A stretch of 64,000 nucleotides of DNA, taken from NCBI GenBank assembly GCA_035500675.1, contig DATJXA010000183.1:5949-69948 (forward strand), written 5' to 3'. The position numbers and the translations under genes were made by a program. The notes under the pieces were generated by a model, which was not told the origin of the DNA, did not search any database, and saw only the letters and a list, made by a program, of their open reading frames with translations. The DNA comes from Bacteroidota bacterium (GTDB lineage Bacteria > Bacteroidota > Ignavibacteria > UBA10030 > UBA8401). Position 1 is the stretch's first letter, and each line of letters starts with the position of its first letter. Of the stretch, positions 1 to 64,000 are shown one piece after another.

Positions 1-281
1 AAGCAAACGAGGAAACTTCGCGCATCTTGAAAGAGGGGCGCGAACTCGCGGAACAAATGAAGAATGACATCGTCGCCAAGGCCCGTGAAGGCGCAAGAGC
101 CATGATGGACCAGGCGAAAGAGGACATCCAGCGCGAAAAGGAGACCGCGCTTCTGCAGTTGAGAAGCGAAGTCGCCGATCTCGCCGTCACCGCCGCCGAA
201 AAAATCATCGATGAATCGCTCGACGAGGCAAAACGCAAAAAGCTCGTCGATAAAACGCTCCAATCATTGCCGAACAACTGA
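1..281 (+). CDS. atpF: F-type ATP synthase F0 subunit b, C-terminal part (5' end outside window)
   Basis: Frame is open from the window edge. Charged helical tail (..DIQREKETALLQLRSEVADLAVTAAEKII..) is typical of subunit b. TGA 279-281 overlaps ATG 281 of the delta gene, and atpH-atpA-atpG follow. Confidence 0.8.
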   Translation, partial: ANEETSRILKEGRELAEQMKNDIVAKAREGARAMMDQAKEDIQREKETALLQLRSEVADLAVTAAEKIIDESLDEAKRKKLVDKTLQSLPNN

Positions 282-835
282 TGAGCAACCTACGAGCCGC
301 ACATCGGTACGCATCGGCGCTTATGGCGTTGACTTTGGAGGCGAAAAAGCCCGAAGCCATCGCCGGAGATCTGTTGACGGTCCAGACTGCGATCAAAGCA
401 TCAAAGGAGTTGCGGTCGCTCCTCGCCAGCCCGATCATCTCGAAGGAGAAGAAGAAAGTGATTTTTTCTGCGCTCTTTGAGAAGAAAATCGGCGGGGACG
501 TCTTAAAGTTTATCGATGCGATCGTCGATAAGAGGCGCGAAAATATTTTGCCGGAGATACTGGCACAGTATTTCCTGCTTCGCGATGAAGAACTCGGCGT
601 CGTCGCTGTCGATGTCCGGACGGCGGTGGAGTTTTCGTCGGCCCAGGAAACGCGGCTGACCAAACAACTAGAATCGTATACCCAAAAGAAAGTGCGCGTC
701 TCGTTCAGCCTCGATAAGATGTTGAAGGGCGGATTTGTCGCGAAAGTCGGAGATACAACCCTCGACGGCAGCGTTCGTCGTCAGTTGGAGAAGCTTCGCT
801 CCCGGCTGAAAAATGGCGCAGCGACCAAGAACTAA
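281..835 (+). CDS. atpH: F-type ATP synthase subunit delta (OSCP)
   Basis: 184 aa. Sits between subunit b and alpha. OSCP-like sequence (AHRYASALMAL.., ..GGFVAKVGDTTLDGSVRRQLEKL). Confidence 0.88.
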   Translation: MSNLRAAHRYASALMALTLEAKKPEAIAGDLLTVQTAIKASKELRSLLASPIISKEKKKVIFSALFEKKIGGDVLKFIDAIVDKRRENILPEILAQYFLLRDEELGVVAVDVRTAVEFSSAQETRLTKQLESYTQKKVRVSFSLDKMLKGGFVAKVGDTTLDGSVRRQLEKLRSRLKNGAATKN

Positions 836-862
836 AATTGAAAATCACCAAAGGATCAGACA

Positions 863-2407
863 ATGGCGGAAGTACGACCCGATGAAATAACTGCCGTGCT
901 GCGCAAGCAGCTCTCCGGCTTTGAAAAGGAAATCGATATTTACGATGTCGGTACCGTTCTCCAGGTCGGCGACGGCATCGCCCGGCTCTACGGCCTTTCG
1001 AAGGTCATGGCGAGCGAGCTCATCGAGTTTCCACACGACGTGTTCGGCATGGTGCTGAACCTTGAGGAAGACAATGTGGGCTGCGTTCTTTTCGGCGACG
1101 ATACGAAAATAAAAGAGGGAGACACAGTTAAGAGAACGAAGCGCGTCGCTTCGATGCCGGTCGGCGAAGCGATGCTCGGACGCGTCATCAATCCGCTCGG
1201 CCAGCCGATCGACGGGAGAGGGAATATCAAGACCGACAAGTTCTCTCCTCTCGAGCGCAAAGCTCTCGGCGTCATTCAACGACAGCCGGTGAAGCAGCCG
1301 CTGCAGACGGGGTTGAAAGCCGTCGACGGAATGATCCCGATCGGCCGCGGACAACGCGAGCTGATCATCGGAGACCGCCAAACGGGAAAAACAGCCGTCG
1401 CCCTCGACACGATCATCAATCAAAAATACACGCACTCGGAAAAAGCGAAAAAGGAAGGCGTAAAGCCGGTCTATTGCATCTATGTTGCGATCGGTCAGAA
1501 GGGCTCGACTGTAGCGCAAGTGGTGACGAAGCTTGAAGAGATGGGAGCGATGGACTACACGACGATCATCAGCGCCACGGCGAGCGACCCCGCCCCGCTT
1601 CAGTTCATCGCCCCGTATGCGGGCGCGACGCTCGGCGAATTTTTCCGCGACAGCGGACGCGACGTGCTGGTCGTCTACGACGATCTTTCAAAACACGCCG
1701 CAGCATACCGTCAAGTCTCGCTGCTGCTGCGGCGACCGCCCGGACGGGAAGCGTATCCCGGCGACGTTTTTTATCTCCACTCCCGATTGCTCGAACGCGC
1801 ATCAAAGCTGAGCGACGAGCTCGGCGGAGGCAGTCTCACCGCACTTCCTATCATCGAAACGCAGGCGGGCGACGTCGCGGCTTACATTCCGACGAACGTC
1901 ATCTCGATCACGGACGGCCAGATCTTCCTCGAGCCGAACTTGTTCAACTCCGGAGTGAGGCCGGCCATCAACGTCGGCATCTCGGTGTCCCGCGTTGGCG
2001 GCAACGCGCAGATCAAAGGGATGAAAAAAGTCGCCGGGCGTCTCCGGCTCGACCTTGCGCAATACAGGGAACTCGAAGCGTTCGCGAAATTCGGCTCCGA
2101 CCTCGACAAAGCGACACAGCAACAGCTCCGCCGCGGCTCGCACCTCGTCGAAGTGCTGAAGCAGCGGCAGTACGTCCCGATGTCGATCGAGAGTCAGGTC
2201 GTAATGATCTTTCTCGGGACGTCGGGATTTTTGGACGAGCTTCCGCTCGACCAGGTGCAGCAGTTCGAAAAAGAATTTCTCGCGATGCTGGAACTGCGTC
2301 ACAAAGACCTCCTCGATACGATCGCAGAGAAGAAAGAACTGACCGACGAGATCTCGAAGAATATTCAATCGATGGCAAAAGAGTTTATCGAAACGTTTAA
2401 GGGCTGA
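863..2407 (+). CDS. atpA: F-type ATP synthase subunit alpha
   Basis: 514 aa. Walker A GDRQTGKT. Highly conserved alpha blocks ([42 protein letters not shown]). Confidence 0.98.
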
Positions 2408-2415
2408 CCATAGTT

Positions 2416-3309
2416 ATGGCAACGTTAAGAGACATACGCCGGAGCATTGCCGGGATCAAAAGTACGCAAAAGATCACGAAGGCGATGAAGATGGTAGCCG
2501 CCGCGAAGCTTCGGCGCGCGCAGGAAGCGATCCTTCAGGCGCGGCCGTATGCGCGGAAGATGGCGGAGATGCTGCGCCATCTTTCCGGAAAAGTTGACGT
2601 AACTAAATTCCCGGAACTTGCACAGCGTCCCGTTGCAAAAGTTGCTCTCGTCGTGGTGACGGCCGACCGCGGATTGTGCGGAGGGTTCAACACGAACATT
2701 GTACGGGCGGCGACGCGCCACATTCAAGATAACTATGCAGCGCTGAATGCCGCAGGGAACCTCAAACTGATTTGCGTTGGCAAAAAAGGGTTCGAATATT
2801 TCAAAAGGCGAAATTATCAAATTGCCGCGAAATATGTCGGCCTTTTCCATGCCTTACAATTTACCGACGCGCGGACGATCGTGAAACAGATCGTCGATGG
2901 ATATGCCGGCGGCGAATTCGACAAAGTCGAGATCGTTTACAATGAATTTAAGAACGCCGCGCAGCAGCGCATCGTCATCGAGCAATTTTTGCCGATTCCA
3001 CCAGACGCCGTCACAGCGGAGGGGCCTCATTCAGCGCAGGCTTCGGTCGATTATATTTACGAGCCGTCGAGCGATGAGATCGTCTCGTCGCTTGTCCCGA
3101 AGCATCTGAATTTTCAGATGTGGCGTGTGTTGCTCGAATCCAACGCCGCGGAGCAAGGTGCACGGATGACCGCAATGGAAAACGCGTCGTCGAACGCAAA
3201 AGAATTGATCCAGTCTCTACAATTATCCTACAACAAAGCACGGCAGGCATCGATCACAAAAGAGCTGCTGGAAATTGTGAGCGGGGCGGAAGCGCTGAAA
3301 AGCAATTAA
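2416..3309 (+). CDS. atpG: F-type ATP synthase subunit gamma
   Basis: 297 aa. N-terminus MATLRDIRRSIAGIKSTQKITKAMKMVAAAKLRRAQ and C-terminus ..ITKELLEIVSGAEAL are gamma hallmarks. Confidence 0.96.
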   Translation: MATLRDIRRSIAGIKSTQKITKAMKMVAAAKLRRAQEAILQARPYARKMAEMLRHLSGKVDVTKFPELAQRPVAKVALVVVTADRGLCGGFNTNIVRAATRHIQDNYAALNAAGNLKLICVGKKGFEYFKRRNYQIAAKYVGLFHALQFTDARTIVKQIVDGYAGGEFDKVEIVYNEFKNAAQQRIVIEQFLPIPPDAVTAEGPHSAQASVDYIYEPSSDEIVSSLVPKHLNFQMWRVLLESNAAEQGARMTAMENASSNAKELIQSLQLSYNKARQASITKELLEIVSGAEALKSN

Positions 3310-3310
3310 G

Positions 3311-3364
3311 AATGAATAATTAATAACGATCTGCGATTTCAACGCTTTAATTATTCATTTTTCA
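3311..3364 (+). terminator. AT-rich hairpin after atpG (possible terminator)
   Basis: Perfect 13-bp inverted repeat aatgaataattaa (3311-3323) / ttaattattcatt (3347-3359) with a 23-nt loop, followed by a short T run. The stem is all A/T, so it is weak. Confidence 0.35.
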
Positions 3365-3381
3365 TTATTAATTGATTTCAT

Positions 3382-4704
3382 GTGTTCGATACTCTTACTC
3401 AAAAATTAGATTTAGTTCTCAAGCGGCTGCGCGGCCAGGGACGGATTTCCGAAGCGAACATTGCCGAGACGCTCCGCGAAGTGCGCAAGGTGCTGCTCGA
3501 CGCCGACGTCAATTATAAAGTCGTCAAGCAGTTTATCGAGAACGTACAGCAGAAATCGCTCGGCAAAGAGGTGTTGACGAGCGTAGCGCCGGGACAGCTC
3601 ATCGTCAAGATTATTCATGACGAGCTTGTCGCGCTGCTCGGCACGGCGAAAGCCGATTTGACGATATCGCAAACGCCTCCGTCGGTGATTCTCATAGCGG
3701 GATTGCAGGGTTCGGGCAAAACGACGTTTGCCGGAAAGCTTGCATTGTTGCTGAAGTCAAAAGGACGCAGTCCGCTCCTTGTCGCCGCCGACGTCTACAG
3801 GCCTGCGGCGATCGACCAGTTGACGACGCTCGGCGAGCAGATCGGCGTTCCTGTCTTCTCGAGCCGGACGGAGAGCGCCATCGATATCGCGAAGAACAGC
3901 GTCGACCATGCGCGGAAAAATGCGCGCGACACGGTGATCATCGATACCGCGGGCCGCATGCATGTCGATGAAGAGATGATGCGCGAAGTGGAGAGTATTA
4001 AGTCGATCGTCGAGCCTCACGAGATTCTTTTCGTCGTGGATGCGATGACGGGACAGGATGCCGTCAATACCGCGAAAGCGTTTCACGACCGGCTCAGTTT
4101 CGACGGGGTCGTCCTGACGAAGCTCGACGGCGACGCACGCGGAGGCGCGGCGCTTTCGATACGCTCCATCGTCGAAAAGCCGATCAAGTTTATCGGTACC
4201 GGAGAGAAGCTCGATGCCCTGGAGCCATTCCATCCGGATCGCATGGCATCGCGCATTCTGGGGATGGGCGACATCGTCACGCTCGTCGAAAAAGCACAGC
4301 AATCTTTCGACCAGGAAAAGGCGCAGCAACTCGAGCAGAAAATCAGGAAGTCCCAGTTCACGCTCGAGGATTTTTACAGCCAGCTGCAGGAGATCAAAAA
4401 AATGGGTCCGCTGAGCCAGGTGCTTTCGATGATCCCCGGCGCGAATAAACTCGGTGATGTCAACAACGTCAACGACGACGAGATGAAATACGTCGAAGCG
4501 ATCATCCTCTCGATGACGGTCGAAGAGCGCCAACGGCCCGCGATCATCAACGGCTCGCGGCGCAAACGCATCGCGCTGGGGAGCGGCACATCGGTGCAGG
4601 AGGTCAACAAGCTTCTGAAGCAATTCTTCGAGATGCAAAAAATGATGAAGAATTTCTCTAAAGGAAAGAATATGGGGCGCATGATGGCCCAGCGATTTCA
4701 CTAA
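3382..4704 (+). CDS. ffh: Signal recognition particle protein Ffh
   Basis: 440 aa, GTG start. SRP54 N/G domain (GLQGSGKTT, DTAGR, TKLDGDARGG) and a Met-rich M domain (..EMQKMMKNFSKGKNMGRMM..). Confidence 0.97.
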   Translation: MFDTLTQKLDLVLKRLRGQGRISEANIAETLREVRKVLLDADVNYKVVKQFIENVQQKSLGKEVLTSVAPGQLIVKIIHDELVALLGTAKADLTISQTPPSVILIAGLQGSGKTTFAGKLALLLKSKGRSPLLVAADVYRPAAIDQLTTLGEQIGVPVFSSRTESAIDIAKNSVDHARKNARDTVIIDTAGRMHVDEEMMREVESIKSIVEPHEILFVVDAMTGQDAVNTAKAFHDRLSFDGVVLTKLDGDARGGAALSIRSIVEKPIKFIGTGEKLDALEPFHPDRMASRILGMGDIVTLVEKAQQSFDQEKAQQLEQKIRKSQFTLEDFYSQLQEIKKMGPLSQVLSMIPGANKLGDVNNVNDDEMKYVEAIILSMTVEERQRPAIINGSRRKRIALGSGTSVQEVNKLLKQFFEMQKMMKNFSKGKNMGRMMAQRFH

Positions 4705-4755
4705 GTTGCATATTAATCAGCATCTCATCATATTTAAAGAAAAAGGAGAAACTTT

Positions 4756-5211
4756 TTGGCAGTCAAATTACGATTACAACGCATAGGCAAGAAGAAACAG
4801 CCTTTGTACAAAATTGTTGCGATTGATTCCCGCAGGAAGCGCAACGGTCGATTCATCGACGCCGTGGGCTCATACAATCCCCGCACCAACCCCATGACCA
4901 TCACGCTGAGGGAAGACCGTGTCTTCCACTGGCTGGAACGCGGCGCGCAGCCCACCGACACCGTCAAGAATTTGCTGAGCCGGAAAGGCGTGTGGCTCAA
5001 ATGGGGTCTCAAAAAGAAGAAGGCCGACGACGCAACGATCGCCGCTGAATTTGAAAAGTGGCAGATGACGCAGACGCTCAAATTGCAAAAAGAGAACGAA
5101 CGCAAGATGCGGCGAAATGCCGTGAAGAAGAAAAAGAAAGAGGCGGCCTCAGAAGCTCCCGCCCAGCCGGCTGCTGCAGCGCCGGAAGCCCCCGCGCCTG
5201 CTCAGCCTTAA
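4756..5211 (+). CDS. rpsP: 30S ribosomal protein S16 with a long Lys/Ala/Pro-rich C-terminal extension
   Basis: TTG start 8 nt after AAGGAG. MAVKLRLQRIGKKKQPLYKIVAIDSRRKRNGRFIDAVGSYNP is canonical S16. The tail is ..KKKKKEAASEAPAQPAAAAPEAPAPAQP. Confidence 0.95.
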   Translation: MAVKLRLQRIGKKKQPLYKIVAIDSRRKRNGRFIDAVGSYNPRTNPMTITLREDRVFHWLERGAQPTDTVKNLLSRKGVWLKWGLKKKKADDATIAAEFEKWQMTQTLKLQKENERKMRRNAVKKKKKEAASEAPAQPAAAAPEAPAPAQP

Positions 5212-5315
5212 AAGGCAGTCACGCTCCGCGCCGAACGGAAGAAGACTCAAGCGAACCGACAGCACGACCATACGATAAGTTTGCAGTAGTTTTTCGAACA
5301 GCTCGAGGAGGTACC

Positions 5316-5546
5316 ATGCGGGAGTTCATCGAGTATATAGCGAAACAACTCGTCGACAACCCGGATGCAGTTTCCCTAGTCGATGAGGAAAAGGAGGGGA
5401 AGATCATCCTTAAGTTGAAAGTAGGGGAATCCGATGTCGGCAAGATCATCGGACGAAAAGGACGGACCGCTCAAGCGATGCGCATTCTCTTGAGCGCCGT
5501 TGCGGCAAAGAGCGGGAAGCGAGCGATGCTTGAAGTTCTCGACTGA
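5316..5546 (+). CDS. KH-domain RNA-binding protein (YlqC/UPF0109 family)
   Basis: ATG 5316 preceded by GGAGG. 76 aa with KH GxxG loop (VGKIIGRKGRTAQAMR). Conserved position between rpsP and rimM. The 162-aa track ORF from 5058 is an upstream extension overlapping rpsP. Confidence 0.85.
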   Translation: MREFIEYIAKQLVDNPDAVSLVDEEKEGKIILKLKVGESDVGKIIGRKGRTAQAMRILLSAVAAKSGKRAMLEVLD

Positions 5547-5567
5547 TCTCAGCCCGTCAATCATTGG

Positions 5568-6125
5568 ATGCACAACGAGCACAGAGCTTTGAATTCTCGA
5601 GAAGGATCGACTCCCGGTTTTCGCGCGATTGGCGTTATCGCAAAAGTGTTTGGCATAAAAGGAGAGGTGAAAGTCCACTCGTATTCGAGGTCCATCGAGC
5701 AGTTTGAAGAACTCGACTCGGTGTTCGTCGGCAGGGATGATCAGAAGACCGCACGGAGAAAGATCGAGCGGGTGGTCCCGCGGGGCGATGAGATCTATGT
5801 GAAATTTGAAGGAGTGGACGACCGCAACGCGTCGGAATTATTGGTCGGTCAGTTTTTGTTCGTTGAAGAATCCCGCCGGAAGCGCCTCTCTTCGGGAGAA
5901 TATTTTGTGGATGATATCGTCGGGCTGCTGGTCCTCGACGAAACAGAAAAAAAGTTGGGGGTCGTCAAGGAAGTCCTGCACTATCCGGCGCACGACGTCT
6001 ATGTGGTGAAGGTGGGAAGGAACGATGTGATGGTGCCCGCGGTGCGCGAAATTATCCGAGAGGTCGATCTGAAAAAACGCACCGTCACGATCGCTCCTCC
6101 CGAAGGACTTTTTGAAGGATCATGA
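5568..6125 (+). CDS. rimM: 16S rRNA processing protein RimM
   Basis: 185 aa. RimM N-domain (IGVIAKVFGIKGEVKVHSYS) plus a PRC-barrel C-terminus. Overlaps the trmD start. Exact start is uncertain. Confidence 0.9.
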   Translation: MHNEHRALNSREGSTPGFRAIGVIAKVFGIKGEVKVHSYSRSIEQFEELDSVFVGRDDQKTARRKIERVVPRGDEIYVKFEGVDDRNASELLVGQFLFVEESRRKRLSSGEYFVDDIVGLLVLDETEKKLGVVKEVLHYPAHDVYVVKVGRNDVMVPAVREIIREVDLKKRTVTIAPPEGLFEGS

Positions 6126-6808
6126 GCATCCGTGTCGACATTCTTTCAGCTGTCCCTAAGCTCCTCACGAGCCCGCTGAACGAGAGCATCATCAAGATCG
6201 CACAGGAAAAGAAACTCGCCGAGATTGTCGTGCACGACCTGCGTACGTTTACGCACGACAAGCATCACACGCTCGACGAGCCGCCGTACGGCGGCGGCGC
6301 AGGGATGATCATGAAGCCCGAGCCGATCTTCGAATGTATCGAGTCGCTGAAAGCCGAGCGGAGCTACGACGAAATTATCTATGTCACGGCGGACGGACAT
6401 CGGTTCGACCAGAAAATTGCAAACGAACTTTCACTGAAATCGAACCTCATCATCCTGTGCGGCCACTACAAAGGGATCGATGAACGCGTTCGGACGTCCC
6501 TTATCACGCGGGAGATCTCGATCGGCGACTATGTATTGACGGGGGGAGAACTCGCGGCGCTCGTCGTCACGGACGCGGTCGTCCGGCTGATACCGGGTGT
6601 GATCGGGGACGGGGAATCGGCGCTGAACGACTCGTTCCAGGATGGGCTGCTCGATAACCCACACTACACGCGTCCGGCCGAGTTCCGCGGGATGAAAGTT
6701 CCGACAGTCCTCCTGTCGGGGAACCACAAAGAAATTGACGCATGGCGGGAAGATGAGCGGTTGAAACGGACCGCCTCGCGGCGCGAAGATCTGATGACAA
6801 AAAAATAA
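6122..6808 (+). CDS. trmD: tRNA (guanine37-N1)-methyltransferase
   Basis: 228 aa. [39 protein letters not shown] motifs. ATGA overlap with rimM. Confidence 0.96.
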
Positions 6809-6833
6809 TCATGTTCACGAACGGAGCAAAGCA

Positions 6834-7175
6834 ATGAGCAAGATCAAATTAGTAGAAGCCACGCAGATAAAAACTGGCATCCCCGAGTTTTCGACGGGGG
6901 ATACGCTGAACGTCCACGTGCGCGTGGTCGAAGGAGACAAAGAGCGCATCCAGCAATTTCAAGGAGTCGTCATCGGCAAACGGGGGAACGGCCTCGGTTC
7001 TACATTCACGATCCGAAAAGTGTCGGACGGCGTCGGCGTGGAAAGGATCTTCCCGACCCATTCGCCGCGCATCGCAAAGATCGAGAAAGTGAAGTCGAGC
7101 AAGGTTCGCCGGGCAAAGCTGTACTACCTGCGCGACCTCGCCGCAAAACAGATACGTCAGAAGACCAGCGTCTAG
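6834..7175 (+). CDS. rplS: 50S ribosomal protein L19
   Basis: 113 aa. [38 protein letters not shown] is canonical L19. Confidence 0.97.
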
Positions 7176-7182
7176 GACGTCG

Positions 7183-7983
7183 GTGCCTCAAGAGACGGTC
7201 CACATCAACGCGCTCCCCGACCTCTATTGCCTGCCGATTGTCTTCGGCATACAGGAAAAGGAAAGTCCCGCCTCGGCGGGACTTTTGTTTGACAGCGCCG
7301 GAGTGAATACCGAACGCATCCTCAATAACGAGTGCGATGCCGGGCTCATCGGACCGGTGGAATACGCTCGCAACAGTTCCGACTTCTCCCTCTATCCATT
7401 CGTCGGCGTTCGATCGATGGGGGAAAGCAACACCATCGTCCTTTGCATCAACCGGGACATCAGGTCGATTTCTTCCGTTGCCGTGGGCGTTGTCTCTTCA
7501 TCCGAGATCGTCCTTGCAAAAATTATTCTCTCCGAGAAGTATGAACAGGAAATCGCCGTCGTTCCCGTTCTTGGTTCCGTCGAACAGATGCTCGCAAAGG
7601 CGGACGCAGCGCTCCTCAGCGGCAACAATGCGTTACGCGCGTCATGGACGGGACCGAAGCTCGACCTCGTTGACGAATGGAACGACCTAACGGATCTCCC
7701 ATTTGTTCATGCCGTCTGCGCCGCCCGTAAAGAAAGACACACAGCGGAAATTGCTTCCATGCTTCGGTCATCGCAGGAACGAGGGGCTGCGTCCCTTTCA
7801 GAAATTGCCGCGCGTCAATCGAAGGAGTTATCACTCCCTTCTGAAAAGATCGAAGAACAGCTTGAGCGCTACGCATATGGGTTAGATGACGAAGCGCGCG
7901 AGGCCCTCGGGGAATTTTATCGATATGCTTTCTATCTCGGCATGCTGCCCGACATACCGGAGATCGACGTGTATTCTTCTTGA
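7183..7983 (+). CDS. mqnA: Chorismate dehydratase-like protein (MqnA family, futalosine menaquinone pathway)
   Basis: 266 aa, GTG start. MqnA-like blocks (ECDAGLIGPVEYAR, DAALLSGNNAL, DLVDEWNDLTDLPFVHAVCAARKE). Family assignment rests on motif recall only. Confidence 0.65.
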   Translation: MPQETVHINALPDLYCLPIVFGIQEKESPASAGLLFDSAGVNTERILNNECDAGLIGPVEYARNSSDFSLYPFVGVRSMGESNTIVLCINRDIRSISSVAVGVVSSSEIVLAKIILSEKYEQEIAVVPVLGSVEQMLAKADAALLSGNNALRASWTGPKLDLVDEWNDLTDLPFVHAVCAARKERHTAEIASMLRSSQERGAASLSEIAARQSKELSLPSEKIEEQLERYAYGLDDEAREALGEFYRYAFYLGMLPDIPEIDVYSS

Positions 7984-8073
7984 ATGGAAATTTCGGGTCC
8001 TGGAACGTCGCAGCAACTTGCCTTCTTTCTCTCTTTGGTTGATACTCTCCAAAAATCGGCGTAACTTCTGTCC

Positions 8074-9804
8074 ATGCTGCGCTCTCTCTACATCAAACAC
8101 TATGCTCTCATCGAAGAAGTGAAAGTCGATTTCGAGCATGGGTTAACCATCCTCACGGGAGAGACCGGCGCGGGGAAATCTATCCTCATCGATGCCTTAA
8201 GTTTGCTTCTCGGCGAACGCGCGAGCACGGAGGTCGTGCGCGCTGGGACTGAGAAGGCTATCGTCGAAGGGACGTTCGAGATAGCGCTCACGCAAAGAGT
8301 GGGATCGCTCCTTGATGCGAATCAAATTGACCGGACCGACGAAGTCATTGTGCGGCGGGAAATTTCGACGAAGGGGCAGAACCGATGTTTCATCAACGAT
8401 TCGCCCGCATCTCTTGCACTTCTGAAAGAGATAGGCGATGCCCTCGTCGATCTTCATGGTCAACATGATCATCAGGCCCTGCTCCGTCCCGAGACGCATA
8501 TCGATTTTTTGGACGACTTCGGCGGGTACGATAAGGACTTGGCGGCATACCGCACATCGTTTCACGCTCTTGCCGCTCTCCTTGCGGAAAAAAAGGAGTT
8601 GATGGAGCAAGTACTGCGGTTCAAAGAAAAAAAAGATCTCAATGAGTTTCAGGCGCATGAAATTGACGCCGTCAATCCGCAGCACGGAGAAGAGGAATCG
8701 CTTGAAGCTGAACTGAAAATCCTCGAAAATGGCGAGAAGTTACACGAGATGACCAACCGGCTGAGCCAGCTTCTCTATGAAGGCGCAGACGGGGAGACGT
8801 CCATCCATGACAACCTCGTCCTTGCGCGAAAGCAAATAGAAGCGCTCAACGGAATTGACCCCTCGTTTGCCGACGCGGCAGGCGAGGTCAAATCCGCCGA
8901 AATCATCGTTGAAGAGCTTTCCAAATTCATCCAAAGCTATAATTCGAAAATCGAGATCAATCCGGAAAAACTGGAGCATGTGCGCGAGCGGCTGGGGCAA
9001 CTCTCGCTCCTAAAAAAGAAATACGGCGGCACGGTCGACACGATCCTTGACCACCGGAAGAAGCTCGCATCGGAGCTTGATATCGTCGGAAATTTTGATA
9101 AGGAACTTGCGGGGCTTGAGTCCGCCATCGCAAAAGAACGATCGACCTGTGCCGAAGCGGCGAAAACTGTGAGTGGCCGCCGACGGGAGGCGGCAAAAAA
9201 AATAGAAAAAGCCGTGGTGAATGCGCTTACCGAGCTCGGGATCGCGAACGCTCAATTCAAAGTAAAAATTGAAAATTTCCCTTCCACACCGAGCGAAAGC
9301 GATGGCAAGATTTTTGTGAAGATTGGACAACAAAATGTCTCGGCGACCTCGAAGGGGATCGACGACGTCGAATTCTATCTGTCGACAAACGTCGGCGAAG
9401 CCCTCAAGCCGCTTGCGAAGGTCGCTTCCGGCGGCGAGGTGTCGAGGGTGATGCTTGCTCTTAAATCGGCTCTGGCACAATCGGACAAGACGCCGCTGCT
9501 GATCTTCGATGAGATCGATGTCGGCGTCAGCGGACGGATTGGTCAGGCAGTCGGCCTGAGCTTGAAAAAACTCTCAACGCTACACCAGATCATCACCATC
9601 ACGCACTTGCCTCAGATCGCAGGACTTGCGGATACGCACTTTGCAGTCGAAAAAATTGACGATGGGAAACGAACGACGACACGGCTTCGGAAGCTCGACG
9701 TCGAAGAAAGCGTTCGCGAAGTGGCAAAGCTCATGAGTGGCGAGAAAGTGACCGAAACCGGATTACAGGGAGCGAGAGAGTTAATGGGTATCAGAAAAAA
9801 GTAA
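8074..9804 (+). CDS. recN: DNA repair protein RecN
   Basis: 576 aa. N-terminus MLRSLYIKHYALIEEVKVDFEHGLTILTGETGAGKSILIDAL (Walker A), long coiled coil, C-terminal SGGEVSRVMLALK signature and LLIFDEIDVGVSG Walker B. Confidence 0.94.
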   Translation: MLRSLYIKHYALIEEVKVDFEHGLTILTGETGAGKSILIDALSLLLGERASTEVVRAGTEKAIVEGTFEIALTQRVGSLLDANQIDRTDEVIVRREISTKGQNRCFINDSPASLALLKEIGDALVDLHGQHDHQALLRPETHIDFLDDFGGYDKDLAAYRTSFHALAALLAEKKELMEQVLRFKEKKDLNEFQAHEIDAVNPQHGEEESLEAELKILENGEKLHEMTNRLSQLLYEGADGETSIHDNLVLARKQIEALNGIDPSFADAAGEVKSAEIIVEELSKFIQSYNSKIEINPEKLEHVRERLGQLSLLKKKYGGTVDTILDHRKKLASELDIVGNFDKELAGLESAIAKERSTCAEAAKTVSGRRREAAKKIEKAVVNALTELGIANAQFKVKIENFPSTPSESDGKIFVKIGQQNVSATSKGIDDVEFYLSTNVGEALKPLAKVASGGEVSRVMLALKSALAQSDKTPLLIFDEIDVGVSGRIGQAVGLSLKKLSTLHQIITITHLPQIAGLADTHFAVEKIDDGKRTTTRLRKLDVEESVREVAKLMSGEKVTETGLQGARELMGIRKK

Positions 9805-9821
9805 ACATCGAAAAATGAGCA

Positions 9822-11273
9822 ATGGCCCTCACCATTTATAATACGTTGTCGCGTTCAAAAGAGGAATTCACGCCGCTCCATGAAGGACGCGTTGGAATGT
9901 ATGTCTGCGGACCGACGGTCTACAGCGATTCTCACATCGGACACGGCAAGAGCTACGTCTCCTTCGACGTCATCGTGCGATACCTTCGGTACCTCGGTTA
10001 CAAAGTACTGTATGTCCAGAATATCACGGATGTCGGACACCTTCTCGACGACGGTGAAGACCGCATGCTTAAGCAATCGCGCATCGATAAGATCCATCCG
10101 ATGCAGATCGCCGAGAAGATCACGCGAAGTTATTTTGACGACATGGACGCGCTCAACGTGCTGCGCCCCGACATTTCGCCGCGGGCTACGGGACATATCA
10201 TCGAGCAAACCGAGATCGTAAAAGAGCTTCTCACAAAAGGATACGCGTACGAGGTTAATGGTTCCGTCTATTTCGACGTGCGCAAATTCAAAAATTACGG
10301 AAAACTTTCGGGCCGGTCGGTCGATGAAATGAAAGAAGGAACCCGCGTCGAAGTGAAGTCGGAAAAGCGCAACCCCGAAGATTTTGCTTTATGGAAAAAG
10401 GCCGAGCCGGAACACATCATGCGTTGGCCGAGTCCATGGGGCGACGGATTTCCCGGCTGGCATATTGAATGCTCGGCGATGTCGATGAAGTATCTTGGCG
10501 AGACGTTCGATATCCACGGCGGAGGCCTCGACAATCAGTTTCCTCATCACGAGTGCGAGATCGCTCAAAGCGAGAGCGCGACCGGCAAACATTTCGTAAA
10601 ATATTGGGTCCACAATAATCTTGTAACCGTCAACGGCCAGAAGATGTCGAAGTCTCTCGGCAATTTTGTGACCCTTAAAGACGAGTTCAAGAAATTCGAC
10701 CCGATCGTTGTCCGTTTTTTCATCCTCCAGAGCCATTATCGCAGCACGCTCGATTTTAGCGAGCAGGCGATGGAAGCATCGAAGGTCGGTCTTTCGAAGC
10801 TGAACAACAGCGTCCGAAAATTACGCGAGATGAATGATTTTGCGAAGCGGGCGTCCTCGTTTGGAATGTTCGAAAGAGACCTGACTCCCCTCCGTAATGG
10901 ATTCCTCGAAGCGATGAACGACGATTTCAACACGCCGAAAGGGATTGCTATTTTATTCGAGCTTGTTTCCATCGTGAACGAATGGCTTGCTCCCGGAATG
11001 CTTCCCAATGAAGCGACGCTTCATGAAGCGTTGAGCCTGTTTGATGATTTTGGGTCGCGGATCCTCGGCATCATTCCAACCGAGACGGTGGCAACCGATG
11101 CAGGAGACGCGGCGACGGAAAAGGGACTTATGGAATTAATTCTTGGATTACGAAAACGCGCAAGGGCGGAGTCCCAATGGCAAACCGCCGATGCAATCCG
11201 CAAAGGCCTCGAACAGCTTAATATTAAGATAGAAGACAGCAAAGATGGTACGACAACATGGAAAAAGGCATAG
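9822..11273 (+). CDS. cysS: Cysteine--tRNA ligase
   Basis: 483 aa. Class I motifs HIGHGKSY and [21 protein letters not shown] and [19 protein letters not shown] blocks. Confidence 0.97.
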
Positions 11274-11360
11274 AATCTTTATACATTGAAGAGGAATATG
11301 GCCTTCTTTCGTGTAAACTTCCGGGCCATAGATTCGTCTAACCAATTGGAAGGAATATCA

Positions 11361-12122
11361 GTGAAAAGACTGCTATTCGCTTTTACAGTATTCGTCGTTC
11401 ATTGTTCATTGATAGCTCAGATTACGGCCGGCGATGCTGCAGATATCGAGCCGCGCTATGTTATCGACACACCCACAGCCGGGCTTTTGAAACGCGGAGC
11501 GTTCGCGATGGATGTGGACTTTTTCCAAAACGGCGGAATGACCGTTGGCCTCTCGGCCGGCGCGCTCGATAGATTGATGTTCGGCATTTCATACGGCGGG
11601 AGCGGAATTATCGGACAGGGAAATATTTCGATGCAGAAGCTCCCGGGAATCAACGTGAAGTACCGGTTGATCGATGAAACAATAGCGATGCCTGCGATCG
11701 CGTTCGGGTTCGACTCTCAAGGCAAGGAAACCTACATCGACAGCACCGAACGGTTCAAGATCAAATCGCGCGGGTTTTTCGCTGCAGCAAGCAAGAACTA
11801 TTCTTTAGCAGGGAACCTGAGCATTCATGGAGGGACAAATTACAGTCTTGAAAACAAAGACGGCAACAAAGCTCTCGATTTTTTTGCAGGAGTTGAAAAA
11901 TCCCTCGGCTCGGACATCTCTCTGCTCTTTGAGTACGATTTTGGACTGAACGACAATATCGGCGTTGTCGGGCGCGGGCGCGGATATCTCAACGGAGGGA
12001 TACGCTGGTCGTGGGGGAATGGATTTACCCTTGGCGCTGACCTCAAGGATCTTGTGAAAAATCAAGACCACGTGACGGTGGGGAACAGGACGATTAAAGT
12101 AGAATATGTGCGGACGCTGTAG
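11361..12122 (+). CDS. Signal-peptide protein, probable outer-membrane beta-barrel, unknown family
   Basis: GTG 11361 lies 6 nt after GGAAGGA and gives the signal peptide VKRLLFAFTVFVVHCSLIAQ. The track start at 11286 is an alternative. Alternating beta-strand-like pattern rich in G/S/N/Y. No family recognised. Confidence 0.45.
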   Translation: MKRLLFAFTVFVVHCSLIAQITAGDAADIEPRYVIDTPTAGLLKRGAFAMDVDFFQNGGMTVGLSAGALDRLMFGISYGGSGIIGQGNISMQKLPGINVKYRLIDETIAMPAIAFGFDSQGKETYIDSTERFKIKSRGFFAAASKNYSLAGNLSIHGGTNYSLENKDGNKALDFFAGVEKSLGSDISLLFEYDFGLNDNIGVVGRGRGYLNGGIRWSWGNGFTLGADLKDLVKNQDHVTVGNRTIKVEYVRTL

Positions 12123-12216
12123 CCCCGCATGGTAAGACCGAGTTCTAAGGAATGATAAGCTTCCTCACGATGTTAAGATTATAAGATCTACTATTGGACA
12201 AGAGAGGAAGGAAACT

Positions 12217-13182
12217 ATGATGAAAACCACCCTCAAATTTTCAGGACTGCTGATAGCGGGATTTGTATTGGCGGGATGTTATACACAATTACAGACTGCT
12301 AACGATGAAGATCCCGGAAGCCGCGATCAAAGTGATTACACATCGGGAGACGTTTCAGACACGACCAGCGACACCACAAGTGCCAACTATTTTTCCGACG
12401 ATACATATCGAGAAGAGCAATATCGCACGGCGTTCGATTATTACTATCCACCACCTTACGTTTGGGGAGCTGATTATGCTTACGATCCGTGGTATGATTA
12501 CTCATGGAACGGCTGGGATTATTGGTATGGTTCCGGACTTTGGTATCCGACGTTAGTGTATCCATTTCCGTACTGGTACGCCCATTACAATCGCTATCCA
12601 TATTATGGGTATGGCTACGGATTCGGGTACGGATATTGGGGTGGCGGCCATGGGGGATATCGAGGCAGAGGGATTGCGGGCAGAACAAGAACAACCGGCA
12701 TTTCTCGCGGCGACATCGGAAATTATCGAATGCGTGGAGAGTCCGTTACGCCCTCGGGCGCTCAAGCTGCCGGAAGTGCAGTAAGGTCGAGGACTTCAGC
12801 GACGACGGCTCCAGTTACGGCTTCTTCATCGGCCGCTTCTCGCAGCAGGTCGCGGAATGAAATCCCATGGTGGCAACGGATGAAAAGCTCGGAACAAGCG
12901 TCGTCTGAGAACACTCGTGCACGATCAAGTCGCGAAACAGCGACAACCTCCCCTCGGCGTAACGCTGTGCGGTCGGAACGTATCGCAAATAGACAACAAG
13001 CCAGAAGGAATTACTATCGTCCATCGTCTGCGGGGAGGGCGAATTCTGAACGAGTACAACGAGGTCGATCCGCTCCCGCGTCGCGTCAGGGATCGCCGCG
13101 GTATTCTTCACCACCCCGCTCCGGAGGCCGGAGTGCAGGCGGTGCGGCTAGAAGCGGCGGAGGAAGGTCAAGGAAGAATTGA
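12217..13182 (+). CDS. Lipoprotein with a Tyr/Trp/Gly-rich block and an Arg/Ser-rich disordered tail
   Basis: Lipobox ..FVLAGC. Aromatic block YYYPPPYVWGADYAYDPWYDYSWNGWDYWYGSGLWYP..YGYGYGFGYGYWGGGHGGYRGRG, then about 150 aa of R/S/A/T-rich sequence. No recognised family. Confidence 0.6.
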   Translation: MMKTTLKFSGLLIAGFVLAGCYTQLQTANDEDPGSRDQSDYTSGDVSDTTSDTTSANYFSDDTYREEQYRTAFDYYYPPPYVWGADYAYDPWYDYSWNGWDYWYGSGLWYPTLVYPFPYWYAHYNRYPYYGYGYGFGYGYWGGGHGGYRGRGIAGRTRTTGISRGDIGNYRMRGESVTPSGAQAAGSAVRSRTSATTAPVTASSSAASRSRSRNEIPWWQRMKSSEQASSENTRARSSRETATTSPRRNAVRSERIANRQQARRNYYRPSSAGRANSERVQRGRSAPASRQGSPRYSSPPRSGGRSAGGAARSGGGRSRKN

Positions 13183-13211
13183 TAGCGAAGAAAAATATTC
13201 TGTATAGATAT

Positions 13212-13841
13212 ATGTTGTACCTCTGCGCGATAGGAATATTTTCGCTTAGCGGCTGCTACACGGTTTTGATGCATCCATCGGTTCTGACAAAATCGGAAGA
13301 CGGCGATGGATCGACTCAGAATACTCAAGGTGATTACACAGCATCTGATATTTCCTACAATCAGAATTGTCTTTCGTGCCATAGCCAGGCGGAATTGGAC
13401 GACAGATATTACGATATGCAAAGCGTTGGGATGGTCACGGCTCATGGACTGGATGTAGATCCTTACGGATGGCGAAATCCTTCCGCCGGCGTTCCGTGGT
13501 GGTATGACGCGACTGCTCCGGTTCCGTCCACCGCCGTCTCCAAGACGTCCTCGTCTTCGGCAAGTTCAAGCGGTCCACACACACGAAAAACCGGAGAAAC
13601 GCGGGGAGGCGATGGGTCTCCCGCAGACGGAACAGTTCAGGCATCGACATCTTCAACCACTACAACGTCGCCTGCCAGCGCACCGACTCCCTCGGCTGCA
13701 AGCGCAGGCGCTCGAGATCGTTCGGGGATGGAAACATCGCAGTCTCCGACCGATCGGACACGAACAACGACCACTCCTTCAGCTCCAACCCCGCCGGATG
13801 ACCGGAAAAGGGGCCCTAATCGAGGCGATGGCGAGAATTAA
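13212..13841 (+). CDS. Putative mono-haem c-type cytochrome lipoprotein with a Ser/Thr/Pro-rich tail
   Basis: ATG 13212 gives MLYLCAIGIFSLSGC (lipobox). TTG 13179 is the alternative and overlaps the upstream stop. One CxxCH site (CLSCH, codons 13368-13382). The C-terminal ~100 aa are S/T/P/R-rich. Confidence 0.55.
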   Translation: MLYLCAIGIFSLSGCYTVLMHPSVLTKSEDGDGSTQNTQGDYTASDISYNQNCLSCHSQAELDDRYYDMQSVGMVTAHGLDVDPYGWRNPSAGVPWWYDATAPVPSTAVSKTSSSSASSSGPHTRKTGETRGGDGSPADGTVQASTSSTTTTSPASAPTPSAASAGARDRSGMETSQSPTDRTRTTTTPSAPTPPDDRKRGPNRGDGEN

Positions 13842-13858
13842 GAAGAGGCAGGACTCCA

Positions 13859-15325
13859 ATGAAAACAAACCGAATAGCATTACCAGCTTTTTTAGCAAGC
13901 GTAATTTCCATAGTCCTTTTTTCAACCGCACACGCTCAATTTCCTGAAGACGCGCTCCGCTATTCTTCGACGGGGATCGGGATAGGCGCGAGAGCCATAG
14001 GGATGGGCGGGGCGTACATCGGCGTCGCCGACGATTATAGCGCGACGTTTTGGAATCCGGCCGGGCTTGCTCAAATGAGAAGGCTCGAATTCACCGGCGG
14101 ACTGGCCAACACAAGTTACTCGAATGACGCATCCTTCTTCGGCAACTCGGCGACTGCAACAAATTCCGCCACGACGCTGAACGATCTCGGGTTTGTATTT
14201 CCGTTTCCGACAGACCGCGGTAGCTTGGTTGTTTCGGCCGGTTACAACAGGACGAACGATTTTACTTCCGCACTTTCTTTTGACGGATTTAACAATCAGA
14301 GTTCTATTCTCCCGTATTTGTTCGACCCCGACGTCCGGTATGACATTCCTTACGGAGTAGGGTTAGAGGATGTGAACGAACACATCAACGTTACCAAAAA
14401 CGTCAACCAACAAGGAGACGTGCGGGAAAGCGGCGGCATGGGCAACTGGGCATTTGCCGGTGCGATCGACGTCCAGAAGGATCTTTCGTTTGGCCTGACG
14501 GTAAACGTCCTCAGCGGAAGTTATACTTATACTCGCAACTATACTGAAGCCGATACAAAGAACCTTTACTCCGACCCGCGGCCGGTAGTACCGATCGATT
14601 CGGCATATTTGAAATTCAACAACTTCTATTATAACTCGACCCTCACAAGCGATGTCTCCGGAGTGAACGCGAAGTTCGGCATGATGTACCGGTTCGAAGA
14701 TGTCGCCCGAATAGGCGTGACCATTCAAACTCCGACAACGATCAGCGTTCATGAGAACTATTCCGACGAGGGGTGGAGCACGTTCGACGATGGCTATATT
14801 CCGGTCGATTCCGGAGGAACTGTGTACAATCATCTAGCGTACGACGCATACAACGATTACAGCGTTGAGACGCCGTGGGTTTTCGGTGCCGGCGCTTCTT
14901 ACTCGCCGTTCGATGGACTGCTTCTATCCGGAGCCCTCGAGTACACGGACTGGACCCAAATTCAATGGGCGGATAATTCCGACCTCGAACAAGAGAACAT
15001 TGCGTTAAAGAAAAATTTCCGAGCTACAACAAACTACTCTGTAGGGGGTGAATTCGAAATTCCGAAAACGGAACTTCGAGTTCGGGCAGGGTATGCCTAT
15101 AAGCCATCCCCGTTTGCAGGTGATCCCTCTTCGTATGCCCAGAAGACGGTAACGGCTGGACTGGGTGTGCTCCTTCAAGATGATGTCATGTTCGATCTTG
15201 CCGCAGCATTTGGGTCGACGAAAGCCTACGACAACAATTATGGTCCTGCCGCGAGCAATTTATCGCGAACCGACGAAAGCATTTCGACAACTAACGTCTA
15301 TTTTACAATCTCATACAGGTTTTAA
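13859..15325 (+). CDS. Outer-membrane beta-barrel protein, FadL/PorV-like
   Basis: 488 aa. Signal peptide ..LFSTAHAQ. N-terminal motif GARAIGMGGAYIGVADDYSATFWNPAGLAQM as in FadL/PorV-type barrels. Ends ..YFTISYRF (terminal aromatic). Confidence 0.6.
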   Translation: MKTNRIALPAFLASVISIVLFSTAHAQFPEDALRYSSTGIGIGARAIGMGGAYIGVADDYSATFWNPAGLAQMRRLEFTGGLANTSYSNDASFFGNSATATNSATTLNDLGFVFPFPTDRGSLVVSAGYNRTNDFTSALSFDGFNNQSSILPYLFDPDVRYDIPYGVGLEDVNEHINVTKNVNQQGDVRESGGMGNWAFAGAIDVQKDLSFGLTVNVLSGSYTYTRNYTEADTKNLYSDPRPVVPIDSAYLKFNNFYYNSTLTSDVSGVNAKFGMMYRFEDVARIGVTIQTPTTISVHENYSDEGWSTFDDGYIPVDSGGTVYNHLAYDAYNDYSVETPWVFGAGASYSPFDGLLLSGALEYTDWTQIQWADNSDLEQENIALKKNFRATTNYSVGGEFEIPKTELRVRAGYAYKPSPFAGDPSSYAQKTVTAGLGVLLQDDVMFDLAAAFGSTKAYDNNYGPAASNLSRTDESISTTNVYFTISYRF

Positions 15326-15391
15326 ATGAACCGTGCCGCGTCGCAGACTGCTCTGATTTTTTAAGACCCCCTGATGAATTAACGTCAGGCT

Positions 15392-15430
15392 AAAAAAGCG
15401 TGAATGAATTGTTCACGCTTTTTATTTTTG
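15392..15430 (+). terminator. Intrinsic terminator after the barrel gene
   Basis: agcgtgaa (15397-15404) / ttcacgct (15412-15419) stem with a 7-nt loop, flanked by an A run and tttttattttt. Confidence 0.7.
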
Positions 15431-15760
15431 CTTCGCAGCGAGGAGACAGATAAGGGGCTTTTTTTAGTAATCTCGTCACCCATCTCTATCGATAAAAAAC
15501 ACACGCCACCACCTTCTTTCCATTTTCTTGGAAACTTTACTCTATCTTCTGAGAAACATTTTCCAGAAAAATTTATATCATCCCCCCATATTTATATTTT
15601 CTTCGTGTTTTTAACGTTCTTTTTTTGCTTTAAAAGTCATACCAATGGCACACATATTGCGACCTTCTTGCTCACGAAGTCCAACTAAAGAGGCACAAGA
15701 CGGGCTTTAGAATTCTGAGGTTTGGAGCTTTTTATGAAATTTTGTAATCTGGAGATAACA

Positions 15761-17863
15761 ATGAAACGATTCTTTACAACTTGCAAAGTGCTAGCCGCTG
15801 GGATCTTGTTGGCGTTTCCTTTCTCAGAGGGGACAGCACAAACGGTCGTTGCAAAAATCCAGGCGATGTCGCCGGGACGATTGACGACGATCGGGAAAAG
15901 CAGTAATATTGCCACAACAGGTTTAGGGGTAGTCGGCAAAGGCTCGAAGGTCTATTTGTATGCAGACACGACCGGGTCTGGCGCGACGACAGTCTCTTCC
16001 TATGCGTGGACGTTCTTTTCGAAACCCTCGGGTTCATCAGCGGTATTTGACAGCGCAACCAACAGGTACACAAGCTTTACCGCAGACACGCTTGGGCAAT
16101 ACATTGTTCAAGTTTCTGTTAATGGCGGCGCGAAGACCGCGCAGGAGACCCTCTTTGTAAGCACGTATGTTGGATATTCGGGCGGAACTGTCGCATGTGC
16201 CACTTGTCATGCCAGCAACACCACAAGCTGGAAGGCGACCGGTCATGCGATGATTTACACACAAGGAATTATGGGCCAACTGGAAGTCAACACTGCCGGT
16301 TTAGGTACTTACAGCGGCAGCTGCTTTAAATGTCATACTGTGGGATGGGATCAAAATGCTAACAACGGAAATTTCGGATACCTTGCACACCAAACAGGTT
16401 GGGATACATCCTGGTACAAAGGGAAAGCGAAATCCGGAAGCTCTTATCTTATCATCAATGGAGACTCTTCGATCTACAAAAACATGGTAAGCAATTATTC
16501 TTCGCTTGTACCGCTTGCCAACATCGGATGCGAGAGTTGCCATGGGCCGGGGAAAGATCATTTAGGCGATGCAAGCAAGATCGGAAAGTCTCTTGATGCA
16601 GGCGTGTGCCAATCGTGTCACGATGCGCCGCCGCGTCACGTGTCGGGAACATATTGGTCTCTGTCAGACCATGCGACGATGCCGCTCGCAGGCACCGACG
16701 CTGTCTCGACGAGTTGCTTTCCATGCCATAGTGGAAGTGCATTTGTGAAATGGGTCAGCGACGGCAAGCCTGCAACAGACGCCAACTGGAGCGCAGCCGC
16801 AGATGCAAGCTATCCAATTACATGTGCCGTGTGCCATGATCCGCACAGTGCCGCCAATCCGAATCAGCTTCGCACTGTCAGCGTGGACACTTTGAAGAAC
16901 GGCTACCGGGTTCCGGCAGGCCTTCTTGGCGAAGGTCAACTTTGCATGAATTGCCATCGGTCGCGCTACAACGTGGCAACAAGAGTCACCACGAAAGCTC
17001 CTTACTATGGATTCGTAGATCACTATGGCCCGCACGGAAACCCACAGGCGGACATGCTGCTCGGCCAAAATGGATACCAGTACGGCGACTCATCGCTCAC
17101 TGGATTAACGACCCATACTGGTCTTACCAATGGATGCGTCACCTGCCATATGACGGGCGACAACCATTCCCTCGCAATGACCGACACGACGGGCGGCCTG
17201 CATGATGTCGTTGCAGCCTGCCAGACTTGCCACGGCGCTGGAATTACAAAATTCGATGACATCAAGGCCTCCTATGATTACGATCGCAACGGAAAGATCG
17301 AAGGAGTCCAAACAGAGGTTGCAGGTCTCCTTGCGGAATTAAAAGCCAAGCTGCCTATCGACATCAACACGGGAGAACCGACACTCGCGCTCAAGGACAG
17401 CCTTTTAGTGAAGAATCGGCCGGACCTTGTGCAGGGAATTTACGTGTATACGTTTGTGAAGAATGACGGAAGCATGGGAGTCCACAACGCGAAGTATGCC
17501 GTGTCCCTTCTTCAGACAGCGCTCGGCTTCTATCCTACTGGAGTGAAGGTTGTTAATCAAGCGACTCCGTCGACCTTCGAATTAAGCCAGAACTATCCAA
17601 ACCCGTTCAACCCGTCGACGAATATCGAGTTTTCGATTCCTCGCACGGCGACGATTCATTTGGACGTGTATAATATTCTCGGCGAATTGGTCACGTCGCT
17701 CGCAAACGGCGACATTGTTTCCGGCAATTACAAAGTAACGTGGAACGGAACGAACAACCATGGGCAATCGGTCGCTAGCGGTATTTACTTCTACAGACTT
17801 GTCGTTACTTCCAACGGAGCTCCGCAATTCGTTACGACAAAGAAAATGTTGTTGACTAAGTAA
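15761..17863 (+). CDS. Nine-haem c-type cytochrome with N-terminal Ig/PKD-like domain and T9SS C-terminal sorting domain
   Basis: ATG 15761 after GGAG gives the signal peptide MKRFFTTCKVLAAGILLAFPFSEGTAQ. Nine CxxCH sites (CATCH, CFKCH, CESCH, CQSCH, CFPCH, CAVCH, CMNCH, CVTCH, CQTCH). The C-terminus ..LSQNYPNPFNPSTNIEFSIP..SGIYFYRL..KKMLLTK is a Por secretion tail. Confidence 0.9.
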   Translation: MKRFFTTCKVLAAGILLAFPFSEGTAQTVVAKIQAMSPGRLTTIGKSSNIATTGLGVVGKGSKVYLYADTTGSGATTVSSYAWTFFSKPSGSSAVFDSATNRYTSFTADTLGQYIVQVSVNGGAKTAQETLFVSTYVGYSGGTVACATCHASNTTSWKATGHAMIYTQGIMGQLEVNTAGLGTYSGSCFKCHTVGWDQNANNGNFGYLAHQTGWDTSWYKGKAKSGSSYLIINGDSSIYKNMVSNYSSLVPLANIGCESCHGPGKDHLGDASKIGKSLDAGVCQSCHDAPPRHVSGTYWSLSDHATMPLAGTDAVSTSCFPCHSGSAFVKWVSDGKPATDANWSAAADASYPITCAVCHDPHSAANPNQLRTVSVDTLKNGYRVPAGLLGEGQLCMNCHRSRYNVATRVTTKAPYYGFVDHYGPHGNPQADMLLGQNGYQYGDSSLTGLTTHTGLTNGCVTCHMTGDNHSLAMTDTTGGLHDVVAACQTCHGAGITKFDDIKASYDYDRNGKIEGVQTEVAGLLAELKAKLPIDINTGEPTLALKDSLLVKNRPDLVQGIYVYTFVKNDGSMGVHNAKYAVSLLQTALGFYPTGVKVVNQATPSTFELSQNYPNPFNPSTNIEFSIPRTATIHLDVYNILGELVTSLANGDIVSGNYKVTWNGTNNHGQSVASGIYFYRLVVTSNGAPQFVTTKKMLLTK

Positions 17864-17886
17864 GATCTAAACGTAGTCGCATTCAA

Positions 17887-17923
17887 GGGCTGGTGTGATA
17901 TCTGCACCAGCCCTTTTTATTTC
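17887..17923 (+). terminator. Intrinsic terminator after the cytochrome gene
   Basis: gggctggtg (17887-17895) / caccagccc (17905-17913) stem followed by tttttattt. Confidence 0.78.
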
Positions 17924-18151
17924 CTTCCGGACTTTCCCAATGTTTGAAAGTCCTTGAAACAGAACCGGTTTGACCATAAACACATTCGAGGGTGTATCTG
18001 ATCGAAATTTTCAAATTTGTCCTCCATATTTCCCAAAAAGGCAACTTATTTCAAATAATATCAGCCGTAGCCCCTTTATTGATTGTCGCCCCTCAATTGG
18101 CTATATTTCACTATTTGCCGGTTGTTATCCGTAATACCTCAAGGCCCATAC

Positions 18152-19147
18152 TTGGTCACTTTCTCCGAAGCCCGACTAACTCAACTGCTGGAGCGATTCA
18201 AGAAACGACGGATCGCCGTTATCGGCGACGTTATGGTCGACAACTATGTTTGGGGAGCGGTTCGCCGTATTTCCCCCGAGGCGCCCGTTCCGGTCGTTGA
18301 AGTGGAAAAAGAAACCGTGCGACTCGGCGGAGCGGCGAACGTCGCCAACAACATCAAATCGCTTGGCGCTGAACCGTTGCTTATCGGCGTCGTGGGCGAC
18401 GACGCAAACGGCGATCTGTTGACAAAACTTCTTATCGAACAAGGCTGTCCAACGATGGGGATCATCCGCGACGGATCTCGGCCGACGACGATCAAGACTC
18501 GCGTGATCGCCGACAGCCAGCACGTCGTTCGTTTTGACAACGAATACAGGGGGAATATTGCCGGGTCGGTTCAGGACCGGTTGTTTAAGCTTCTCGATGA
18601 GAATATCGACACGCTCGACGGCATTATCCTTGAAGATTACAACAAGGGAGTCATCGTTCAGTCGTTGATCCATCGCATTATCGCGGCAGCATCTGCAAGG
18701 AAAAAGATTATCAGCGTCGATCCGAAATTCCAGAATTTCTTTGAGTATAAAAACGTCTCTGTTTTTAAGCCCAACAGAAAAGAGACAGAGGAAGCGCTCG
18801 GAATAAAGATCGAAACGGAAAAAGAAGTCCGCGACGCTGTCGAAATGCTTAAGACCAAACTCAACGCAGAAAATATTCTCTTGACACGGGGTGAGCAGGG
18901 AATGAGCCTTTTAGACACCAACGGGCTCATTGAACACCTTCCCACGCGTGCGCGTCACGTTGCGGACGTTTCGGGAGCCGGGGATACCGTCATCGCTACA
19001 TTGACTGTCGCACTTGCCTCGGGGGCGTCGATCCACGAGGCAGCAGTGTTAGCGAACTTCGCGGGGGGGATTGTGTGCGGCGAGGTCGGGATTGTGCCAA
19101 TCATGCCGGAGATGCTCTTTTCGGCGATCCTCTCTCATCAATCGTAA
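18152..19147 (+). CDS. hldA: D-glycero-beta-D-manno-heptose-7-phosphate kinase (RfaE domain I, stand-alone)
   Basis: PfkB-type kinase (RIAVIGDVMVDNYVWG.., ADVSGAGDTVIATL). Both TTG 18152 (homologue-like length) and TTG 18083 (track) are possible starts. The stop is firm. Confidence 0.8.
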   Translation: MVTFSEARLTQLLERFKKRRIAVIGDVMVDNYVWGAVRRISPEAPVPVVEVEKETVRLGGAANVANNIKSLGAEPLLIGVVGDDANGDLLTKLLIEQGCPTMGIIRDGSRPTTIKTRVIADSQHVVRFDNEYRGNIAGSVQDRLFKLLDENIDTLDGIILEDYNKGVIVQSLIHRIIAAASARKKIISVDPKFQNFFEYKNVSVFKPNRKETEEALGIKIETEKEVRDAVEMLKTKLNAENILLTRGEQGMSLLDTNGLIEHLPTRARHVADVSGAGDTVIATLTVALASGASIHEAAVLANFAGGIVCGEVGIVPIMPEMLFSAILSHQS

Positions 19148-19174
19148 CGCTAAGTAGTATTTGCCGGGAATCTC

Positions 19175-19666
19175 ATGGGTAAAGTATTTTCGCTTTCGGA
19201 GTTGAAAGATATGCGTCGGGTGTGGAAAGAGCGAGAAAAAAAAATCGTCTTTACCAACGGCGTCTTCGATATTTTGCATCGCGGACACGTCGAATACCTC
19301 TCGGCGGCGAAATCTCTTGCGGACGTTCTGATTGTCGGGGTCAACAGCGACGCATCTGTCAAGAAGATCAAAGGGCCTCGTCGCCCTGTGGTTGGCCAAG
19401 ATGACCGCGCATTTCTTGTTTCATCTCTTTCGCCTGTCGATGCAGTATGTATTTTCGACGAGGAGACCCCGTACGAAACTATCAGCGCTCTTCTTCCGGA
19501 TATTTTGGTAAAAGGGGCCGATTGGAGTATCGATACTGTTGTCGGGAAAGACATTGTCGAAGGTTCCGGAGGGAAAGTCCTCACCATTCCGCTTGTTCCC
19601 CAGCGATCGACGACAAACATCATCGCAAAGATCCGGGAAATGTACAACGATCAGCCCAAGGGATGA
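19175..19666 (+). CDS. hldC: D-glycero-beta-D-manno-heptose-1-phosphate adenylyltransferase (RfaE domain II, stand-alone)
   Basis: 163 aa. Cytidylyltransferase-fold motif VFTNGVFDILHRGHVEYL. Stop TGA abuts the ATG of the next gene. Confidence 0.88.
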   Translation: MGKVFSLSELKDMRRVWKEREKKIVFTNGVFDILHRGHVEYLSAAKSLADVLIVGVNSDASVKKIKGPRRPVVGQDDRAFLVSSLSPVDAVCIFDEETPYETISALLPDILVKGADWSIDTVVGKDIVEGSGGKVLTIPLVPQRSTTNIIAKIREMYNDQPKG

Positions 19667-22600
19667 ATGGTTCGCAAGACGTCGAAAATATTAACGTATA
19701 TATGCGGCGCAGTCATCGTTCTGCTCTTCGCGGCCGGTGGGTTTACGCAGACGTCCCTGTTCAGGCAAACGCTCAGGTCGACGCTCTACAAGGTTCTCGC
19801 TGCAAACCTCAACGCCTCGGTTTTTTTGGGTGACATCAAAGGGAATCTCTTCACCGGTATTTCGCTCGACACAGTCGCCATCTACGTTGATAACGCTCCT
19901 TTTGTTGAAGCCCGGAATGTTCACGTCCGGTACGACCCGTTCCCCCTCTGGAATAAGAAAGTATCGATCGGAAACGTCGAAATCGACCATCCGACAGTTT
20001 CGATTATCCGTTTTGCTGACGGAACATGGAATGTAGACCGCCTGTCAAAAAAGAAATCAACGCCGGATAGCCTTTCGTCGCCCTGGGTCGTTGCCGTCCG
20101 AGGTCTGCACATTACGAACGCGCGTCTGCGGATGATCGATTCGACAGCTTCCGGCCGCAGTTCACTTCCCGATTCAATCGCGAAAAGGACGATCGATTTT
20201 TCAAACCTCGACCTTCAGAATATCAATATCGACTTATCGGCGACAATTTCCGATGAGGAACAATCCGCAACCATTAAGAACATTTCGTTTGTTTCCCCCC
20301 GCGACGGGTTTATTTTGACGAAGCTTTCCGGCAGCCTTCACCACACGCCGACTTTTTCCGAAGCAAAAAACCTTTTCATTGAAACGCCGTCTTCGCACAT
20401 CGAGCTTAACGCAAAGATGAGCTCTGCCGACGTCTTCAAAATCAAAGATATCGGCGCGTTGCGTTTTACGCCTGTGGAGTGTTCTCTTGCGTCGAGCACC
20501 GTGGCGGCGCGCGATCTTCAATACTTCCTTCCGTCTCTCAACTTTCTCAGAGGTTCGGTTCAGGTCGAATGTGTTCTCGACGGTCTTTTTGGCGACGTGA
20601 AGGTCAAGAAATTGCAGGCACATTTTGGCCATTCAAAGATCATTCTTGAAGGAAGCGTTCTCAATCTCTACCGTCCAAAGGATCTTACGCTCGATATCGA
20701 ATCGAAGGGGACCGTTATTCAGCCGTCCGACGCGCCAGCGCTTCTTCCGTTTTTTCACATTCCGGATTACGGAGTCGCAGGTCCGCTCGCATTGGACTTC
20801 CATTACACCGGTGAGCCGCTAAATTTCAACGTCGATGCGCGGATGTCGATGGCTGCCGGAGAGATCTCCGTTAACGGAGGGTTGAATCTCACCAAACCGG
20901 TCATGAGTTACCGCGCGACATTCGGCGGTGCAGGCCTCGATGTCGGAAGATTTTTTTTGAACCCTTCGCTTCGTTCGCATCTTGATTTTTCCGGCAGTGT
21001 TGAAGGCCAAGGGACGTCCATCGAAGAATTGAATTCCAGAGCCACGGTTTCCTTCGATTCATCCATGTTTCACGACGTACCGATATCTTCCCTCCGCGCC
21101 GACGTTACCGCCGCGAATAGAAAAATCTCCATTTCGGCCGACGCGCGGTCGCCAAAAGGCGGAGCAGCAATCGAATCGGAGCTCGATTATTCTGCGGGAG
21201 ATGTCCCTTCGTATTCGCTTCGTGGAAAACTTTCCCACTGCGATCTCGAGGCGGTGCTCAAAGAAAGCAAGTATTCCTCCGATTGCTCTGTTTCCTTCGA
21301 TGTAAAAGGAAATAATTTTTTGCACGAAGAGATGAACGGAGATCTTGAAGCCCAATTTTCCCCCTCCCGTTTTGGCACATACGCATTCGACAGTGCCGGG
21401 ACAGAAATCCACCTTGCGACGGATTCCCTGCATGGGAAGATGCTGACGGTGAGCTCTCCTATCGCCGATGGGTCCATCGAGGGCCGCTTCACCTATCGCG
21501 GAATTGTGAAGACGATCTTGGCCCATCTGGGAGAAGCGAAACGAGCATACGAAAAACAGCGCGCGATCTTTGATTCAACGGACACGCAGGGTTTCGGAGA
21601 AACACCGATGCAGACAGACACGGTCGAACATCTGTCGGCTGTTGAAAAGGATAGCATCCGCTATTCGTTCCATCTAAAAAACCTTGAACCGCTTTCAATC
21701 TTTCTCGACAATGGGACATTCGCCGCCGTCGGAGATGTTCAGGGAATGTTTGTTGGAGACGTTGATACGCTCTCGGCAAGCGGGTCCGTCCATATTACAT
21801 CCGCAAAGTATTCATCGAGTACGTCACTCTTGCTGGCGGAGAGCCTTGCCGTCGACTATTCTATGGAGAAGTTGACGAAAGACAGCCTGCTTTCCGACAC
21901 GTACAGCCCCCACATCACGGTAAAGGCGCATGCAGGGAAGGTCCTAGCAGGGGAATCGTACTATCGCGACGCCGACGTCGATTTCATGTTTCATAATCGG
22001 CGAGCTGAATACTCTGTGGCGGGGGAGATCGACAGCACAATACGGTTCGGCATCGATGGCAGAGGAACAGTCACCCCATCAGCATACAAACTTGTTTTTG
22101 ACACGTTCTCTCTCCGTTATCTCGATTACGAACTTAATATGGCGAAACAATTTTCAGTGAGCATCGATAAGAACGGTATCGCAGTCGACACTGCGGAGTT
22201 TGTTCATCAGGACGAAGAGCTTGCAATTGGCGGGGCAATGAATTATGGAGGGACGGTTGGAGCATTCGTCCGGCTGAAGAACTTTACACTTTCAAACATC
22301 TATCACTTTGGCAAGTCGCAGGACTACAGGGCAAATGCGTTGGCGTTCGAAGGAACAGTGAACGCTCACGGGGTGATTTCAGGGACGGTGAAATATCCTG
22401 AAATAGTCGCCGAGCTTGATGCATCAAATTTAGCTTATCGCGGGACGGAATTCGGGTTCGTCACGAGCTCGATGCACTACAGCAACAAGGTCGTTGATTG
22501 CACGCTTCAACTTGCGAAAACTCCTCAGGCCCGCGACGATTACGAACTGTTTGTCAGCGGATCGATCCCGATGGATCTAGCCCTCGATTCCGTCTCGAAT

Positions 22601-24223
22601 CGCTTCTCGATCCAAGGCGTCGACATGTATTTAAAATCACGCGACTTTGACATCAGCATTCTCGACCCTTTCATCGCTCAATTGGACGAAATGAAAGGAA
22701 CAATGGCCGGCTCCATTCATTGCACCGGATCGCTCGAATCTCCATTGTTCGACGGAAGCATGGATTTGCACGGCGTTCAATTTCTTTTTCCGATGAACAA
22801 CATGACGTATCAGGCCGAGGGAAAAATTGAAGTTCAGGGAAACAAGGTATTGTTCACCTCTCTTACTGCAAAAAACTTGTATGAGGATTACACTTCGGGA
22901 AAAATTGACTTCGGCGGGTACCTGACGCTCCAGGGCTTCGTCCCCGTTGAATACCATCTTACCGCGAAGGGCGAACTCAAAGTATTGCAAGAAGCATCGC
23001 GTACAACGGATGAAGGCGTATATGGCGATCTCATCGCCGCGACGGGCAACGAAGGGTTATCTTTCGACGGAACCTATGCAAGCTCGCGGTTGACCGGCTC
23101 TTTGTTTGTTAAGCAGGCATCGCTCACATTTCCTCCAACCAAGCAGGCGTCGAGCCTCGTTTCTTCACGCGGTGTCAATGTTGTTGTCGTCGACGACACA
23201 TCGAAACCGAACCGAGATTCTCTTTTCGGCCCGAATTTGTTCGCCTTCCTGCGGCCGAAGAACGAGGCCCGGTCGTCGAACGAAGGGTCTTTTCTCGACG
23301 GGCTGAGCTACGATCTTGCGATTCAAACGGACGGCATCGTGCAGATCCGCATGATCTTTAATCCGGCGACGAACGAAGAACTGTTCGCGGACTTGAACGG
23401 TAAGCTGCGGCTCAGCAAGGAGGGGAACGACGTTCGTCTTATCGGAACAATCAACGTCTCCGATAAATCGAACTATAAATTCTACAAGCAATTCGACGCT
23501 TCGGGGACGCTGCGGTTTACGGGAAGGCCGGATAATCCGGAGCTCAACATCAAAGCAACATACACCGGCTCTCATGTGAAGTCCGAGAACCCGCTCCTCA
23601 GTTCGAATCAAAAGGAAACGACATCTTCATCCACAGAAAAAGTCGTCGTCTCGCTGACGATCACCGGTACGCGGTACGACCCCAAGGTGAAGATCGGTCT
23701 GTCAACCTTCGACGACAACGGCAACGAAACGGAACGCACCGGCGATGTGGAATCCGACGCCATTTCATTCCTTCTTACGTCGACGCCGGACAGTCCGGGA
23801 AAATTCCGAGACGATTTGACATCGAACGATAAACAAGGGATCGCAAACTCTCTCGGCGGGTCCATCGGCGGGTCATTTATTGCAGGGTTTACGAATACTC
23901 TTCTGTCCGGAATGATGATGGACTTCCTTCGGTCGAACAATATCAATATGGTGAGCACGGTAGAGTTCAGGTACTCCGGCACATCGCCGGACTTGCGCCT
24001 CAGCGGAGTGATCGGCAACGCATTTTGGTCTTTTGGCGGGAAAGTGTTCAACGATATCAACAACGCGAACGTCAGCTTACAGTGGTCTCTCGGGTCTATT
24101 GTCCAGAACGAAAGCCTCCGCAATTTCATGTTCGAAGTAGACCGCAAAGCCGACCCTCTCGAAACGAGCGATTTGCGCCGTCCTACAAGCGGCGCTCGGA
24201 TTTACTACAAATTTGCCTTTTAA
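19667..24223 (+). CDS. tamB: Translocation and assembly module protein TamB-like (AsmA-like/DUF490 giant periplasm-spanning protein)
   Basis: 1518 aa. Single N-terminal TM (ILTYICGAVIVLLFAAGGF). TamB-like N-terminus (LGDIKGNLFTGISLDTVAIY..VSIGNVEIDHPTVSIIRFADGTWN). Long beta-rich repetitive body and a DUF490-like C-terminus. Confidence 0.8.
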   Translation: MVRKTSKILTYICGAVIVLLFAAGGFTQTSLFRQTLRSTLYKVLAANLNASVFLGDIKGNLFTGISLDTVAIYVDNAPFVEARNVHVRYDPFPLWNKKVSIGNVEIDHPTVSIIRFADGTWNVDRLSKKKSTPDSLSSPWVVAVRGLHITNARLRMIDSTASGRSSLPDSIAKRTIDFSNLDLQNINIDLSATISDEEQSATIKNISFVSPRDGFILTKLSGSLHHTPTFSEAKNLFIETPSSHIELNAKMSSADVFKIKDIGALRFTPVECSLASSTVAARDLQYFLPSLNFLRGSVQVECVLDGLFGDVKVKKLQAHFGHSKIILEGSVLNLYRPKDLTLDIESKGTVIQPSDAPALLPFFHIPDYGVAGPLALDFHYTGEPLNFNVDARMSMAAGEISVNGGLNLTKPVMSYRATFGGAGLDVGRFFLNPSLRSHLDFSGSVEGQGTSIEELNSRATVSFDSSMFHDVPISSLRADVTAANRKISISADARSPKGGAAIESELDYSAGDVPSYSLRGKLSHCDLEAVLKESKYSSDCSVSFDVKGNNFLHEEMNGDLEAQFSPSRFGTYAFDSAGTEIHLATDSLHGKMLTVSSPIADGSIEGRFTYRGIVKTILAHLGEAKRAYEKQRAIFDSTDTQGFGETPMQTDTVEHLSAVEKDSIRYSFHLKNLEPLSIFLDNGTFAAVGDVQGMFVGDVDTLSASGSVHITSAKYSSSTSLLLAESLAVDYSMEKLTKDSLLSDTYSPHITVKAHAGKVLAGESYYRDADVDFMFHNRRAEYSVAGEIDSTIRFGIDGRGTVTPSAYKLVFDTFSLRYLDYELNMAKQFSVSIDKNGIAVDTAEFVHQDEELAIGGAMNYGGTVGAFVRLKNFTLSNIYHFGKSQDYRANALAFEGTVNAHGVISGTVKYPEIVAELDASNLAYRGTEFGFVTSSMHYSNKVVDCTLQLAKTPQARDDYELFVSGSIPMDLALDSVSNRFSIQGVDMYLKSRDFDISILDPFIAQLDEMKGTMAGSIHCTGSLESPLFDGSMDLHGVQFLFPMNNMTYQAEGKIEVQGNKVLFTSLTAKNLYEDYTSGKIDFGGYLTLQGFVPVEYHLTAKGELKVLQEASRTTDEGVYGDLIAATGNEGLSFDGTYASSRLTGSLFVKQASLTFPPTKQASSLVSSRGVNVVVVDDTSKPNRDSLFGPNLFAFLRPKNEARSSNEGSFLDGLSYDLAIQTDGIVQIRMIFNPATNEELFADLNGKLRLSKEGNDVRLIGTINVSDKSNYKFYKQFDASGTLRFTGRPDNPELNIKATYTGSHVKSENPLLSSNQKETTSSSTEKVVVSLTITGTRYDPKVKIGLSTFDDNGNETERTGDVESDAISFLLTSTPDSPGKFRDDLTSNDKQGIANSLGGSIGGSFIAGFTNTLLSGMMMDFLRSNNINMVSTVEFRYSGTSPDLRLSGVIGNAFWSFGGKVFNDINNANVSLQWSLGSIVQNESLRNFMFEVDRKADPLETSDLRRPTSGARIYYKFAF

Positions 24224-24234
24224 TCGGATTACAA

Positions 24235-26418
24235 ATGGGAAAAAAAATTACGGGCGCATCGTTGGAACAGCGCGCCGCGGAATTCTTCGATGCTCATCCT
24301 CATGAGGGTTTTAGATCGAGACAGGTTGCGAAGCGCCTGAGCATCAAAGATGAAAAAGAATTTCAATCGCTGCGCGATGTGCTGCACATGATGGTGGACA
24401 AGAAAACCCTGTCCTACGGACGCAAAAATGGATATTCGCGCAATTCCCAAGCGCGCACCGTGCGCGGCATCCTCTCGATGAGCAAGCAGGGATACGGTTT
24501 TGTGTCGACGCCCGGGTCCGAATTCGGCGAAATCTTCATCGGTCCGAACTCGCTCGGCACCGCATTGGACGGGGATACCGTCGACGTCTCCCCGTTCGCA
24601 GTCCGGCGCGGCAGCGCTCAGGATGGGAAAAAGATCGAGGGGGAGATCATCCGCGTCCTGTCGCGCAGTCACACGGAATTTGTAGGGACGCTTGCACAGA
24701 GCAAGAATTTCTTTTTTGTTGAAGTTGACGACCGGAAAATCCCGCGCGACATCTATGTGGCACAGGAGCATCTCCACGGAGCGGTCCCGGGCGATAAAGT
24801 CGTTGTCGCTTTCGAATCATGGGACGACGATCTCCGGAATCCCGAAGGGAGAATTATTGAGATCATAGGCCGCTCGGGCGATTCGAGCGCCGAAGTCGCT
24901 TCGGTCATAAAAGCCTTTCGGCTTCCGACATCATTTCCGAGGGATGTAGAATCGTACGCCGCAAATGTTCCCGCGGCTATCCCGCAAGAAGAGATCGTGC
25001 GTCGGAGAGATCTTCGTTCTCTGGCATCCTTCACGATCGACCCTTATGACGCAAAGGATTTTGACGACGCCATCTCGGTTGAAGTGTTAACGGACAAGAC
25101 GGTCCGCATCGGGGTCCATATTGCGGACGTGAGCGCGTATGTGAAAGAAGGGACGGTGCTCGACCGCGAAGCGTTCGCGCGCGGCACGAGCGTATACCTT
25201 GCGAACCAGGTCGTCCCGATGCTTCCGGAGAAATTGTCGAACGACCTCTGCAGCCTTAAACCCAACGTCGACCGCCTGACATTCTCATGCATCATGGACG
25301 TCTCGGAGAAGGGAAAGGTTGCTCGCTATGAAATTGTCCGGAGCATCATCAACTCCAAAAGACGTTTCACGTATGAAGAAGTTGAAGAAATTTTGAAGTC
25401 GGGAAAAGGGCCGCATGCGGAGGCGCTGACGACGGCATGGGAGCTGGCACAACGCCTTAAAGCGAAACGAATGAAGAACGGCAGCATCGATTTCGATTCG
25501 CCCGAAGCGAAGTTCAAATACGATGAGCATGGGAAGCCGGTTGAGGTGATGATCAAAAGCCGGTTGATGAGTCACCAGCTTGTCGAAGAATGTATGCTGC
25601 TTGCAAATCAAACCGTCGCGACGCACATCGGCAAGCCCCAGAAAGAAACGGACATTCAGCCTTTCATCTACCGAATTCATGACTCGCCCGATGTGGAAAA
25701 GCTCCGGGAGTTGGCGGTTTTTGTCAAGAAGTTCGGCCACACGTTAAACGTCGGGGGTTCCGTCTCGTCAAAAGAATTGCAGAAATTGTTGAACGACGTA
25801 AAAGGAACGCCCGAAGAAAATGTCATTAACGAAGTTGCCTTGCGGGCGATGGCGAAGGCGGTATATTCGGAAAAAAATATCGGACATTACGGGCTCGCGT
25901 TCGACTATTATACACACTTTACCTCTCCTATCCGCCGGTATCCCGACCTCGCCGTCCATCGCATGCTCGACGAATATGCAAAAGGCATGCCGCACGCACG
26001 GCGCGAGCACTACATCGCCGAACTTCCCCATATTTGTAAATGGTCTTCCGACAGGGAACGCGTCGCGATGGAAGCTGAGCGCGCTTCGGTGAAAGTAATG
26101 CAAGCTGAGTACATGAAACAGCATGTCGGCGACGAGTTTGAAGGAGTGATTTCAGGGGTCACGAACTACGGGATGTATATCGAGATCAACGACCTCCTTG
26201 TGGAAGGAATGATCCATGTCCGCAACATCGGCGACGATTACTACGAACACGACGAGAAGCATTATTCGCTGGTGGGACGGCGGACCGGACGGCGCTACCG
26301 GCTCGGCGATGCGATCGTTGTGAAGGTCGTAAAGGTCAATGTCGAAAAGAGGGAAATTGATTTTGCCTGCGTCGAAGAAGGCGCGGCTCCTGTGAAAAGG
26401 AAGCGGCGGGGACGTTAG
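24235..26418 (+). CDS. rnr: Ribonuclease R
   Basis: ATG 24235. The track ORF from 24025 overlaps tamB. RNB domain (IDPYDAKDFDDAISV, LANQVVPMLPEKLSNDLCSL, YTHFTSPIRRYPDL) and S1 domain (FEGVISGVTNYGMYIEI). Confidence 0.96.
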   Translation: MGKKITGASLEQRAAEFFDAHPHEGFRSRQVAKRLSIKDEKEFQSLRDVLHMMVDKKTLSYGRKNGYSRNSQARTVRGILSMSKQGYGFVSTPGSEFGEIFIGPNSLGTALDGDTVDVSPFAVRRGSAQDGKKIEGEIIRVLSRSHTEFVGTLAQSKNFFFVEVDDRKIPRDIYVAQEHLHGAVPGDKVVVAFESWDDDLRNPEGRIIEIIGRSGDSSAEVASVIKAFRLPTSFPRDVESYAANVPAAIPQEEIVRRRDLRSLASFTIDPYDAKDFDDAISVEVLTDKTVRIGVHIADVSAYVKEGTVLDREAFARGTSVYLANQVVPMLPEKLSNDLCSLKPNVDRLTFSCIMDVSEKGKVARYEIVRSIINSKRRFTYEEVEEILKSGKGPHAEALTTAWELAQRLKAKRMKNGSIDFDSPEAKFKYDEHGKPVEVMIKSRLMSHQLVEECMLLANQTVATHIGKPQKETDIQPFIYRIHDSPDVEKLRELAVFVKKFGHTLNVGGSVSSKELQKLLNDVKGTPEENVINEVALRAMAKAVYSEKNIGHYGLAFDYYTHFTSPIRRYPDLAVHRMLDEYAKGMPHARREHYIAELPHICKWSSDRERVAMEAERASVKVMQAEYMKQHVGDEFEGVISGVTNYGMYIEINDLLVEGMIHVRNIGDDYYEHDEKHYSLVGRRTGRRYRLGDAIVVKVVKVNVEKREIDFACVEEGAAPVKRKRRGR

Positions 26419-26548
26419 GAATCTTTCGCCTGTGTGACACGTTGTACAAAAAGGTTAAAGTGTAAAGTGCAAAATTAAAAATTGTCCATACGTTCATTTT
26501 GAATTTTACATCGTACTTGCCACTTTTAACTCTCTATCTGAGGACTCT

Positions 26549-29500
26549 ATGAGGTTGCGTTTTCTGACCGTTGGGTTTTTGATCGCGGTGGGGCTATCGA
26601 ACGTTGTGGCTCAAGAAGCGGATTTTGGGGAAAACAAAGTTCAGTACAAGAAATTCAATTGGTCGTACATCCAGACGAGCCATTTCGATATCTATTTCAG
26701 CCAGGGGGGAGAATACCTTGCGGACTTCACGGCCGCCGCGGCTGAATCCGCCTACACGATGATCACGAAAAGCTTCCGGTATCAGACCAACAACCGGATT
26801 CCGATCATGGTGTACAACTCTCACAATGATTTTCAGCAGACGAACGTCCTCTCGGAGTACCTCGAGGAAGGGACCGGCGGCGTCACCGAGCTTTTCAAGA
26901 ACCGCATGGTAATTCCGTTCGAGGGCAATTATCGGATGTTCCGGCACGTCATCCATCATGAAATGGTCCACGCCATTTTTAACGACATGTTCTACGGCGG
27001 ATCGATCCAGTCGATCATTTCGAACAACATCCGGCTTCAGCTCCCCATGTGGTTCAACGAAGGAATGGCGGAATATCAATCGTTGGGGTGGGACAATAAT
27101 TCAGACATGTTCATGCGCGATGCAACGATCCACACGTATCTCCCCCCGATCGATTATCTCAGCGGATACTTCGCATATCGCGGCGGACAGTCTGTGTGGA
27201 ATTATATCGCTGACAAGTACGGCGATCAAAAAATTGCCGAAATCCTCAATCGCATCAAAGGGACCCGCAGCATCGAGCAGGGTTTCAAAAGCGCTCTCGG
27301 CCTCAGCATCTCCGAACTGAGCGATCGTTGGCAAAAGGAACAGAAAGTGATGTACTGGCCGGATATTGCGAAGCGGGAAGACCCCGCCGATTTTGCAACG
27401 CGGATCACGAACCATGCGAAGGAATCGAATTTCTATAACACGAGCCCTTCGATCTCGCCGCAAGGCGACAAGATCGCCTTTATCTCCGACCGAGACGATT
27501 ACTTTGACGTGTTCATCATTTCGACGATCGATAATAAGGTCACTAAGCTTGTCGACGGATATAGCACGAAAAATTTTGAAGAGTTACACCTTCTCACGCC
27601 GGGCATTACCTGGTCCCCCGACGGAAAGAAGATCGCTCTTGCCGTCAAAAGCGGCGATGCCGATGCCATTTTCATCGTCGATGTCGAGACGGGGAAGCAA
27701 GAGAAATTAGAATTCAAGCTGGACGGAATTTTTTCGGTCGATTGGTCGCCGAAGGGCGATAAACTCGCATTCGTCGGCGACAACACGAAGCAGTCGGATA
27801 TCTACGTGTACGACCTCGCGACGAAAGACCTCACCAATCTCACAGACGACGTTTTTTCCGACTCGGATCCGCACTGGTCGCCCGACGGGAAGACGGTCTA
27901 TTTTGTTTCCGACAGGAGAGATTACGTTCGGCGCGATGAAATATCTCGTAACTTCAAAATGTGGAAGTTCGATTATTCGCAGCTGGATATCTACTCTATG
28001 AATATCGAGACGTCGGAGATGAAACGCATCACCGATTATCCTAAAAGCGATGAGACCTCTCCCGTTATTTCTCCCGACGGAACAAAAATGCTCTATGTGT
28101 CTGACCGGAACGGGATCGGAAACATTTACGAACGCGACCTCGCCACCGGTGCTGACCGGCCGATCACCAACTCGATAAGCGGCGTCTTCCAACTCTCCCT
28201 TTCTGCCGATGGGAACAAGCTCTCTTTCGCTGCATTCGAAAACGGAGGGTTCGATATATTTCTTATGAAAGCGCCGTTTGAGAAGAAGCTTGATGTCGCG
28301 ACACTCGAGCCGACAGAGTACCTGAAACGCGAACAGCAGCTCGTTCAAAAAACGCAGACCCCCGCCGGGGCAGAGACAGGCAAAGATTCGACGCTCCTTG
28401 CGGACTCCGAATCGGGAAAAGACACGACGGGAGTTTACGGAGATAAGGTGCGCATCGATTTTCATAACTATGTTTTTTCTGACGAACAAACGAAAGAGAA
28501 ACCTGCTCCGCCGGCGGCAACGTCGAGCGAGAGTCAGCTTGACACAAGCCTCTATCTCGATGCGAACGGCGACTATAAGGTCAACAAGTACAAGCTCAAT
28601 TTTTCGCCGGACATTATTTACGGCAATGCGGCATACAGCACGTTCTACGGCGTTCAGGGAACGACGATGATGGCTTTCAGCGATATGCTGGGCGACCACC
28701 AGATCTATTTTCTGACGAATCTTTTACTCGACCTCAAGAACAGTGATTACGTTCTTGCGTACTATTATCTCCCTTTAAAGATCGACTACGGTATCCAGGG
28801 GTACCACAGTGCGCGTTTCCTCTATCTGTACGATTACAACGGCGATCTCGCCCTTTATCGTTTTACGACATGGGGCGTCGCGACCTCCGCTTCCGACCCG
28901 CTCGATAAATTCAACCGCTTCGATTTCGGACTCAGCTGGTTGAACCTCGCGCGCGAGAACCTCGACTACCCGGACGAGCCGGCGCAACGACGTACATTAT
29001 TGATGCCGACACTGGACTTTGTCCATGATAACTCGCTCTGGGGCTACACAGCGCCTAATAACGGGACAAGATACAATATCAGCGCGATGATCAGTCCCTC
29101 CATTTCGTCGGGTTCGGAGGGGCTCGATTTTCAGACGTTCACTCTCGATTACCGGACGTATGAAAAATTCTGGAAGGACTATTCGTTTGTCATCCGATGG
29201 GCCGGGGGTTTAAGCATGGGCAGGAACCCTCAAAGATTCTTTATCGGCGGGACAGATGGTTGGATCAACCGCGAATTTGCGAATAACGACATTCCAATCC
29301 AAAATGTGGAAGACTATGCGTTCCTTTCTCCGGCGCTGCCGTTGCGCGGCTTCGACTATAACGAGAAAAATGGGACAAAGTATGGATTGATGAATTACGA
29401 ACTTCGCTTCCCGCTCATTCGTTATCTCGTAACGGGGGGAGTGCCGCTCGCATTGGAAAATATCACCGGTGCTACGTTTATCGATGTTGGATCTTCGTGG

Positions 29501-29698
29501 ACGGATAATAAGGCATTTCGCTTCTTCGAGAAAGATCCGGATGGAAATACGGTTGCCGAGGATCTGCTCATGGGCACAGGTTTTGGCGCGCGACTGATTT
29601 TGTTCGGTCTTCCGCTAAAGTTCGATGTCGCATGGGCGTTCGACGGTCAAAGCTTTTCGATCCCCAAATATTACATTTCACTCGGTCAAGATTTTTAG
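26549..29698 (+). CDS. Outer-membrane fusion protein: peptidase-MA-like (HExxH) domain + TolB-like beta-propeller repeats + Omp85-type barrel
   Basis: 1049 aa with a signal peptide. HEMVH followed by NEGMAEY (gluzincin pattern). Repeated PD40 motifs (SPQGDKIAFISDR, WSPDGKKIALAV, WSPDGKTVYFVSDR, ISPDGTKMLYVSDR). C-terminus GTGFGARLILFGLPLKFDVAWAF..ISLGQDF resembles the Omp85 barrel end. Confidence 0.75.
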   Translation: MRLRFLTVGFLIAVGLSNVVAQEADFGENKVQYKKFNWSYIQTSHFDIYFSQGGEYLADFTAAAAESAYTMITKSFRYQTNNRIPIMVYNSHNDFQQTNVLSEYLEEGTGGVTELFKNRMVIPFEGNYRMFRHVIHHEMVHAIFNDMFYGGSIQSIISNNIRLQLPMWFNEGMAEYQSLGWDNNSDMFMRDATIHTYLPPIDYLSGYFAYRGGQSVWNYIADKYGDQKIAEILNRIKGTRSIEQGFKSALGLSISELSDRWQKEQKVMYWPDIAKREDPADFATRITNHAKESNFYNTSPSISPQGDKIAFISDRDDYFDVFIISTIDNKVTKLVDGYSTKNFEELHLLTPGITWSPDGKKIALAVKSGDADAIFIVDVETGKQEKLEFKLDGIFSVDWSPKGDKLAFVGDNTKQSDIYVYDLATKDLTNLTDDVFSDSDPHWSPDGKTVYFVSDRRDYVRRDEISRNFKMWKFDYSQLDIYSMNIETSEMKRITDYPKSDETSPVISPDGTKMLYVSDRNGIGNIYERDLATGADRPITNSISGVFQLSLSADGNKLSFAAFENGGFDIFLMKAPFEKKLDVATLEPTEYLKREQQLVQKTQTPAGAETGKDSTLLADSESGKDTTGVYGDKVRIDFHNYVFSDEQTKEKPAPPAATSSESQLDTSLYLDANGDYKVNKYKLNFSPDIIYGNAAYSTFYGVQGTTMMAFSDMLGDHQIYFLTNLLLDLKNSDYVLAYYYLPLKIDYGIQGYHSARFLYLYDYNGDLALYRFTTWGVATSASDPLDKFNRFDFGLSWLNLARENLDYPDEPAQRRTLLMPTLDFVHDNSLWGYTAPNNGTRYNISAMISPSISSGSEGLDFQTFTLDYRTYEKFWKDYSFVIRWAGGLSMGRNPQRFFIGGTDGWINREFANNDIPIQNVEDYAFLSPALPLRGFDYNEKNGTKYGLMNYELRFPLIRYLVTGGVPLALENITGATFIDVGSSWTDNKAFRFFEKDPDGNTVAEDLLMGTGFGARLILFGLPLKFDVAWAFDGQSFSIPKYYISLGQDF

Positions 29699-29866
29699 GG
29701 GGAGCCGATTGGCCCGCCTCTTCTCCGATTTTAGGTTTATTGCAGGAAGGGGATAATCGAATCTCGTAAACTCATCTCTATTTCATTTCTCGCATGAAGA
29801 GGTAGAGTTGTGTTCTTTAGCTTTATAATCTCCCCTCAAATTTCTGATCCATGAAATAATGACGCT

Positions 29867-30835
29867 ATGAAAGCAATTTGCATTCATGGACTAGGCGGTC
29901 CTGAAGTTCTCCATTATGAAGACGTCGCCGTGCCTCAGCCCGGCCCAGGAGAAGCGAGGGTGAAGATGGAAGCCGTCGGCGTAAATTTTATCGACGTCTA
30001 TTTTCGTAAAGGGCTGTACAACGGATCGCTGCCGATGGTTTTAGGCCAGGAGGGGGCCGGTGTTGTGGATGCCGTGGGAACGGGTGTGAGAGAGGTCCGC
30101 GTCGGGGATCGAGTGGCGTTTGCTCCATGGAAAGATTCGTACGCAGAATTTGTGTCGATCCCCGCTTCAAGGCTGGTGCCGGTGCCGGACAACGTCAACA
30201 CCCAACAAGCAGCTGCGGCAATTTTGCAAGGTCTCACCGCTCATTACCTCAGTCATAGTACTTACCCTATCCAAAAAGGGGATACAGTTCTCGTCCATGC
30301 CGCGGCAGGAGGAACAGGCGCCCTTCTTGTGCAGATTGCAAAGATGAAAGGGGCGCATGTCATCGGGACAGTTTCGAACGACATAAAAGAACGCGAAGCG
30401 CGCTCGCTTGGAGCGGATGACGTGATTGTCTACACGCAGGTCGACTTTGCAGAGGAGGTCAAAAGGATCACGTCGGGTAAAGGAGTGAAGGTAGTGTATG
30501 ACTCTGTGGGGATCGACACGTTTGAGAAAAGTTTGAGCTCGCTCAAGCCGCGGGGGTATATGGTCTTGTTCGGGCAGTCGAGCGGTAGAGTGCAGCCGTT
30601 TGATCCGCAAGTACTCAACGCAAAAGGATCGCTCTTTCTTACACGGCCAACGCTCGCCCACTATGTCGCGACGCGAGAAGAATTGCTTCACCGCTCTAAG
30701 GATCTGTTCGACTGGATCGGAGAAGGGAAACTAAAGATCCGCATCGGCCGAAAATTTCCGCTGGCTCAAGCGGCCGAAGCACACAACTATTTGGAAGGAC
30801 GGAAAGCACTGGGGAAACTGCTGCTCATTCCTTAA
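29867..30835 (+). CDS. qor: NADPH:quinone oxidoreductase (zeta-crystallin/MDR family)
   Basis: 322 aa. MDR fold (GEARVKMEAVGVNFIDVYFRKGLY, VLVHAAAGGTGALLVQIAK, ..AHNYLEGRKALGKLLLIP). Confidence 0.85.
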   Translation: MKAICIHGLGGPEVLHYEDVAVPQPGPGEARVKMEAVGVNFIDVYFRKGLYNGSLPMVLGQEGAGVVDAVGTGVREVRVGDRVAFAPWKDSYAEFVSIPASRLVPVPDNVNTQQAAAAILQGLTAHYLSHSTYPIQKGDTVLVHAAAGGTGALLVQIAKMKGAHVIGTVSNDIKEREARSLGADDVIVYTQVDFAEEVKRITSGKGVKVVYDSVGIDTFEKSLSSLKPRGYMVLFGQSSGRVQPFDPQVLNAKGSLFLTRPTLAHYVATREELLHRSKDLFDWIGEGKLKIRIGRKFPLAQAAEAHNYLEGRKALGKLLLIP

Positions 30836-32277
30836 CCTTTATCTCTTATTTCCTGCCTTTCAATTTCTTTTCTCCAATACAAATAGAACGGAATTCCCGC
30901 CAACAGCAAAAATAACCCCACCATCGAATCGGCTGTTTGTTCGACAATGGTATTGTAGACAAACCAGGTTGCGACGACGATAAAAGCGATCGGAATGTAT
31001 GGATACCCGGGAACTCTATACGGCCGCGGAGTGTCGGGCATCTTTTTTCTCAGTATAAAAACCGCAAAAGCTCCCAACGCATAAAATATCCATCCTGCAA
31101 AAATAACGTAAGTGAAGATCTGATCGTACGTTCCGGTCAGGGTCAGGATCGACGCCCAGACTCCTTGAACAAGAAGCGACCTCCCGGGAGTCCTAAAGCG
31201 AGGGTGGATTTTTCCGAGGCTTCGGAAAAAGAGTCTGTCTTTCGCCATCGCGAAATACACGCGGGCAGTGGTCATGGAAGTGGCGTTGACGGTGCCGAAT
31301 GTCGAGACCATCACGATCGCTGAGATGATCGCGCCGCCATAGCCGTGAAAAATTCTTTCCATGACATCCGCGGCGACGAGCTTTGACGTTGCAATCTCCC
31401 CGATCGGAAGGATGTACAGGTATGCGAGGTTTGTCGCGACGTATATCAGAATGATGGCAACGGTCCCGACAACCAGCGCGATGGGGATATTTTTTTTTGG
31501 ATCCTTGACCTCGCCCGCGAGATAGGTAAGACTGTTCCATCCGTCGTACGACCACAATGTCGCGATCATCGCTACGCCAATTGCGCTGAGCACCGCTCCA
31601 GATGCAGGGGCTCCCCATAACGGAAAGAAATGATCAACACTTCCGTGTCCTACCGTAAAAGCAAGCACAACGATGCCGCCGATGGCCAGCACTTTCATGA
31701 ACGTGAGGACGTCCTGCACCAAACCGCCAAATTGAACGCCGAAATAGTTTACCACTGCGAGAATGAGGATCGCAGAGATCGCGACCATGCTCACGCCTAT
31801 ATCTTTCAACGGACAGATGTTACCGATGAGAGGGAGCTTCCATGCTTCGAGCGCGGGGCTGAAATGAGGGAGGTTGATGAAATATCCCGAGTATCGTCCA
31901 AATGCCACTGCAATGGCGGCGATCGATCCGGTCTGATACACGATGAAGGTGGTCCAGCCATAGAGAAAGCCGGTGAGATCGCCGTACGTAACGCGGAAGA
32001 AAATATATTGCCCGCCGGCGTCGGGGATCATGCCCGCAATCTCCGCATTGGTCAATGCTCCCGCGAGCGTGAGAATGCCCGTCAAAATCCATACGAAGAT
32101 CATGATCCCCGGAATCTGAACCGTCGCGGCAATGCTCTGCGGCGTCAGAAATATTCCGGACCCGATGACCGACCCGATGACGACCATAATTGCCGACGTA
32201 AGGCCCAGGCGCCGGGCCAAGGTCGGTTCGGTTTCAACAGAATCCGCTGTCGTCATCGAAAGTTGGGGGAGTGGCAA
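30832..32277 (-). CDS. Amino acid permease (APC superfamily)
   Basis: 481 aa, about 12 hydrophobic segments. APC-like N-terminus (LGLTSAIMVVIGSVIGSGIFLTPQ). Its stop overlaps the qor stop (shared TTAA). Confidence 0.85.
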   Translation of the reverse strand: MPLPQLSMTTADSVETEPTLARRLGLTSAIMVVIGSVIGSGIFLTPQSIAATVQIPGIMIFVWILTGILTLAGALTNAEIAGMIPDAGGQYIFFRVTYGDLTGFLYGWTTFIVYQTGSIAAIAVAFGRYSGYFINLPHFSPALEAWKLPLIGNICPLKDIGVSMVAISAILILAVVNYFGVQFGGLVQDVLTFMKVLAIGGIVVLAFTVGHGSVDHFFPLWGAPASGAVLSAIGVAMIATLWSYDGWNSLTYLAGEVKDPKKNIPIALVVGTVAIILIYVATNLAYLYILPIGEIATSKLVAADVMERIFHGYGGAIISAIVMVSTFGTVNATSMTTARVYFAMAKDRLFFRSLGKIHPRFRTPGRSLLVQGVWASILTLTGTYDQIFTYVIFAGWIFYALGAFAVFILRKKMPDTPRPYRVPGYPYIPIAFIVVATWFVYNTIVEQTADSMVGLFLLLAGIPFYLYWRKEIERQEIRDKG

Positions 32278-32359
32278 AAGGAAATTGCGTTCAGATGAAA
32301 ATAGAGAATAGAGGAAGAAGAAGCAATAAGAAATTCACCCTAAAGCCCGCAGCAAGAAT

Positions 32360-33613
32360 TTAGTTTTTTTCCGCGCGAAGAAATCGCGCCAGGTCGAGCT
32401 CAAACTTCAGAGCATTGATCTGGCGGGCGAGGATCACGACGATACCTGCGGTGATAGTTTCCGTTGTGCCGAGCAAGGCCAGAACCCACCCGTTGTGTAC
32501 GAAATGCGGAAATCCCACGAACACCGTCATTGAAATGAGCGGCGATAAGACGCCTCCAACGAAGAGACCCAATCGAGCGGGGTTCGTAAAATCTTGTCTC
32601 AAGGCAAGCGCCCAACGTTTTAGACCATCGGACGCCTCGAGCTTGCCATCGCGGACGAGATCATCGATGCAATGTTTGTACATCCTCACACTTTGAAAAG
32701 CGGTCGTCAACGAAAGAGCGACAGCCGAAATGCCGAACAATGCGCCAGCCCACGAGAACTTTCCCATGCCGATGAGCGCATCTACCTGGAATGCGCCGAA
32801 CGATGCGAGGAGGAAGACAGGAATCAGGAGCTTCGACCGGGAGATGAGTTGACTCCATGTGAAGCCGGAACCGCGCAACGCAAACAACTCTGCCGTTTCC
32901 GCAAGGACGTCGTCCGTCGAAGCGGCAAACACTTTGCCAAACCCGTGCGTGATGTGCTCGAGGATGTGCGTGATCGGGCCGATGACCAACAGCGCCTTGA
33001 TAATTGCCTGCGCGGTCGCGGTGCGCGTATCGGCATTGTCGAATGTCATCCGGCCGATGACATGACGCATGACGATCGGTGAGATGGTCTCGTTGAGGTC
33101 TTCGATAAGTTCTCGGTCGGATTCAGTGGCACCGAGATTCCCGTCGTCGACGAGGACGAATTTTTTGAAGTCGAGTCGATGCGCGAGAATAACCGCAATT
33201 TCCTCGTCGAGGTCGACATTTTCCTTTGCCGCCAGTTCATGCTCTTGAGGAAGGATGAGAGGTTTCACCTGCGAGCGCAGGAGCTGCGGCAGCCATGTGA
33301 TGATCGTGCGGTGCTGGCTCAGGACCGAGAGGCTGTTGATAGCACTGAGGACTCGCTCGGGAGTTTTCTCCACCGTGCGAATGCCAATGGCTTTGCCGCT
33401 CTTGAAGACCTTTGCTATGCGGGACCCAAGAGATGGGTTTTTTCTAAGGGCGAAGCGGAGTTCTTTCGGCAGGTGTTGAGGAAAATCGAGCTCCTCCAGC
33501 AAAGAAACGACCTTCAGGTTATAGAGCCCGATAGGAGGATTCTTTTGAAACCGGAGAAGCTGTGCAATGAACGACGGAAGTTTCAGCGATTGGAACCGAC
33601 GTGTAAATTCCAT
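32360..33613 (-). CDS. Hypothetical membrane protein (soluble N-terminal half + ~4-5 TM C-terminal half)
   Basis: 417-aa ORF with normal coding character. Hydrophobic segments in the C-terminal ~170 aa. No family recognised. Confidence 0.5.
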   Translation of the reverse strand: MEFTRRFQSLKLPSFIAQLLRFQKNPPIGLYNLKVVSLLEELDFPQHLPKELRFALRKNPSLGSRIAKVFKSGKAIGIRTVEKTPERVLSAINSLSVLSQHRTIITWLPQLLRSQVKPLILPQEHELAAKENVDLDEEIAVILAHRLDFKKFVLVDDGNLGATESDRELIEDLNETISPIVMRHVIGRMTFDNADTRTATAQAIIKALLVIGPITHILEHITHGFGKVFAASTDDVLAETAELFALRGSGFTWSQLISRSKLLIPVFLLASFGAFQVDALIGMGKFSWAGALFGISAVALSLTTAFQSVRMYKHCIDDLVRDGKLEASDGLKRWALALRQDFTNPARLGLFVGGVLSPLISMTVFVGFPHFVHNGWVLALLGTTETITAGIVVILARQINALKFELDLARFLRAEKN

Positions 33614-33769
33614 TGTCCAAGATGATTTTAGAAAAATATAGAAAGAACTCTCTCGACTAGCAATGAACGCAGGTTTTTTTATTCCTGATTATTTTGTAGC
33701 AACAAAAAACCCCGGCTCTGTAGCAAGGCGGGGTTCTTTGTTGTATGATGCAAAGAATATGAAGACGAT

Positions 33770-34066
33770 TTATTTCTTGTCGTCCATCTTCATGTCGTCT
33801 TTCTTCATATCATCTTTCTTCATCGTGTCTTTCTTCATCATTTTCTTTGATTTCTTTGCCATCTTGGCTTTCTTCGCCGGCTTTGCCTTCTTTGCCATCT
33901 TAGATTTCTTCGCCATCTTTGTCTTCTTTGTCGTCTTGGCTTTCTTCTTCATCTCCATTTTCTTTTCCGGCATTTTGCTCATCTCTTGGGGTTTCGCCGA
34001 ATCTTGGGCGAGGGAGAGTGAGAAGGCAAAGGCGAGAGCCAGCAACAGGCTGACGAGACGTTTCAT
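33770..34066 (-). CDS. Secreted Lys/Met-rich low-complexity protein with MxKDx pentapeptide repeats
   Basis: AAGGAG lies 8 nt upstream. Signal peptide MKRLVSLLLALAFAFSLSLAQD. Then (A/S)KKxKMAKK repeats and terminal MKKDTMKKDDMKKDDMKMDDKK. Last gene of the RR-HK operon. Confidence 0.6.
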   Translation of the reverse strand: MKRLVSLLLALAFAFSLSLAQDSAKPQEMSKMPEKKMEMKKKAKTTKKTKMAKKSKMAKKAKPAKKAKMAKKSKKMMKKDTMKKDDMKKDDMKMDDKK

Positions 34067-34189
34067 TGAACAACCGCTCCTTTCAAAAAAGTGTTGATAG
34101 GTTTGTAATTTGGCTGAAATTCGATCTGATTGGGATTATCGTAGGGCTTAACTTATGGTTTTGCGTTTTCATTGTCAAGTGAAAAACAC

Positions 34190-35674
34190 TTAATGATGGA
34201 GAATCGGTAGTAAAACGGTGAAAATGCTTCCGCGGTTGATTTCACTTTGGACCGTCACTTTACCGCCATGTGTTTCAGTAATCCATTGAGCGATCGAGAG
34301 CCCTAATCCCGACCCACCCATCTCACGTGAACGTCCTTTATCAACTCTATAAAAACGGTCGAAAATTTTGGATTGGTCCTCGACGGGTATTCCTATACCA
34401 TTATCCTTAACAATAATTTTTGCTGAACCGTTCTCCCGTATGAGCGATAACGACACGGTCCCGTGTTCGGGGGTATATTTGATGGCGTTGTCGAGGAGGT
34501 TCAGCACCAACTGACGAAGGCGAACCCCGTCCCCCAAAACGGATAGGTTTTCAACTTTTTCGAGGCCGACATGGATGTGCTTTTTCTCCGCGAGCACTTC
34601 GCCGTCTTCGTGCAGTTCTTTGATGATGGGGGCGAGAGAGACTTCTTCGAACGTGAATGTGGATTTCCCGACATCTCCTTTTGCCAGCAAGAGCAAGTTT
34701 TCGATGATCGAAGACATGCGGAGAATTTCGTGAAGTGTGCTGGAAAGTATCCGACGATATTGGTCGTTCGATTGCTTCGAGCGCAGGGCGAGCTCGAGCT
34801 CTCCGCGCATGATCGTCAGCGGTGTGCGCAGTTCGTGGGATGCGTCGACCGAAAACTGTTTGATTTTATCGAACGAGCCTTGGAGTCGCCCGATCATATC
34901 GTTGAACGTCGATATCAATCTGCCGATCTCATCGTCGACGTCCACCGAGACGATGCGACGGTCCAAGTTTTGAGCCGTGATGTCGCGCGCAGTCTTCGTG
35001 ATCTTGTCGACGGGTTTGAGCGATTTGTTTGCAAGGAACCAGCCGCCGAGCACGGAGAGGATAATAGCGACCGGAACGAGGATAATAAAGATCGAAAAGA
35101 GATTCCCGAGCACTTCGCTGATTTCTGCCTCGGGGTAAGCGACGTAAATTTTTGCGAAGGCGTTTTGCGTCACGGCAAGGCGCAACGGTTGCCCCTGTGC
35201 ATCATAAATTGTCACGAGCTTCGTCGTGTTGAACGGAATGTCCTCGAAAACGATGTCTTCCTTACCGAGGCTGTACGATTTGTAAAGAATGTCCCCGTTG
35301 CGGTCGCGGATTTGGATGATTTGTTTCTTCGGGCTCAAGAGCGTGTGCTCGTAGATCTGATTCCATATCTGGTCGAATTCAGTCGAATCGTCCTGTGTCA
35401 CCTCCACCTCATGAGAGCGTTTAACTTTTTTCTCCTGCTTTTTTGCCGACGCAAGGGGAACGGTCCGTTGACGTTTCAATTTGACCTTTCGCGCCTGCGG
35501 CTCGATGAAGTTTTTCAGCCATACCACCTCGTTGCGCAGCGAATAATCCAGGTTCGACAGGAGATTGGCTTTCGTGTAAAAATATGCCGTGAGGCCGAAG
35601 CCGAAGAGGGTCACGCCGAGAATGAGCGTGTACCAGGCGGTAAGCTTCAATCGGATGGAATGGAGGAACTTCAT
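34190..35674 (-). CDS. Sensor histidine kinase, heavy-metal (CusS)-like architecture
   Basis: 494 aa. Two TMs flanking a periplasmic domain, HAMP, H-box SHELRTPLT, G-box GGSGLGLSIAQ. N-terminus SIRLKLTAWYTLILGVTL resembles CusS-type kinases. Confidence 0.9.
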   Translation of the reverse strand: MKFLHSIRLKLTAWYTLILGVTLFGFGLTAYFYTKANLLSNLDYSLRNEVVWLKNFIEPQARKVKLKRQRTVPLASAKKQEKKVKRSHEVEVTQDDSTEFDQIWNQIYEHTLLSPKKQIIQIRDRNGDILYKSYSLGKEDIVFEDIPFNTTKLVTIYDAQGQPLRLAVTQNAFAKIYVAYPEAEISEVLGNLFSIFIILVPVAIILSVLGGWFLANKSLKPVDKITKTARDITAQNLDRRIVSVDVDDEIGRLISTFNDMIGRLQGSFDKIKQFSVDASHELRTPLTIMRGELELALRSKQSNDQYRRILSSTLHEILRMSSIIENLLLLAKGDVGKSTFTFEEVSLAPIIKELHEDGEVLAEKKHIHVGLEKVENLSVLGDGVRLRQLVLNLLDNAIKYTPEHGTVSLSLIRENGSAKIIVKDNGIGIPVEDQSKIFDRFYRVDKGRSREMGGSGLGLSIAQWITETHGGKVTVQSEINRGSIFTVLLPILHH

Positions 35675-35675
35675 G

Positions 35676-36350
35676 TCAGTTGGCCTTCATCACGTAGCCC
35701 ACGCCGCGCACGGTGTGGATGAGTTTTTTCTCGCGGCCGCCGTCGATCTTGCTGCGAAGATGGTTGATATAGACGTCGATGATGTTCGTCCCGGTATCGA
35801 AGTTGTAGTTCCAGATGTGTTCCGAGATGATGATACGGCTCAGCACTTTGTTCGTGTTCCGCATGAAGTATTCGAGAAGTGTGTACTCTTTCGCCGTCAG
35901 CTCGATCGTTTTCTCTCCTCGCATGGCTTTGTGCGAAACAAGGTCGAGGTGTAGATCTCCGACAGTGAGCGAGGTCGTTTTCTCGGAACCGCCCCGCCGA
36001 AGCAACGACCGGACGCGTGCAAGCAGCTCTGCGATCGCAAACGGTTTGACGAGATAATCATCGGCTCCTGAATCGAGTCCTTTGACTTTGTCTTCCACGG
36101 AGCCTTTTGCCGTGATCATGAGGACGGGAGCGGAGATGCGCTTCATGCGGAGTTCTTTGAGCAGCGTCAGACCATCCTTCTTTGGCATGAGGATGTCGAG
36201 AATGATGAGATCGAAGGCGTGTTCAATTGCCAACTCCTTGCCCTTCTCTCCGTCGAATGCAAGGTCGACGCTGAAATTGTCCTCCTCCAATCCCTTCTTG
36301 ATGATTGCGCTTACTTTCTTTTCGTCTTCAACAACCAAGATTTTCATCAC
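35676..36350 (-). CDS. OmpR/CusR-family response regulator
   Basis: 224 aa. MKILVVEDEKKVSAIIKKGLEE..LIILDILMP..GADDYLVKPFAIAELLARVRSLLRR plus a winged-helix C-terminus (..IHTVRGVGYVMK). Close to the CusR pattern. Confidence 0.93.
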   Translation of the reverse strand: MMKILVVEDEKKVSAIIKKGLEEDNFSVDLAFDGEKGKELAIEHAFDLIILDILMPKKDGLTLLKELRMKRISAPVLMITAKGSVEDKVKGLDSGADDYLVKPFAIAELLARVRSLLRRGGSEKTTSLTVGDLHLDLVSHKAMRGEKTIELTAKEYTLLEYFMRNTNKVLSRIIISEHIWNYNFDTGTNIIDVYINHLRSKIDGGREKKLIHTVRGVGYVMKAN

Positions 36351-36482
36351 GCTTCTTTTTCCTCCAAATCAACGGTACAATATTAAAACAGTTTACATCG
36401 ATTTGCAACTCATTCGGTTCCATTATGTCAAACCTCACGTACGCTATCGAGGTTTTCTCGGATTCCACGATATCATTGTTCC

Positions 36483-36536
36483 AATCTTACAATCTTGTAA
36501 TAATGCAATATTGCGAGATTACAAAATTGCAAGATT
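36483..36536. promoter_or_regulatory. 54-bp imperfect palindrome in the divergent promoter region (candidate operator)
   Basis: The half-sites aatcttacaatcttgtaataatgcaat and attgcgagattacaaaattgcaagatt match 22/27 as reverse complements. The core gcaatattgc (36504-36513) is a perfect palindrome. It lies between the RR operon (ATG 36350) and tatT (ATG 36608). Confidence 0.35.
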
Positions 36537-36607
36537 TTAAGCCCACACCTCCCTAATACAATTTTTTGGAAAAGTTGGGCGATTTCTCTATATTCATTTA
36601 CGAAATC

Positions 36608-37477
36608 ATGAAAAGATTCTTTCCCATAATTCTCGTTCTCCTCGGTCTCCAAAGCTGGTCGTGCGGACTTCTCCAAACGGTTGCCGTAAAATCGACGACC
36701 GGAATCCTTGACGAAGGGATGGCCGCAATCTATGAAGAGTCCGACCTTCAACTCGCCGAGCAAGCAATCGCCTCCGACCTTAAACTTCTTGAAGCGCTCC
36801 ATAAATCAGACCCCTCCAACGATCATCTCCTCATCATGCTCACGCAGGCATACGCAGGATACGCGCTGGGTTTCGTTGAAGACCAAGATCCGGAACGGGC
36901 TAAACTTTTTTATGCCCGTGCGCGCGATTACGGGTTGGAAGTCCTGAGGGAAAATAAAACCTTCTCCGATGATTTCGACGAAGGTCCGGCAACCTTCGTG
37001 AAGGGAGTCGAATCGCTTTCCGACGACGATGTGCCCGCTCTTTTTTGGACCGCTAACGCATGGGGCAATCTCATCAACCTCAGCATCTCGGACCCTGACG
37101 TCGTTGCCGATCTCTATAAAGTGAATGCAATGATGGATTTTGTTTTACGGCACGACGAAAAATTCTTCTACGGCGGGGCACATCTCTATTTTGGCGCAAT
37201 CCTCGCGACAACGCCGAAAGCGTTAGGAGGGGATCCCGAAAAAGCAAAAGAACATTTCGAAAGATGCCTTACGATCGGAGATCACAAGTTGCTCCTCCCG
37301 TATGTCTACTACGCAAAAACCTATGCTGTACAGGTACAGAATAAAAAGCTTTTTGAATCACTGCTGACGACCGTGGATACAACGTCGATCGACGTGCTTC
37401 CCGAACAAAGGCTGATCAACGCTATCGCCAAACGGAAAGCGAAAGCCCTTCTAGCAAAAACTTCGGAATATTTCTAA
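36608..37477 (+). CDS. tatT: TRAP-transporter-associated TPR lipoprotein (TatT family)
   Basis: ATG 36608 gives MKRFFPIILVLLGLQSWSCG (lipobox). Helical-repeat protein immediately upstream of dctP/Q/M, as in TPR-protein-associated TRAP transporters. Assignment is by context and general resemblance. Confidence 0.6.
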   Translation: MKRFFPIILVLLGLQSWSCGLLQTVAVKSTTGILDEGMAAIYEESDLQLAEQAIASDLKLLEALHKSDPSNDHLLIMLTQAYAGYALGFVEDQDPERAKLFYARARDYGLEVLRENKTFSDDFDEGPATFVKGVESLSDDDVPALFWTANAWGNLINLSISDPDVVADLYKVNAMMDFVLRHDEKFFYGGAHLYFGAILATTPKALGGDPEKAKEHFERCLTIGDHKLLLPYVYYAKTYAVQVQNKKLFESLLTTVDTTSIDVLPEQRLINAIAKRKAKALLAKTSEYF

Positions 37478-37506
37478 CCCAGTGATACCATGACCCAAAG
37501 GATTTT

Positions 37507-38517
37507 ATGCTAAAGACATTTGTCATATCGGCACTTTTCATTATTTTTTCTCTCCCGATTTTCGGGCAAGAGTATACGATAAAATTCGCGACGCTTGCCC
37601 CGGAAGGGAGCACGTGGTTGAATGTCATGAGAGAGTACGACCAGGCAATCCGGAAGGAAAGCGGGGGAAGGATGGGTTTCAAAATCTATGCAGGAAGCGT
37701 CGCTGGGGATGAACAGGACGTTCTGCGAAAAATTCGACTCGGCCAGTACCACAGCGCCGGCTTTACCGGCGTCGGGATGGGAAAGATAGCGCCGATGGTT
37801 CGTATCCTCGACGCGCCGTTCTTTTTTAAAAACCATGATGAAGTAGATTATGTGCTCGCAAAGTACGACTCGGTTTTTCGCAAAGCGTTCGAGGACAATG
37901 GGTTTGTTCTTCTCGGCTGGGCAGAGGTCGGCTACGTCTATGTGTTTACCAACAAGCCGATCACGAAAGTAAGCGACCTCGACGGGGTAAAAATGTGGAT
38001 GTGGGAAGGAGACCCTGTTGCCGAAGCGACATTTCAGGCGCTCGATGTTAAACCCATACCCCTCTCGATCACGGACGTTCTCACGTCGCTGCAAACCGGA
38101 TTAGTGAACGGCATTTATGCTTCGCCGCTGGCAGCAGTGTCGCTCCAATGGTTTACTGCAGTGAAATATATGATGGATGTGCCGCTTACGAATTCGGCCG
38201 GCGCGGTGCTGATTTCAAAAAGAGAATACGAGAGCCTTCCGGCCGATTTGCAGGAGATTCTCTCGCGGAACGGCTCCATCTACATGAAAAAGCTCACGCA
38301 GCTCAGCAGGCAGGATAACGACAAGTCCCTTCAAGTCCTCAAAAAAAATAAAATTATCTTCACACAACCGGCATCGCAGCAGGAATACGAGCGCTACGAA
38401 GAAATCGGGAAAAAAGCGCGCGCCCTAATGGCCGGCAAACTGTATTCCCAGGAATTTCTAAACAGCGTCGAACGCACGCTCGCCGATTACCGCGCTTCGC
38501 ATAAAGGATCCCGGTGA
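37507..38517 (+). CDS. dctP: TRAP transporter substrate-binding protein (DctP family)
   Basis: 336 aa with a signal peptide. IKFATLAPEGSTWLNVMREYDQAI.. is typical of DctP-type SBPs. Overlaps the dctQ start. Confidence 0.85.
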   Translation: MLKTFVISALFIIFSLPIFGQEYTIKFATLAPEGSTWLNVMREYDQAIRKESGGRMGFKIYAGSVAGDEQDVLRKIRLGQYHSAGFTGVGMGKIAPMVRILDAPFFFKNHDEVDYVLAKYDSVFRKAFEDNGFVLLGWAEVGYVYVFTNKPITKVSDLDGVKMWMWEGDPVAEATFQALDVKPIPLSITDVLTSLQTGLVNGIYASPLAAVSLQWFTAVKYMMDVPLTNSAGAVLISKREYESLPADLQEILSRNGSIYMKKLTQLSRQDNDKSLQVLKKNKIIFTQPASQQEYERYEEIGKKARALMAGKLYSQEFLNSVERTLADYRASHKGSR

Positions 38518-39029
38518 AACTCCTCGCACTCATCGATAACGGGATCGCGAAGATCGCCGGATGGATCCTCGTCGCAGTTCTCAGTCTCATGATCATCATG
38601 TCGTTCGGCCAGGTGCTGCTCCGGAATTTCTTCGGCACAAGCATCGAATGGGGAGATATTCTCCTGCGTCATCTTGTCCTGTGGCTCGGATTCCTCGGCG
38701 CAACGATCGCAACGGGAGAAGAGCGACACATTAAAGTCGATTTCCTCGCAAAGTTCATCCCTCCAAAACTCCAAAAGATATTCGCCATTCTTACCTCCTT
38801 GTTTGCGGCCCTCGTCTGCTATTTTCTCCTGCGAGCGGGAATGGTGTTCATCGACGTCGGTATCGACCCGAAGAGTATCCTTTTCCTCAACATTCCGATC
38901 TGGTATTTCGTCGTCATTATTCCCGTAGGCTATGGACTCATGGCGTTCCGGTTTTTCGTCATCGCCGTTCAGTGGTCAGTTGAGATCTCGCAAGGCAATT
39001 GGACGATAAAAGCGGGAGGACAACCGTGA
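38514..39029 (+). CDS. dctQ: TRAP transporter small permease (DctQ family)
   Basis: 171 aa, 4 TM. Lies between dctP and dctM. Confidence 0.8.
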   Translation: MKLLALIDNGIAKIAGWILVAVLSLMIIMSFGQVLLRNFFGTSIEWGDILLRHLVLWLGFLGATIATGEERHIKVDFLAKFIPPKLQKIFAILTSLFAALVCYFLLRAGMVFIDVGIDPKSILFLNIPIWYFVVIIPVGYGLMAFRFFVIAVQWSVEISQGNWTIKAGGQP

Positions 39030-40309
39030 TCGTTCTTCTCGTTCTCCTTCTCCTTGCGTTCATGCTCTTTGGCGCGCCGCTGTTCTCCATCATCGGTTCT
39101 ATCGCGCTCGTCGGATTTTCTTCGCAGGATATCGACACGGCAGCGATCATCGCAGAGATGTACCGGCTCGCCAGCCAACCGGTGCTCCTCGCCATCCCGC
39201 TGTTCACGTTTGCCGGATACGTGCTTGCAGAGAGCAGGACGCCGAAACGTCTTGTCGAATTGACGCAGTCGCTCATCGGCTGGATGCCCGGCGGACTCGC
39301 GATTGTGGTCCTCGCTGCCTGCGCAATTTTCACCGCGTTTACCGGCGGTTCGGGAATTACTATCGTTGCGCTCGGCGGTCTCGTATACCCCGTCCTCATT
39401 TCCGAAAAATATTCCGAAGATTTTGCACTCGGTCTTGTTACGACGTCCGGCAGTCTCGGTCTCCTTTTTCCCCCCAGTCTTCCGATCATTCTTTACGGCA
39501 TCGTCTCTGAAGTTTCGATCAGCCAGCTTTTTTTGGCCGGTATACTGCCGGGAATTTTGTTGGTTGTTATCCTTTCAGTGTACAGCGTTCGTCAGGGAGT
39601 CTCGACGCACGTGCAACGCCATCCCTTCGAACTTCCTCGCGTCTGGAAAGCGGTGAATGGTTCGGCATGGGAAATTCCGCTTCCCTTCCTTGTCATCGGA
39701 GGAATTTATGGAGGGATTTTTACCGCGACCGAAGCGGCCGCCGTAACGGCGTTCTATGTTCTTGTCGTTGAAGTCTTTATTTACAGAGATCTGAAATTGT
39801 TCACGGATGTTCCGCGAGTCATGAAAGAAAGTATGGTTCTCGTTGGCGCTATCCTCATGATCCTCGCGACGGCGATGGGCTTGACGAGTTTTCTCATCGA
39901 CCAGCAGGTCCCGCAAAGGTTGTTCGAGTTGATCAGCGCCGTCATCAGCAGCAAGCTCATTTTTCTCGTCGTGCTGAATATTTTTCTCATCATCGTCGGA
40001 ATGATGATGGATATTTTCTCGGCGATCATTGTCGTCGTGCCTCTCATCATCCCCATCGCAAAACAATACGGCGTCGATCCGATCCACCTCGGGATCATCT
40101 TCCTTGCCAACCTCGAAATCGGGTACCTCACTCCTCCCGTCGGACTGAATCTTTTTATTTCAAGCTTCCGGTTTGAAAAGTCGATTGGAAAAGTGACTCT
40201 TGCAACGCTTCCGTTCATCGTGATTCTTCTCTGTGCCCTTCTCGCAATCACGTACATTCCGGAACTAAGCCTCGGCCTTGTTCACTGGATGGGAGCGGCC
40301 CCGCCGTAG
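39026..40309 (+). CDS. dctM: TRAP transporter large permease (DctM family)
   Basis: GTG 39026 (GGAGGA 6 nt upstream, GTGA overlap with the dctQ stop). The track start at 38999 is an alternative. Polytopic, with DctM-like blocks (TGGSGITIVALGGL, LEIGYLTPPVGLNLF). Confidence 0.9.
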   Translation: MIVLLVLLLLAFMLFGAPLFSIIGSIALVGFSSQDIDTAAIIAEMYRLASQPVLLAIPLFTFAGYVLAESRTPKRLVELTQSLIGWMPGGLAIVVLAACAIFTAFTGGSGITIVALGGLVYPVLISEKYSEDFALGLVTTSGSLGLLFPPSLPIILYGIVSEVSISQLFLAGILPGILLVVILSVYSVRQGVSTHVQRHPFELPRVWKAVNGSAWEIPLPFLVIGGIYGGIFTATEAAAVTAFYVLVVEVFIYRDLKLFTDVPRVMKESMVLVGAILMILATAMGLTSFLIDQQVPQRLFELISAVISSKLIFLVVLNIFLIIVGMMMDIFSAIIVVVPLIIPIAKQYGVDPIHLGIIFLANLEIGYLTPPVGLNLFISSFRFEKSIGKVTLATLPFIVILLCALLAITYIPELSLGLVHWMGAAPP

Positions 40310-40416
40310 AACCGATTAACTAGAGAATCTCCATCGGGCACGTCGAACGTCTGATTAAAAGGGGGCCCTTCAAATACATTCATCCACATCTCATCATCAT
40401 CCACAAGGGGGAATTC

Positions 40417-40932
40417 ATGAGATCACAAACAGCAATTATCCGCAACAGCCTCATTGAAAACAGAATCTTTCTGATTCGAGGCCATAAAGTAATGCTCGGT
40501 GTAGATCTTGCCGGGATGTACCAGGTCGAGACCCGATCTCTGAATCAGGCGGTGAAACGAAACCTGTTTAGATTCCCGCCCGACTTTATGTTCCGGCTGT
40601 CGAAACATGAAGCCGATCTTCTGGTATCACAAAATGTGATACCACATCGAAAATACTATGGCGGTTCTTTGCCATACGCCTTCACGGAACAGGGTGTAGC
40701 GATGCTGTCGACAGTATTGCGAAGCAAGCGGGCGATTCGCGTGAACATCGGAATTATGCGGGCGTTCGTAAAACTCCGGGAGCTTCTTTCGACTCATAAA
40801 GAGCTTACCTTGAAATTGAGCCAGCTTGAAATGAAAGTCGAGAGTCATGACAAAGAAATAAGAAAGATCTTCCAAGCGATACGGCAATTAATGATTGAAC
40901 CGGAGAAACCTAAACGGCAGATGGGGTTCTGA
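40417..40932 (+). CDS. ORF6N-domain protein (KilA-N-related DNA-binding domain, mobile-element associated family)
   Basis: 171 aa. IFLIRGHKVMLGVDLAGMYQVETRSLNQAVKRNLFRFPPDFMFRLS..LPYAFTEQGVAMLSTVLRSKRA matches the ORF6N pattern. Coiled-coil C-terminus. Confidence 0.7.
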   Translation: MRSQTAIIRNSLIENRIFLIRGHKVMLGVDLAGMYQVETRSLNQAVKRNLFRFPPDFMFRLSKHEADLLVSQNVIPHRKYYGGSLPYAFTEQGVAMLSTVLRSKRAIRVNIGIMRAFVKLRELLSTHKELTLKLSQLEMKVESHDKEIRKIFQAIRQLMIEPEKPKRQMGF

Positions 40933-41086
40933 GGGTCAAGAGTTGATGCGGAGTTGAACGAAGTTAGAATGTCGGAATGCTGCACCATAGATTATCTTGC
41001 TATTCCATCTCTCCCGCATTCCGCAAAATAATTATCAGCTTCCTGCGTCCATTGAATCTTCCGCTGCATTCTTCTATATTTACACA

Positions 41087-42445
41087 ATGGCAAAGGTGCT
41101 TACCAAATATGTGTGTCAATCGTGCGGATACGTTTCGCCGCGCTGGACGGGCAAATGTCCCAACTGCAGCGAGTGGAATACGTTTGTCGAGGAAGCTCCC
41201 ACACCGGCGAAAATCGCGCGCAAGTCCGGAGGTGTCGCATCGAAACTCGAACCCGTGTCGTTGAAAGATGTCGATGGTTTTGAGGACGTGCGCTTTAAAA
41301 CAGGCATTGCAGAATTTGACCGAGTGCTCGGCGGCGGGATTGTTGCCGGCTCAGTGATCCTCATCGGCGGTGATCCGGGGATCGGCAAGTCGACGCTCAT
41401 GATGCAGGTTGCTTTACAGCTCAAAGGCAAAGTCGTTCTGTACATCACCGGAGAAGAATCGTTGAAGCAAATCAAGCTCCGCGCCGAGCGATTGGGGACG
41501 GCCTCCGATTCGGTCTTGCTGCTTCCTGAAACAAATTTAGAATTGATCTCCGAAGTCATCGAGCGGGGAAATCCCGATATGGTCATTGTCGATTCGATCC
41601 AGACGATGTTTCGCCCGGATCTCGAGAGCGCCCCGGGGAGCGTCGGTCAGGTCCGTGAATCGACCGCAATGTTGACCCGTATCGCAAAAGCAAAAAGCAT
41701 TCCGCTGATTCTCATCGGTCACGTGACCAAAGAAGGAATTCTTGCGGGACCCCGCGTCATTGAGCATATGGTCGACACGGTTCTGCAATTTGAGGGCGAG
41801 CGGCATTATTCGTACCGCATTCTGCGTGCAGCGAAGAATCGCTTTGGGTCGACGAATGAGATCGGTATCTTCGAAATGCGCGACGACGGCATGCATGAGG
41901 TCAAAAATCCGTCGGAGGTGTTTCTTTCTGAGCGAACCTACGGCGCATCCGGCGCCACGGTCGTCTCAACGCTGGAAGGAAGCCGTCCGATCCTCATAGA
42001 AGTTCAGGCGCTCGTCACGTCGACGAGCTATGGCCTTCCGCAGCGCACAGCCACGGGGTTCGACCTTCGGCGGTTACAAATGCTCCTTGCCGTGCTGGAA
42101 AAGAGAGTCGGCCTTACACTCGGTTCGCAGGATGTCTTCGTCAACATCGCCGGGGGGATCCGGATCGATGAACCCGCCGCAGACCTCGGCGTCGCATCGT
42201 CAATCGTATCTTCCCTCCGGGACGTCCCGGTCGATTCGCAGGCCGTGGCAATCGGAGAAATCGGTTTGGGGGGAGAAGTGAGAACCGTCGCCCACAGCGA
42301 GAAACGAACGCAGGAGGCGGCGAAACTCGGCTTCAAAAAAATTATTGTCCCGAAAAACAACCTTAAGCATCTAAGAAACACGAACGGGATCTCAATCGTC
42401 GGGGTGGAATCGATTAGCCAGGCGATGAAAGAACTGGTGGGATAG
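41087..42445 (+). CDS. radA: DNA repair protein RadA/Sms
   Basis: ATG 41087. Zn finger CQSCGY..CPNC, Walker A GGDPGIGKST, KNRFG motif, Lon-like C-terminus. Confidence 0.96.
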   Translation: MAKVLTKYVCQSCGYVSPRWTGKCPNCSEWNTFVEEAPTPAKIARKSGGVASKLEPVSLKDVDGFEDVRFKTGIAEFDRVLGGGIVAGSVILIGGDPGIGKSTLMMQVALQLKGKVVLYITGEESLKQIKLRAERLGTASDSVLLLPETNLELISEVIERGNPDMVIVDSIQTMFRPDLESAPGSVGQVRESTAMLTRIAKAKSIPLILIGHVTKEGILAGPRVIEHMVDTVLQFEGERHYSYRILRAAKNRFGSTNEIGIFEMRDDGMHEVKNPSEVFLSERTYGASGATVVSTLEGSRPILIEVQALVTSTSYGLPQRTATGFDLRRLQMLLAVLEKRVGLTLGSQDVFVNIAGGIRIDEPAADLGVASSIVSSLRDVPVDSQAVAIGEIGLGGEVRTVAHSEKRTQEAAKLGFKKIIVPKNNLKHLRNTNGISIVGVESISQAMKELVG

Positions 42446-42554
42446 TGCGTGGTGCAATCGTGCTGGGTTCTTGGTTGTGAGTTTCTTACCAGCACTTTGC
42501 GTAACTCATAATTTAAAATTCATTATCAGCAGTCTTGTGTCGAAGAACCCTTTT

Positions 42555-43007
42555 ATGAAAGAGGCCATCGAGCTTTCGCTCAGAAACATCCGCGAAGGAA
42601 AGGGCGGCCCGTTTGCGGCATTGGTTGTGAAGAACGGCACGGTCGTTGCCCGCGGCGCAAATCTCGTGACGTCGACGAACGATCCGACTGCACACGCCGA
42701 AGTCGTCGCGATCAGGGAAGCTTGCAAAGCGCTCGGCACATTCCAACTGACGGGCTGCGAGGTTTATTCAACATGCGAACCGTGCCCGATGTGCCTCGGA
42801 GCGATCTATTGGGCTCGGCCGGATAAGATTTTTTATGCGAGCACGCACATCGATGCGGCCCACATCGGTTTCGACGATCTGTTTATTTATGACGAAATTT
42901 CCCGGCCGATATCCTCAAGAAAAATTCCGATGGAACAAATGATGCGCGACGATGCCCTCATCGCGTTTGAAGAATGGCAGAAGATGCAAAATAAAATCCA
43001 GTATTAG
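42555..43007 (+). CDS. CDA-fold nucleoside/guanine deaminase
   Basis: ATG 42555, 150 aa. Zinc motifs HAEVVAIREA and CEPCPMC. GGPFAALVV.. N-terminus resembles GuaD-type deaminases. Confidence 0.85.
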   Translation: MKEAIELSLRNIREGKGGPFAALVVKNGTVVARGANLVTSTNDPTAHAEVVAIREACKALGTFQLTGCEVYSTCEPCPMCLGAIYWARPDKIFYASTHIDAAHIGFDDLFIYDEISRPISSRKIPMEQMMRDDALIAFEEWQKMQNKIQY

Positions 43008-43008
43008 C

Positions 43009-43125
43009 TCAAATTGCAAAGGGCAAAATTACACTGGAAAGTTAAAAATAAAAAAACTGACTATTGAAACCTGCCGGCTCGCTAATTTTGAATTTCATAT
43101 TGTAATTTTGCCCTTTGCAATTTGA
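43009..43125. repeat. Perfect 25-bp inverted repeat flanking a 67-bp spacer
   Basis: tcaaattgcaaagggcaaaattaca (43009-43033) is the exact reverse complement of 43101-43125. It begins 2 nt after the deaminase stop and ends 35 nt before the rdgB GTG. Confidence 0.9.
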
Positions 43126-43159
43126 ATTTTAAACTATCAATTAATAGCGGAACAGACTC

Positions 43160-43747
43160 GTGGAACTTCTTATCGCAACGCACAATCGTCATAAGGTAGA
43201 CGAAATTTCGCACATCCTGAACTCCCCGCAGTTTTCGCTCAAGAGCGCAGACGATTTCCCCCGGCTACAGCAAACGATCGAAGATCAACCGACCCTTGAG
43301 GGCAATGCGATGAAGAAAGCGGCCGAGGCGTTCAACGCGACCGGCGTCCTTTCAATCGCGGACGATACGGGTCTTGAGTGTTACTACCTCGAATTGAGGC
43401 CCGGAGTGTTCTCGGCCCGCTACGCCGGAGACCACGCGACCTACGCCGACAATAACGAAAAGTTGCTCCGCGAATTGAAGGGAGTGCCGCCACGCCGCCG
43501 GAATGCACGCTTCAGGACGGTCATCGCGATCGTGGGAAAAGATGTTCGTAAGATTGTCGAAGGGAAAGTCGAAGGGTATATTTTAGAGGCCCCGCGAGGT
43601 ATGAACGGGTTCGGTTACGACCCGCTCTTCGTGCCGCTCGGGTCCCGCATATCGTATGCGCAAATGTCAATGGAAGAAAAGAACAAGGTCAGCCATCGGG
43701 CTATGGCTGTAGCGAAGGCGGTCGATGTGCTGAGAGAAATGAAATAG
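43160..43747 (+). CDS. rdgB: Non-canonical purine NTP pyrophosphatase (RdgB/HAM1)
   Basis: 195 aa, GTG start. LIATHNRHKVDEI, DDTGLEC, FGYDPLF, SHRAMA motifs. Confidence 0.9.
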   Translation: MELLIATHNRHKVDEISHILNSPQFSLKSADDFPRLQQTIEDQPTLEGNAMKKAAEAFNATGVLSIADDTGLECYYLELRPGVFSARYAGDHATYADNNEKLLRELKGVPPRRRNARFRTVIAIVGKDVRKIVEGKVEGYILEAPRGMNGFGYDPLFVPLGSRISYAQMSMEEKNKVSHRAMAVAKAVDVLREMK

Positions 43748-43773
43748 CCAGCGCCGTCAATAGCTCGCCATAC

Positions 43774-44241
43774 TTAATTTCCCCCCGATAATTTGTCCGT
43801 CTCATCCTCGGTCCAGCTTACGATTGAATCCCTGTCGGCTGACGTTAACCTGGCATCGGCATGGATATAAAGATATTGAGAGAGCGGCATCTCACTTTTC
43901 GACACCTGCTCGTAAATCTGCCCCAGCTTCAGCACTTTCTTGCTCGTCGTATAGGTTCCCCATTCCGAAAAATTGAGATGGTCCCGTCCATTTTTTACGT
44001 CGTCGGCCACAAACCAAGAAACCGGCGCAACGTAACTGTACCAAGGCCAACGGGTCTCGTTCGAATGGCAATCGAAGCACGAAGTTTTTATCAAATTCGA
44101 TACCGGAGGTTTGAAATCTGCCTGGGCTTCAATCGTCATCGACGGATTAATAGGCGGGTTATCTTTTCCCGGACGTATAAATTGAATGCCAATAATGATG
44201 ATCACTGCGATAGCGGCGATCCAACGGATTGTTTTATTCAA
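43774..44241 (-). CDS. Haem-binding-domain protein (Haem_bd family), membrane-anchored
   Basis: 155 aa. N-terminal TM. CFDCHSNETRWPWYSYVAPVSWFVADDVKNGRDHLNFSEW matches the family signature, including CxxCH. Confidence 0.75.
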   Translation of the reverse strand: MNKTIRWIAAIAVIIIIGIQFIRPGKDNPPINPSMTIEAQADFKPPVSNLIKTSCFDCHSNETRWPWYSYVAPVSWFVADDVKNGRDHLNFSEWGTYTTSKKVLKLGQIYEQVSKSEMPLSQYLYIHADARLTSADRDSIVSWTEDETDKLSGGN

Positions 44242-44412
44242 TCTCTAAACTCCATTCCTCGTGCAATTTTCGAAAATTGATCTTGTGTTCTGGACCGCCA
44301 AGGCGCCAAGGGCGCAAGGAGGTTTAATAAGATTGAGACAAATGCTTTTGTATTTTTTTGCGTCTTTGCGATGAAATGCAAAACCGTCTGTCAGAGATAT
44401 CGCTTCCAAGAT

Positions 44413-44844
44413 CTATTTGTGATTCCCGCCTGCCGCTTCGAAGACGATCTTAAACTCGTCGGGAAAAGCAACCGGTCTTCCGGTGTCCAGCTTAACGAAA
44501 AGGCCTTCCTGATCCGCCTTCGCGACAACAATATGATTCACCGCAAACTCCGCCGCGAGAGTCCCTTTAACGTTTCCGACATCTTTTATCCACATTTTCC
44601 CTTCGACTGCATCGAACAGTTTTACCGCCTTTTTGTATTCGATCGTCGTCCGCATCACGACGGGGGCGACACCGTGCTCCATGAGACCGCTGAGGGGAAG
44701 ATGCTTGTCGAGAAAACTGAGACGCAGATCTTCAAGCCATCGGATATAAACGATGTTGCTCACGTGGCCGGCAAAATCGATGTCGTACGTTTTCGGCCGG
44801 AATTGGAGTTCGATGCAGCCGGGGCGATGCTCATCTGGCGGCAT
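44413..44844 (-). CDS. Acyl-CoA thioesterase (hotdog/4HBT fold)
   Basis: 143 aa. [23 protein letters not shown] is typical of YbgC-like thioesterases. Confidence 0.7.
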
Positions 44845-45361
44845 CGAGAACCTCTTTCAAGGAATTTGAGTAAACGAGGAAATCGTCGTGAGAAAAACAG
44901 ACATGAATGACGCGTTCAATTTTTGAGAACGCTGAGAGGTGCGCATGGACAGTCGTCAATGCGATCTTTGCTGCCCGCTCGACCGGAAATCCGTATGCGC
45001 CGGTACTTATGGATGGAAACGCGATAGAGAGCAGACGATGTTGAATCGCAAGCGCAAGGCTGCTTTCATAACACCGTCTCAAATATTCATCCTCATTACT
45101 GTTCCCTCCGCTCCATCTGGGGCCGACCGTGTGGATAACCCATCGCGCCTTCAGGTTATATCCTTTGGTGATCTTCGCCTCTCCGGTCTCGCAGCCGTGG
45201 AGAGTACGGCATTCCTCGAGGAGCTTTGGCCCAGCCGCGCGATGGATGGCGCCGTCCACGCCCCCACCACCCAGCAAAGAGTTGTTAGCGGCATTGACGA
45301 TAGCATCGACGTCAAGCGTCGTGATATCCCCTTCGATCACAGAAATCCTATCAGCAATCAT
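44831..45361 (-). CDS. ymdB: Macro-domain O-acetyl-ADP-ribose deacetylase
   Basis: 176 aa. [34 protein letters not shown] and [12 protein letters not shown] motifs. Confidence 0.88.
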
Positions 45362-45367
45362 TGTGAT

Positions 45368-45697
45368 TCACCATTTTTTAAATATGAAGAAGACGGCAGC
45401 GATGATAAACCCAAATCCGACGAGATAGTTCCATTTTAATTGTTCCTTAAGGTAAACCACCGAAAACACGCTGAACACGACAAGGGTGATCACTTCTTGA
45501 ATCGTCTTAAGTTGTGCAGCGGAAAATTCGTACGAGCCGATCCGGTTGGCCGGTACCTGGAAACAATATTCAAGGAAAGCGATAAGCCAACTGACGACGA
45601 CAACCTTCCACAAGGCCACCTCTCTGAATTTCAGATGTCCATACCAGGCGATCGTCATGAAGATATTGGACACGGTCAAAAGTGCGACGGTTTTCAT
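45368..45697 (-). CDS. Small DMT-superfamily membrane protein (DUF486-like)
   Basis: Start at internal ATG 45697 (MKTVALLTVSNIFMTIAWYGHLKF..), 109 aa, 4 TM. The track ORF extends to 45784. Confidence 0.7.
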   Translation of the reverse strand: MKTVALLTVSNIFMTIAWYGHLKFREVALWKVVVVSWLIAFLEYCFQVPANRIGSYEFSAAQLKTIQEVITLVVFSVFSVVYLKEQLKWNYLVGFGFIIAAVFFIFKKW

Positions 45698-45864
45698 GCG
45701 TTCCTTCTTTATTCGGGTTGAAATCTCACTAATTGTTGTGCGGGGAATATTGCAATCGACTCTATAAGATAATGAGTTTGACAATCGCTTGCAAAAACTT
45801 TAACTCAATCACGACCGCCGAACTATGAACCACGAGCCACGAAGCCGTAACTTCTCAGCCGACG

Positions 45865-45893
45865 TTGACTCTCCTCGACCATTTTTGTATTTT
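45865..45893 (+). promoter_or_regulatory. Candidate carA promoter
   Basis: TTGACT (45865-45870), 17 nt, TATTTT (45888-45893). Lies ~35 nt upstream of ATG 45927. Pattern match only. Confidence 0.3.
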
Positions 45894-45926
45894 TGTTGGA
45901 ATATTTCTACCCAAGGTTTATGACTC

Positions 45927-47087
45927 ATGATTGCTAAGCTCGCCCTCGAAAACGGTACTGTGTTCACCGGAGAGAATTTTGGCGCGGAAGGCGAAATTTC
46001 CGGCGAAGTGGTTTTCAACACAAGCATCACCGGATACCAAGAAATTCTGACAGACCCGTCGTACGCGGGGCAAATCGTGACGATGACATATCCGTTAATC
46101 GGGAATTATGGCATTAACCTTCAGGATGTCGAGTCGTCGCGCCCGCAGGTTTCGGGATTCATCGTCCGCGAGTATTTCGACTTTTACAGCAATTGGCGGG
46201 CGACGTCGAGCCTTGGCGATTGGCTGAAGAAAAATAATATTATTGCGATCCAGGGGATCGACACACGCATGCTGACGAAAATGCTGCGAACCCTAGGAGC
46301 GCTTCGGGGAGTTCTCTCAACAAAGGACCTCGACGATGCAAGCCTCATCGAAAAGGCAAAAGCGTCGCCGGAAATGACCGGTCTCGACCTCGCGAAGAAT
46401 GTGACGTGCAAAACAAGCTACAAATGGGATGAGATCGACCGGACACCGTACGCGCTGCCTCCGCAAACGGCAGAGACCCATCACAACGGACGGCGATTCA
46501 AAGTAGCGGTATTCGATTACGGAGTGAAGCAGAATATTCTGCGGCGCCTGACGAGCTACGGGTGCGAATTGACCGTGGTTCCGGCGTCGTACACCGCGGA
46601 AGAAATTCTGGCAATGAACCCGGACGGGATCTTTCTCTCGAACGGTCCGGGCGACCCCGACGCCGTCAAGTACGCCATCCTCAACCTCAAAAAATTAATC
46701 GGCTCGAAACCGATGTTCGGCATCTGTCTCGGCCATCAACTCCTTGCGCTTGCTTTGGGCGGGAAGACGTATAAACTCAAATTCGGTCATCGGGGAGCCA
46801 ACCATCCGGTCAAAAATCTTCAGACGAACGAAATAGAGATCACTTCTCAGAACCACGGGTTTGCCGTCGACTGGAAAACAATGGACCGATCAAAAGTCGA
46901 ACTGACGCATATCAACCTCAACGACCAGACCGTGGAAGGATTTCAGCACAAGGAATTACCCCTCTTCTGCGTCCAGTACCATCCCGAAGCATCCCCAGGG
47001 CCGCACGACAGCGACTACCTTTTTGCGAAGTTTATTGCGCTAATGGAGAAGAACGTCATCGTTAAACAGAAAGTAGTCGTGCAGTGA
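45927..47087 (+). CDS. carA: Carbamoyl-phosphate synthase small (glutaminase) subunit
   Basis: 386 aa. [21 protein letters not shown], catalytic [21 protein letters not shown]. Confidence 0.96.
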
Positions 47088-47100
47088 GATTTTCGATTTG

Positions 47101-47248
47101 CAATTGCCGATTTACGATTGCCAATTGCAAATCGTAAATTGAAAATCAGTTCCCCCTCATAAAAATTCTTATCTATCTTACAATTGCCGATTTACGATTG
47201 CCAATTGCAAATCGTAAATTGAAAATCACTTCCCCTCCCCAAAAATTT
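47101..47248. repeat. Tandem duplication (80-bp period) of a hairpin-containing unit
   Basis: A 48-nt unit caattgccgatttacgattgccaattgcaaatcgtaaattgaaaatca is identical at 47101-47148 and 47181-47228. Each unit holds an atttacgat/atcgtaaat hairpin. The following ~20 nt are similar but diverged. Copy 2 contains the stop codon of the NYN gene. Confidence 0.9.
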
Positions 47249-47702
47249 TCAGCCATTCATCAACTTGTCCCTGCGATAAGCCGGCCGATTCTTTTTCCTC
47301 ACCTCTGTCATCCTCTTCGAACAACAGATTGCTGAAGTATTTTGCGGTGTGCGTCGTGCAGGAGCACGCTTTAGCGAAGTCGGTGATTTCCCTGTCGGAT
47401 GAGATGATGACGAGCAGCGTTCTGTTTTTCGATTGTTCGATCATCGATTTTATTTTTGCATCGGCGGAAAGAGGAGAAGCATACATAACGTGAACCGGAG
47501 AGTGGGTTTGTGACGTGCGTTGATCATGCGGCTTAACGCCGTCATAGACGACCGTGCAGCGGATTTTCCTTCGGAAGGTCATGCGCGCGACGAGGTCCAC
47601 GAGCTGCTCGCGCGCCTGAAAGCCGTCGTGTGCGAGAAGTTTCTTTAATGACGGGATCGCATGCATCAGGTTGTAGCCGTCGATGATGTAATGAGGGATC
47701 AT
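47226..47702 (-). CDS. NYN-domain ribonuclease-like protein (YacP/Rae1 family)
   Basis: 158 aa. MIPHYIIDGYNLMHAIPSLKKLL.. and ..VVYDG..VMYASPLSADAKI.. fit the YacP-like NYN pattern. Its ATG overlaps the stop of the K+ channel gene (ATGA). Confidence 0.75.
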   Translation of the reverse strand: MIPHYIIDGYNLMHAIPSLKKLLAHDGFQAREQLVDLVARMTFRRKIRCTVVYDGVKPHDQRTSQTHSPVHVMYASPLSADAKIKSMIEQSKNRTLLVIISSDREITDFAKACSCTTHTAKYFSNLLFEEDDRGEEKESAGLSQGQVDEWLKIFGEGK

Positions 47703-48691
47703 GCCGCCACTTTGTTTTCAACCCGTTCAAATTCGCTGAGACGACGAAGATCGACGCGCACGACGCCGTTTTCCGGCGTCAAGAACATATCGGAGAACTT
47801 CGCCCCGAAGACGACCTCGCCGTATTTGTACGACGACCGGCTATGGACCGTTTGAGAAAATGTTTCATCGATGGCGGTGAGCAAAATTGTAAACTCCGCA
47901 TCCGATGTGCGCAACTCTTCTTCCGTCACGCCGAACAAGGGGCTGTTCTCGTTGATCGGATGGACGATGGTCCAGTGAAGCGGGAAGAACGTGACTTTAT
48001 CCCTTTCGAGCGCCAGGGTATGAAACCGTCGCGTCTCTTTTCCATAGTGATTTTCTATTCTGCTCATCGACACCGTCGCCTCAACCTCGATAAGCTGATT
48101 CCGACGCTCGTTGACGATGCGGAACATAAATCCCGTAATTCCCCTGTATGGTCCGATGATCGCACTGTCGCTATACTTGATTTGTGCGTTCGGACGCGAG
48201 AAGCGCGCAAACAACAATCCTGTTGCGAGCGCAAACCCGAAAAGCCCTGCCAACGCCTCGAACGCTACGACGATATTCGCGGCGTATCCCGACGGATTCA
48301 TCTTGCCGTAGCCGATCGTCGCTACCGTCTGCACGCTGAAGAAAAAGGCGTCGAAAAATCGTCCGGCGAATGTCTCTCCCACCGATCCCTGCAGCGCGCC
48401 CGCCCCACACAACATGTATGCGCAGGCAAAGGCGACGTTGACGAGAAAGTACGAGAGGACCACCATCAAATAAAATTTTGTCCAGGACATATCGAGCAGT
48501 GCGTGGTAGGGGCTCAACGAATGGAAAAACGATTGCCCTGTCCGTTCGACGTTGAAGCTCCCGTTCTTATTAAGAAAACGGGTTTGAGTCTGCTGGATGA
48601 CTTTCGAACCCAGCCCGAAGTCTTTTGTGTCTTCCGGAGGGGGCGGCGAAGAGGTTTTTTTGACGGCCATAGTGCTCCTTAAGATGGTCAA
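47699..48691 (-). CDS. Inward-rectifier-type potassium channel (KirBac family)
   Basis: 330 aa. Two TMs flanking a pore helix with selectivity filter TVATIGYG. Cytoplasmic IRK C-domain (..FARFSRPNAQIKYSDSAII..). Confidence 0.85.
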   Translation of the reverse strand: MTILRSTMAVKKTSSPPPPEDTKDFGLGSKVIQQTQTRFLNKNGSFNVERTGQSFFHSLSPYHALLDMSWTKFYLMVVLSYFLVNVAFACAYMLCGAGALQGSVGETFAGRFFDAFFFSVQTVATIGYGKMNPSGYAANIVVAFEALAGLFGFALATGLLFARFSRPNAQIKYSDSAIIGPYRGITGFMFRIVNERRNQLIEVEATVSMSRIENHYGKETRRFHTLALERDKVTFFPLHWTIVHPINENSPLFGVTEEELRTSDAEFTILLTAIDETFSQTVHSRSSYKYGEVVFGAKFSDMFLTPENGVVRVDLRRLSEFERVENKVAA

Positions 48692-48736
48692 GAGTTTTGT
48701 AGAATGACGATTGCCGAATGGCTGATGTGAAATTCG

Positions 48737-51700
48737 TTAACGTAATTCGAATCGGATTGTCTGCGCCCGGTCGCGATAAAATCCAAGTGAACGGAAAGTT
48801 TCCGCGAGAGGACTTTCCGTCGGCCTGACGCCGTTACAATATTCAACAACAATTTCGCTTTCGTTTTTGTGCGAGGCGCGTACATGGGCTGCAAATTGCT
48901 GCAGGGATGATCGCAAAACGTCGGGCGCCGTTTCGTCAACGGTATAGATCCTGGCGCCAAAGCTTTCTATCCACAACACAGGCGATCCATGAAAAAATAC
49001 AAAATAATTGAGCGGATGGCGGGCAAACCGAACCCCCTCGGGAAATTTTGTCAACCCGGCTTCGATGCCGACGCCATATGGATTCGATGGATCGCATGCA
49101 TTGATGACAATAGGCGCTTCATTGTTCATTGTTAATTGTTCATTGTTAATTGACTTCAACACGTCGATCGCCGCCGGAAGAGCAAATTGCATTCCCGAAA
49201 GTCCCTCGACGAAATAGCCCCGCCGTATCTCTCCCCGCAACTCCATTCTTTGGAGCTCGAGAGCGAGAAGAGGCCATGGCAGGAGGTTCTCTTCCCGTTT
49301 TGCAATTTCCCTTGCGACGATGCCGTACCGCAGCAACAACTGTTGCGCCTGTCGCGATGCCCGCTCTTCAGGAGATACCTTCTCTCCGAGAACGCGGCGC
49401 GTATGAAGGATCGACCAGCGGCCGTTCCAGCCAGGACTCGAACGGATCGCCTTCCGCACGGAACTCATTGCGATCGATTTCAACGGGTTTCGTCGAGGGT
49501 TTAGCAATGTAATGCGCTCAGAAGGCAGAGGAGAATCGTCGCCAGTCCTGAATCGTTTGACGTTGAGCGCTTCATCGACGAGGTCGTTCGTGATAAGCCC
49601 GCTCCAGAATAATTCTGAGATCGCTCTGTTAACCGTTGACAGTGAAAAAGTCGTTCCTTCGCGAATGTCGGAAAGGAACGATGCACCGTTTGCCTTGAGA
49701 AAATCGTACAACTCTTGTGACGACGTCGCCCTTTCAGCAATTGCTTTTTCCATTTCATCCATAAAGTAAGCGCCATCTCCCTGAAACACCCATTGCGCTT
49801 TTCCCGACGAAACGCCTGCGCAAACGATTTCGCCTCTTGCGGCCATCGCGCGCAATTGCGCAGGGTCGTACTCGCTGATTCTGTGCAACAAAATTTCGCT
49901 TTCCCACAACTCCGCGTTCAACGCGAACCCTTCGAATTGTTCGAGGACCGACTGAATTCCAGTTTCGCCTTTTTCACGGGTAGCGGGGTCGCGATGCTGC
50001 CATTGCAGGAGAAACTTTGTGAAATGAGCGATGGTCGCCGGCTTTATTTCTTTTCGGAGGATCGAGATCGACGCTCGATGAATACGGTCGAGCGTTGGTC
50101 GGTAACACCACTCTGATCGATCGGAATCCGGAAGAAAAATACCACGAACAATCGCATCCTCCTCGGTAAAGGATCCGAGGATTGCATCGCATTCTTCGAC
50201 AGTCAGTCCATACCGTTCCGCAATACGCGCCGAGCTGATCGGGGTATGAGAACGGATCATCCTCCCGATGACATACCGAAGAGATTCTTCGCGCTTTAAC
50301 GGGCTCGTTCTGAATTCCTCGGGCAATGACGAGAGGGTCGCTGCATCCACGTCAGCAAAAGTAAGATAGATCGGCATCTCTTCCGAAGCGATGAAATACG
50401 TTGAGCCCTTGATCGAAACCGGTGCGATGGTCCCTTGAGCAGCCAGCTGTATTTTCAACTTGAGATCGTTCGTTGCCGACCGCTCCTCAATCTCCATCTC
50501 GGTGAGTTCTCCGATCCGGAGAAAGATCTCGAGCAATTCTTCGGGGGTACGGGCTTTGCGCGTCTCGGAAGTAAACTGGAGTTGCTCTTCAATCCGCAGT
50601 AAAGCATCCGGCTTGACCACCGATCGTACACTATCGAGATCGACAATCTCGGCCAGGAGTTCTCTGTTGAGTGCCCGTTGCTGGCTGGAGATCTCTCCCT
50701 TAGGTTGATCCCCCTCATAAATATAGACAGCGATGAAATCGAAGAGCACCGATGCGGCGAACGGAGACGGCATCTCGGATTGGACAGAGTGAACGACGAT
50801 CTCTCCCGATTCGATCCTGCCCATCACTTCTTTGAAGCGGTCGAAGTCGAGCGAGTCGTACAAACAGTCGCGGATCGTTTCGATGACGATTGGAAAATCG
50901 TCGTACGTTCTTACGATTTGCAGAAGATCGCCCGCGCGCAATCTCTGAAGCCAGAGAGGCGTTCGCTTTCCGATGCGCGCTTTCGGAAGCAAGAGCGCCC
51001 TCTCAGCGTTCTGGCGAAACAGCGAGCCGAAAAGGGGAGAAAACACAAGCTCCTCAAGGACGAGTTCCTGGGCTTTCGTTCTCGTGAGCCCGCTGAACAG
51101 GTCGAGGGGAAGTCGCTCCACGTCCGAACAGCGGAATAAAATGCCGTCGTCATTATAGAGCATTTGAATTTCGATGCCGAGTCGTTCTTTCAATTGATGG
51201 GAAAGCACAAGTCCGAGGAGTCCGTTCACCCTTCGCCCGAAACACGAATGGACGACGATCCGGGGGTCGCCAATTTCATCCCGGAATCCTTCGACGACGA
51301 TCGAGCGATGAGTAGGCAGATCTCTGGTTACCGCCTTTTGTTGCCCGATGTACTCGACGATATTCCGTGCGCTGTGCGCGTCGATGGGGAAATTTTCCAG
51401 CAGCCACTCGATTTTTTCTCCGTCTCTTTCGGCGACCTCTTCCATAAACTTCCCGAGCTTTTCTCCCAACTCGAACGAGCGGCCGATGCCCTCGCCTCTC
51501 CAGAACGGCATGCGTGCCGGTTGACCCGGCGCCGGACCGACGATGACTCTGTTCGCATCGATGGCGAGCATTTTCCAGACATTCGAGCCAAGGATGAAAG
51601 TGTCTCCAGATCGGCTCTCGTAAATGAACTCTTCGTCCACTTCGCCGATCTTCGTTTTGAGGTCCTCCAGGTACACGCCGAAGTATCCTCGGTCGGGGAT

Positions 51701-53362
51701 GGTTCCGGCGTTCGTAATGGCGAGATGCGACGACCCCGGAAGGGGAGAGAGCGAGCCGTGCACTTTGTCCCAGGAAATTCTGGGGCGGAGTTCGCGGAAG
51801 GCCTCGTTGGTATACCGTCCTGCGAGCATTTGAACGACGCCGGTAAAGATCTTTTTGGAAAGCGAACGATAACAATAGGATTGGCGGACGACGTCGAAAA
51901 GATCGTCGACGGTCCATTCCTCGACGCTCACCATCGACACGATCTGTTGCGCGAGAACGTCGAGGCAATCCTGCGGAACGTGGGTTTCTTCGATGGCATG
52001 GTCCATCATCTCCCGCGCAACCACGGTCGATTCGAGAAGGTCCTGCCGATGCGTCACGTACATGCGCCCCTTGCTTGTTGCGCTCACGAGATGACCCGAG
52101 CGCCCCACGCGCTGCAGTCCACGCGCAATGCCGTGCGGCGACTGGATCTGCACTACAAGGTCGATGCTGCCGATATCGATGCCGAGCTCAAGCGCCGACG
52201 TGGCGACCAGCACCTTCAATTTTCCCGCTTTAAGTTCAGACTCCATCTTCTCGCGTGCGGTCCGCGACATGCTGCCGTGGTACGCCTGGACTAAAAAGTC
52301 GGCCGCGCGCGTTGGCGCAGGAATCGCAGCCGGCGAAAACGGAACTGCATAGCCATTAAAAGTATGTTCCTGTCCTTGCAGAAGTTCGTTCAGCGTTGCA
52401 GCAACGCGCTCAGCAAGCCGCCGGTTGTTGACAAAGATCAAAGTGGTATTGTGAGCGTAGATCGCGTCGAGAAGTTGCGGAAAAATAAGGGACCAAATGC
52501 TGTCCGTCGGCAATTCGGAAAAATCCTGGACAACGCATGTCACCTGCAGGTCCATCTTCTTTTTGTAGCCGGCGTCGATGATGGTCACCTCGCGTGGTGT
52601 CAGCGTGCCGTTCCGCCATTCTTGTCCCCCCAGAAACCGAGCGATCGTTTCGAGCGGGCGCTGAGTCGCCGACAAGCCGATCCGCACAAAAGATGAAGCA
52701 GCGACGCGTTCGAGCCGTTCCAACGACAGCGATAAATGGACGCCCCGTTTATTTCCGCTGACGGAATGGATCTCGTCCACAATCACGTACTGCAGCGTGG
52801 AAAATAAATGCCTCGCTCGTTGGGACGAGAGCATCAGGTAAAGCGATTCCGGCGTTGTGATAAGGATGTCGGGAGGGTTCTTTAAAATTGCCGCGCGCTC
52901 GGCCTGTGTCGTGTCTCCTGTGCGAACTGCGCTTCGAAGTTTTGGAAAATGCAATCCCCGCGCAATCGCTTCTTCGTGAATCCCTTTTAACGGAAGTTCG
53001 AGATTCCGATGAATGTCGTTGTTAAGGGCTTTGAGTGGAGAGATGTAGAGGACGCGGATCCCGGTATTTTTTTTATCTGCGCCGTCTCTCAGCGTACGAT
53101 TTTTCTTTTTATCGGGACGAAGGGACGGGTCATTTTCTTCGGCGCCGTGTTCCTCGATCGACTCTTCGACAAGGTGATTGATGCACCATAAAAATGCCGC
53201 AAGCGTTTTTCCCGAGCCGGTCGGCGCAACGATGAGAGTGTTTTTCCCCGCGGCGATGGAGGGCCAACCGAGTTTCTGGGGGGCGCTCGCTTCGCCGAAA
53301 GTTCGGGGAAACCATGTGCGCACGACAGGATGAAACGCTGCGAGCGCATCTTCGTTAATCAT
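48737..53362 (-). CDS. lhr: Large ATP-dependent helicase Lhr (full-length, with C-terminal extension)
   Basis: 1541 aa. N-terminus ..FHPVVRTWFPRTFGEASAPQKLGWPSIAAGKNTLIVAPTGSGKTL, DEIH box (VIVDEIHSV), GLSATQ, AYHGSMS. Length and layout match E. coli-type Lhr. Confidence 0.9.
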   Translation of the reverse strand: MINEDALAAFHPVVRTWFPRTFGEASAPQKLGWPSIAAGKNTLIVAPTGSGKTLAAFLWCINHLVEESIEEHGAEENDPSLRPDKKKNRTLRDGADKKNTGIRVLYISPLKALNNDIHRNLELPLKGIHEEAIARGLHFPKLRSAVRTGDTTQAERAAILKNPPDILITTPESLYLMLSSQRARHLFSTLQYVIVDEIHSVSGNKRGVHLSLSLERLERVAASSFVRIGLSATQRPLETIARFLGGQEWRNGTLTPREVTIIDAGYKKKMDLQVTCVVQDFSELPTDSIWSLIFPQLLDAIYAHNTTLIFVNNRRLAERVAATLNELLQGQEHTFNGYAVPFSPAAIPAPTRAADFLVQAYHGSMSRTAREKMESELKAGKLKVLVATSALELGIDIGSIDLVVQIQSPHGIARGLQRVGRSGHLVSATSKGRMYVTHRQDLLESTVVAREMMDHAIEETHVPQDCLDVLAQQIVSMVSVEEWTVDDLFDVVRQSYCYRSLSKKIFTGVVQMLAGRYTNEAFRELRPRISWDKVHGSLSPLPGSSHLAITNAGTIPDRGYFGVYLEDLKTKIGEVDEEFIYESRSGDTFILGSNVWKMLAIDANRVIVGPAPGQPARMPFWRGEGIGRSFELGEKLGKFMEEVAERDGEKIEWLLENFPIDAHSARNIVEYIGQQKAVTRDLPTHRSIVVEGFRDEIGDPRIVVHSCFGRRVNGLLGLVLSHQLKERLGIEIQMLYNDDGILFRCSDVERLPLDLFSGLTRTKAQELVLEELVFSPLFGSLFRQNAERALLLPKARIGKRTPLWLQRLRAGDLLQIVRTYDDFPIVIETIRDCLYDSLDFDRFKEVMGRIESGEIVVHSVQSEMPSPFAASVLFDFIAVYIYEGDQPKGEISSQQRALNRELLAEIVDLDSVRSVVKPDALLRIEEQLQFTSETRKARTPEELLEIFLRIGELTEMEIEERSATNDLKLKIQLAAQGTIAPVSIKGSTYFIASEEMPIYLTFADVDAATLSSLPEEFRTSPLKREESLRYVIGRMIRSHTPISSARIAERYGLTVEECDAILGSFTEEDAIVRGIFLPDSDRSEWCYRPTLDRIHRASISILRKEIKPATIAHFTKFLLQWQHRDPATREKGETGIQSVLEQFEGFALNAELWESEILLHRISEYDPAQLRAMAARGEIVCAGVSSGKAQWVFQGDGAYFMDEMEKAIAERATSSQELYDFLKANGASFLSDIREGTTFSLSTVNRAISELFWSGLITNDLVDEALNVKRFRTGDDSPLPSERITLLNPRRNPLKSIAMSSVRKAIRSSPGWNGRWSILHTRRVLGEKVSPEERASRQAQQLLLRYGIVAREIAKREENLLPWPLLALELQRMELRGEIRRGYFVEGLSGMQFALPAAIDVLKSINNEQLTMNNEAPIVINACDPSNPYGVGIEAGLTKFPEGVRFARHPLNYFVFFHGSPVLWIESFGARIYTVDETAPDVLRSSLQQFAAHVRASHKNESEIVVEYCNGVRPTESPLAETFRSLGFYRDRAQTIRFELR

Positions 53363-53413
53363 TGTGTAAAAGTAAGTATTGGGTATGGGAAGAACAAGAG
53401 CGGGTGGTGACGC

Positions 53414-53459
53414 TTTCGGAAAACAAAAACCTTCCGAAGGGTTGAAACCTTCGGAAGGT
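53414..53459 (-). terminator. Intrinsic terminator of the REC-HK gene
   Basis: Perfect 13-bp stem aaccttccgaagg (53427-53439) / ccttcggaaggtt (53447-53459). On the minus strand it is followed by TTTTTGTTTT. It starts at the stop codon. Confidence 0.8.
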
Positions 53460-54556
53460 TACGATGATGTCGCCCTCGGCAGGCGCACGGTGACACTTGT
53501 TCCGGTTCCGTAGTCGCTTTGGATGCTGAGCGAGCCGCCATGCATCTCGGTGAGGCGCTTGGCGACGGTGAGACCGAGACCCGAGCCTTGTTGCTCGTAC
53601 ACCTTCCGGTCGAACTGCACGTACGCCTCAATCCCGTCGATTTGCTCGCGCGTCATGCCCCTCCCGTGGTCGATCACCATGAGCAGCAGGGCGTCGTCGG
53701 CAGCCACCGTCCCGAAATAGACCGGCGTTCCTTTTGCGGAATAACGAAAAGCGTTGTCGCCGATCTCTTCGACGATCTTTGCGAAGTACTGAGGGGACAT
53801 CGCGACGGTGAAGGGAGTGACATGGAGATCGAGGTCGTCTGTTCTGCCGTTTTCCTGCGCTTTCTCACGCGCAAGTTCTTCGATGGTGTTTGCGACCTCC
53901 GTGCTGCTGTGTCGCAGCAGATCTTTCTGATGGTCGTCGAGAGGTTGAGCGCCGATCTGCGCAAAAATAAGATAATTTTCGACTAGCCGGAGGAGGCGTT
54001 TTCCGTTACGATAAATTCGTTCGGACATCTTTGCGATTTCCTGCGGCTGTAAATTCTGATAATCTTTGCGCATGATGTCGGCAAAGCCGAGGATGCCGTT
54101 GAGAGGAGTGCGCAGCTCGTGAGGAATGGCCGTACTCATGCGAGCACGAAGCTCTTGCAATTTTTCTTCCGCTTTCGCCGTAAGGAGTTTGTGTTTTTTC
54201 AGCCTTGCGTTTACGGACGAGATAAGCTCAGGCGACGTGAACGGTTTGGGCAGATAGTCATCGGCCCCTAATTCCATTCCTTGTCTCATTCCCTTGAGCC
54301 CGGCATTGCTCGTCATGAGGATGAACGGGATGGACGCCGTCACTGAATCGTTGCGGATTGCCGCGAGCAGTTGATAGCCGTTGACCAATTCCATCCTGAT
54401 GTCGCAGACAATGAGATCGGGAAGCATTGTACGGGCAAGCTCGAGCCCCTCGCTTCCATTCTTTGCGCCAATCGCTTCGAACCCGTTTGTACGGAGAATT
54501 GCGATGGTCGAATCTCGCAAAGAATCTTCATCGTCGATGACTAAAATCTTGGTCAT
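53459..54556 (-). CDS. Response-regulator receiver fused to a histidine kinase (REC-HisKA-HATPase)
   Basis: Start taken at MTKILVIDDEDSL (54556). The track ORF extends to 54592. REC Asp in LIVCDIRM, H-box PHELRTPLN, G-box QGSGLGLTVAKRL. Confidence 0.88.
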   Translation of the reverse strand: MTKILVIDDEDSLRDSTIAILRTNGFEAIGAKNGSEGLELARTMLPDLIVCDIRMELVNGYQLLAAIRNDSVTASIPFILMTSNAGLKGMRQGMELGADDYLPKPFTSPELISSVNARLKKHKLLTAKAEEKLQELRARMSTAIPHELRTPLNGILGFADIMRKDYQNLQPQEIAKMSERIYRNGKRLLRLVENYLIFAQIGAQPLDDHQKDLLRHSSTEVANTIEELAREKAQENGRTDDLDLHVTPFTVAMSPQYFAKIVEEIGDNAFRYSAKGTPVYFGTVAADDALLLMVIDHGRGMTREQIDGIEAYVQFDRKVYEQQGSGLGLTVAKRLTEMHGGSLSIQSDYGTGTSVTVRLPRATSS

Positions 54557-54744
54557 TGCGGATATACGCTGTGTTTCGCGATCATGTTGCAATTATTGAG
54601 AAGCTACGGAGGAAAAATTAGTATCGATGCCGTTTAGAAACGGAAACGAACCCCGATTGCCGGACAAAAAAATTGTTTTGGGAAAAGGCTTTTTAACTTT
54701 GCAGGTGGATAGCCAACAAGGCATTCCCGCTGTAGTCAATTTAG

Positions 54745-54817
54745 TAGCGCCAACGGGAATCGAACCCGTATTTGAGCCTTGAGAGGGCTCCGTCCTGAAC
54801 CGTTAGACGATGGCGCC
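54745..54817 (-). tRNA. tRNA-Glu (anticodon CUC)
   Basis: 73-nt cloverleaf folded by hand. Acceptor GGCGCCA/TGGCGCT (one G-U), D arm GTCT/GGAC, anticodon stem GAGCC/GGCTC with loop CTCTCAA, 4-nt variable loop, T arm ACGGG-TTCGATT-CCCGT. No encoded CCA. Confidence 0.9.
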
Positions 54818-54871
54818 GGTTCGTTTTGCCGACTAAAAGTACGCGAAAAATGCGAGAGAATCAATGCGCGA

Positions 54872-55132
54872 GTGGTGGCGGGGTTGTTGATGGGTTGCAC
54901 GTTGGACGTTATAGGTTATAAGTTTTAGGTTACAGATTCTATGTTTTGAGTTGCGTCCTTAACGGCACTCCTTTTGGGAAAATTGGACCGCTCTTCAAGA
55001 GGGGCCGAAAATCCCGCTCTCTATGCTTTAAGTCATTAAACCTAATAATGAAGAATGGGAAACAGTCATTGAACTCAAAACTTATAACCTATAACGTAAA
55101 ACGTCCAACGTACAACCTACACCACCCACCGC
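54872..55132. repeat. 261-bp long imperfect inverted-repeat element (MITE-like, invertible-segment-like or structured RNA)
   Basis: Arms pair as ggttgcacgttggacg (54893-54908) with 55102-55117 (15/16), ttataggttataagtttt (54909-54926) with 55077-55094 (18/18), and G/T-rich ends 54872-54892 with 55118-55132 (partial). The central segment is ~120-150 nt. Confidence 0.85.
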
Positions 55133-55185
55133 TATTGTGCAATTTCAAAAAATCTTCGTATATTTGTGGGCACAGTGAAACGGAC

Positions 55186-55572
55186 ATGGAACCATCTTCA
55201 AATAAAAAGATCATTCTCGTCGGCGACAAAGTGCTTGTTGCCCCAGAGAAGGACCATGATAAAACATCGCACGGGCTTTATCTTCCTCCGGGTGTGAAGG
55301 AAAAGGAGAAAGTCCAGAGCGGTTATATTGTCAAAGTCGGTCCGGGATATCCGGTCGTCAATCCAAACTATGTCGATCAGGAGCCATGGTCCACGACTCC
55401 CAAAGAGCCGGTAAAATATATTCCGCTTCAGGTCGAAGAAGGGGATTACGCAATTTTTCTGCGCGATGCGGCGATCGAGATCGAGTACGAAGGCGAGCAG
55501 TACCTTATCGTCCAGCAATCGTCCCTTCTGATGCTCATCCGACGGAATTCGTTCCCCGAGATCGGACTATGA
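55186..55572 (+). CDS. GroES/Cpn10-family co-chaperonin paralogue with an internal insertion
   Basis: ATG 55186, 128 aa. KKIILVGDKVLVAPEKDHDKTSHGLYLPPGVKEKEKVQSGYIVKVGPG..LQVEEGDYAIFLRDAAIEIEYEGEQYLIVQQSSLLMLI follows the GroES pattern but is ~30 aa longer. No groEL follows. Confidence 0.7.
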   Translation: MEPSSNKKIILVGDKVLVAPEKDHDKTSHGLYLPPGVKEKEKVQSGYIVKVGPGYPVVNPNYVDQEPWSTTPKEPVKYIPLQVEEGDYAIFLRDAAIEIEYEGEQYLIVQQSSLLMLIRRNSFPEIGL

Positions 55573-55931
55573 GCCCGTCCCCGCGCAGCGGGAACGAGGC
55601 GAGACCGCTTCGCCGAAAACGGAGCGAAGCGAGCGGAGTGCCGGACGACATTCACATTTTCAGCGAAGCCAACATCCATAAACAATTGCAGACCGCACCG
55701 TTTACCCAGGGGTTCTACACTCTCAGATTCTACACCATGGACGGCAAGCCTTCAGACCGCCCCACCTCAACACTTTCCGAATTTTATCTCTATCCCTCCG
55801 GTGGAACGTTGCGCGACAGCAACTTCAACCTGGTGTTTTATGATTCCCAATTCGATACGTACAGGGGGTTTAAACCGCCGCACTTGATCGATAGGGAAAA
55901 ATTAAAAAAGCAGAATGAAAAACACGACTAG
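55569..55931 (+). CDS. Hypothetical protein
   Basis: ATG 55569 overlaps the GroES-like stop (ATGA). 120 aa with an Arg-rich N-terminus. No family recognised. Start and reality are uncertain. Confidence 0.35.
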   Translation: MSPSPRSGNEARPLRRKRSEASGVPDDIHIFSEANIHKQLQTAPFTQGFYTLRFYTMDGKPSDRPTSTLSEFYLYPSGGTLRDSNFNLVFYDSQFDTYRGFKPPHLIDREKLKKQNEKHD

Positions 55932-55955
55932 ACGGAAACACTAAAAAGGTCCGCC

Positions 55956-58349
55956 ATGCAGCCCGAAGAAATCTTAGAAAGCATCAGCGGTGGTTTTTTT
56001 GCGCTCGACGCAAATTTTAGGTTCACGTATTGGAACCATGCCGCGGAGGAGGGGACCGGTTATTCCCGGGACGAGGTGCTGGGAAAGCATGTCTTCGAAA
56101 TATTTCCCAACGCTGAATCGGCCGAACACGGCGACCGCTATCGTGCGGCAATGGCGACGAAAACGTTTCAAACGTTCGAGACGAGCTACAAGGACGAGAA
56201 ATTTGAGGCATGGTATAACATCCGCGTCTATCCGAATGAGAACGGCCTGTCGGTATTTTTCCAGGACATCACGCAGCAGAAGCAGCAGGAGCGACAGCGC
56301 GAGACGCTCCTCGAGATCTCTCACGTCATCAACACGAGCAACCAGCTCGACGACCTCTGCGCGCAGGTCGTTCACACCATCGCAGCACGCTACGACCTTC
56401 CGTTCCATCATGTCCTGATGTACATTTTCCGTCCGCAGGACGAGCGGATCATTCTCGCCGCTCCGGAGCTCCCGTCGATCGAATGGGAGAAGAACCTCAT
56501 GGCAAAGTCGGTCAACGAGCAGGATCCGGTCGCGTGTATCGACGCCGTCATTACGGGTGCGCCCGTCATTACCTCGGACGTGTCGCGCAGCTCGTATTAT
56601 GCCGTCGCTCCGGAGATCCTCGTGACCTCCAGCCCAAAGACCGTTCTTGCGATTCCGCTGAAGGTCGAAGGCGAGCTTGTCGGAGTGATGGAAATGCTTT
56701 TGAATTCGGACCAGGCGTTTGCAGAGCGCGAGCAATCGTTCCTCTCTCTCATTGCAAACGAACTCGCCGTCGGCATCAGTCGAAGAGGGTTGATCGACGA
56801 ACTGCGCGTGAAGAACGTCGACCTCGAGATCCAGCGGACTCAGACCCAAGACGCACACGAAACGCTCAAGAAGTTCCTCGCATTTTTCAGTCACGAGCTG
56901 CGCTCGCCGCTCAATTCGATCATCGGTTTTTCGGAGCTTATCCTTTCGGAGACGCCGAAGATCGACACGGCGACGGTGACCTCCTACACGACCTCGATCA
57001 ATCAGAGCGGGAAGCATCTTCTGCAGCTGATCAACGACATTCTCGACCTGTCGAAGCTGGAGGCCGGGAAGCTCGAACTTCATTATTCCAGCATCCCCAT
57101 CCGCACTTTTATCGAAGCTCTCGCGTCGTCGCTCCGTCCGCAAATGGACGAGAAGAAATTGTCGTTCGACATTCGCATTGCCGACGAGCTGGACGACATT
57201 GTTGCGGACGATGTCCGTCTCAAACAGATCCTGCTCAATCTTGTGACGAACGCGATCAAATTCAGTCATCCGGAGCAGGCGATCGTCATCGACGTGAAGC
57301 GGATTGAAAACGCCGTTGAGTTTGCCGTGCAGGATTTCGGAGTGGGAATTCGTGCGGATGAGCTGCCTCGGTTGTTCCAGCCGTTTCAGCAGACCGCTTC
57401 GAGCAGTAAAAAGCGCGAGGGGACGGGGCTTGGCCTCTCCATCACAAAAAAGCTTGCGGAACTCCATGGCGGCTCCGTCGTCGCAACGAGCGAGTGGGGG
57501 AAAGGAAGTACGTTCACTGTCCGCATGCCGATGATGGTTCAGTCGAAGGAAGCCGACGCAGAAATTGCCGGAAGGATCGCGGGCGTCCTCTCCCCCTCGA
57601 CGACTCCTCAACGCGTTCTCATTGTGGAGGATAAACCGCATGCCCGGCAAATTTTGCAATCGTACCTTTCGGAAGCGGGGTATGAGATCGAGACGGCGGC
57701 AAACGGTGTCGAAGCGCTGGACAAAGCAAAGCTGTGGAAGCCGGACGTCATTACGCTCGACATCCTTCTTCCGGTGAAGGACGGCTGGCAGGTTCTTCGC
57801 GAGCTCAAGCAGCATCCGCTCTGCAAAAATATTCCGGTCATCATCGTCTCGATGCTCGACGAGCGCAACGTCGGGTTCGGTCTCGGTGCCGTCGACTATT
57901 TTGTGAAGCCGGTGCAGAAAGATGCGCTGCTTGAGTCGTTGAAAAAAGCGACCGCGGCAATGAAGCATACGCAATCGGCTAAAATTTTGGTGATCGACGA
58001 CGACCGTTCCGTCATCGACCTCGTGCAGGTCATTTTGGAAGCGGAGGGATGTGTGGTAATGAAAGCTCTGGATGGAAGGGAAGGGCTTCGGGTCGCTCAA
58101 GAAGAGAACCCCGACCTCATCATCCTCGACCTCGTGATGCCGGAGATATCCGGCTTCAACGTCGCGTATCAACTGAAGCACAACCCGAAGACGCAGAACA
58201 TCCCCGTCATGGTCATGACGAGCATGGAAATTGACGACGAAACAAAAGAGCAGCTTCAGGGTTTTGTCGTAAGCCTGATGAAGAAATCGGGCTTCACAAA
58301 GAAGGATTTATTGCAGGAGATATCCGCGATAGAGGGGAAAAGGCAGTAA
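55956..58349 (+). CDS. Hybrid sensor histidine kinase (PAS-GAF-HisKA-HATPase-REC-REC)
   Basis: 797 aa. PAS-like N-terminus, GAF-like middle, H-box SHELRSPLN, G-box GTGLGLSITKKL, two receivers (VITLDILLP, LIILDLVMP). Confidence 0.92.
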   Translation: MQPEEILESISGGFFALDANFRFTYWNHAAEEGTGYSRDEVLGKHVFEIFPNAESAEHGDRYRAAMATKTFQTFETSYKDEKFEAWYNIRVYPNENGLSVFFQDITQQKQQERQRETLLEISHVINTSNQLDDLCAQVVHTIAARYDLPFHHVLMYIFRPQDERIILAAPELPSIEWEKNLMAKSVNEQDPVACIDAVITGAPVITSDVSRSSYYAVAPEILVTSSPKTVLAIPLKVEGELVGVMEMLLNSDQAFAEREQSFLSLIANELAVGISRRGLIDELRVKNVDLEIQRTQTQDAHETLKKFLAFFSHELRSPLNSIIGFSELILSETPKIDTATVTSYTTSINQSGKHLLQLINDILDLSKLEAGKLELHYSSIPIRTFIEALASSLRPQMDEKKLSFDIRIADELDDIVADDVRLKQILLNLVTNAIKFSHPEQAIVIDVKRIENAVEFAVQDFGVGIRADELPRLFQPFQQTASSSKKREGTGLGLSITKKLAELHGGSVVATSEWGKGSTFTVRMPMMVQSKEADAEIAGRIAGVLSPSTTPQRVLIVEDKPHARQILQSYLSEAGYEIETAANGVEALDKAKLWKPDVITLDILLPVKDGWQVLRELKQHPLCKNIPVIIVSMLDERNVGFGLGAVDYFVKPVQKDALLESLKKATAAMKHTQSAKILVIDDDRSVIDLVQVILEAEGCVVMKALDGREGLRVAQEENPDLIILDLVMPEISGFNVAYQLKHNPKTQNIPVMVMTSMEIDDETKEQLQGFVVSLMKKSGFTKKDLLQEISAIEGKRQ

Positions 58350-58416
58350 GATTCCGAGAGGTCCCGCTTGTTTTGCCTTTCATCTATTCTTATATTTCAG
58401 TTAAGAATAATTAACG

Positions 58417-58480
58417 GTGGGTGTAGCTCAGCCTGGCTAGAGCGTCCCGCTCTTGAGCGGGAAAGTCGAGTTCGAAAGAG
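58417..58480 (+). pseudogene. Truncated tRNA-like sequence (5' part duplicated from tRNA-Pro, no T-stem or 3' acceptor)
   Basis: 58419-58444 is identical (26 nt) to 58500-58525 of tRNA-Pro (acceptor 3 nt + D arm). The anticodon arm is replaced by tcccgc-tcttga-gcggga (6-nt loop, or 8-nt with a 5-bp stem). aagtcg and ttcgaa are retained, but no complementary T-stem or acceptor 3' strand follows. Confidence 0.55.
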
Positions 58481-58497
58481 AAAAAAATAATTCATTC

Positions 58498-58572
58498 CGG
58501 GGTGTAGCTCAGCCTGGCTAGAGCGCTTGCTTTGGGAGCAAGAAGTCGTAGGTTCGAATCCTATCACCCCGA
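58498..58572 (+). tRNA. tRNA-Pro (anticodon UGG)
   Basis: 75-nt cloverleaf. Acceptor CGGGGTG/CACCCCG, D arm GCTC/GAGC, anticodon stem CTTGC/GCAAG with loop TTTGGGA, T arm GTAGG-TTCGAAT-CCTAT, discriminator A. Confidence 0.93.
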
Positions 58573-59096
58573 CAAGAACAAATTCCTCTCTTTGTGTCCG
58601 ACCGACCATCTGCATGATATGAAATCACCTTTACTCCAACGCTCGACCTGAGGTAGACAAACGTCGTTTGCGTCGCCCCGTTCAACGGCAGCAAAAGAAT
58701 AAGAGTGAGCGTGCTATAATTATTTGAAAAGCTGTACGTCCCAGTTGCAACGTATGCCGAATCGATGGTGCGGGATTTGTACCTTCCTTGGATTGATATC
58801 GCTCCGCTCCGTGCCGATTCGACGTTGAGGATCAGCGCTCCGTTCACCGTATCGATGACGGCGTAACGAAGAAACCCCGCCGAGTCGACGTCCAGACTAT
58901 TCATCGTTCCGTCGGAAAGGATCTCGAATCCTACCGTATCGCTTTGATTGTACCACACACCAACAAGGTGTGGATCGATCGCAGGGTTGTCGACGGGATT
59001 GTCCTTCTTCTTGCAATTCCACTGCGTCAGGCAGGTGACGGCAACGATGAGAACGATCGCAAGGCGCAGCGAGGGCAGATTGCGGGAACGGGTCAT
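58518..59096 (-). CDS. Hypothetical secreted/lipoprotein whose last ~18 codons run antisense through tRNA-Pro
   Basis: 192 aa. N-terminal signal/lipobox-like region (LAIVLIVAVTCLTQWNC). ATGA-type 4-nt overlap with the upstream T9SS gene. The C-terminal ..CSCRGDRIRTYDFLLPKQAL is encoded by the tRNA-Pro complement. Confidence 0.5.
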   Translation of the reverse strand: MTRSRNLPSLRLAIVLIVAVTCLTQWNCKKKDNPVDNPAIDPHLVGVWYNQSDTVGFEILSDGTMNSLDVDSAGFLRYAVIDTVNGALILNVESARSGAISIQGRYKSRTIDSAYVATGTYSFSNNYSTLTLILLLPLNGATQTTFVYLRSSVGVKVISYHADGRSDTKRGICSCRGDRIRTYDFLLPKQAL

Positions 59097-60199
59097 TTTA
59101 ACAAGATCATTTTTTTTGTTTGAGATTCCATCCCCGCAGTAAGGCGATAAAAATATATTCCGCTCGGAAGCGCGGGCTCGCCGAACGGATACGTATACGT
59201 CCCCGGAGATAATTCCTTGTTCACAAGTTCCGCAACTTGCCTGCCGAGCACATCGAACACTCTCAACTGGACAAATTGAAAATTGACAATCGTAAAGCGT
59301 AAATTTGTGGTCGGGTTAAAGGGGTTCGGAAAATTCTGTTCGAGCGCGAACGTGCGAACGATGTTTGGCTGCTGCCGGACCGAGGTGATCGCGGCGCTTT
59401 GTAACACCCGCTCAAAACCCGGCAGCTGCGTCGTCGCGACGTTATAGGACGGGTCGTTGTTGAGAGGATAATACGTCGAAGGTTGGACCTCACGAACGAG
59501 CCATTTGCCGTTTGCGATAAACAACGAATCTACAAGCGTAAAGAGCGGAACCTCAAAATGCCCGATAGGAGGTTGGCTCTTGGGGATATTGACGTGCAAA
59601 ACAATCGAAAACGGCGTGGCCGTGAACGAACCAGCCGGCACGGTAATAGTTGTATCGTTTCCCTTCGTCGAAGTGACATAAATTACCAGGCTCAACGGAT
59701 GGCCCTGAAACATCACAGTCTGGTTCTTTATATAGAGGACCGAATCCGCCATTCCCGGCGCAGAGCTCAGGTCCATATATGGATACCAAGCCAAATAATC
59801 CCAGACAAAACTTAAGCCGAGAGAATCGACCTGGAGCAACGAAGTTATGCGCGGATAACCAGTGGCATATTCGAAGATGGTCGAACCCTGAACGTGAACG
59901 ATTGTGCTTTCGGCGCTGGCGCTATTGCGGAGAATGGATGCGGGTTGACCTCCGACGGAGGCGGATGCGATAAGACTGTCGGTTTCCGTCGAGGCGAGAC
60001 CCGATTGTCGGACTTGAAGCGAATCGAGCGGGTAATGGAGATACGTCCATGCGTTCCCCCTCGACGACGGGAAAAAAAGGCCGGCATCCTGCGATAAAGA
60101 GATCGTTGAAAATGTAAACAACCATAAGGCGCCGAAGAGGAAGCGGGTCCTTACGGTTATGCCTGTGCCAATGTGGTCGATGTGCGATACTAAGTGCAT
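59093..60199 (-). CDS. T9SS C-terminal-sorting-domain protein, unknown function
   Basis: 368 aa. Hydrophobic N-terminal signal. C-terminus ..LEQNFPNPFNPTTNLRFTI..SGIYFYRLTAGMESQTKKMILLK is a Por secretion tail. Confidence 0.75.
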   Translation of the reverse strand: MHLVSHIDHIGTGITVRTRFLFGALWLFTFSTISLSQDAGLFFPSSRGNAWTYLHYPLDSLQVRQSGLASTETDSLIASASVGGQPASILRNSASAESTIVHVQGSTIFEYATGYPRITSLLQVDSLGLSFVWDYLAWYPYMDLSSAPGMADSVLYIKNQTVMFQGHPLSLVIYVTSTKGNDTTITVPAGSFTATPFSIVLHVNIPKSQPPIGHFEVPLFTLVDSLFIANGKWLVREVQPSTYYPLNNDPSYNVATTQLPGFERVLQSAAITSVRQQPNIVRTFALEQNFPNPFNPTTNLRFTIVNFQFVQLRVFDVLGRQVAELVNKELSPGTYTYPFGEPALPSGIYFYRLTAGMESQTKKMILLK

Positions 60200-60734
60200 G
60201 TGCAGTGTAATGTACGCAACGAGGCCTGGTGATTCAAGAACGAGACGGCATGGTATCGGATGCTGGAATGTCTATGCTTGTGTCCGTCGTCCCCAACTCG
60301 CCGTGTCGGTTGTACGACGCATGTGTAATGTTCTACATAAATGGTAGCGAATCCGACCGACGATCTGTGTGACTAGCGGCAATGAGCGAGTACAGCGAAT
60401 GGCCCCTTCCTTGCTTTTCTGTTCCGGTTTCATTTATTGATATCAGCACTCCGTTACTCTCCCTGTATAATGGTCGAGATGATGTCAGAGAACCGCCTGC
60501 CTCGGAAGTGGATTAGGAAAAAATTTGCGACTCAACACGGAGTGTTCAATAAGTTGATAGACATCACACAAAGAATGCAGAACCTTCTTAGATTAAATGA
60601 AACCTGATACTCTGCCGCTGCCAGCATCGGCTGTTTTGGCACTCCGTCCTCGGAGCGCACGGTCATCACGACGTTCGTCATCTCTCGGTGCAGCGTTGAA
60701 AAGGACAGATCGATTTCGTCGCCGTTTCACCAGC

Positions 60735-62321
60735 ATGAACCTGAGAATTTTTTTTGTGATGATTGTGACCCTTCTGGAAGTAGGGATGCTTTCGGCGACG
60801 CAGAAAGGAGTGCCGTCGCCGTACACGACTATTCAGAGCGCCATCACCGCCGCTTCGTCCGGCGATACAATCCTTATTGCCGCGGGAACATATAGCGAGT
60901 CGGTTTCAGTGTCAAAGTCGTTGACGTTGCTGGGCGCCGGCTCATCGACAGTCATCAAACCTTTATCAGGAAGCGGGATCACCATCAGCGCGAACAATGT
61001 AAAGGTTCAATCTCTTCGCGTGACAGGTTCAACCTCAAACGGCATTTCAACATCGGGCGCTTCCAATCTCATGTTCACGAGCGTCACTTGCGACAGCAAT
61101 AAGAACCATGGATTGTCGATCAGTGGAAATTGTTCGAACATTGTTGTGAACGGAGGGACGTTTAACGCGAATGGTACAGGAAGAGGGGACGGAACTGGAG
61201 CGGGCATAAATTTCAACGCAACCGGAGGGAAGGTAATTTCCACTGTCTCCATATCTGGCTCGATGACGGCAAATAATAACACCACCGCCGGGATCTGGGC
61301 ATATGCAGATGCAATTCATGACAGCGTTAAAGCCGTTACTATCGGTGCAACAGGTTCTGTGACTTTGACGAGCAACGGCGGGGCGGGGGTGATATTGTTT
61401 GGAAATGTAGTGAATGCGACCATCACAGCTACTTTTACAAAAGGTGCCGCGAATGCTGCTGGAGTTCTGGCTGTAAGTACGGCCTACGATACACCATACG
61501 CGCCTCTCAATACACTCATAAAGAAATCGACTTTTAATACGGGATATACTTCCTCCACTCCTGCAATCTCCTTAAGCGATTTTGGAGAGGCGGAAAATGG
61601 ATTTATCACCTTCACTTCGCCCTACAACGTATCAGCGGACAGCAATGAATTCAACACCACCGGAATCGACAGCCTTATTTGGGATTTCAACGACGACAAC
61701 ACTCTCGGCCTTGTCACACACACTCACGACAACATCCTTCCAGTCGAGCTGGTAAATTTTGACGCAGAAAGAACCGGTCATGCTGTTCTCGTTCATTGGC
61801 AGACGGCGACTGAGACGAACAATTACGGTTTTAATGTTGAGCGAAAAGAACCCAATGCGCCAGGGGCGGTCACGGGAATCTGGAAGACGCTTGGGTTTGT
61901 TTCCGGCAAGGGAACCACTTCCGTCCCTCACTCATATTCATTTACAGATATTCCTGAATCGAACGGTGTTTTTGATTATCGATTAAAACAGATTGACCGG
62001 GATGGTGCATTCATTTACAGCGATGTGATTTCGGTGACATTCCTCGCAGCCCCCGATAACTATGGCATGTCGCAAAATTTTCCCAACCCGTTCAACCCGT
62101 CGACGACGATCTCATTTACTCTCGGAAAAACGGAAAGGACGACGTTGAAAGTATATGATATGCTAGGCCGGGAAATCGCAAAAATTTTTGATGGCGTGGC
62201 GGAAGGCGGTAATCTTTACAGCATCACATTCAACGGGTCAAAATTTGCCTCCGGAATATACATTTATAGGCTCGAGTCTGAAGGAATTTCCGAAACCAAA
62301 AAAATGCTGCTTATAAAATAA
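60735..62321 (+). CDS. Right-handed parallel beta-helix repeat protein with T9SS sorting domain
   Basis: ATG 60735 gives the signal MNLRIFFVMIVTLLEVGMLSA. The track ORF from 60597 adds an Arg-rich extension. TIQSAITAASSGDTILIAAGTYSESV.. is a pectate-lyase-like beta-helix start. C-terminus MSQNFPNPFNPSTTISFTL..SGIYIYRL..KKMLLIK. Confidence 0.8.
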   Translation: MNLRIFFVMIVTLLEVGMLSATQKGVPSPYTTIQSAITAASSGDTILIAAGTYSESVSVSKSLTLLGAGSSTVIKPLSGSGITISANNVKVQSLRVTGSTSNGISTSGASNLMFTSVTCDSNKNHGLSISGNCSNIVVNGGTFNANGTGRGDGTGAGINFNATGGKVISTVSISGSMTANNNTTAGIWAYADAIHDSVKAVTIGATGSVTLTSNGGAGVILFGNVVNATITATFTKGAANAAGVLAVSTAYDTPYAPLNTLIKKSTFNTGYTSSTPAISLSDFGEAENGFITFTSPYNVSADSNEFNTTGIDSLIWDFNDDNTLGLVTHTHDNILPVELVNFDAERTGHAVLVHWQTATETNNYGFNVERKEPNAPGAVTGIWKTLGFVSGKGTTSVPHSYSFTDIPESNGVFDYRLKQIDRDGAFIYSDVISVTFLAAPDNYGMSQNFPNPFNPSTTISFTLGKTERTTLKVYDMLGREIAKIFDGVAEGGNLYSITFNGSKFASGIYIYRLESEGISETKKMLLIK

Positions 62322-62414
62322 CCTGACTATGAGACGAAGGAGGACGATGGGACAAGCGGCAAGAGGAAAATCACCTTAGTCTTTCACTTTCTTCAAATAT
62401 TTTTGTGAAAATGC

Positions 62415-62443
62415 TTGACTAATTCGGCTGAATGGCTTATTAT
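62415..62443 (+). promoter_or_regulatory. Near-consensus sigma70-type promoter upstream of the second beta-helix gene
   Basis: TTGACT (62415-62420), 17 nt, TATTAT (62438-62443). This would leave a leader of roughly 185 nt before ATG 62637. Pattern match only. Confidence 0.3.
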
Positions 62444-62636
62444 AAATGGAACAATTTTACCCACCAAGAACCGTGCTTATTTAATGATTTTCGCCAAAAA
62501 GCCTGCACGGGGCATGTACGCAAATGACTCCCGGCGTTGCCTGTAAACGGGCCTTCGAATATTTTTTTCTATTCGATATTTCAACCCAAGACGAATTTAT
62601 TAATCCATATACCATCATAGAGAGAGGGGTTGTAAA

Positions 62637-64000
62637 ATGAAATATCTACGACTTTCCACAATCTTGGCCGCGCTTTTTCTGATGTCGGCTGGAGCATTGT
62701 TCGGTAACACGATCAATGTGACGACAACAATTCAAGCAGCGATCAATTCCTCAAGTCCTAACGACACTGTTGCCATTCCAGCGGGCACGTTCAATGAAGC
62801 CGTCGTTGTGAACAAACAGATTACGTTGCTGGGCGTCGGACCAACCACAATTATCACTCCTCCCTCAGGGAATGGCATTACCGTTACTGCGAACAACGTT
62901 AACATTACGAGTTTAAAGGTAACGGGCGCTACGGATAACGGAATATATGCACACAATGTTTCCAACCTTAGGATCTCAAGCGTCACCGCCGACCACAACG
63001 GCAATTCTGCTGTTGGATCCGGAATCTACGTCGACGGTATCACGGGAACTTCTTCACTCAATAGTATTACCGCCACCAACAACCAAGTCCATGGAATTTC
63101 CATTGGCGATGGATCGAACGGTGTTACCGTCAACGGCGGAACATTTACCGGCAACGGGGTATCGGCAAACGCACAAACGGGCGGCGGGATCAACGTCCAT
63201 TCAGTGAGCGGCGCAATTTCTAGTATCTCGGTGATCGGGACGGTAAACTCCAGCTCGAACTACAACGCCGGTATTATTCTTTTTGCTGAACCGTCGGGTT
63301 CGATCAGCGGCGTTTCGATCGGGTCGAGCGGTACGATCACTCTTTCGACGAACGGGAGCGGATCGATCGGTGAAGGCGTAGCGATCGCAGGCAACGTATC
63401 GACGGTAAGCATTACCGCACAGTTCACTGAAGGATCGCTTACAAACGGAGCGGGCGTTGCTGTTGTCGGAACCGATAACGCCGGCGCCAATTCGCCAAGC
63501 GGTGTTACGATAAACGGCAGCACGTTCTCGGGCTATGGCCTGTCAACTCCGGCGATCACGCTGGCGTCTTCGAGCAGTTCTCCGCAATATATCTCGACCA
63601 ACCCGGTCACTGCAACGGGCAATACGATCGGCGCAGACGGCTTCCAGACGGAAGACCTCGTGTATCATAAGCTCGACAACGCATCTCTTGGTCTTGTGAC
63701 AACTAATGCAACTAATCTGTATGTCACAACGAACAGCGGATCGATCCAACGCGGCATCAATGCTGCAACGACACAGACTGTAAACGTCGGAACGGGAACT
63801 TACACAGAATCAGTCACTCTCAGCAAAGCGATCACGCTCGCCGGCGTCGACACGAGCGCAAAGATCAACGGGTCTTTGTCAATTACGAGCGACAACGCAA
63901 CAGTATCGAACCTCGTTGTCTATGGGTCGGCGGGAGACGGCATCACGTCGAGCGGAAAATCCGGATTGACCTTGACTGGAGTTGTTTCACGCGACAACAG
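62637..64000 (+). CDS. Parallel beta-helix repeat protein, paralogue of 60735-62321 (3' end outside window)
   Basis: Not in the supplied ORF track because no stop occurs before the window edge. ATG 62637 follows GAGAGGGG. Hand translation MKYLRLSTILAALFLMSAGALFGNTINVTTTIQAAINSSSPNDTVAIPAGTFNEAVVVNKQITLLG.. stays open for 454 codons and is collinear with the upstream paralogue. A second ..IQRGINAATTQTVNVGTGTYTESVTL.. module starts near 63740. Confidence 0.78.
   Translation, partial: MKYLRLSTILAALFLMSAGALFGNTINVTTTIQAAINSSSPNDTVAIPAGTFNEAVVVNKQITLLGVGPTTIITPPSGNGITVTANNVNITSLKVTGATDNGIYAHNVSNLRISSVTADHNGNSAVGSGIYVDGITGTSSLNSITATNNQVHGISIGDGSNGVTVNGGTFTGNGVSANAQTGGGINVHSVSGAISSISVIGTVNSSSNYNAGIILFAEPSGSISGVSIGSSGTITLSTNGSGSIGEGVAIAGNVSTVSITAQFTEGSLTNGAGVAVVGTDNAGANSPSGVTINGSTFSGYGLSTPAITLASSSSSPQYISTNPVTATGNTIGADGFQTEDLVYHKLDNASLGLVTTNATNLYVTTNSGSIQRGINAATTQTVNVGTGTYTESVTLSKAITLAGVDTSAKINGSLSITSDNATVSNLVVYGSAGDGITSSGKSGLTLTGVVSRDN

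Follow-up and report, generated by a model that had tools for sequence, protein, structure and literature searches.

How multihaem cytochromes reach the exterior of diderm bacteria has been worked out in a few Proteobacteria only, where the routes are type II-exported lipoproteins and porin-cytochrome complexes. A 64-kb window from a Bacteroidota genome (the whole stretch of DNA analyzed here, 64,000 nucleotides) raises the question of whether another route is used. It carries an open reading frame in which nine haem-binding motifs are combined with a tail of the T9SS type. The initial annotation proposed that T9SS moves the folded nine-haem protein to the cell surface, where it could be anchored, and that such display is outside the well-studied paradigms of extracellular electron transfer. 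The latter point agrees with a literature search: among open-access papers, none was found that ties multihaem cytochromes or extracellular electron transfer to T9SS/Por secretion. Both subjects appear in the Melioribacter genome paper, in separate contexts.

The gene and its putative transcription unit

The gene is complete at positions 15761–17863 of the plus strand, with the ATG at 15761 and the stop codon at 17861–17863, which confirms the coordinates first given, and translates to 700 amino acids. From Pfam, NCBIfam and homologue matches, the product is predicted to be a nonahaem c-type cytochrome resembling OcwA, in which an Ig-like domain precedes the haem core and a T9SS type A sorting domain forms the C-terminus. 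A Shine-Dalgarno-like GGAGA, read directly from the sequence, is situated at positions 15751–15755 (plus strand), 5 nt upstream of the ATG. This spacing, together with the MKRF... starts that homologues show in the family alignment, favors ATG 15761 over TTG 15722 and ATG 15734. The JGI gene call takes ATG 15734 instead, which gives 709 aa; the signal peptide is retained with either ATG.

A pattern scan shows an intrinsic-terminator-like hairpin at positions 17885–17915 (plus strand), 22 nt past the stop codon, consisting of a 13-bp stem with 7 G-C pairs followed by a T-run. A second terminator-like hairpin (15393–15423) is found at the 3′ side of the upstream FadL-like gene; both are consensus matches only. 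The flanking hairpins suggest that the cytochrome gene may form its own transcription unit. A conserved operon with the four upstream genes was considered and rejected, because the hairpins flank the gene and because synteny, present only in close relatives (loci L081 and L085), is lost at 50–58% identity.

The N-terminal region

Amino acid positions 1–26 (nt 15761–15838, plus strand) display a Sec-type signal peptide with a probable SPase I site at A26|Q27. Read by eye, the N-terminus, MKRFFTTCKVLAAGILLAFPFSEGTA|QTVV, has a basic n-region, a hydrophobic core and no lipobox, and A26 and Q27 are each conserved in at least 90% of the family in the alignment. These features bear out the Sec signal peptide of the initial annotation, and the N-terminus is probably a Sec/SPase I signal.

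An Ig-like beta-sandwich domain is assigned to positions ~57–134 (nt 15929–16162, plus strand) from strands in the AF2 model and a sub-threshold Pfam match. The model places the strands within positions 57–134, and most 10-residue blocks in the 61–130 segment have a pLDDT of 75–90, with one at 66. This segment had been described as Ig/PKD-like, and the peptide quoted for it, YLYADTTGSGATTVSSYAWTFFSKP...YIVQVSVNG, is located at positions 65–122. The predicted beta-sandwich upholds the Ig-like part of the description but not the PKD part, as the Pfam K319L-like_PKD match is below threshold (19.3 vs 27 bits). An N-terminal Ig-like domain is also present in a Myxococcaceae homologue (L002).

The haem domain

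The nine-haem core extends over amino acid positions 135–510 (nt 16163–17290, plus strand), as delimited by the motif count, conserved histidines and OcwA/OmhA profile matches. CxxCH motifs are found at positions 146, 188, 257, 283, 319, 355, 395, 459 and 487, and the first bases of the same nine motifs are at nt 16196, 16322, 16529, 16607, 16715, 16823, 16943, 17135 and 17219 (plus strand). The exact count of nine agrees with that first given, and the motifs are conserved across a 30-sequence family alignment at 45–80% identity, with eight invariant and C146 at ~90%. The whole protein has 19 cysteines: 18 are inside the nine motifs and one, C8, is inside the signal peptide, such that in the mature protein every Cys sits in a CxxCH motif. 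This pattern far exceeds chance. A sulfur-type catalytic haem (His/Cys ligation, TsdA or MccSep-like) is ruled out, as there are zero free cysteines. Nine histidines outside the motifs are also conserved (H162, H267, H293, H304, H362, H425, H452, H469 and H575), of which H575 is located in the adjoining helical region, outside the haem core. H362 is exchanged with Met among homologues, the behavior expected for an axial ligand.

In a PDB profile search, the best match is OcwA (6i5b, E-value = 1.7e-18). OmhA (6qvm) is second, with an E-value of 6e-14 over query positions 237–591, which include the helical bundle, and NrfA structures trail at about 4e-8, 6–10 orders of magnitude behind the two. 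OcwA and OmhA are the two surface reductases from Gram-positive iron reducers with solved structures. The single-sequence phmmer match to OcwA is weak (32.6 bits, E-value = 3.6e-07), the similarity being mainly at the profile level. Eight of the nine haem motifs pair in order with those of OcwA in the printed profile and single-sequence alignments, haem 2 only inside a non-significant 3-bit segment and haem 7 only in the single-sequence alignment. By these matches the haem domain, whose type the initial annotation had not recognized, is assigned as an OcwA/OmhA-type nonahaem. In Thermincola potens, OcwA (TherJR_2595) serves at the cell surface as terminal Fe(III) reductase (PMC6703420), and the domain thus appears to be a nine-haem wire with a proven surface reductase as its homologue.

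In both proteins an N-terminal tetrahaem module resembling c554 is followed by a pentahaem module resembling NrfA and by a helical bundle at the C-terminal side. H293 aligns exactly with OcwA H282, which at haem 2 is the distal, non-bonding His (PMC6703420; PMC9250108), and is kept in 27 of 30 family sequences. The invariant H425 is within two residues of OcwA H380/H381, the HH position of haem 5, in an ambiguous alignment register; a PDB search with the 380–485 peptide, directed at the haem-5 pocket register, gave zero matches. In OcwA, haem 9 has a Met ligand. There are also differences. In each HH pair the first His is replaced in the nonahaem protein (R292 and P424), and OcwA belongs to a monoderm host and is located on the cell wall. 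In the profile search OcwA shows no match to the C-terminal sorting domain (CTD) or the N-terminal Ig part of the nonahaem protein; its first haem motif is ~20 residues into the 6i5b chain, and therefore there is no space for an N-terminal Ig domain in the crystallized chain. OmhA, an 11-haem S-layer cytochrome of Carboxydothermus ferrireducens, is in the same surface multihaem clade but has two additional N-terminal haems, a Gram-positive host, an S-layer association and no T9SS tail.

The C-terminal helical region, positions ~511–590 (nt 17291–17530, plus strand), is the equivalent of the OcwA/NrfA three-helix bundle. AF2 predicts helices at 516–528, 544–550, 554–569 and 577–588 with a pLDDT of about 69–92, and the region aligns to OcwA chain positions 379–495 and to Pfam Cytochrom_C552 positions 240–373. 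The three-helix bundle of the OcwA/OmhA clade, described for OcwA (PMC6703420), is present in the nonahaem protein as modelled. The AF2 model as a whole has a mean pLDDT of 66, with low confidence in the haem core; given this poorly modelled core, the only Foldseek matches returned are Ig-like.

The Cytochrom_C552 match (positions 452–591) brings in a different reading, that the protein remains periplasmic as an NrfA/ONR/MccA-like multihaem reductase for nitrite, hydroxylamine or a sulfur compound. A C-terminal pentahaem module and helices homologous to those of NrfA, octahaem ONR and MccA are present, the NrfA structures are matched as given above, and several homologues carry the NCBI label 'ammonia-forming cytochrome c nitrite reductase subunit c552'. 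OcwA itself reduces nitrite and hydroxylamine, weakly (PMC6703420), an activity that also speaks for an enzyme of this kind. However, the family match covers the C-terminal part only and the haem count differs, with nine CxxCH and not five or eight haems. The protein lacks a CxxCK catalytic motif, shows neither an MccA-type CX15CH nor a Cu-binding Cys, and leaves no Cys over for His/Cys or Lys ligation. The rank of OcwA/OmhA above NrfA in the profile search also argues against this reading. An identity as the NCBIfam 'UshA-like (seleno)protein' is rejected, the match being a local one to paired CxxCH (62.7 vs 275).

A place in the MtrC/OmcA family is not found either: Pfam Mtrc-MtrF_II-IV_dom is passed (45.7 vs 30), but this is the domain II/IV profile only, without a domain I/III match, and TIGR03507 scores 27.4 vs 209. 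MtrC and OmcA are lipoproteins with type II export, and have ten haems in a staggered cross together with two flavin-binding beta-barrel domains. The nonahaem protein differs in its nine haems, NrfA-type packing, absence of a lipobox and T9SS CTD as the tag. What it would share with MtrC/OmcA/UndA of Shewanella is the proposed job, a multihaem terminal reductase outside the diderm outer membrane, as well as periplasmic holoprotein assembly and folded export by a dedicated secretion system. OcwA is described as structurally unrelated to MtrC/OmcA (PMC6703420).

The C-terminal sorting domain

The T9SS type A sorting domain is situated at positions ~605–700 (nt 17573–17860, plus strand) and contains the QNYPNPFNPST motif, G641, G674-x-Y676 and a terminal KKMLLTK. 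Two profiles had been named for the T9SS tail in the initial annotation. TIGR04183 (NCBIfam T9SS type A) is passed over positions 612–685 with 30.1 bits vs a cutoff of 23, but Pfam Por_Secre_tail (PF18962) is narrowly missed (23.3 vs 27). By the curated profile TIGR04183, the tail is classed as a genuine T9SS type A CTD, and its strictly terminal position and its presence on unrelated cargo-like proteins agree with the tail as first described. The Pfam families FlgD_ig (34.9 vs 27) and CHU_C (27.2 vs 27) are both passed. The score for FlgD_ig, a general Ig-like family, is above that for Por_Secre_tail. Precomputed PF18962 matches exist for most homologues, several being marked weak or faint in the gene tables of loci L081–L090.

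The AF2 model shows seven beta-strands over positions 608–698, which form a predicted Ig-like sandwich. Foldseek matches this region to the PorU 6za2 and PorZ 5m11 entries over ~105–110 columns, and the profile match to PorU 6za2 pairs query positions 616–703 with chain positions 1061–1154; FlgD is also among the Foldseek/profile matches. Tail columns invariant in the family are G641, G674, Y676, K694, K695, M696 and K700. Hallmarks of T9SS CTDs are a seven-strand Ig-like sandwich, a Gly in the beta3-beta4 loop and a C-terminal motif (PMC11285876), and the tail as modelled fits the fold, the loop Gly and the C-terminal motif.

The same tail is found on many other proteins. In FCB-group loci it is within 5 aa of the stop in 130 of 134 carrier open reading frames, which range from 100 to 2584 aa. 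Only eight of the carriers contain CxxCH, and seven of these are 8–9-haem cytochromes; the comparison with the query haem region covered all of the seven but the 976-aa L083 protein, and each one compared is a match. Two further proteins in the window end in the same CTD, each with about 40 bits on TIGR04183, for a total of three in the 64 kb, and the L088 homologue sits amid five other Por_Secre_tail genes. A scan of contigs in a genome collection returned mostly unrelated CTD proteins through the QNYPNPFN motif, with haem-domain matches only in L001 and L002; the tail is therefore generic. Thus the CTD appears to be a modular sorting signal, terminal on many unrelated proteins.

Known T9SS type A cargos, e.g. 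RgpB, PPAD and HBP35 of P. gingivalis and the chitinase and adhesins of Flavobacterium, likewise have an N-terminal Sec signal and an Ig-like CTD of about 80–95 aa with a G-x-Y and a basic C-terminal motif. They differ in being proteases, glycanases, adhesins and toxins, and the host of the nonahaem protein is outside the classes with experimental T9SS study. T9SS cargos are not known to carry covalently bound (redox) cofactors, and in cross-section a monomer of the OcwA type comes close to the size of the T9SS translocon lumen. Both points count against T9SS export of the nonahaem protein.

The family and exchange of tails

Homologues with an E-value of 1e-5 or better form at least 778 clusters at 90% identity. 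The 120 listed homologues share 45–80% identity and are mostly full-length, and 252 family representatives are found at an E-value of 1e-30 or better. The size of the family is a point absent from the initial annotation. The CTD ends 67 of 130 full-length representatives, and among the rest are some with lipoprotein signals (lipoboxes) or other C-terminal modules; the Myxococcaceae homologue has a different tail. Surface-targeting devices thus appear to be swapped on one haem core.

This exchange bears on the periplasmic reductase as well. That reading could draw on the FlgD_ig score, which is above Por_Secre_tail, and on the lack of T9SS genes in the window. However, the tail passes TIGR04183, is terminal on many unrelated proteins and, in homologues outside the FCB group, gives way to lipoboxes or other modules. 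Because of this placement, the unrelated carriers and the swapping, the tail is taken as a sorting tag and not as a catalytic accessory domain. A periplasmic enzyme is considered improbable.

Gene context

No T9SS core genes (sprA/sov, porV, porU, porK-N), haem-maturation genes or porin-cytochrome module were found across the 64-kb window and the adjoining 10 kb on its 5′ side; that 10-kb flank contains ATP synthase and housekeeping genes only. The T9SS machinery is assumed to be present in the source genome. T9SS may occur in Ignavibacteriota and other FCB phyla (PMC11285876); this and the three CTD proteins in the window are indirect evidence for the machinery. Eight CTD-bearing open reading frames of 1158–1300 aa in related loci yielded no PorU sortase at the cutoff, the best being in L078 (90 vs 420).

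Two neighbors of the gene were considered as partners and rejected. The FadL-like barrel at 13859–15325 does not qualify as a PorV-type shuttle: the PorV_fam score is 43.5 vs 90 and covers the N-terminal motif only, BamG gives 72.9 vs 250, and the named homologues are all FadL/OmpP1 transporters. The upstream 220-aa lipoprotein with a CLSCH sequence, a possible monohaem partner, has SLSCP in a 71%-identical syntenic relative.

Relatives from two lineages show a different setting. In L089 the genes that follow the tagged nonahaem gene, in the same orientation, encode a barrel-like protein, a periplasmic cytochrome with 14 haems and a lipoprotein cytochrome with 11. In L001 a homologous three-gene module and a NapC/NirT-type cytochrome are found on the flanks of the tagged nonahaem gene. 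In both modules the barrel-like protein comes first, then a periplasmic cytochrome with 12 or 14 haems and last a lipoprotein cytochrome with 11 or 14, and the cytochromes bear Geobacter-type c7 triheme and CxxxxCH/CxxCH domains. The barrel-like protein gave zero curated-family matches. The set resembles the Geobacter Pcc (OmbB-OmaB-OmcB) in its barrel, periplasmic and lipoprotein multihaem components, but the nonahaem itself is outside the known Pcc complex, and the window is without such a module. An electron-transfer module adjoins the nonahaem gene in only two of the nine contexts examined; for the majority of the relatives examined, it stands alone amid unrelated housekeeping genes. Porin-cytochrome clusters occur in Ignavibacteria, which are also enriched on anodes (PMC7399161).

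Proposed pathway

From the features above, the nonahaem is, on balance, probably an OcwA-family protein that T9SS carries across the outer membrane to the cell exterior, with a proposed role there as terminal extracellular oxidoreductase. The protein would first be exported by Sec and cut by SPase I at A26|Q27; the sequence itself shows the signal, and the cleavage is expected from it. Nine haems would then be covalently attached in the periplasm, as the motifs and homology indicate, and the holoprotein would fold into a c554-like tetrahaem module and an NrfA-like pentahaem module. The T9SS would recognize the folded Ig-like CTD and translocate the protein across the outer membrane. By analogy with Porphyromonas and Flavobacterium, a PorU-type sortase would cut the CTD, leading to attachment to a surface glycolipid or to release. 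Holoprotein export by T9SS, CTD cleavage and surface anchoring are what we infer from the sequence; the interpretation of the initial annotation is partly supported, and those of its parts that can be tested on sequence all appear to hold.

At the surface, the nine-haem chain would take electrons from a separate porin-cytochrome conduit in the outer membrane and pass them to insoluble or macromolecular acceptors, e.g. Fe(III)/Mn(IV) oxides, humics, flavins, electrodes or partner cells. Haems 2 and 5, as OcwA-like open or semi-open sites, may also take small substrates. These roles are suggested by the biochemistry of OcwA and the gene neighborhoods of relatives. A separate conduit would be needed because T9SS moves protein and not electrons. 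The need for such a conduit was not part of the initial annotation.

The last step could also end in release. In that case the exported protein, with its CTD removed, would be a soluble or matrix-bound extracellular cytochrome, acting as an electron shuttle or as a component of a biofilm 'wire'. Soluble secreted multihaem cytochromes have been proposed in Carboxydothermus (PMC7829351), and no anchoring determinant is specified in the sequence. However, a released protein would require a route of re-reduction at the cell surface, the lipoprotein cytochromes encoded beside the nonahaem in L089 and L001 point to a partner complex bound at the surface, and OcwA and OmhA are associated with the cell wall or S-layer. 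A released form is therefore held to be unlikely.

The surface-exposed terminal oxidoreductase could in principle also run inward, drawing electrons from Fe(II), reduced minerals, cathodes or partner cells. Direction is not fixed by sequence, and a multihaem wire can in principle conduct either way, as the Mtr/Mto homologues illustrate. Against this, the characterized relatives OcwA and OmhA act in Fe(III) reduction, the NapC/NirT-type neighbor in L001 is of a class that usually serves as quinol dehydrogenase, and isolates of Ignavibacteria have been described as reducing Fe(III). Inward flow is given very little weight.

A broader proposal goes beyond this protein. T9SS may be a general, previously unrecognized route in the FCB group (Ignavibacteria-like Bacteroidota and neighbors) by which assembled multihaem cytochromes are exported and fixed to the surface, with the T9SS-delivered OcwA-like nonahaem as a terminal reductase docked on a Pcc-like conduit. 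This is put forward tentatively, as a serious possibility that falls somewhat short of probable.

Implications

If true, this would be a third display route in diderms, alongside porin-embedded cytochromes and lipoproteins exported by type II secretion. Sediments, aquifers, anode biofilms and wastewater commonly harbor Ignavibacteria and related FCB lineages. These are suspected of reducing iron, and their extracellular electron transfer has so far been framed only by porin-cytochrome clusters. A large family of T9SS-tagged OcwA-type nonahaems gives a concrete, testable answer for these lineages. It would widen the range of T9SS cargos to a 700-aa protein with nine covalent cofactors, which bears on the accepted size and folding of cargos. 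It would also supply a marker, multihaem motifs plus TIGR04183, to predict surface cytochromes in metagenomes, and would mend automatic 'nitrite reductase' annotations of proteins in the nonahaem family. Finally, it would link the Gram-positive OcwA paradigm with diderm bacteria.

The cytochrome gene and its protein

The cytochrome open reading frame (700 aa, + strand) starts at ATG 15761 and stops at 17861–17863, and the coordinates 15761–17863 of the initial annotation are exact. A GGAGA box (15751–15755, + strand) is found 5 nt ahead of the ATG. This start is preferred over TTG 15722 or ATG 15734 because of the spacing of the box and because homologues begin with MKRF; ATG 15734 is the start in JGI's gene caller and gives 709 aa.

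The protein was said to carry nine CxxCH motifs, and exactly nine are counted, at aa positions 146, 188, 257, 283, 319, 355, 395, 459, and 487. Eighteen of the 19 cysteines are inside these motifs and the remaining one, C8, is within the signal peptide. No CxxCK, CxxxCH, or CxxxxCH is present in the 700 aa sequence. The Ig-like peptide cited initially maps to aa 65–122. Comparison with multihaem families bears out the assignment as a multihaem cytochrome: Cytochrome_C554, Paired_CXXCH_1, and Cytochrom_C552 score above the Pfam gathering score, as do Mtrc-MtrF_II-IV_dom, Cytochrome_C7, and Cytochrom_c3_2.

The predicted signal peptidase cut at A26-Q27 (15836–15841) leaves an N-terminal Gln, and the AQ pair is near-invariant in the family. 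This exposed Gln resembles the "Bacteroidetes Q-rule" of pyroglutamate N-termini, which is not valid for the whole FCB group (PMC5837995).

The protein family

A word-indexed search gives at least 778 clusters at E ≤ 1e-5. Among the 120 matches listed, identity to the query is 45–80%, most are full-length, and nearly all are without a name. Where a listed homologue does have a name, it reads "T9SS type A sorting domain-containing protein", "FlgD immunoglobulin-like domain containing protein", "multiheme c-type cytochrome", or, for some, "ammonia-forming cytochrome c nitrite reductase subunit c552"; the sources, where named, are MAGs of Bacteroidota, Ignavibacteriales, and Ignavibacteria. An exhaustive phmmer search of 1.84 billion representatives with the haem domain alone (aa 134–600) found 252 proteins with a limit of E ≤ 1e-30, a number that rises to 955 when the limit is E ≤ 1e-10. 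A 30-sequence alignment keeps all nine haem motifs, A26-Q27, and nine more histidines (H162, H267, H293, H304, H362, H425, H452, H469, H575).

Four homologues (P0057, P0070, P0095, P0116) are called subunit c552 of the ammonia-forming nitrite reductase by NCBI's pipeline, and each has nine CxxCH motifs; these names look like over-annotation via a shared C-terminal module. There are also giant relatives with two or three tandem nonahaem/octahaem modules per polypeptide, e.g. P0152 (1946 aa) with 24 CxxCH motifs, P0160 and P0164 with 18 each, and P0169 and P0174 with 16 each.

The haem core

When the family profile is compared with all PDB sequences, the top match is OcwA of Thermincola potens (6i5b, E = 1.7e-18), followed by OmhA of Carboxydothermus ferrireducens (6qvm, E = 6e-14), with NrfA (4e-8), cytochrome c554, and octahaem nitrite reductases far lower. 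OcwA, the terminal reductase on the cell surface of a Gram-positive iron reducer, is characterised by both biochemistry and structure; it is built of a c554-like tetrahaem part, an NrfA-like pentahaem part, and a three-helix bundle (PMC6703420). In the printed alignments, eight of the nine OcwA haem motifs pair with query motifs in the same order; the segment with the haem-2 pairing is not significant, and haem 7 is paired in the single-sequence alignment only. Helices predicted at aa 516–588 align with the OcwA bundle.

OcwA has six bis-His haems and one His-Met haem; the other two (haems 2 and 5) are five-coordinate with an HH pair over each (PMC6703420). In a continuous alignment H293 of the query is the exact counterpart of OcwA H282, and it is conserved in 27 of the 30 sequences. 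OcwA VHHPHKEM aligns with PH425GNPQADM of the query, which places the invariant H425 within two residues of H380/H381, in an ambiguous register. Met replaces H362 in three homologues, an alternation as expected of a putative axial ligand. Judged by sequence, the haem core is an OcwA-type nonahaem. The AF2 model is weak in the core (mean pLDDT 66), and continuity of the wire therefore rests on homology to OcwA. Since OcwA also slowly turns over nitrite and hydroxylamine (PMC6703420), the physiological substrate of the query need not be Fe(III).

Two other identities were rejected, NrfA (no CxxCK; nine haems versus five) and an MtrC-type decahaem (nine haems, no lipobox, no MtrC domains I/III). 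Among the nonahaems of its subclade, OcwA alone comes from a monoderm, the others being Gram-negative proteins (Gavrilov et al., PMC7829351), and that paper leaves the route of these others to the surface undiscussed.

The C-terminal tail

The T9SS tail proposed in the initial annotation holds up against profiles. TIGR04183, the NCBIfam T9SS type A sorting domain, is passed with 30.1 against a threshold of 23 (aa 612–685). Pfam Por_Secre_tail falls narrowly under threshold (23.3 vs 27). The tail does better with the general Ig-like family FlgD_ig (34.9 vs 27), and CHU_C is at 27.2 vs 27.

In the last ~95 residues AF2 predicts seven beta-strands (608–610, 620–626, 630–638, 643–652, 655–661, 674–683, 690–698) with block pLDDT values of 64–88. 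Significant Foldseek PDB matches, reported by length (~105–110 columns each) without alignment positions, include PorU (6za2), PorZ (5m11), and also FlgD and other Ig-like domains. The family profile likewise matches PorU, at the C-terminal end of its chain (E = 9e-8, profile positions 616–703 against chain positions 1061–1154). Published CTDs are seven-strand 3+4 sandwiches with a Gly in the beta3–beta4 loop and a C-terminal motif as key elements (PMC11285876). Similarly, the family has an invariant G641 directly before predicted strand 4 and a terminal invariant KKM-x-x-x-K. Conserved tail columns in the 30-sequence alignment are Q610, N611, P613–P618, G641, G655, G674, Y676, K694, K695, M696, and K700.

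An HMM made from the family's tail was run on six-frame open reading frames. Two further carriers are found in the window, each with a TIGR04183 score of ~40 bits, giving three CTD proteins in 64 kb: a 574 aa protein with a NosD/beta-helix-like region (60597–62321, +) and a 368 aa protein with no family assigned, encoded by a divergent gene (59093–60199, −). MAG loci totalling 1.27 Mb, from Ignavibacteria, Zixibacteria, Calditrichia, Cloacimonadota, Marinimicrobia, Gemmatimonadota, and Bacteroidota, contain 131 open reading frames of 100–2584 aa that end in the tail, and only eight of these have any CxxCH (seven 8–9-haem cytochromes and one truncated fragment). The six 8–9-haem cytochromes that were compared with the query match its haem region; the seventh is a 976 aa protein at L083. 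A stop codon is found within five residues of the domain end in 130 of 134 full-length matches. The tail appears to act as a modular sorting signal and not as a cytochrome-specific accessory domain. A periplasmic NrfA-like enzyme, with an Ig domain that is not a signal, is improbable given this behaviour of the tail, the absence of CxxCK, and the ranking of OcwA over NrfA.

At locus L088 (1433–18382) the cytochrome gene and five other Por_Secre_tail genes are consecutive or near-consecutive beside a flagellar hook gene, an arrangement suggestive of a T9SS cargo island. The 976 aa protein, a second nine-haem cytochrome with a FlgD_ig/T9SS-type tail, is encoded directly upstream of a family member (L083, 6684–9614); with two side by side, some genomes would encode tandem CTD-tagged cytochromes.

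Other targeting devices on the same haem core

Within the top 150 representatives, some of which are tandem giants with 16–24 haems, the T9SS-type tail ends 67 of 130 full-length proteins. The remaining full-length representatives either start with the signal peptide of a lipoprotein or end in an unrelated extension, such as one with a recurrent F[FY]RV ending. A Myxococcaceae MAG homologue (L002, 1762–4245, 34% identity) keeps the Ig-like domain and nine haems and has a different C-terminal module. It is one of the CTD-less homologues, with P0199, P0200, P0214, P0224, P0239, P0245, P0253, P0268, and P0276, in which the ending (F/Y)(F/Y)RV(I/L/V)xxP recurs and others have lipoprotein signals. 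The alternative extensions may be other surface-sorting signals in non-FCB phyla. Because the targeting devices swap and OcwA is located at the cell wall, we infer that the nonahaem core probably functions outside the cell, each lineage using its own export or anchoring system.

Genomic context

The cytochrome gene has housekeeping genes on both sides. Upstream neighbours are recN, cysS, three small envelope proteins, and a FadL-family barrel; the downstream genes encode an RfaE-type kinase and adenylyltransferase, a TamB/AsmA-like protein, and RNase R. Terminator-like hairpins at 15393–15423 and 17885–17915 bracket the cytochrome gene. A relative at 71% identity (L081, 4.2-Mb contig) keeps the whole gene order, as do JGI metagenome contigs (L085, L092) with identical copies of the window's FadL-like and AtpA proteins. 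Synteny is gone at 50–58% identity (L082–L084, L090), and the cytochrome gene is thus regarded as free-standing.

The upstream envelope block (11286–15325, +) is syntenic in close relatives (L081, L085) and not in distant ones. Its four genes encode a 278 aa outer-membrane-like protein, a 321 aa lipoprotein that is extremely Tyr/Trp-rich and then Arg/Ser-rich, a 220 aa Ser/Thr/Pro-rich lipoprotein whose CLSCH is not conserved, and the 488 aa FadL-family barrel. The barrel was rejected as PorV (FadL-like; PorV_fam 43.5 vs 90).

Behind the tagged nonahaem of L089 (51% identity), three genes in the same orientation (10197–14001) encode, in this order, a 443 aa barrel-like protein, a 14-haem cytochrome, and an 11-haem lipoprotein cytochrome (TIGR01904, 50.6 vs 27). 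The first two have signal peptides, and the 14-haem protein also has a c7-type triheme domain (TIGR04257, 43 vs 40). The L001 nonahaem is 33% identical to the query, with Por_Secre_tail at 30.1 vs 27. It is preceded, at a distance of 3 kb, by a module of three homologous genes and followed immediately by a NapC/NirT-family cytochrome (module and associated genes, 3129–6603 and 12709–14208). Between the two modules, identities are 21% for the barrel (E = 4e-8), 31% for the periplasmic cytochrome (E = 5e-44; 12 or 14 haems), and 36% for the lipoprotein cytochrome (E = 1e-42; 11 or 14 haems). The order of barrel, periplasmic multihaem, and lipoprotein multihaem is that of the Geobacter porin-cytochrome cluster ombB-omaB-omcB (PMC4589669). 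The barrels are without a match among curated families and may represent a new type of porin for porin-cytochrome complexes. Porin-cytochrome clusters (Pcc) are reported in Ignavibacteria (PMC7399161); no barrel/two-multihaem module is found within the 64-kb window.

Proposed route and meaning

The query carries a signal peptide, nine haem-attachment sites, an OcwA-type core, and a T9SS-type CTD. The CTD is in generic use in this organism and its relatives, with occasional linkage to Pcc-like modules. In the proposed route the protein would be exported by Sec, receive its haems in the periplasm, and fold; the CTD would then be recognised, the protein moved through the T9SS translocon, and the CTD removed, with attachment or release to follow. 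Release instead of anchoring is the less likely outcome, though a realistic one. The precedent is the type II export of MtrC and OmcA, in which holo-multihaem cytochromes leave through an outer-membrane secretion system in folded form. No T9SS equivalent was found in the searchable open-access literature. T9SS core genes are not found within the 64-kb window or 10 kb past its 5′ end. T9SS may be present in Ignavibacteriota (PMC11285876), and Por sorting domains are found on Melioribacter roseus glycanases (PMC3534657).

T9SS would settle only where the protein is located; for the electrons to cross the outer membrane, a porin-cytochrome path is still required. This separate conduit would hand them to the nonahaem, which would deliver them to external acceptors; inward flow through the nonahaem is very unlikely.

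Neither part is new in kind, since OcwA-type surface nonahaems are known and so is T9SS type A cargo, and their fusion can already be seen in automatic annotation. The initial annotation placed T9SS display of cytochromes outside the studied paradigms. In agreement, the searchable open-access literature gave no paper that describes delivery of multihaem cytochromes by T9SS or gives T9SS such a part in extracellular electron transfer; Ignavibacteria work treats porin-cytochrome complexes only (PMC7399161). T9SS delivery of the nonahaem is currently a sequence-based proposal, and it would be a widespread, cleanly testable hypothesis joining two fields.

Follow-up and report, generated by a model that had tools for sequence, protein, structure and literature searches.

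An lhr-kir-NYN gene array in one family of uncultured Ignavibacteria, probably a product of inherited gene order

The window, the whole stretch of DNA that we analysed, is 64,000 nucleotides long and contains three genes arranged head to tail on the minus strand: lhr (48737..53362), which encodes a full-length Lhr helicase of 1541 aa with an Lhr-Core and a winged-helix C-terminal domain; a gene for a KirBac-type inward-rectifier K+ channel of 323 aa (47699..48670; Pfam IRK_C, IRK and Ion_trans_2), here called kir; and a gene for a YacP/Rae1-like NYN endoribonuclease of 158 aa (47226..47702; PF05991). The open reading frame list bears out the series of three minus-strand genes described in an earlier sequence-only reading of the locus, and Pfam confirms the three identities. 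All three products look functional as judged from their sequences, with a full Lhr architecture, a TIGYG filter in the channel, and four invariant aspartates plus a GYN motif in the NYN protein.

Upstream of lhr, an intrinsic terminator is predicted on the minus strand (53428..53460), with a 13-bp stem containing 7 GC pairs, a 7-nt loop and then TTTGTTTT. It belongs to the upstream response-regulator/histidine-kinase gene (53459-54592; Pfam Response_reg, HisKA and HATPase_c) and delimits the lhr transcription unit on its 5′ side. The 65 nt that separate the terminator from the lhr ATG on the minus strand (53363..53427) presumably hold the promoter and leader; no match to the sigma-70 consensus was found in this region, and the motif TACTTTTA lies directly 5′ of the ATG. 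The spacer between lhr and the channel gene (48671..48736, minus strand) is 66 nt long and carries the Shine-Dalgarno sequence AAGGAG at 48675-48680. The ATG at 48670 that follows it is the likely channel start and replaces the TTG at 48691, from which a gap of 45 bp had been counted; four metagenome contigs carry the same 323-aa product in their public annotation, and the alignments with homologues begin at residues 1-4. The gap measured from the ATG is 66 bp, and the other half of the earlier description held: neither a hairpin (MFE -9 kcal/mol, z = 0.12) nor a terminator-like site was found in the spacer, the length of which varies from 35 to 464 nt across species of the genus.

The stop codon (TGA) of the channel gene and the start codon (ATG) of the NYN gene share the tetranucleotide ATGA (47699..47702, minus strand), as had been pointed out previously. 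Between the NYN gene and the convergent carA gene lies a structured 3′ end (47095..47235, minus strand; MFE -40.2 kcal/mol, z = -4.87) that holds a 48-nt hairpin unit twice, at 47101-47148 and 47181-47228. The hairpin pair is likely to serve as a bidirectional terminator or stabiliser. We considered whether the unit is a dispersed repeat and rejected the idea, as its 28-nt core occurs genome-wide only at these two sites. The carA gene, for the small subunit of carbamoyl-phosphate synthase (45927..47087, plus strand; CPSase_sm_chain and GATase on identical public contigs), forms the 3′ boundary. With a common strand, intergenic distances of 66 nt and -4 nt, no internal terminator and both ends bounded, the trio has the layout of an operon, in agreement with the original description of the array, and lhr, kir and the NYN gene are probably one co-directional unit that we infer to be co-transcribed. 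A separate promoter for kir and the NYN gene is possible in the congener with the 464-nt lhr-kir spacer.

The Pfam domains of the Lhr protein are DEAD, Helicase_C, WH_Lhr, DEAD_assoc, WH3_Lhr and WH4_Lhr. Its Lhr-Core is represented by PF00270, PF00271, PF19306 (155 bits) and PF08494 (177 bits), and its long winged-helix C-terminal part by PF23235 and PF23234, with PF23236 detected on an identical public protein. The NCBIfam model NF007284, the equivalog of Escherichia coli Lhr, aligns almost from end to end (protein 9-1529, model 14-1529 of 1538) with a score of 954 bits against a cut-off of 1496 bits. In the channel, PF01007 (31.5 bits) and PF07885 (37.5 bits), both above their cut-offs, mark a two-TM pore domain with a pore helix, and PF17655 (79.8 bits, residues 171-326) marks the cytoplasmic C-terminal domain IRK_C. 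The K+ selectivity filter TIGYG occupies residues 118-122, of which T118, G120, Y121 and G122 are invariant in an alignment of 13 diverse homologues (alignment A1).

The NYN protein scores 73.5 bits with PF05991 (NYN_YacP; cut-off 24.6) over profile positions 2-138 of 166 and is encoded by the single PF05991 gene of the genome. The YacP/Rae1 active site is characterized by a GYN motif after the first aspartate and at least four conserved aspartates (PMC5499597). Among 51 homologues of our protein, D8, D54, D81, D103 and N11 are conserved at 100 % and G9 at 88 %. The protein itself reads IIDGYN around D8, and D8 and D81 correspond in the alignment to aspartates of Bacillus subtilis YacP; a loss of the catalytic aspartates, which the sequence-only reading had named as grounds for abandoning its functional proposals, is not what we found. 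These features point to an intact YacP/Rae1 homologue in one family of the Ignavibacteriales. The class Ignavibacteria is not named in the Rae1 papers PMC10351889 and PMC13622287, and PF05991 is matched in 145 of the 401 genomes of our Bacteroidota sample.

Adjacency of kir and the NYN gene is common in this family. Among its 37 genomes, 34 carry the NYN gene and 23 carry Kir. Of the 23 that carry both, 20 have them side by side and three, all of one genus, have them at separate sites; 11 genomes have the NYN gene without Kir. Of the 20 junctions with a clean measurement, 18 span -4 to +17 nt, a spacing that holds despite protein divergence of approximately 50 %; one other junction is +63 nt, and there is one clear mis-extension. 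Outside the family, none of the 16 genomes that carry both genes has them adjacent. The 401-genome phylum sample contains, beyond the family, three genomes with both genes, on different contigs by their PF05991 and PF17655 coordinates. Of the best 80 Kir loci from 185,579 species genomes, only six have an NYN gene within 4 kb, all of the family's type, and of 50 genomes with Kir that were reached beyond the adjacency clade, 13 carry an NYN gene as well, elsewhere in the genome. Kir without NYN is common in sister families, Acidobacteriota and Gemmatimonadota. The top 120 matches to a concatenated Kir and NYN query were all Kir alone, with no fusion among them; this search is weak and reaches close relatives only, as distant fusions would rank below the matches listed. 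The survey of gene neighbourhoods, which had been suggested as a way to reveal recurrent linkage, thus returned no adjacency outside the family, and in the genomes surveyed the kir-NYN pairing belongs to a single family of uncultured Ignavibacteria.

Related genomes without the channel gene are informative about the history of the locus. In G002, a kir-less species of this genus, the lhr TGA and the NYN ATG share the same ATGA. In the sister genus the lhr-NYN gap is 1-2 nt, and the lhr stop overlaps or abuts the NYN start in three of its genomes; in one other genus, the gene upstream of NYN is an amidase gene 85 nt away. The NYN tree places G002 inside the genus and shows one other genus to be mixed. 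Read from these sequences, the channel gene appears to have been lost repeatedly while the NYN gene was retained, and the NYN gene appears to have been precisely re-coupled to lhr after deletion of kir.

The wider neighbourhood is a family-wide block of unrelated genes around NYN, comprising lhr, amidase, kir, NYN, CDF-like, MntR and Nramp/Feo genes. In other genera, kir-NYN has amidase, CDF-like and MntR genes on its flanks. Six genera have lhr upstream of NYN at a distance of 0-3 genes, and six have MntR 3′ of NYN. Where the lhr-kir spacer of congeners is long, a search for remnants of the amidase gene found none. All NYN-adjacent channels fall, together with four non-adjacent ones, into one clade of a 118-sequence Kir tree (SH-aLRT 80), and the AU test does not reject a single origin for the adjacency (p = 0.165). 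A first, small Kir tree had hinted that kir was inserted beside NYN on two separate occasions; resolution in the Kir tree is low, and kir may have been inserted a second time at the same site upstream of NYN in this genus.

Our data are best explained by a model in which the lhr-kir-NYN array is an operon by inherited gene order and packing, with no dedicated K+/RNase machine, and we regard this as probable because the channel-NYN pairing occurs in one family only and the channel has often been lost. Fortuitous packing was also one of the three options offered by the sequence-only reading, and it is the one that fits best. From the anatomy, intact motifs, phyletic pattern and junctions, which were observed directly, the following history can be proposed. 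The family ancestor would have carried its sole YacP/Rae1-type RNase gene inside a mixed block of lhr, a secreted amidase gene, kir, NYN, and CDF-like, MntR and Nramp/Feo genes. The NYN gene would usually come last in a co-directional array, close to the gene upstream, as it is in most genomes of the family, and in most of them its translation would be coupled to that gene, which is kir here and lhr where kir has been deleted. The channel gene would be a dispensable accessory gene of patchy distribution, and each protein would most likely keep its usual, separate job: Lhr as a 3′-5′ translocase in nucleic-acid repair, KirBac in K+ conduction, and the NYN protein, by analogy with Rae1, in mRNA cleavage on stalled or collided ribosomes. 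Some points count against this model. The kir and NYN genes are kept together, with an overlap or a gap of at most 17 nt, in three upstream and two downstream contexts, and such persistence is a classical signature of a functionally linked pair; the flanks of the lhr-kir-NYN group differ between this genus and others; and the poor resolution of the Kir tree leaves room for the second insertion of kir mentioned above.

A first alternative is that the meaningful link joins Lhr and NYN as a helicase-nuclease pair akin to rnt-lhr, lhr-nei2 and lhr-core-MPE, with kir as an inserted passenger. Bacterial lhr genes often adjoin a nuclease gene (PMC7437997, PMC9841417, PMC7826289), and the direct contact of lhr with NYN in G002 and the three sister-genus genomes, together with the proximity of the two genes in six genera, is consistent with such a pair. 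We nevertheless consider it unlikely, as an exported amidase gene, a methyltransferase gene, a glutamine-synthetase-like gene and kir intervene in other genera, no lhr lies near NYN in at least three genera (g7, g8 and g9, and possibly g10), Lhr was found within 7 kb of NYN in none of 21 loci or genomes of other families, and the known target of Rae1-type enzymes is mRNA on ribosomes, while Lhr is associated with DNA repair. The helicase-RNase precedent invoked in the sequence-only reading is a fair analogy, but the lhr-NYN link, like that of kir and NYN, is confined to the family.

The second alternative is that Kir and NYN are a true functional pair in the family, held at a fixed ratio by translational coupling, with the cytoplasmic domain of the channel tethering or regulating the RNase, or with K+ status tuning stalled-ribosome rescue. 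The frequent adjacency, the close junctions in divergent proteins and the persistence of the pair while neighbours on both sides change all favour it. Ribosomes need K+ to function, and Rae1 works at ribosomes that have stalled or collided (PMC12407103, PMC13622287); a recent preprint ties Rae1-type RNases to ribosome-collision rescue (PMC13622287). A physiological link between K+ and Rae1 would be our own extrapolation. The pairing does not recur independently outside the family, the two genes are not gained or lost jointly, no fusion is found among the matches listed, and Kir is often found without NYN in other lineages. Moreover, NYN proteins adjacent to Kir have no extra domain and are interleaved in the tree with those of kir-less genomes. 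A functional pair is accordingly improbable in our estimation, and the specific version in which the cytoplasmic domain recruits or gates the sole Rae1-type RNase, coupling K+ status to stalled-ribosome rescue, is more doubtful still. The K+-gated RNA or ribosome quality-control module once proposed for this locus is not supported, given the restriction of the linkage to one family and the repeated loss of the channel with NYN kept. If a Kir-gated Rae1-type RNase did exist, it would be a first physiological partner of a bacterial Kir channel; a real link would be a useful lead, and our survey takes away most of this prospect.

In some defence systems the effectors are NYN nucleases or membrane channels. 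A CRISPR-associated NYN has also been described (10.1101/2024.04.08.588522). A stress or anti-phage abortive module, with the helicase as sensor, the RNase as effector and the channel as membrane effector, is extremely improbable: Lhr matches models of Lhr-like defence helicases (DpdJ with 734 bits, SngC and BrxH), but the DpdJ and BrxH matches are explained by shared helicase ancestry, Kir and NYN match no PADLOC model, no other dpd or brx genes lie nearby, the GC content of the locus matches that of its flanks, the chromosomal synteny is stable across the family without mobile-element genes, and NYN is the sole YacP homologue of the genome and occurs in nearly all members of the family, a distribution expected of a housekeeping gene.

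Inherited gene order thus remains our preferred reading, and the locus illustrates that tight coupling and conservation inside one family are weak evidence for shared function. To our knowledge, few physiological roles have been described for the Kir channels of bacteria, and our literature search found no paper linking KirBac with NYN or YacP. The channel resembles KirBac3.1 and KirBac1.1 in its TIGYG filter, two-TM pore domain and IRK_C cytoplasmic domain, and it matches KirBac3.1 structures collinearly over its full length (E about 1e-65; its residues 29-314 aligned to residues 11-293 of 301). Unlike those channels, it has a Pro-rich N-terminal tail of approximately 25 aa, and its gene lies between lhr and an NYN gene whose start its stop overlaps, a setting that none of the papers searched describes.

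The NYN protein is like Rae1/YacP of B. subtilis (PDB 5MQ8, 5MQ9) in its D-G-Y-N motif, four invariant aspartates, single domain and similar size, although identity to B. subtilis YacP is only approximately 30 % over residues 6-96, as read by eye from the alignment. Its neighbours are lhr and kir, with a metal-homeostasis block in relatives, rather than tRNA/rRNA-processing genes. The Firmicute-type context with mrnC and rlmB (yacO) is absent, its place being taken here by lhr, kir and carA and in related genera by amidase, kir, CDF-like and MntR genes. The mrnC/rlmB context is typical of NYN_YacP/Rae1, and not defining.

Lastly, the array resembles the Lhr-nuclease operons of E. coli (rnt-lhr), mycobacteria (lhr-nei2) and Pseudomonas (lhr-core-MPE), in that the gene for a full-length Lhr (1541 aa here, against 1538 aa for the E. 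coli protein) runs in the same direction as a nuclease-fold gene (PMC7437997, PMC9841417, PMC7826289, PMC8053096), and in that lhr and NYN overlap in kir-less relatives. It differs from them in that the partner is an NYN RNase and not RNase T, Nei2 or MPE, that unrelated genes separate lhr from NYN in most genera, and that the link is limited to one family; Lhr gains with it one further lineage-specific nuclease neighbour.

The three genes run in series on the minus strand, as the sequence-only reading had described: the ORF of lhr (48737-53362, 1541 aa), the gene for a Kir-type channel (kir; probable start ATG 48670, end 47699, 323 aa) and the ORF of an NYN ribonuclease gene (47226-47702, 158 aa), with an ATGA at 47699-47702 in which the stop codon of the channel overlaps the start codon of NYN. 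The channel had been taken to start at TTG 48691, 45 bp from lhr, and this is probably wrong. We favour ATG 48670, which is preceded by AAGGAG at 48675-48680; the 323 aa product also appears in public gene calls from four metagenome contigs, and alignments of channel homologues begin at residues 1-4. The lhr-channel gap thus becomes 66 nt. The GC content of the array resembles that of its flanks.

Judged on its sequence features, the array is real and probably a single three-gene operon. A minus-strand intrinsic terminator (53428-53460), with a 13-bp stem followed by TTTGTTTT, marks the end of the upstream response-regulator/histidine-kinase gene, 66 nt upstream of the lhr ATG. This textbook structure shows that rho-independent termination is in use in this Ignavibacteriales genome. 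No terminator-like site or stable hairpin was found in the lhr-channel spacer (folding z = 0.12), in agreement with the earlier impression, or at the channel-NYN junction. Downstream of NYN lies a structured minus-strand stretch (47095-47235; -40.2 kcal/mol, z = -4.87) made of two identical 48-nt hairpin units, the second of which encodes the last NYN codons, and beyond it carA converges on NYN. The 28-nt hairpin core has no further copy in the whole 3.3-Mb genome, which points to a local tandem duplication and rules out a dispersed repeat.

The identities proposed for the products were borne out by Pfam. Lhr has a complete architecture (DEAD, Helicase_C, WH_Lhr, DEAD_assoc, WH3_Lhr and WH4_Lhr). 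The channel carries IRK_C, IRK and Ion_trans_2 domains, is matched end to end by KirBac3.1 structures (E about 1e-65), and has a TIGYG selectivity filter whose T118, G120, Y121 and G122 show no variation among 13 diverse homologues. The small protein was assigned to NYN_YacP at 73.5 bits (cut-off 24.6) and can be aligned with Bacillus subtilis YacP/Rae1 (PDB 5MQ8/5MQ9). Loss of its catalytic Asp residues had been raised as grounds for doubt; the DGYN motif and four Asp that are features of an active NYN_YacP nuclease (PMC5499597) are all kept, and D8, D54, D81 and D103 are 100% conserved among 51 homologues from the phylum. The genome, an assembly of 183 contigs, has one PF05991 gene, NYN, and one IRK_C gene, the channel.

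Of the 37 family genomes compared, 34 have NYN_YacP and 23 have Kir, the latter always together with NYN. In 20 of these 23 (all 12 Kir-bearing species of the window genus, plus four other genera) the channel gene lies immediately before NYN; in the other three, which make up one genus, the pair is split between contigs. The junction was measured at 23 loci and gave a clean value at 20: 18 of these fall between -4 and +17 nt, one is +63 nt and one is a clear mis-extension. The recurrent linkage across bacteria for which the sequence-only reading had proposed a survey did not emerge: outside the family, adjacency was seen in 0 of 16 genomes with both genes, against 20/23 within. NYN occurs in 1 of 24 genomes from the rest of the order, and Kir in several of its families. 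A phylum sample of 401 genomes has NYN in 145 and Kir in 73; only three genomes outside the family have both, always on different contigs. When a Kir alignment was scanned against 185,579 species genomes, the best 80 loci came from Ignavibacteria, Acidobacteriota, Gemmatimonadota, Zixibacteria, KSB1 and others. Only six of these 80 had an NYN HMM match within 4 kb of Kir, all from the family's clades, and among 50 of the Kir-bearing genomes outside the adjacency clade, 13 carry NYN elsewhere.

Within the family the channel is dispensable. NYN occurs without Kir in 11 genomes, and in the NYN tree, where the family's genes form one clade (SH-aLRT 96), the window genus is sister to a Kir-less genus. 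G002, the sole Kir-less species of the window genus, is nested among Kir-bearing species and another genus is mixed for Kir presence, implying several losses. The lhr stop codon of G002 overlaps the start codon of NYN (GAG TTA CGA TGA) by the same ATGA device as in the window, and in the Kir-less sister genus the lhr-NYN gap is 1-2 nt. NYN is therefore closely spaced to whichever gene precedes it and probably coupled with that gene in most genomes; the gap is smallest after kir or lhr, and reaches 50-275 nt in a minority. The NYN of G019, a 2.0-Mb family genome (L029 / L068), is only 35% identical to that of the window and falls outside the family clade. The gene upstream of this NYN runs on the other strand, neither lhr nor kir is nearby, and carA still converges on it; a foreign copy may have replaced the original gene.

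The kir-NYN adjacency belongs to a larger syntenic block that spans the family and whose genes are unrelated in function, since the order is conserved in other genera and the MntR gene 3' of NYN, found in six genera (L061:4636-8403, L063:3904-9112 and equivalent loci), is more widespread than kir 5' of it. In other genera the block comprises lhr, an exported amidase, kir, NYN, a CDF-like protein, a DtxR/MntR-type repressor and then Nramp or Feo genes, sometimes with a methyltransferase or glutamine-synthetase-like gene between amidase and kir. A short CDF-like membrane protein gene precedes the repressor in three of the six genera, and Nramp-Usp or FeoA/FeoB genes follow MntR in most. An RNase gene within a Mn/Fe homeostasis cluster may merit attention, as NYN nucleases are metal-dependent (a one-metal-ion prediction is cited in PMC5499597). 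In the window genus the amidase and metal genes are gone, and carA is now convergent on NYN. The lhr-channel spacer, far less uniform than the kir-NYN junction, varies there from 35 to 464 nt (464 nt in G003, L018, and 334 nt in G001, L025, versus 35-66 nt in other congeners), and the long spacers held no amidase remnant.

The pattern is most simply read as one origin of the adjacency with later losses; it is possible that kir was inserted a second time at the same site upstream of NYN. In a 45-sequence Kir tree the channels of the window genus group with channels from other families (SH-aLRT 95). By the AU test, neither one clade for all NYN-adjacent channels (p = 0.165) nor one for the family's channels (p = 0.25) was rejected. 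In a 118-sequence tree, all NYN-adjacent channels share one weakly supported clade (80) with four non-adjacent ones, among them those of the genus with kir and NYN apart. The window channel is about 60% identical to its nearest relatives outside the genus, including those of Acidobacteriota (Vicinamibacteria and Terriglobia; L122-L201), which makes Kir transfer among soil bacteria plausible. NYN-adjacent channels of other family genera reach 47-57%, a difference that suggests such exchange or very uneven rates.

Our data favour a reading in which the array would be the inherited gene order of a single lineage. It is likely because the channel was repeatedly lost with NYN re-coupled to lhr, because each gene occurs without the other elsewhere, and because the unrelated genes around the pair have a conserved order that is at least as widespread. 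Fortuitous packing, one of three options in the sequence-only reading, fits this history. The main point against it is that kir and NYN stay tightly coupled while both flanks change.

That lhr abuts or overlaps NYN in Kir-less relatives agrees with the helicase-RNase pairing raised earlier, and known lhr-nuclease pairs include rnt-lhr, lhr-nei2 and lhr-core-MPE (PMC7437997, PMC9841417, PMC7826289); however, a comparable Lhr-NYN partnership is unlikely, as none of 21 genomes from other families has an Lhr gene within 7 kb of NYN, and the lhr-NYN link is as local as the kir-NYN link. A true Kir-NYN partnership would explain the persistent coupling, but is rather improbable given the single lineage, the channel losses and the separate occurrence of each gene; the 120 best matches of a concatenated query against 5.8 billion proteins were all stand-alone channels, which excludes close fusions only. 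The suggested defence module is very improbable: PADLOC models gave no match for Kir or NYN, and Lhr matched DpdJ, SngC and BrxH because those models are Lhr-like helicases, with no partner genes of these systems present. The Lhr score of 734 bits against DpdJ model PDLC02897 shows that an ordinary chromosomal Lhr can trigger this model, which could give false Dpd calls. No link between KirBac and NYN or YacP was found in the literature searched; the three genes are members of known families, and their order is a lineage-specific curiosity.
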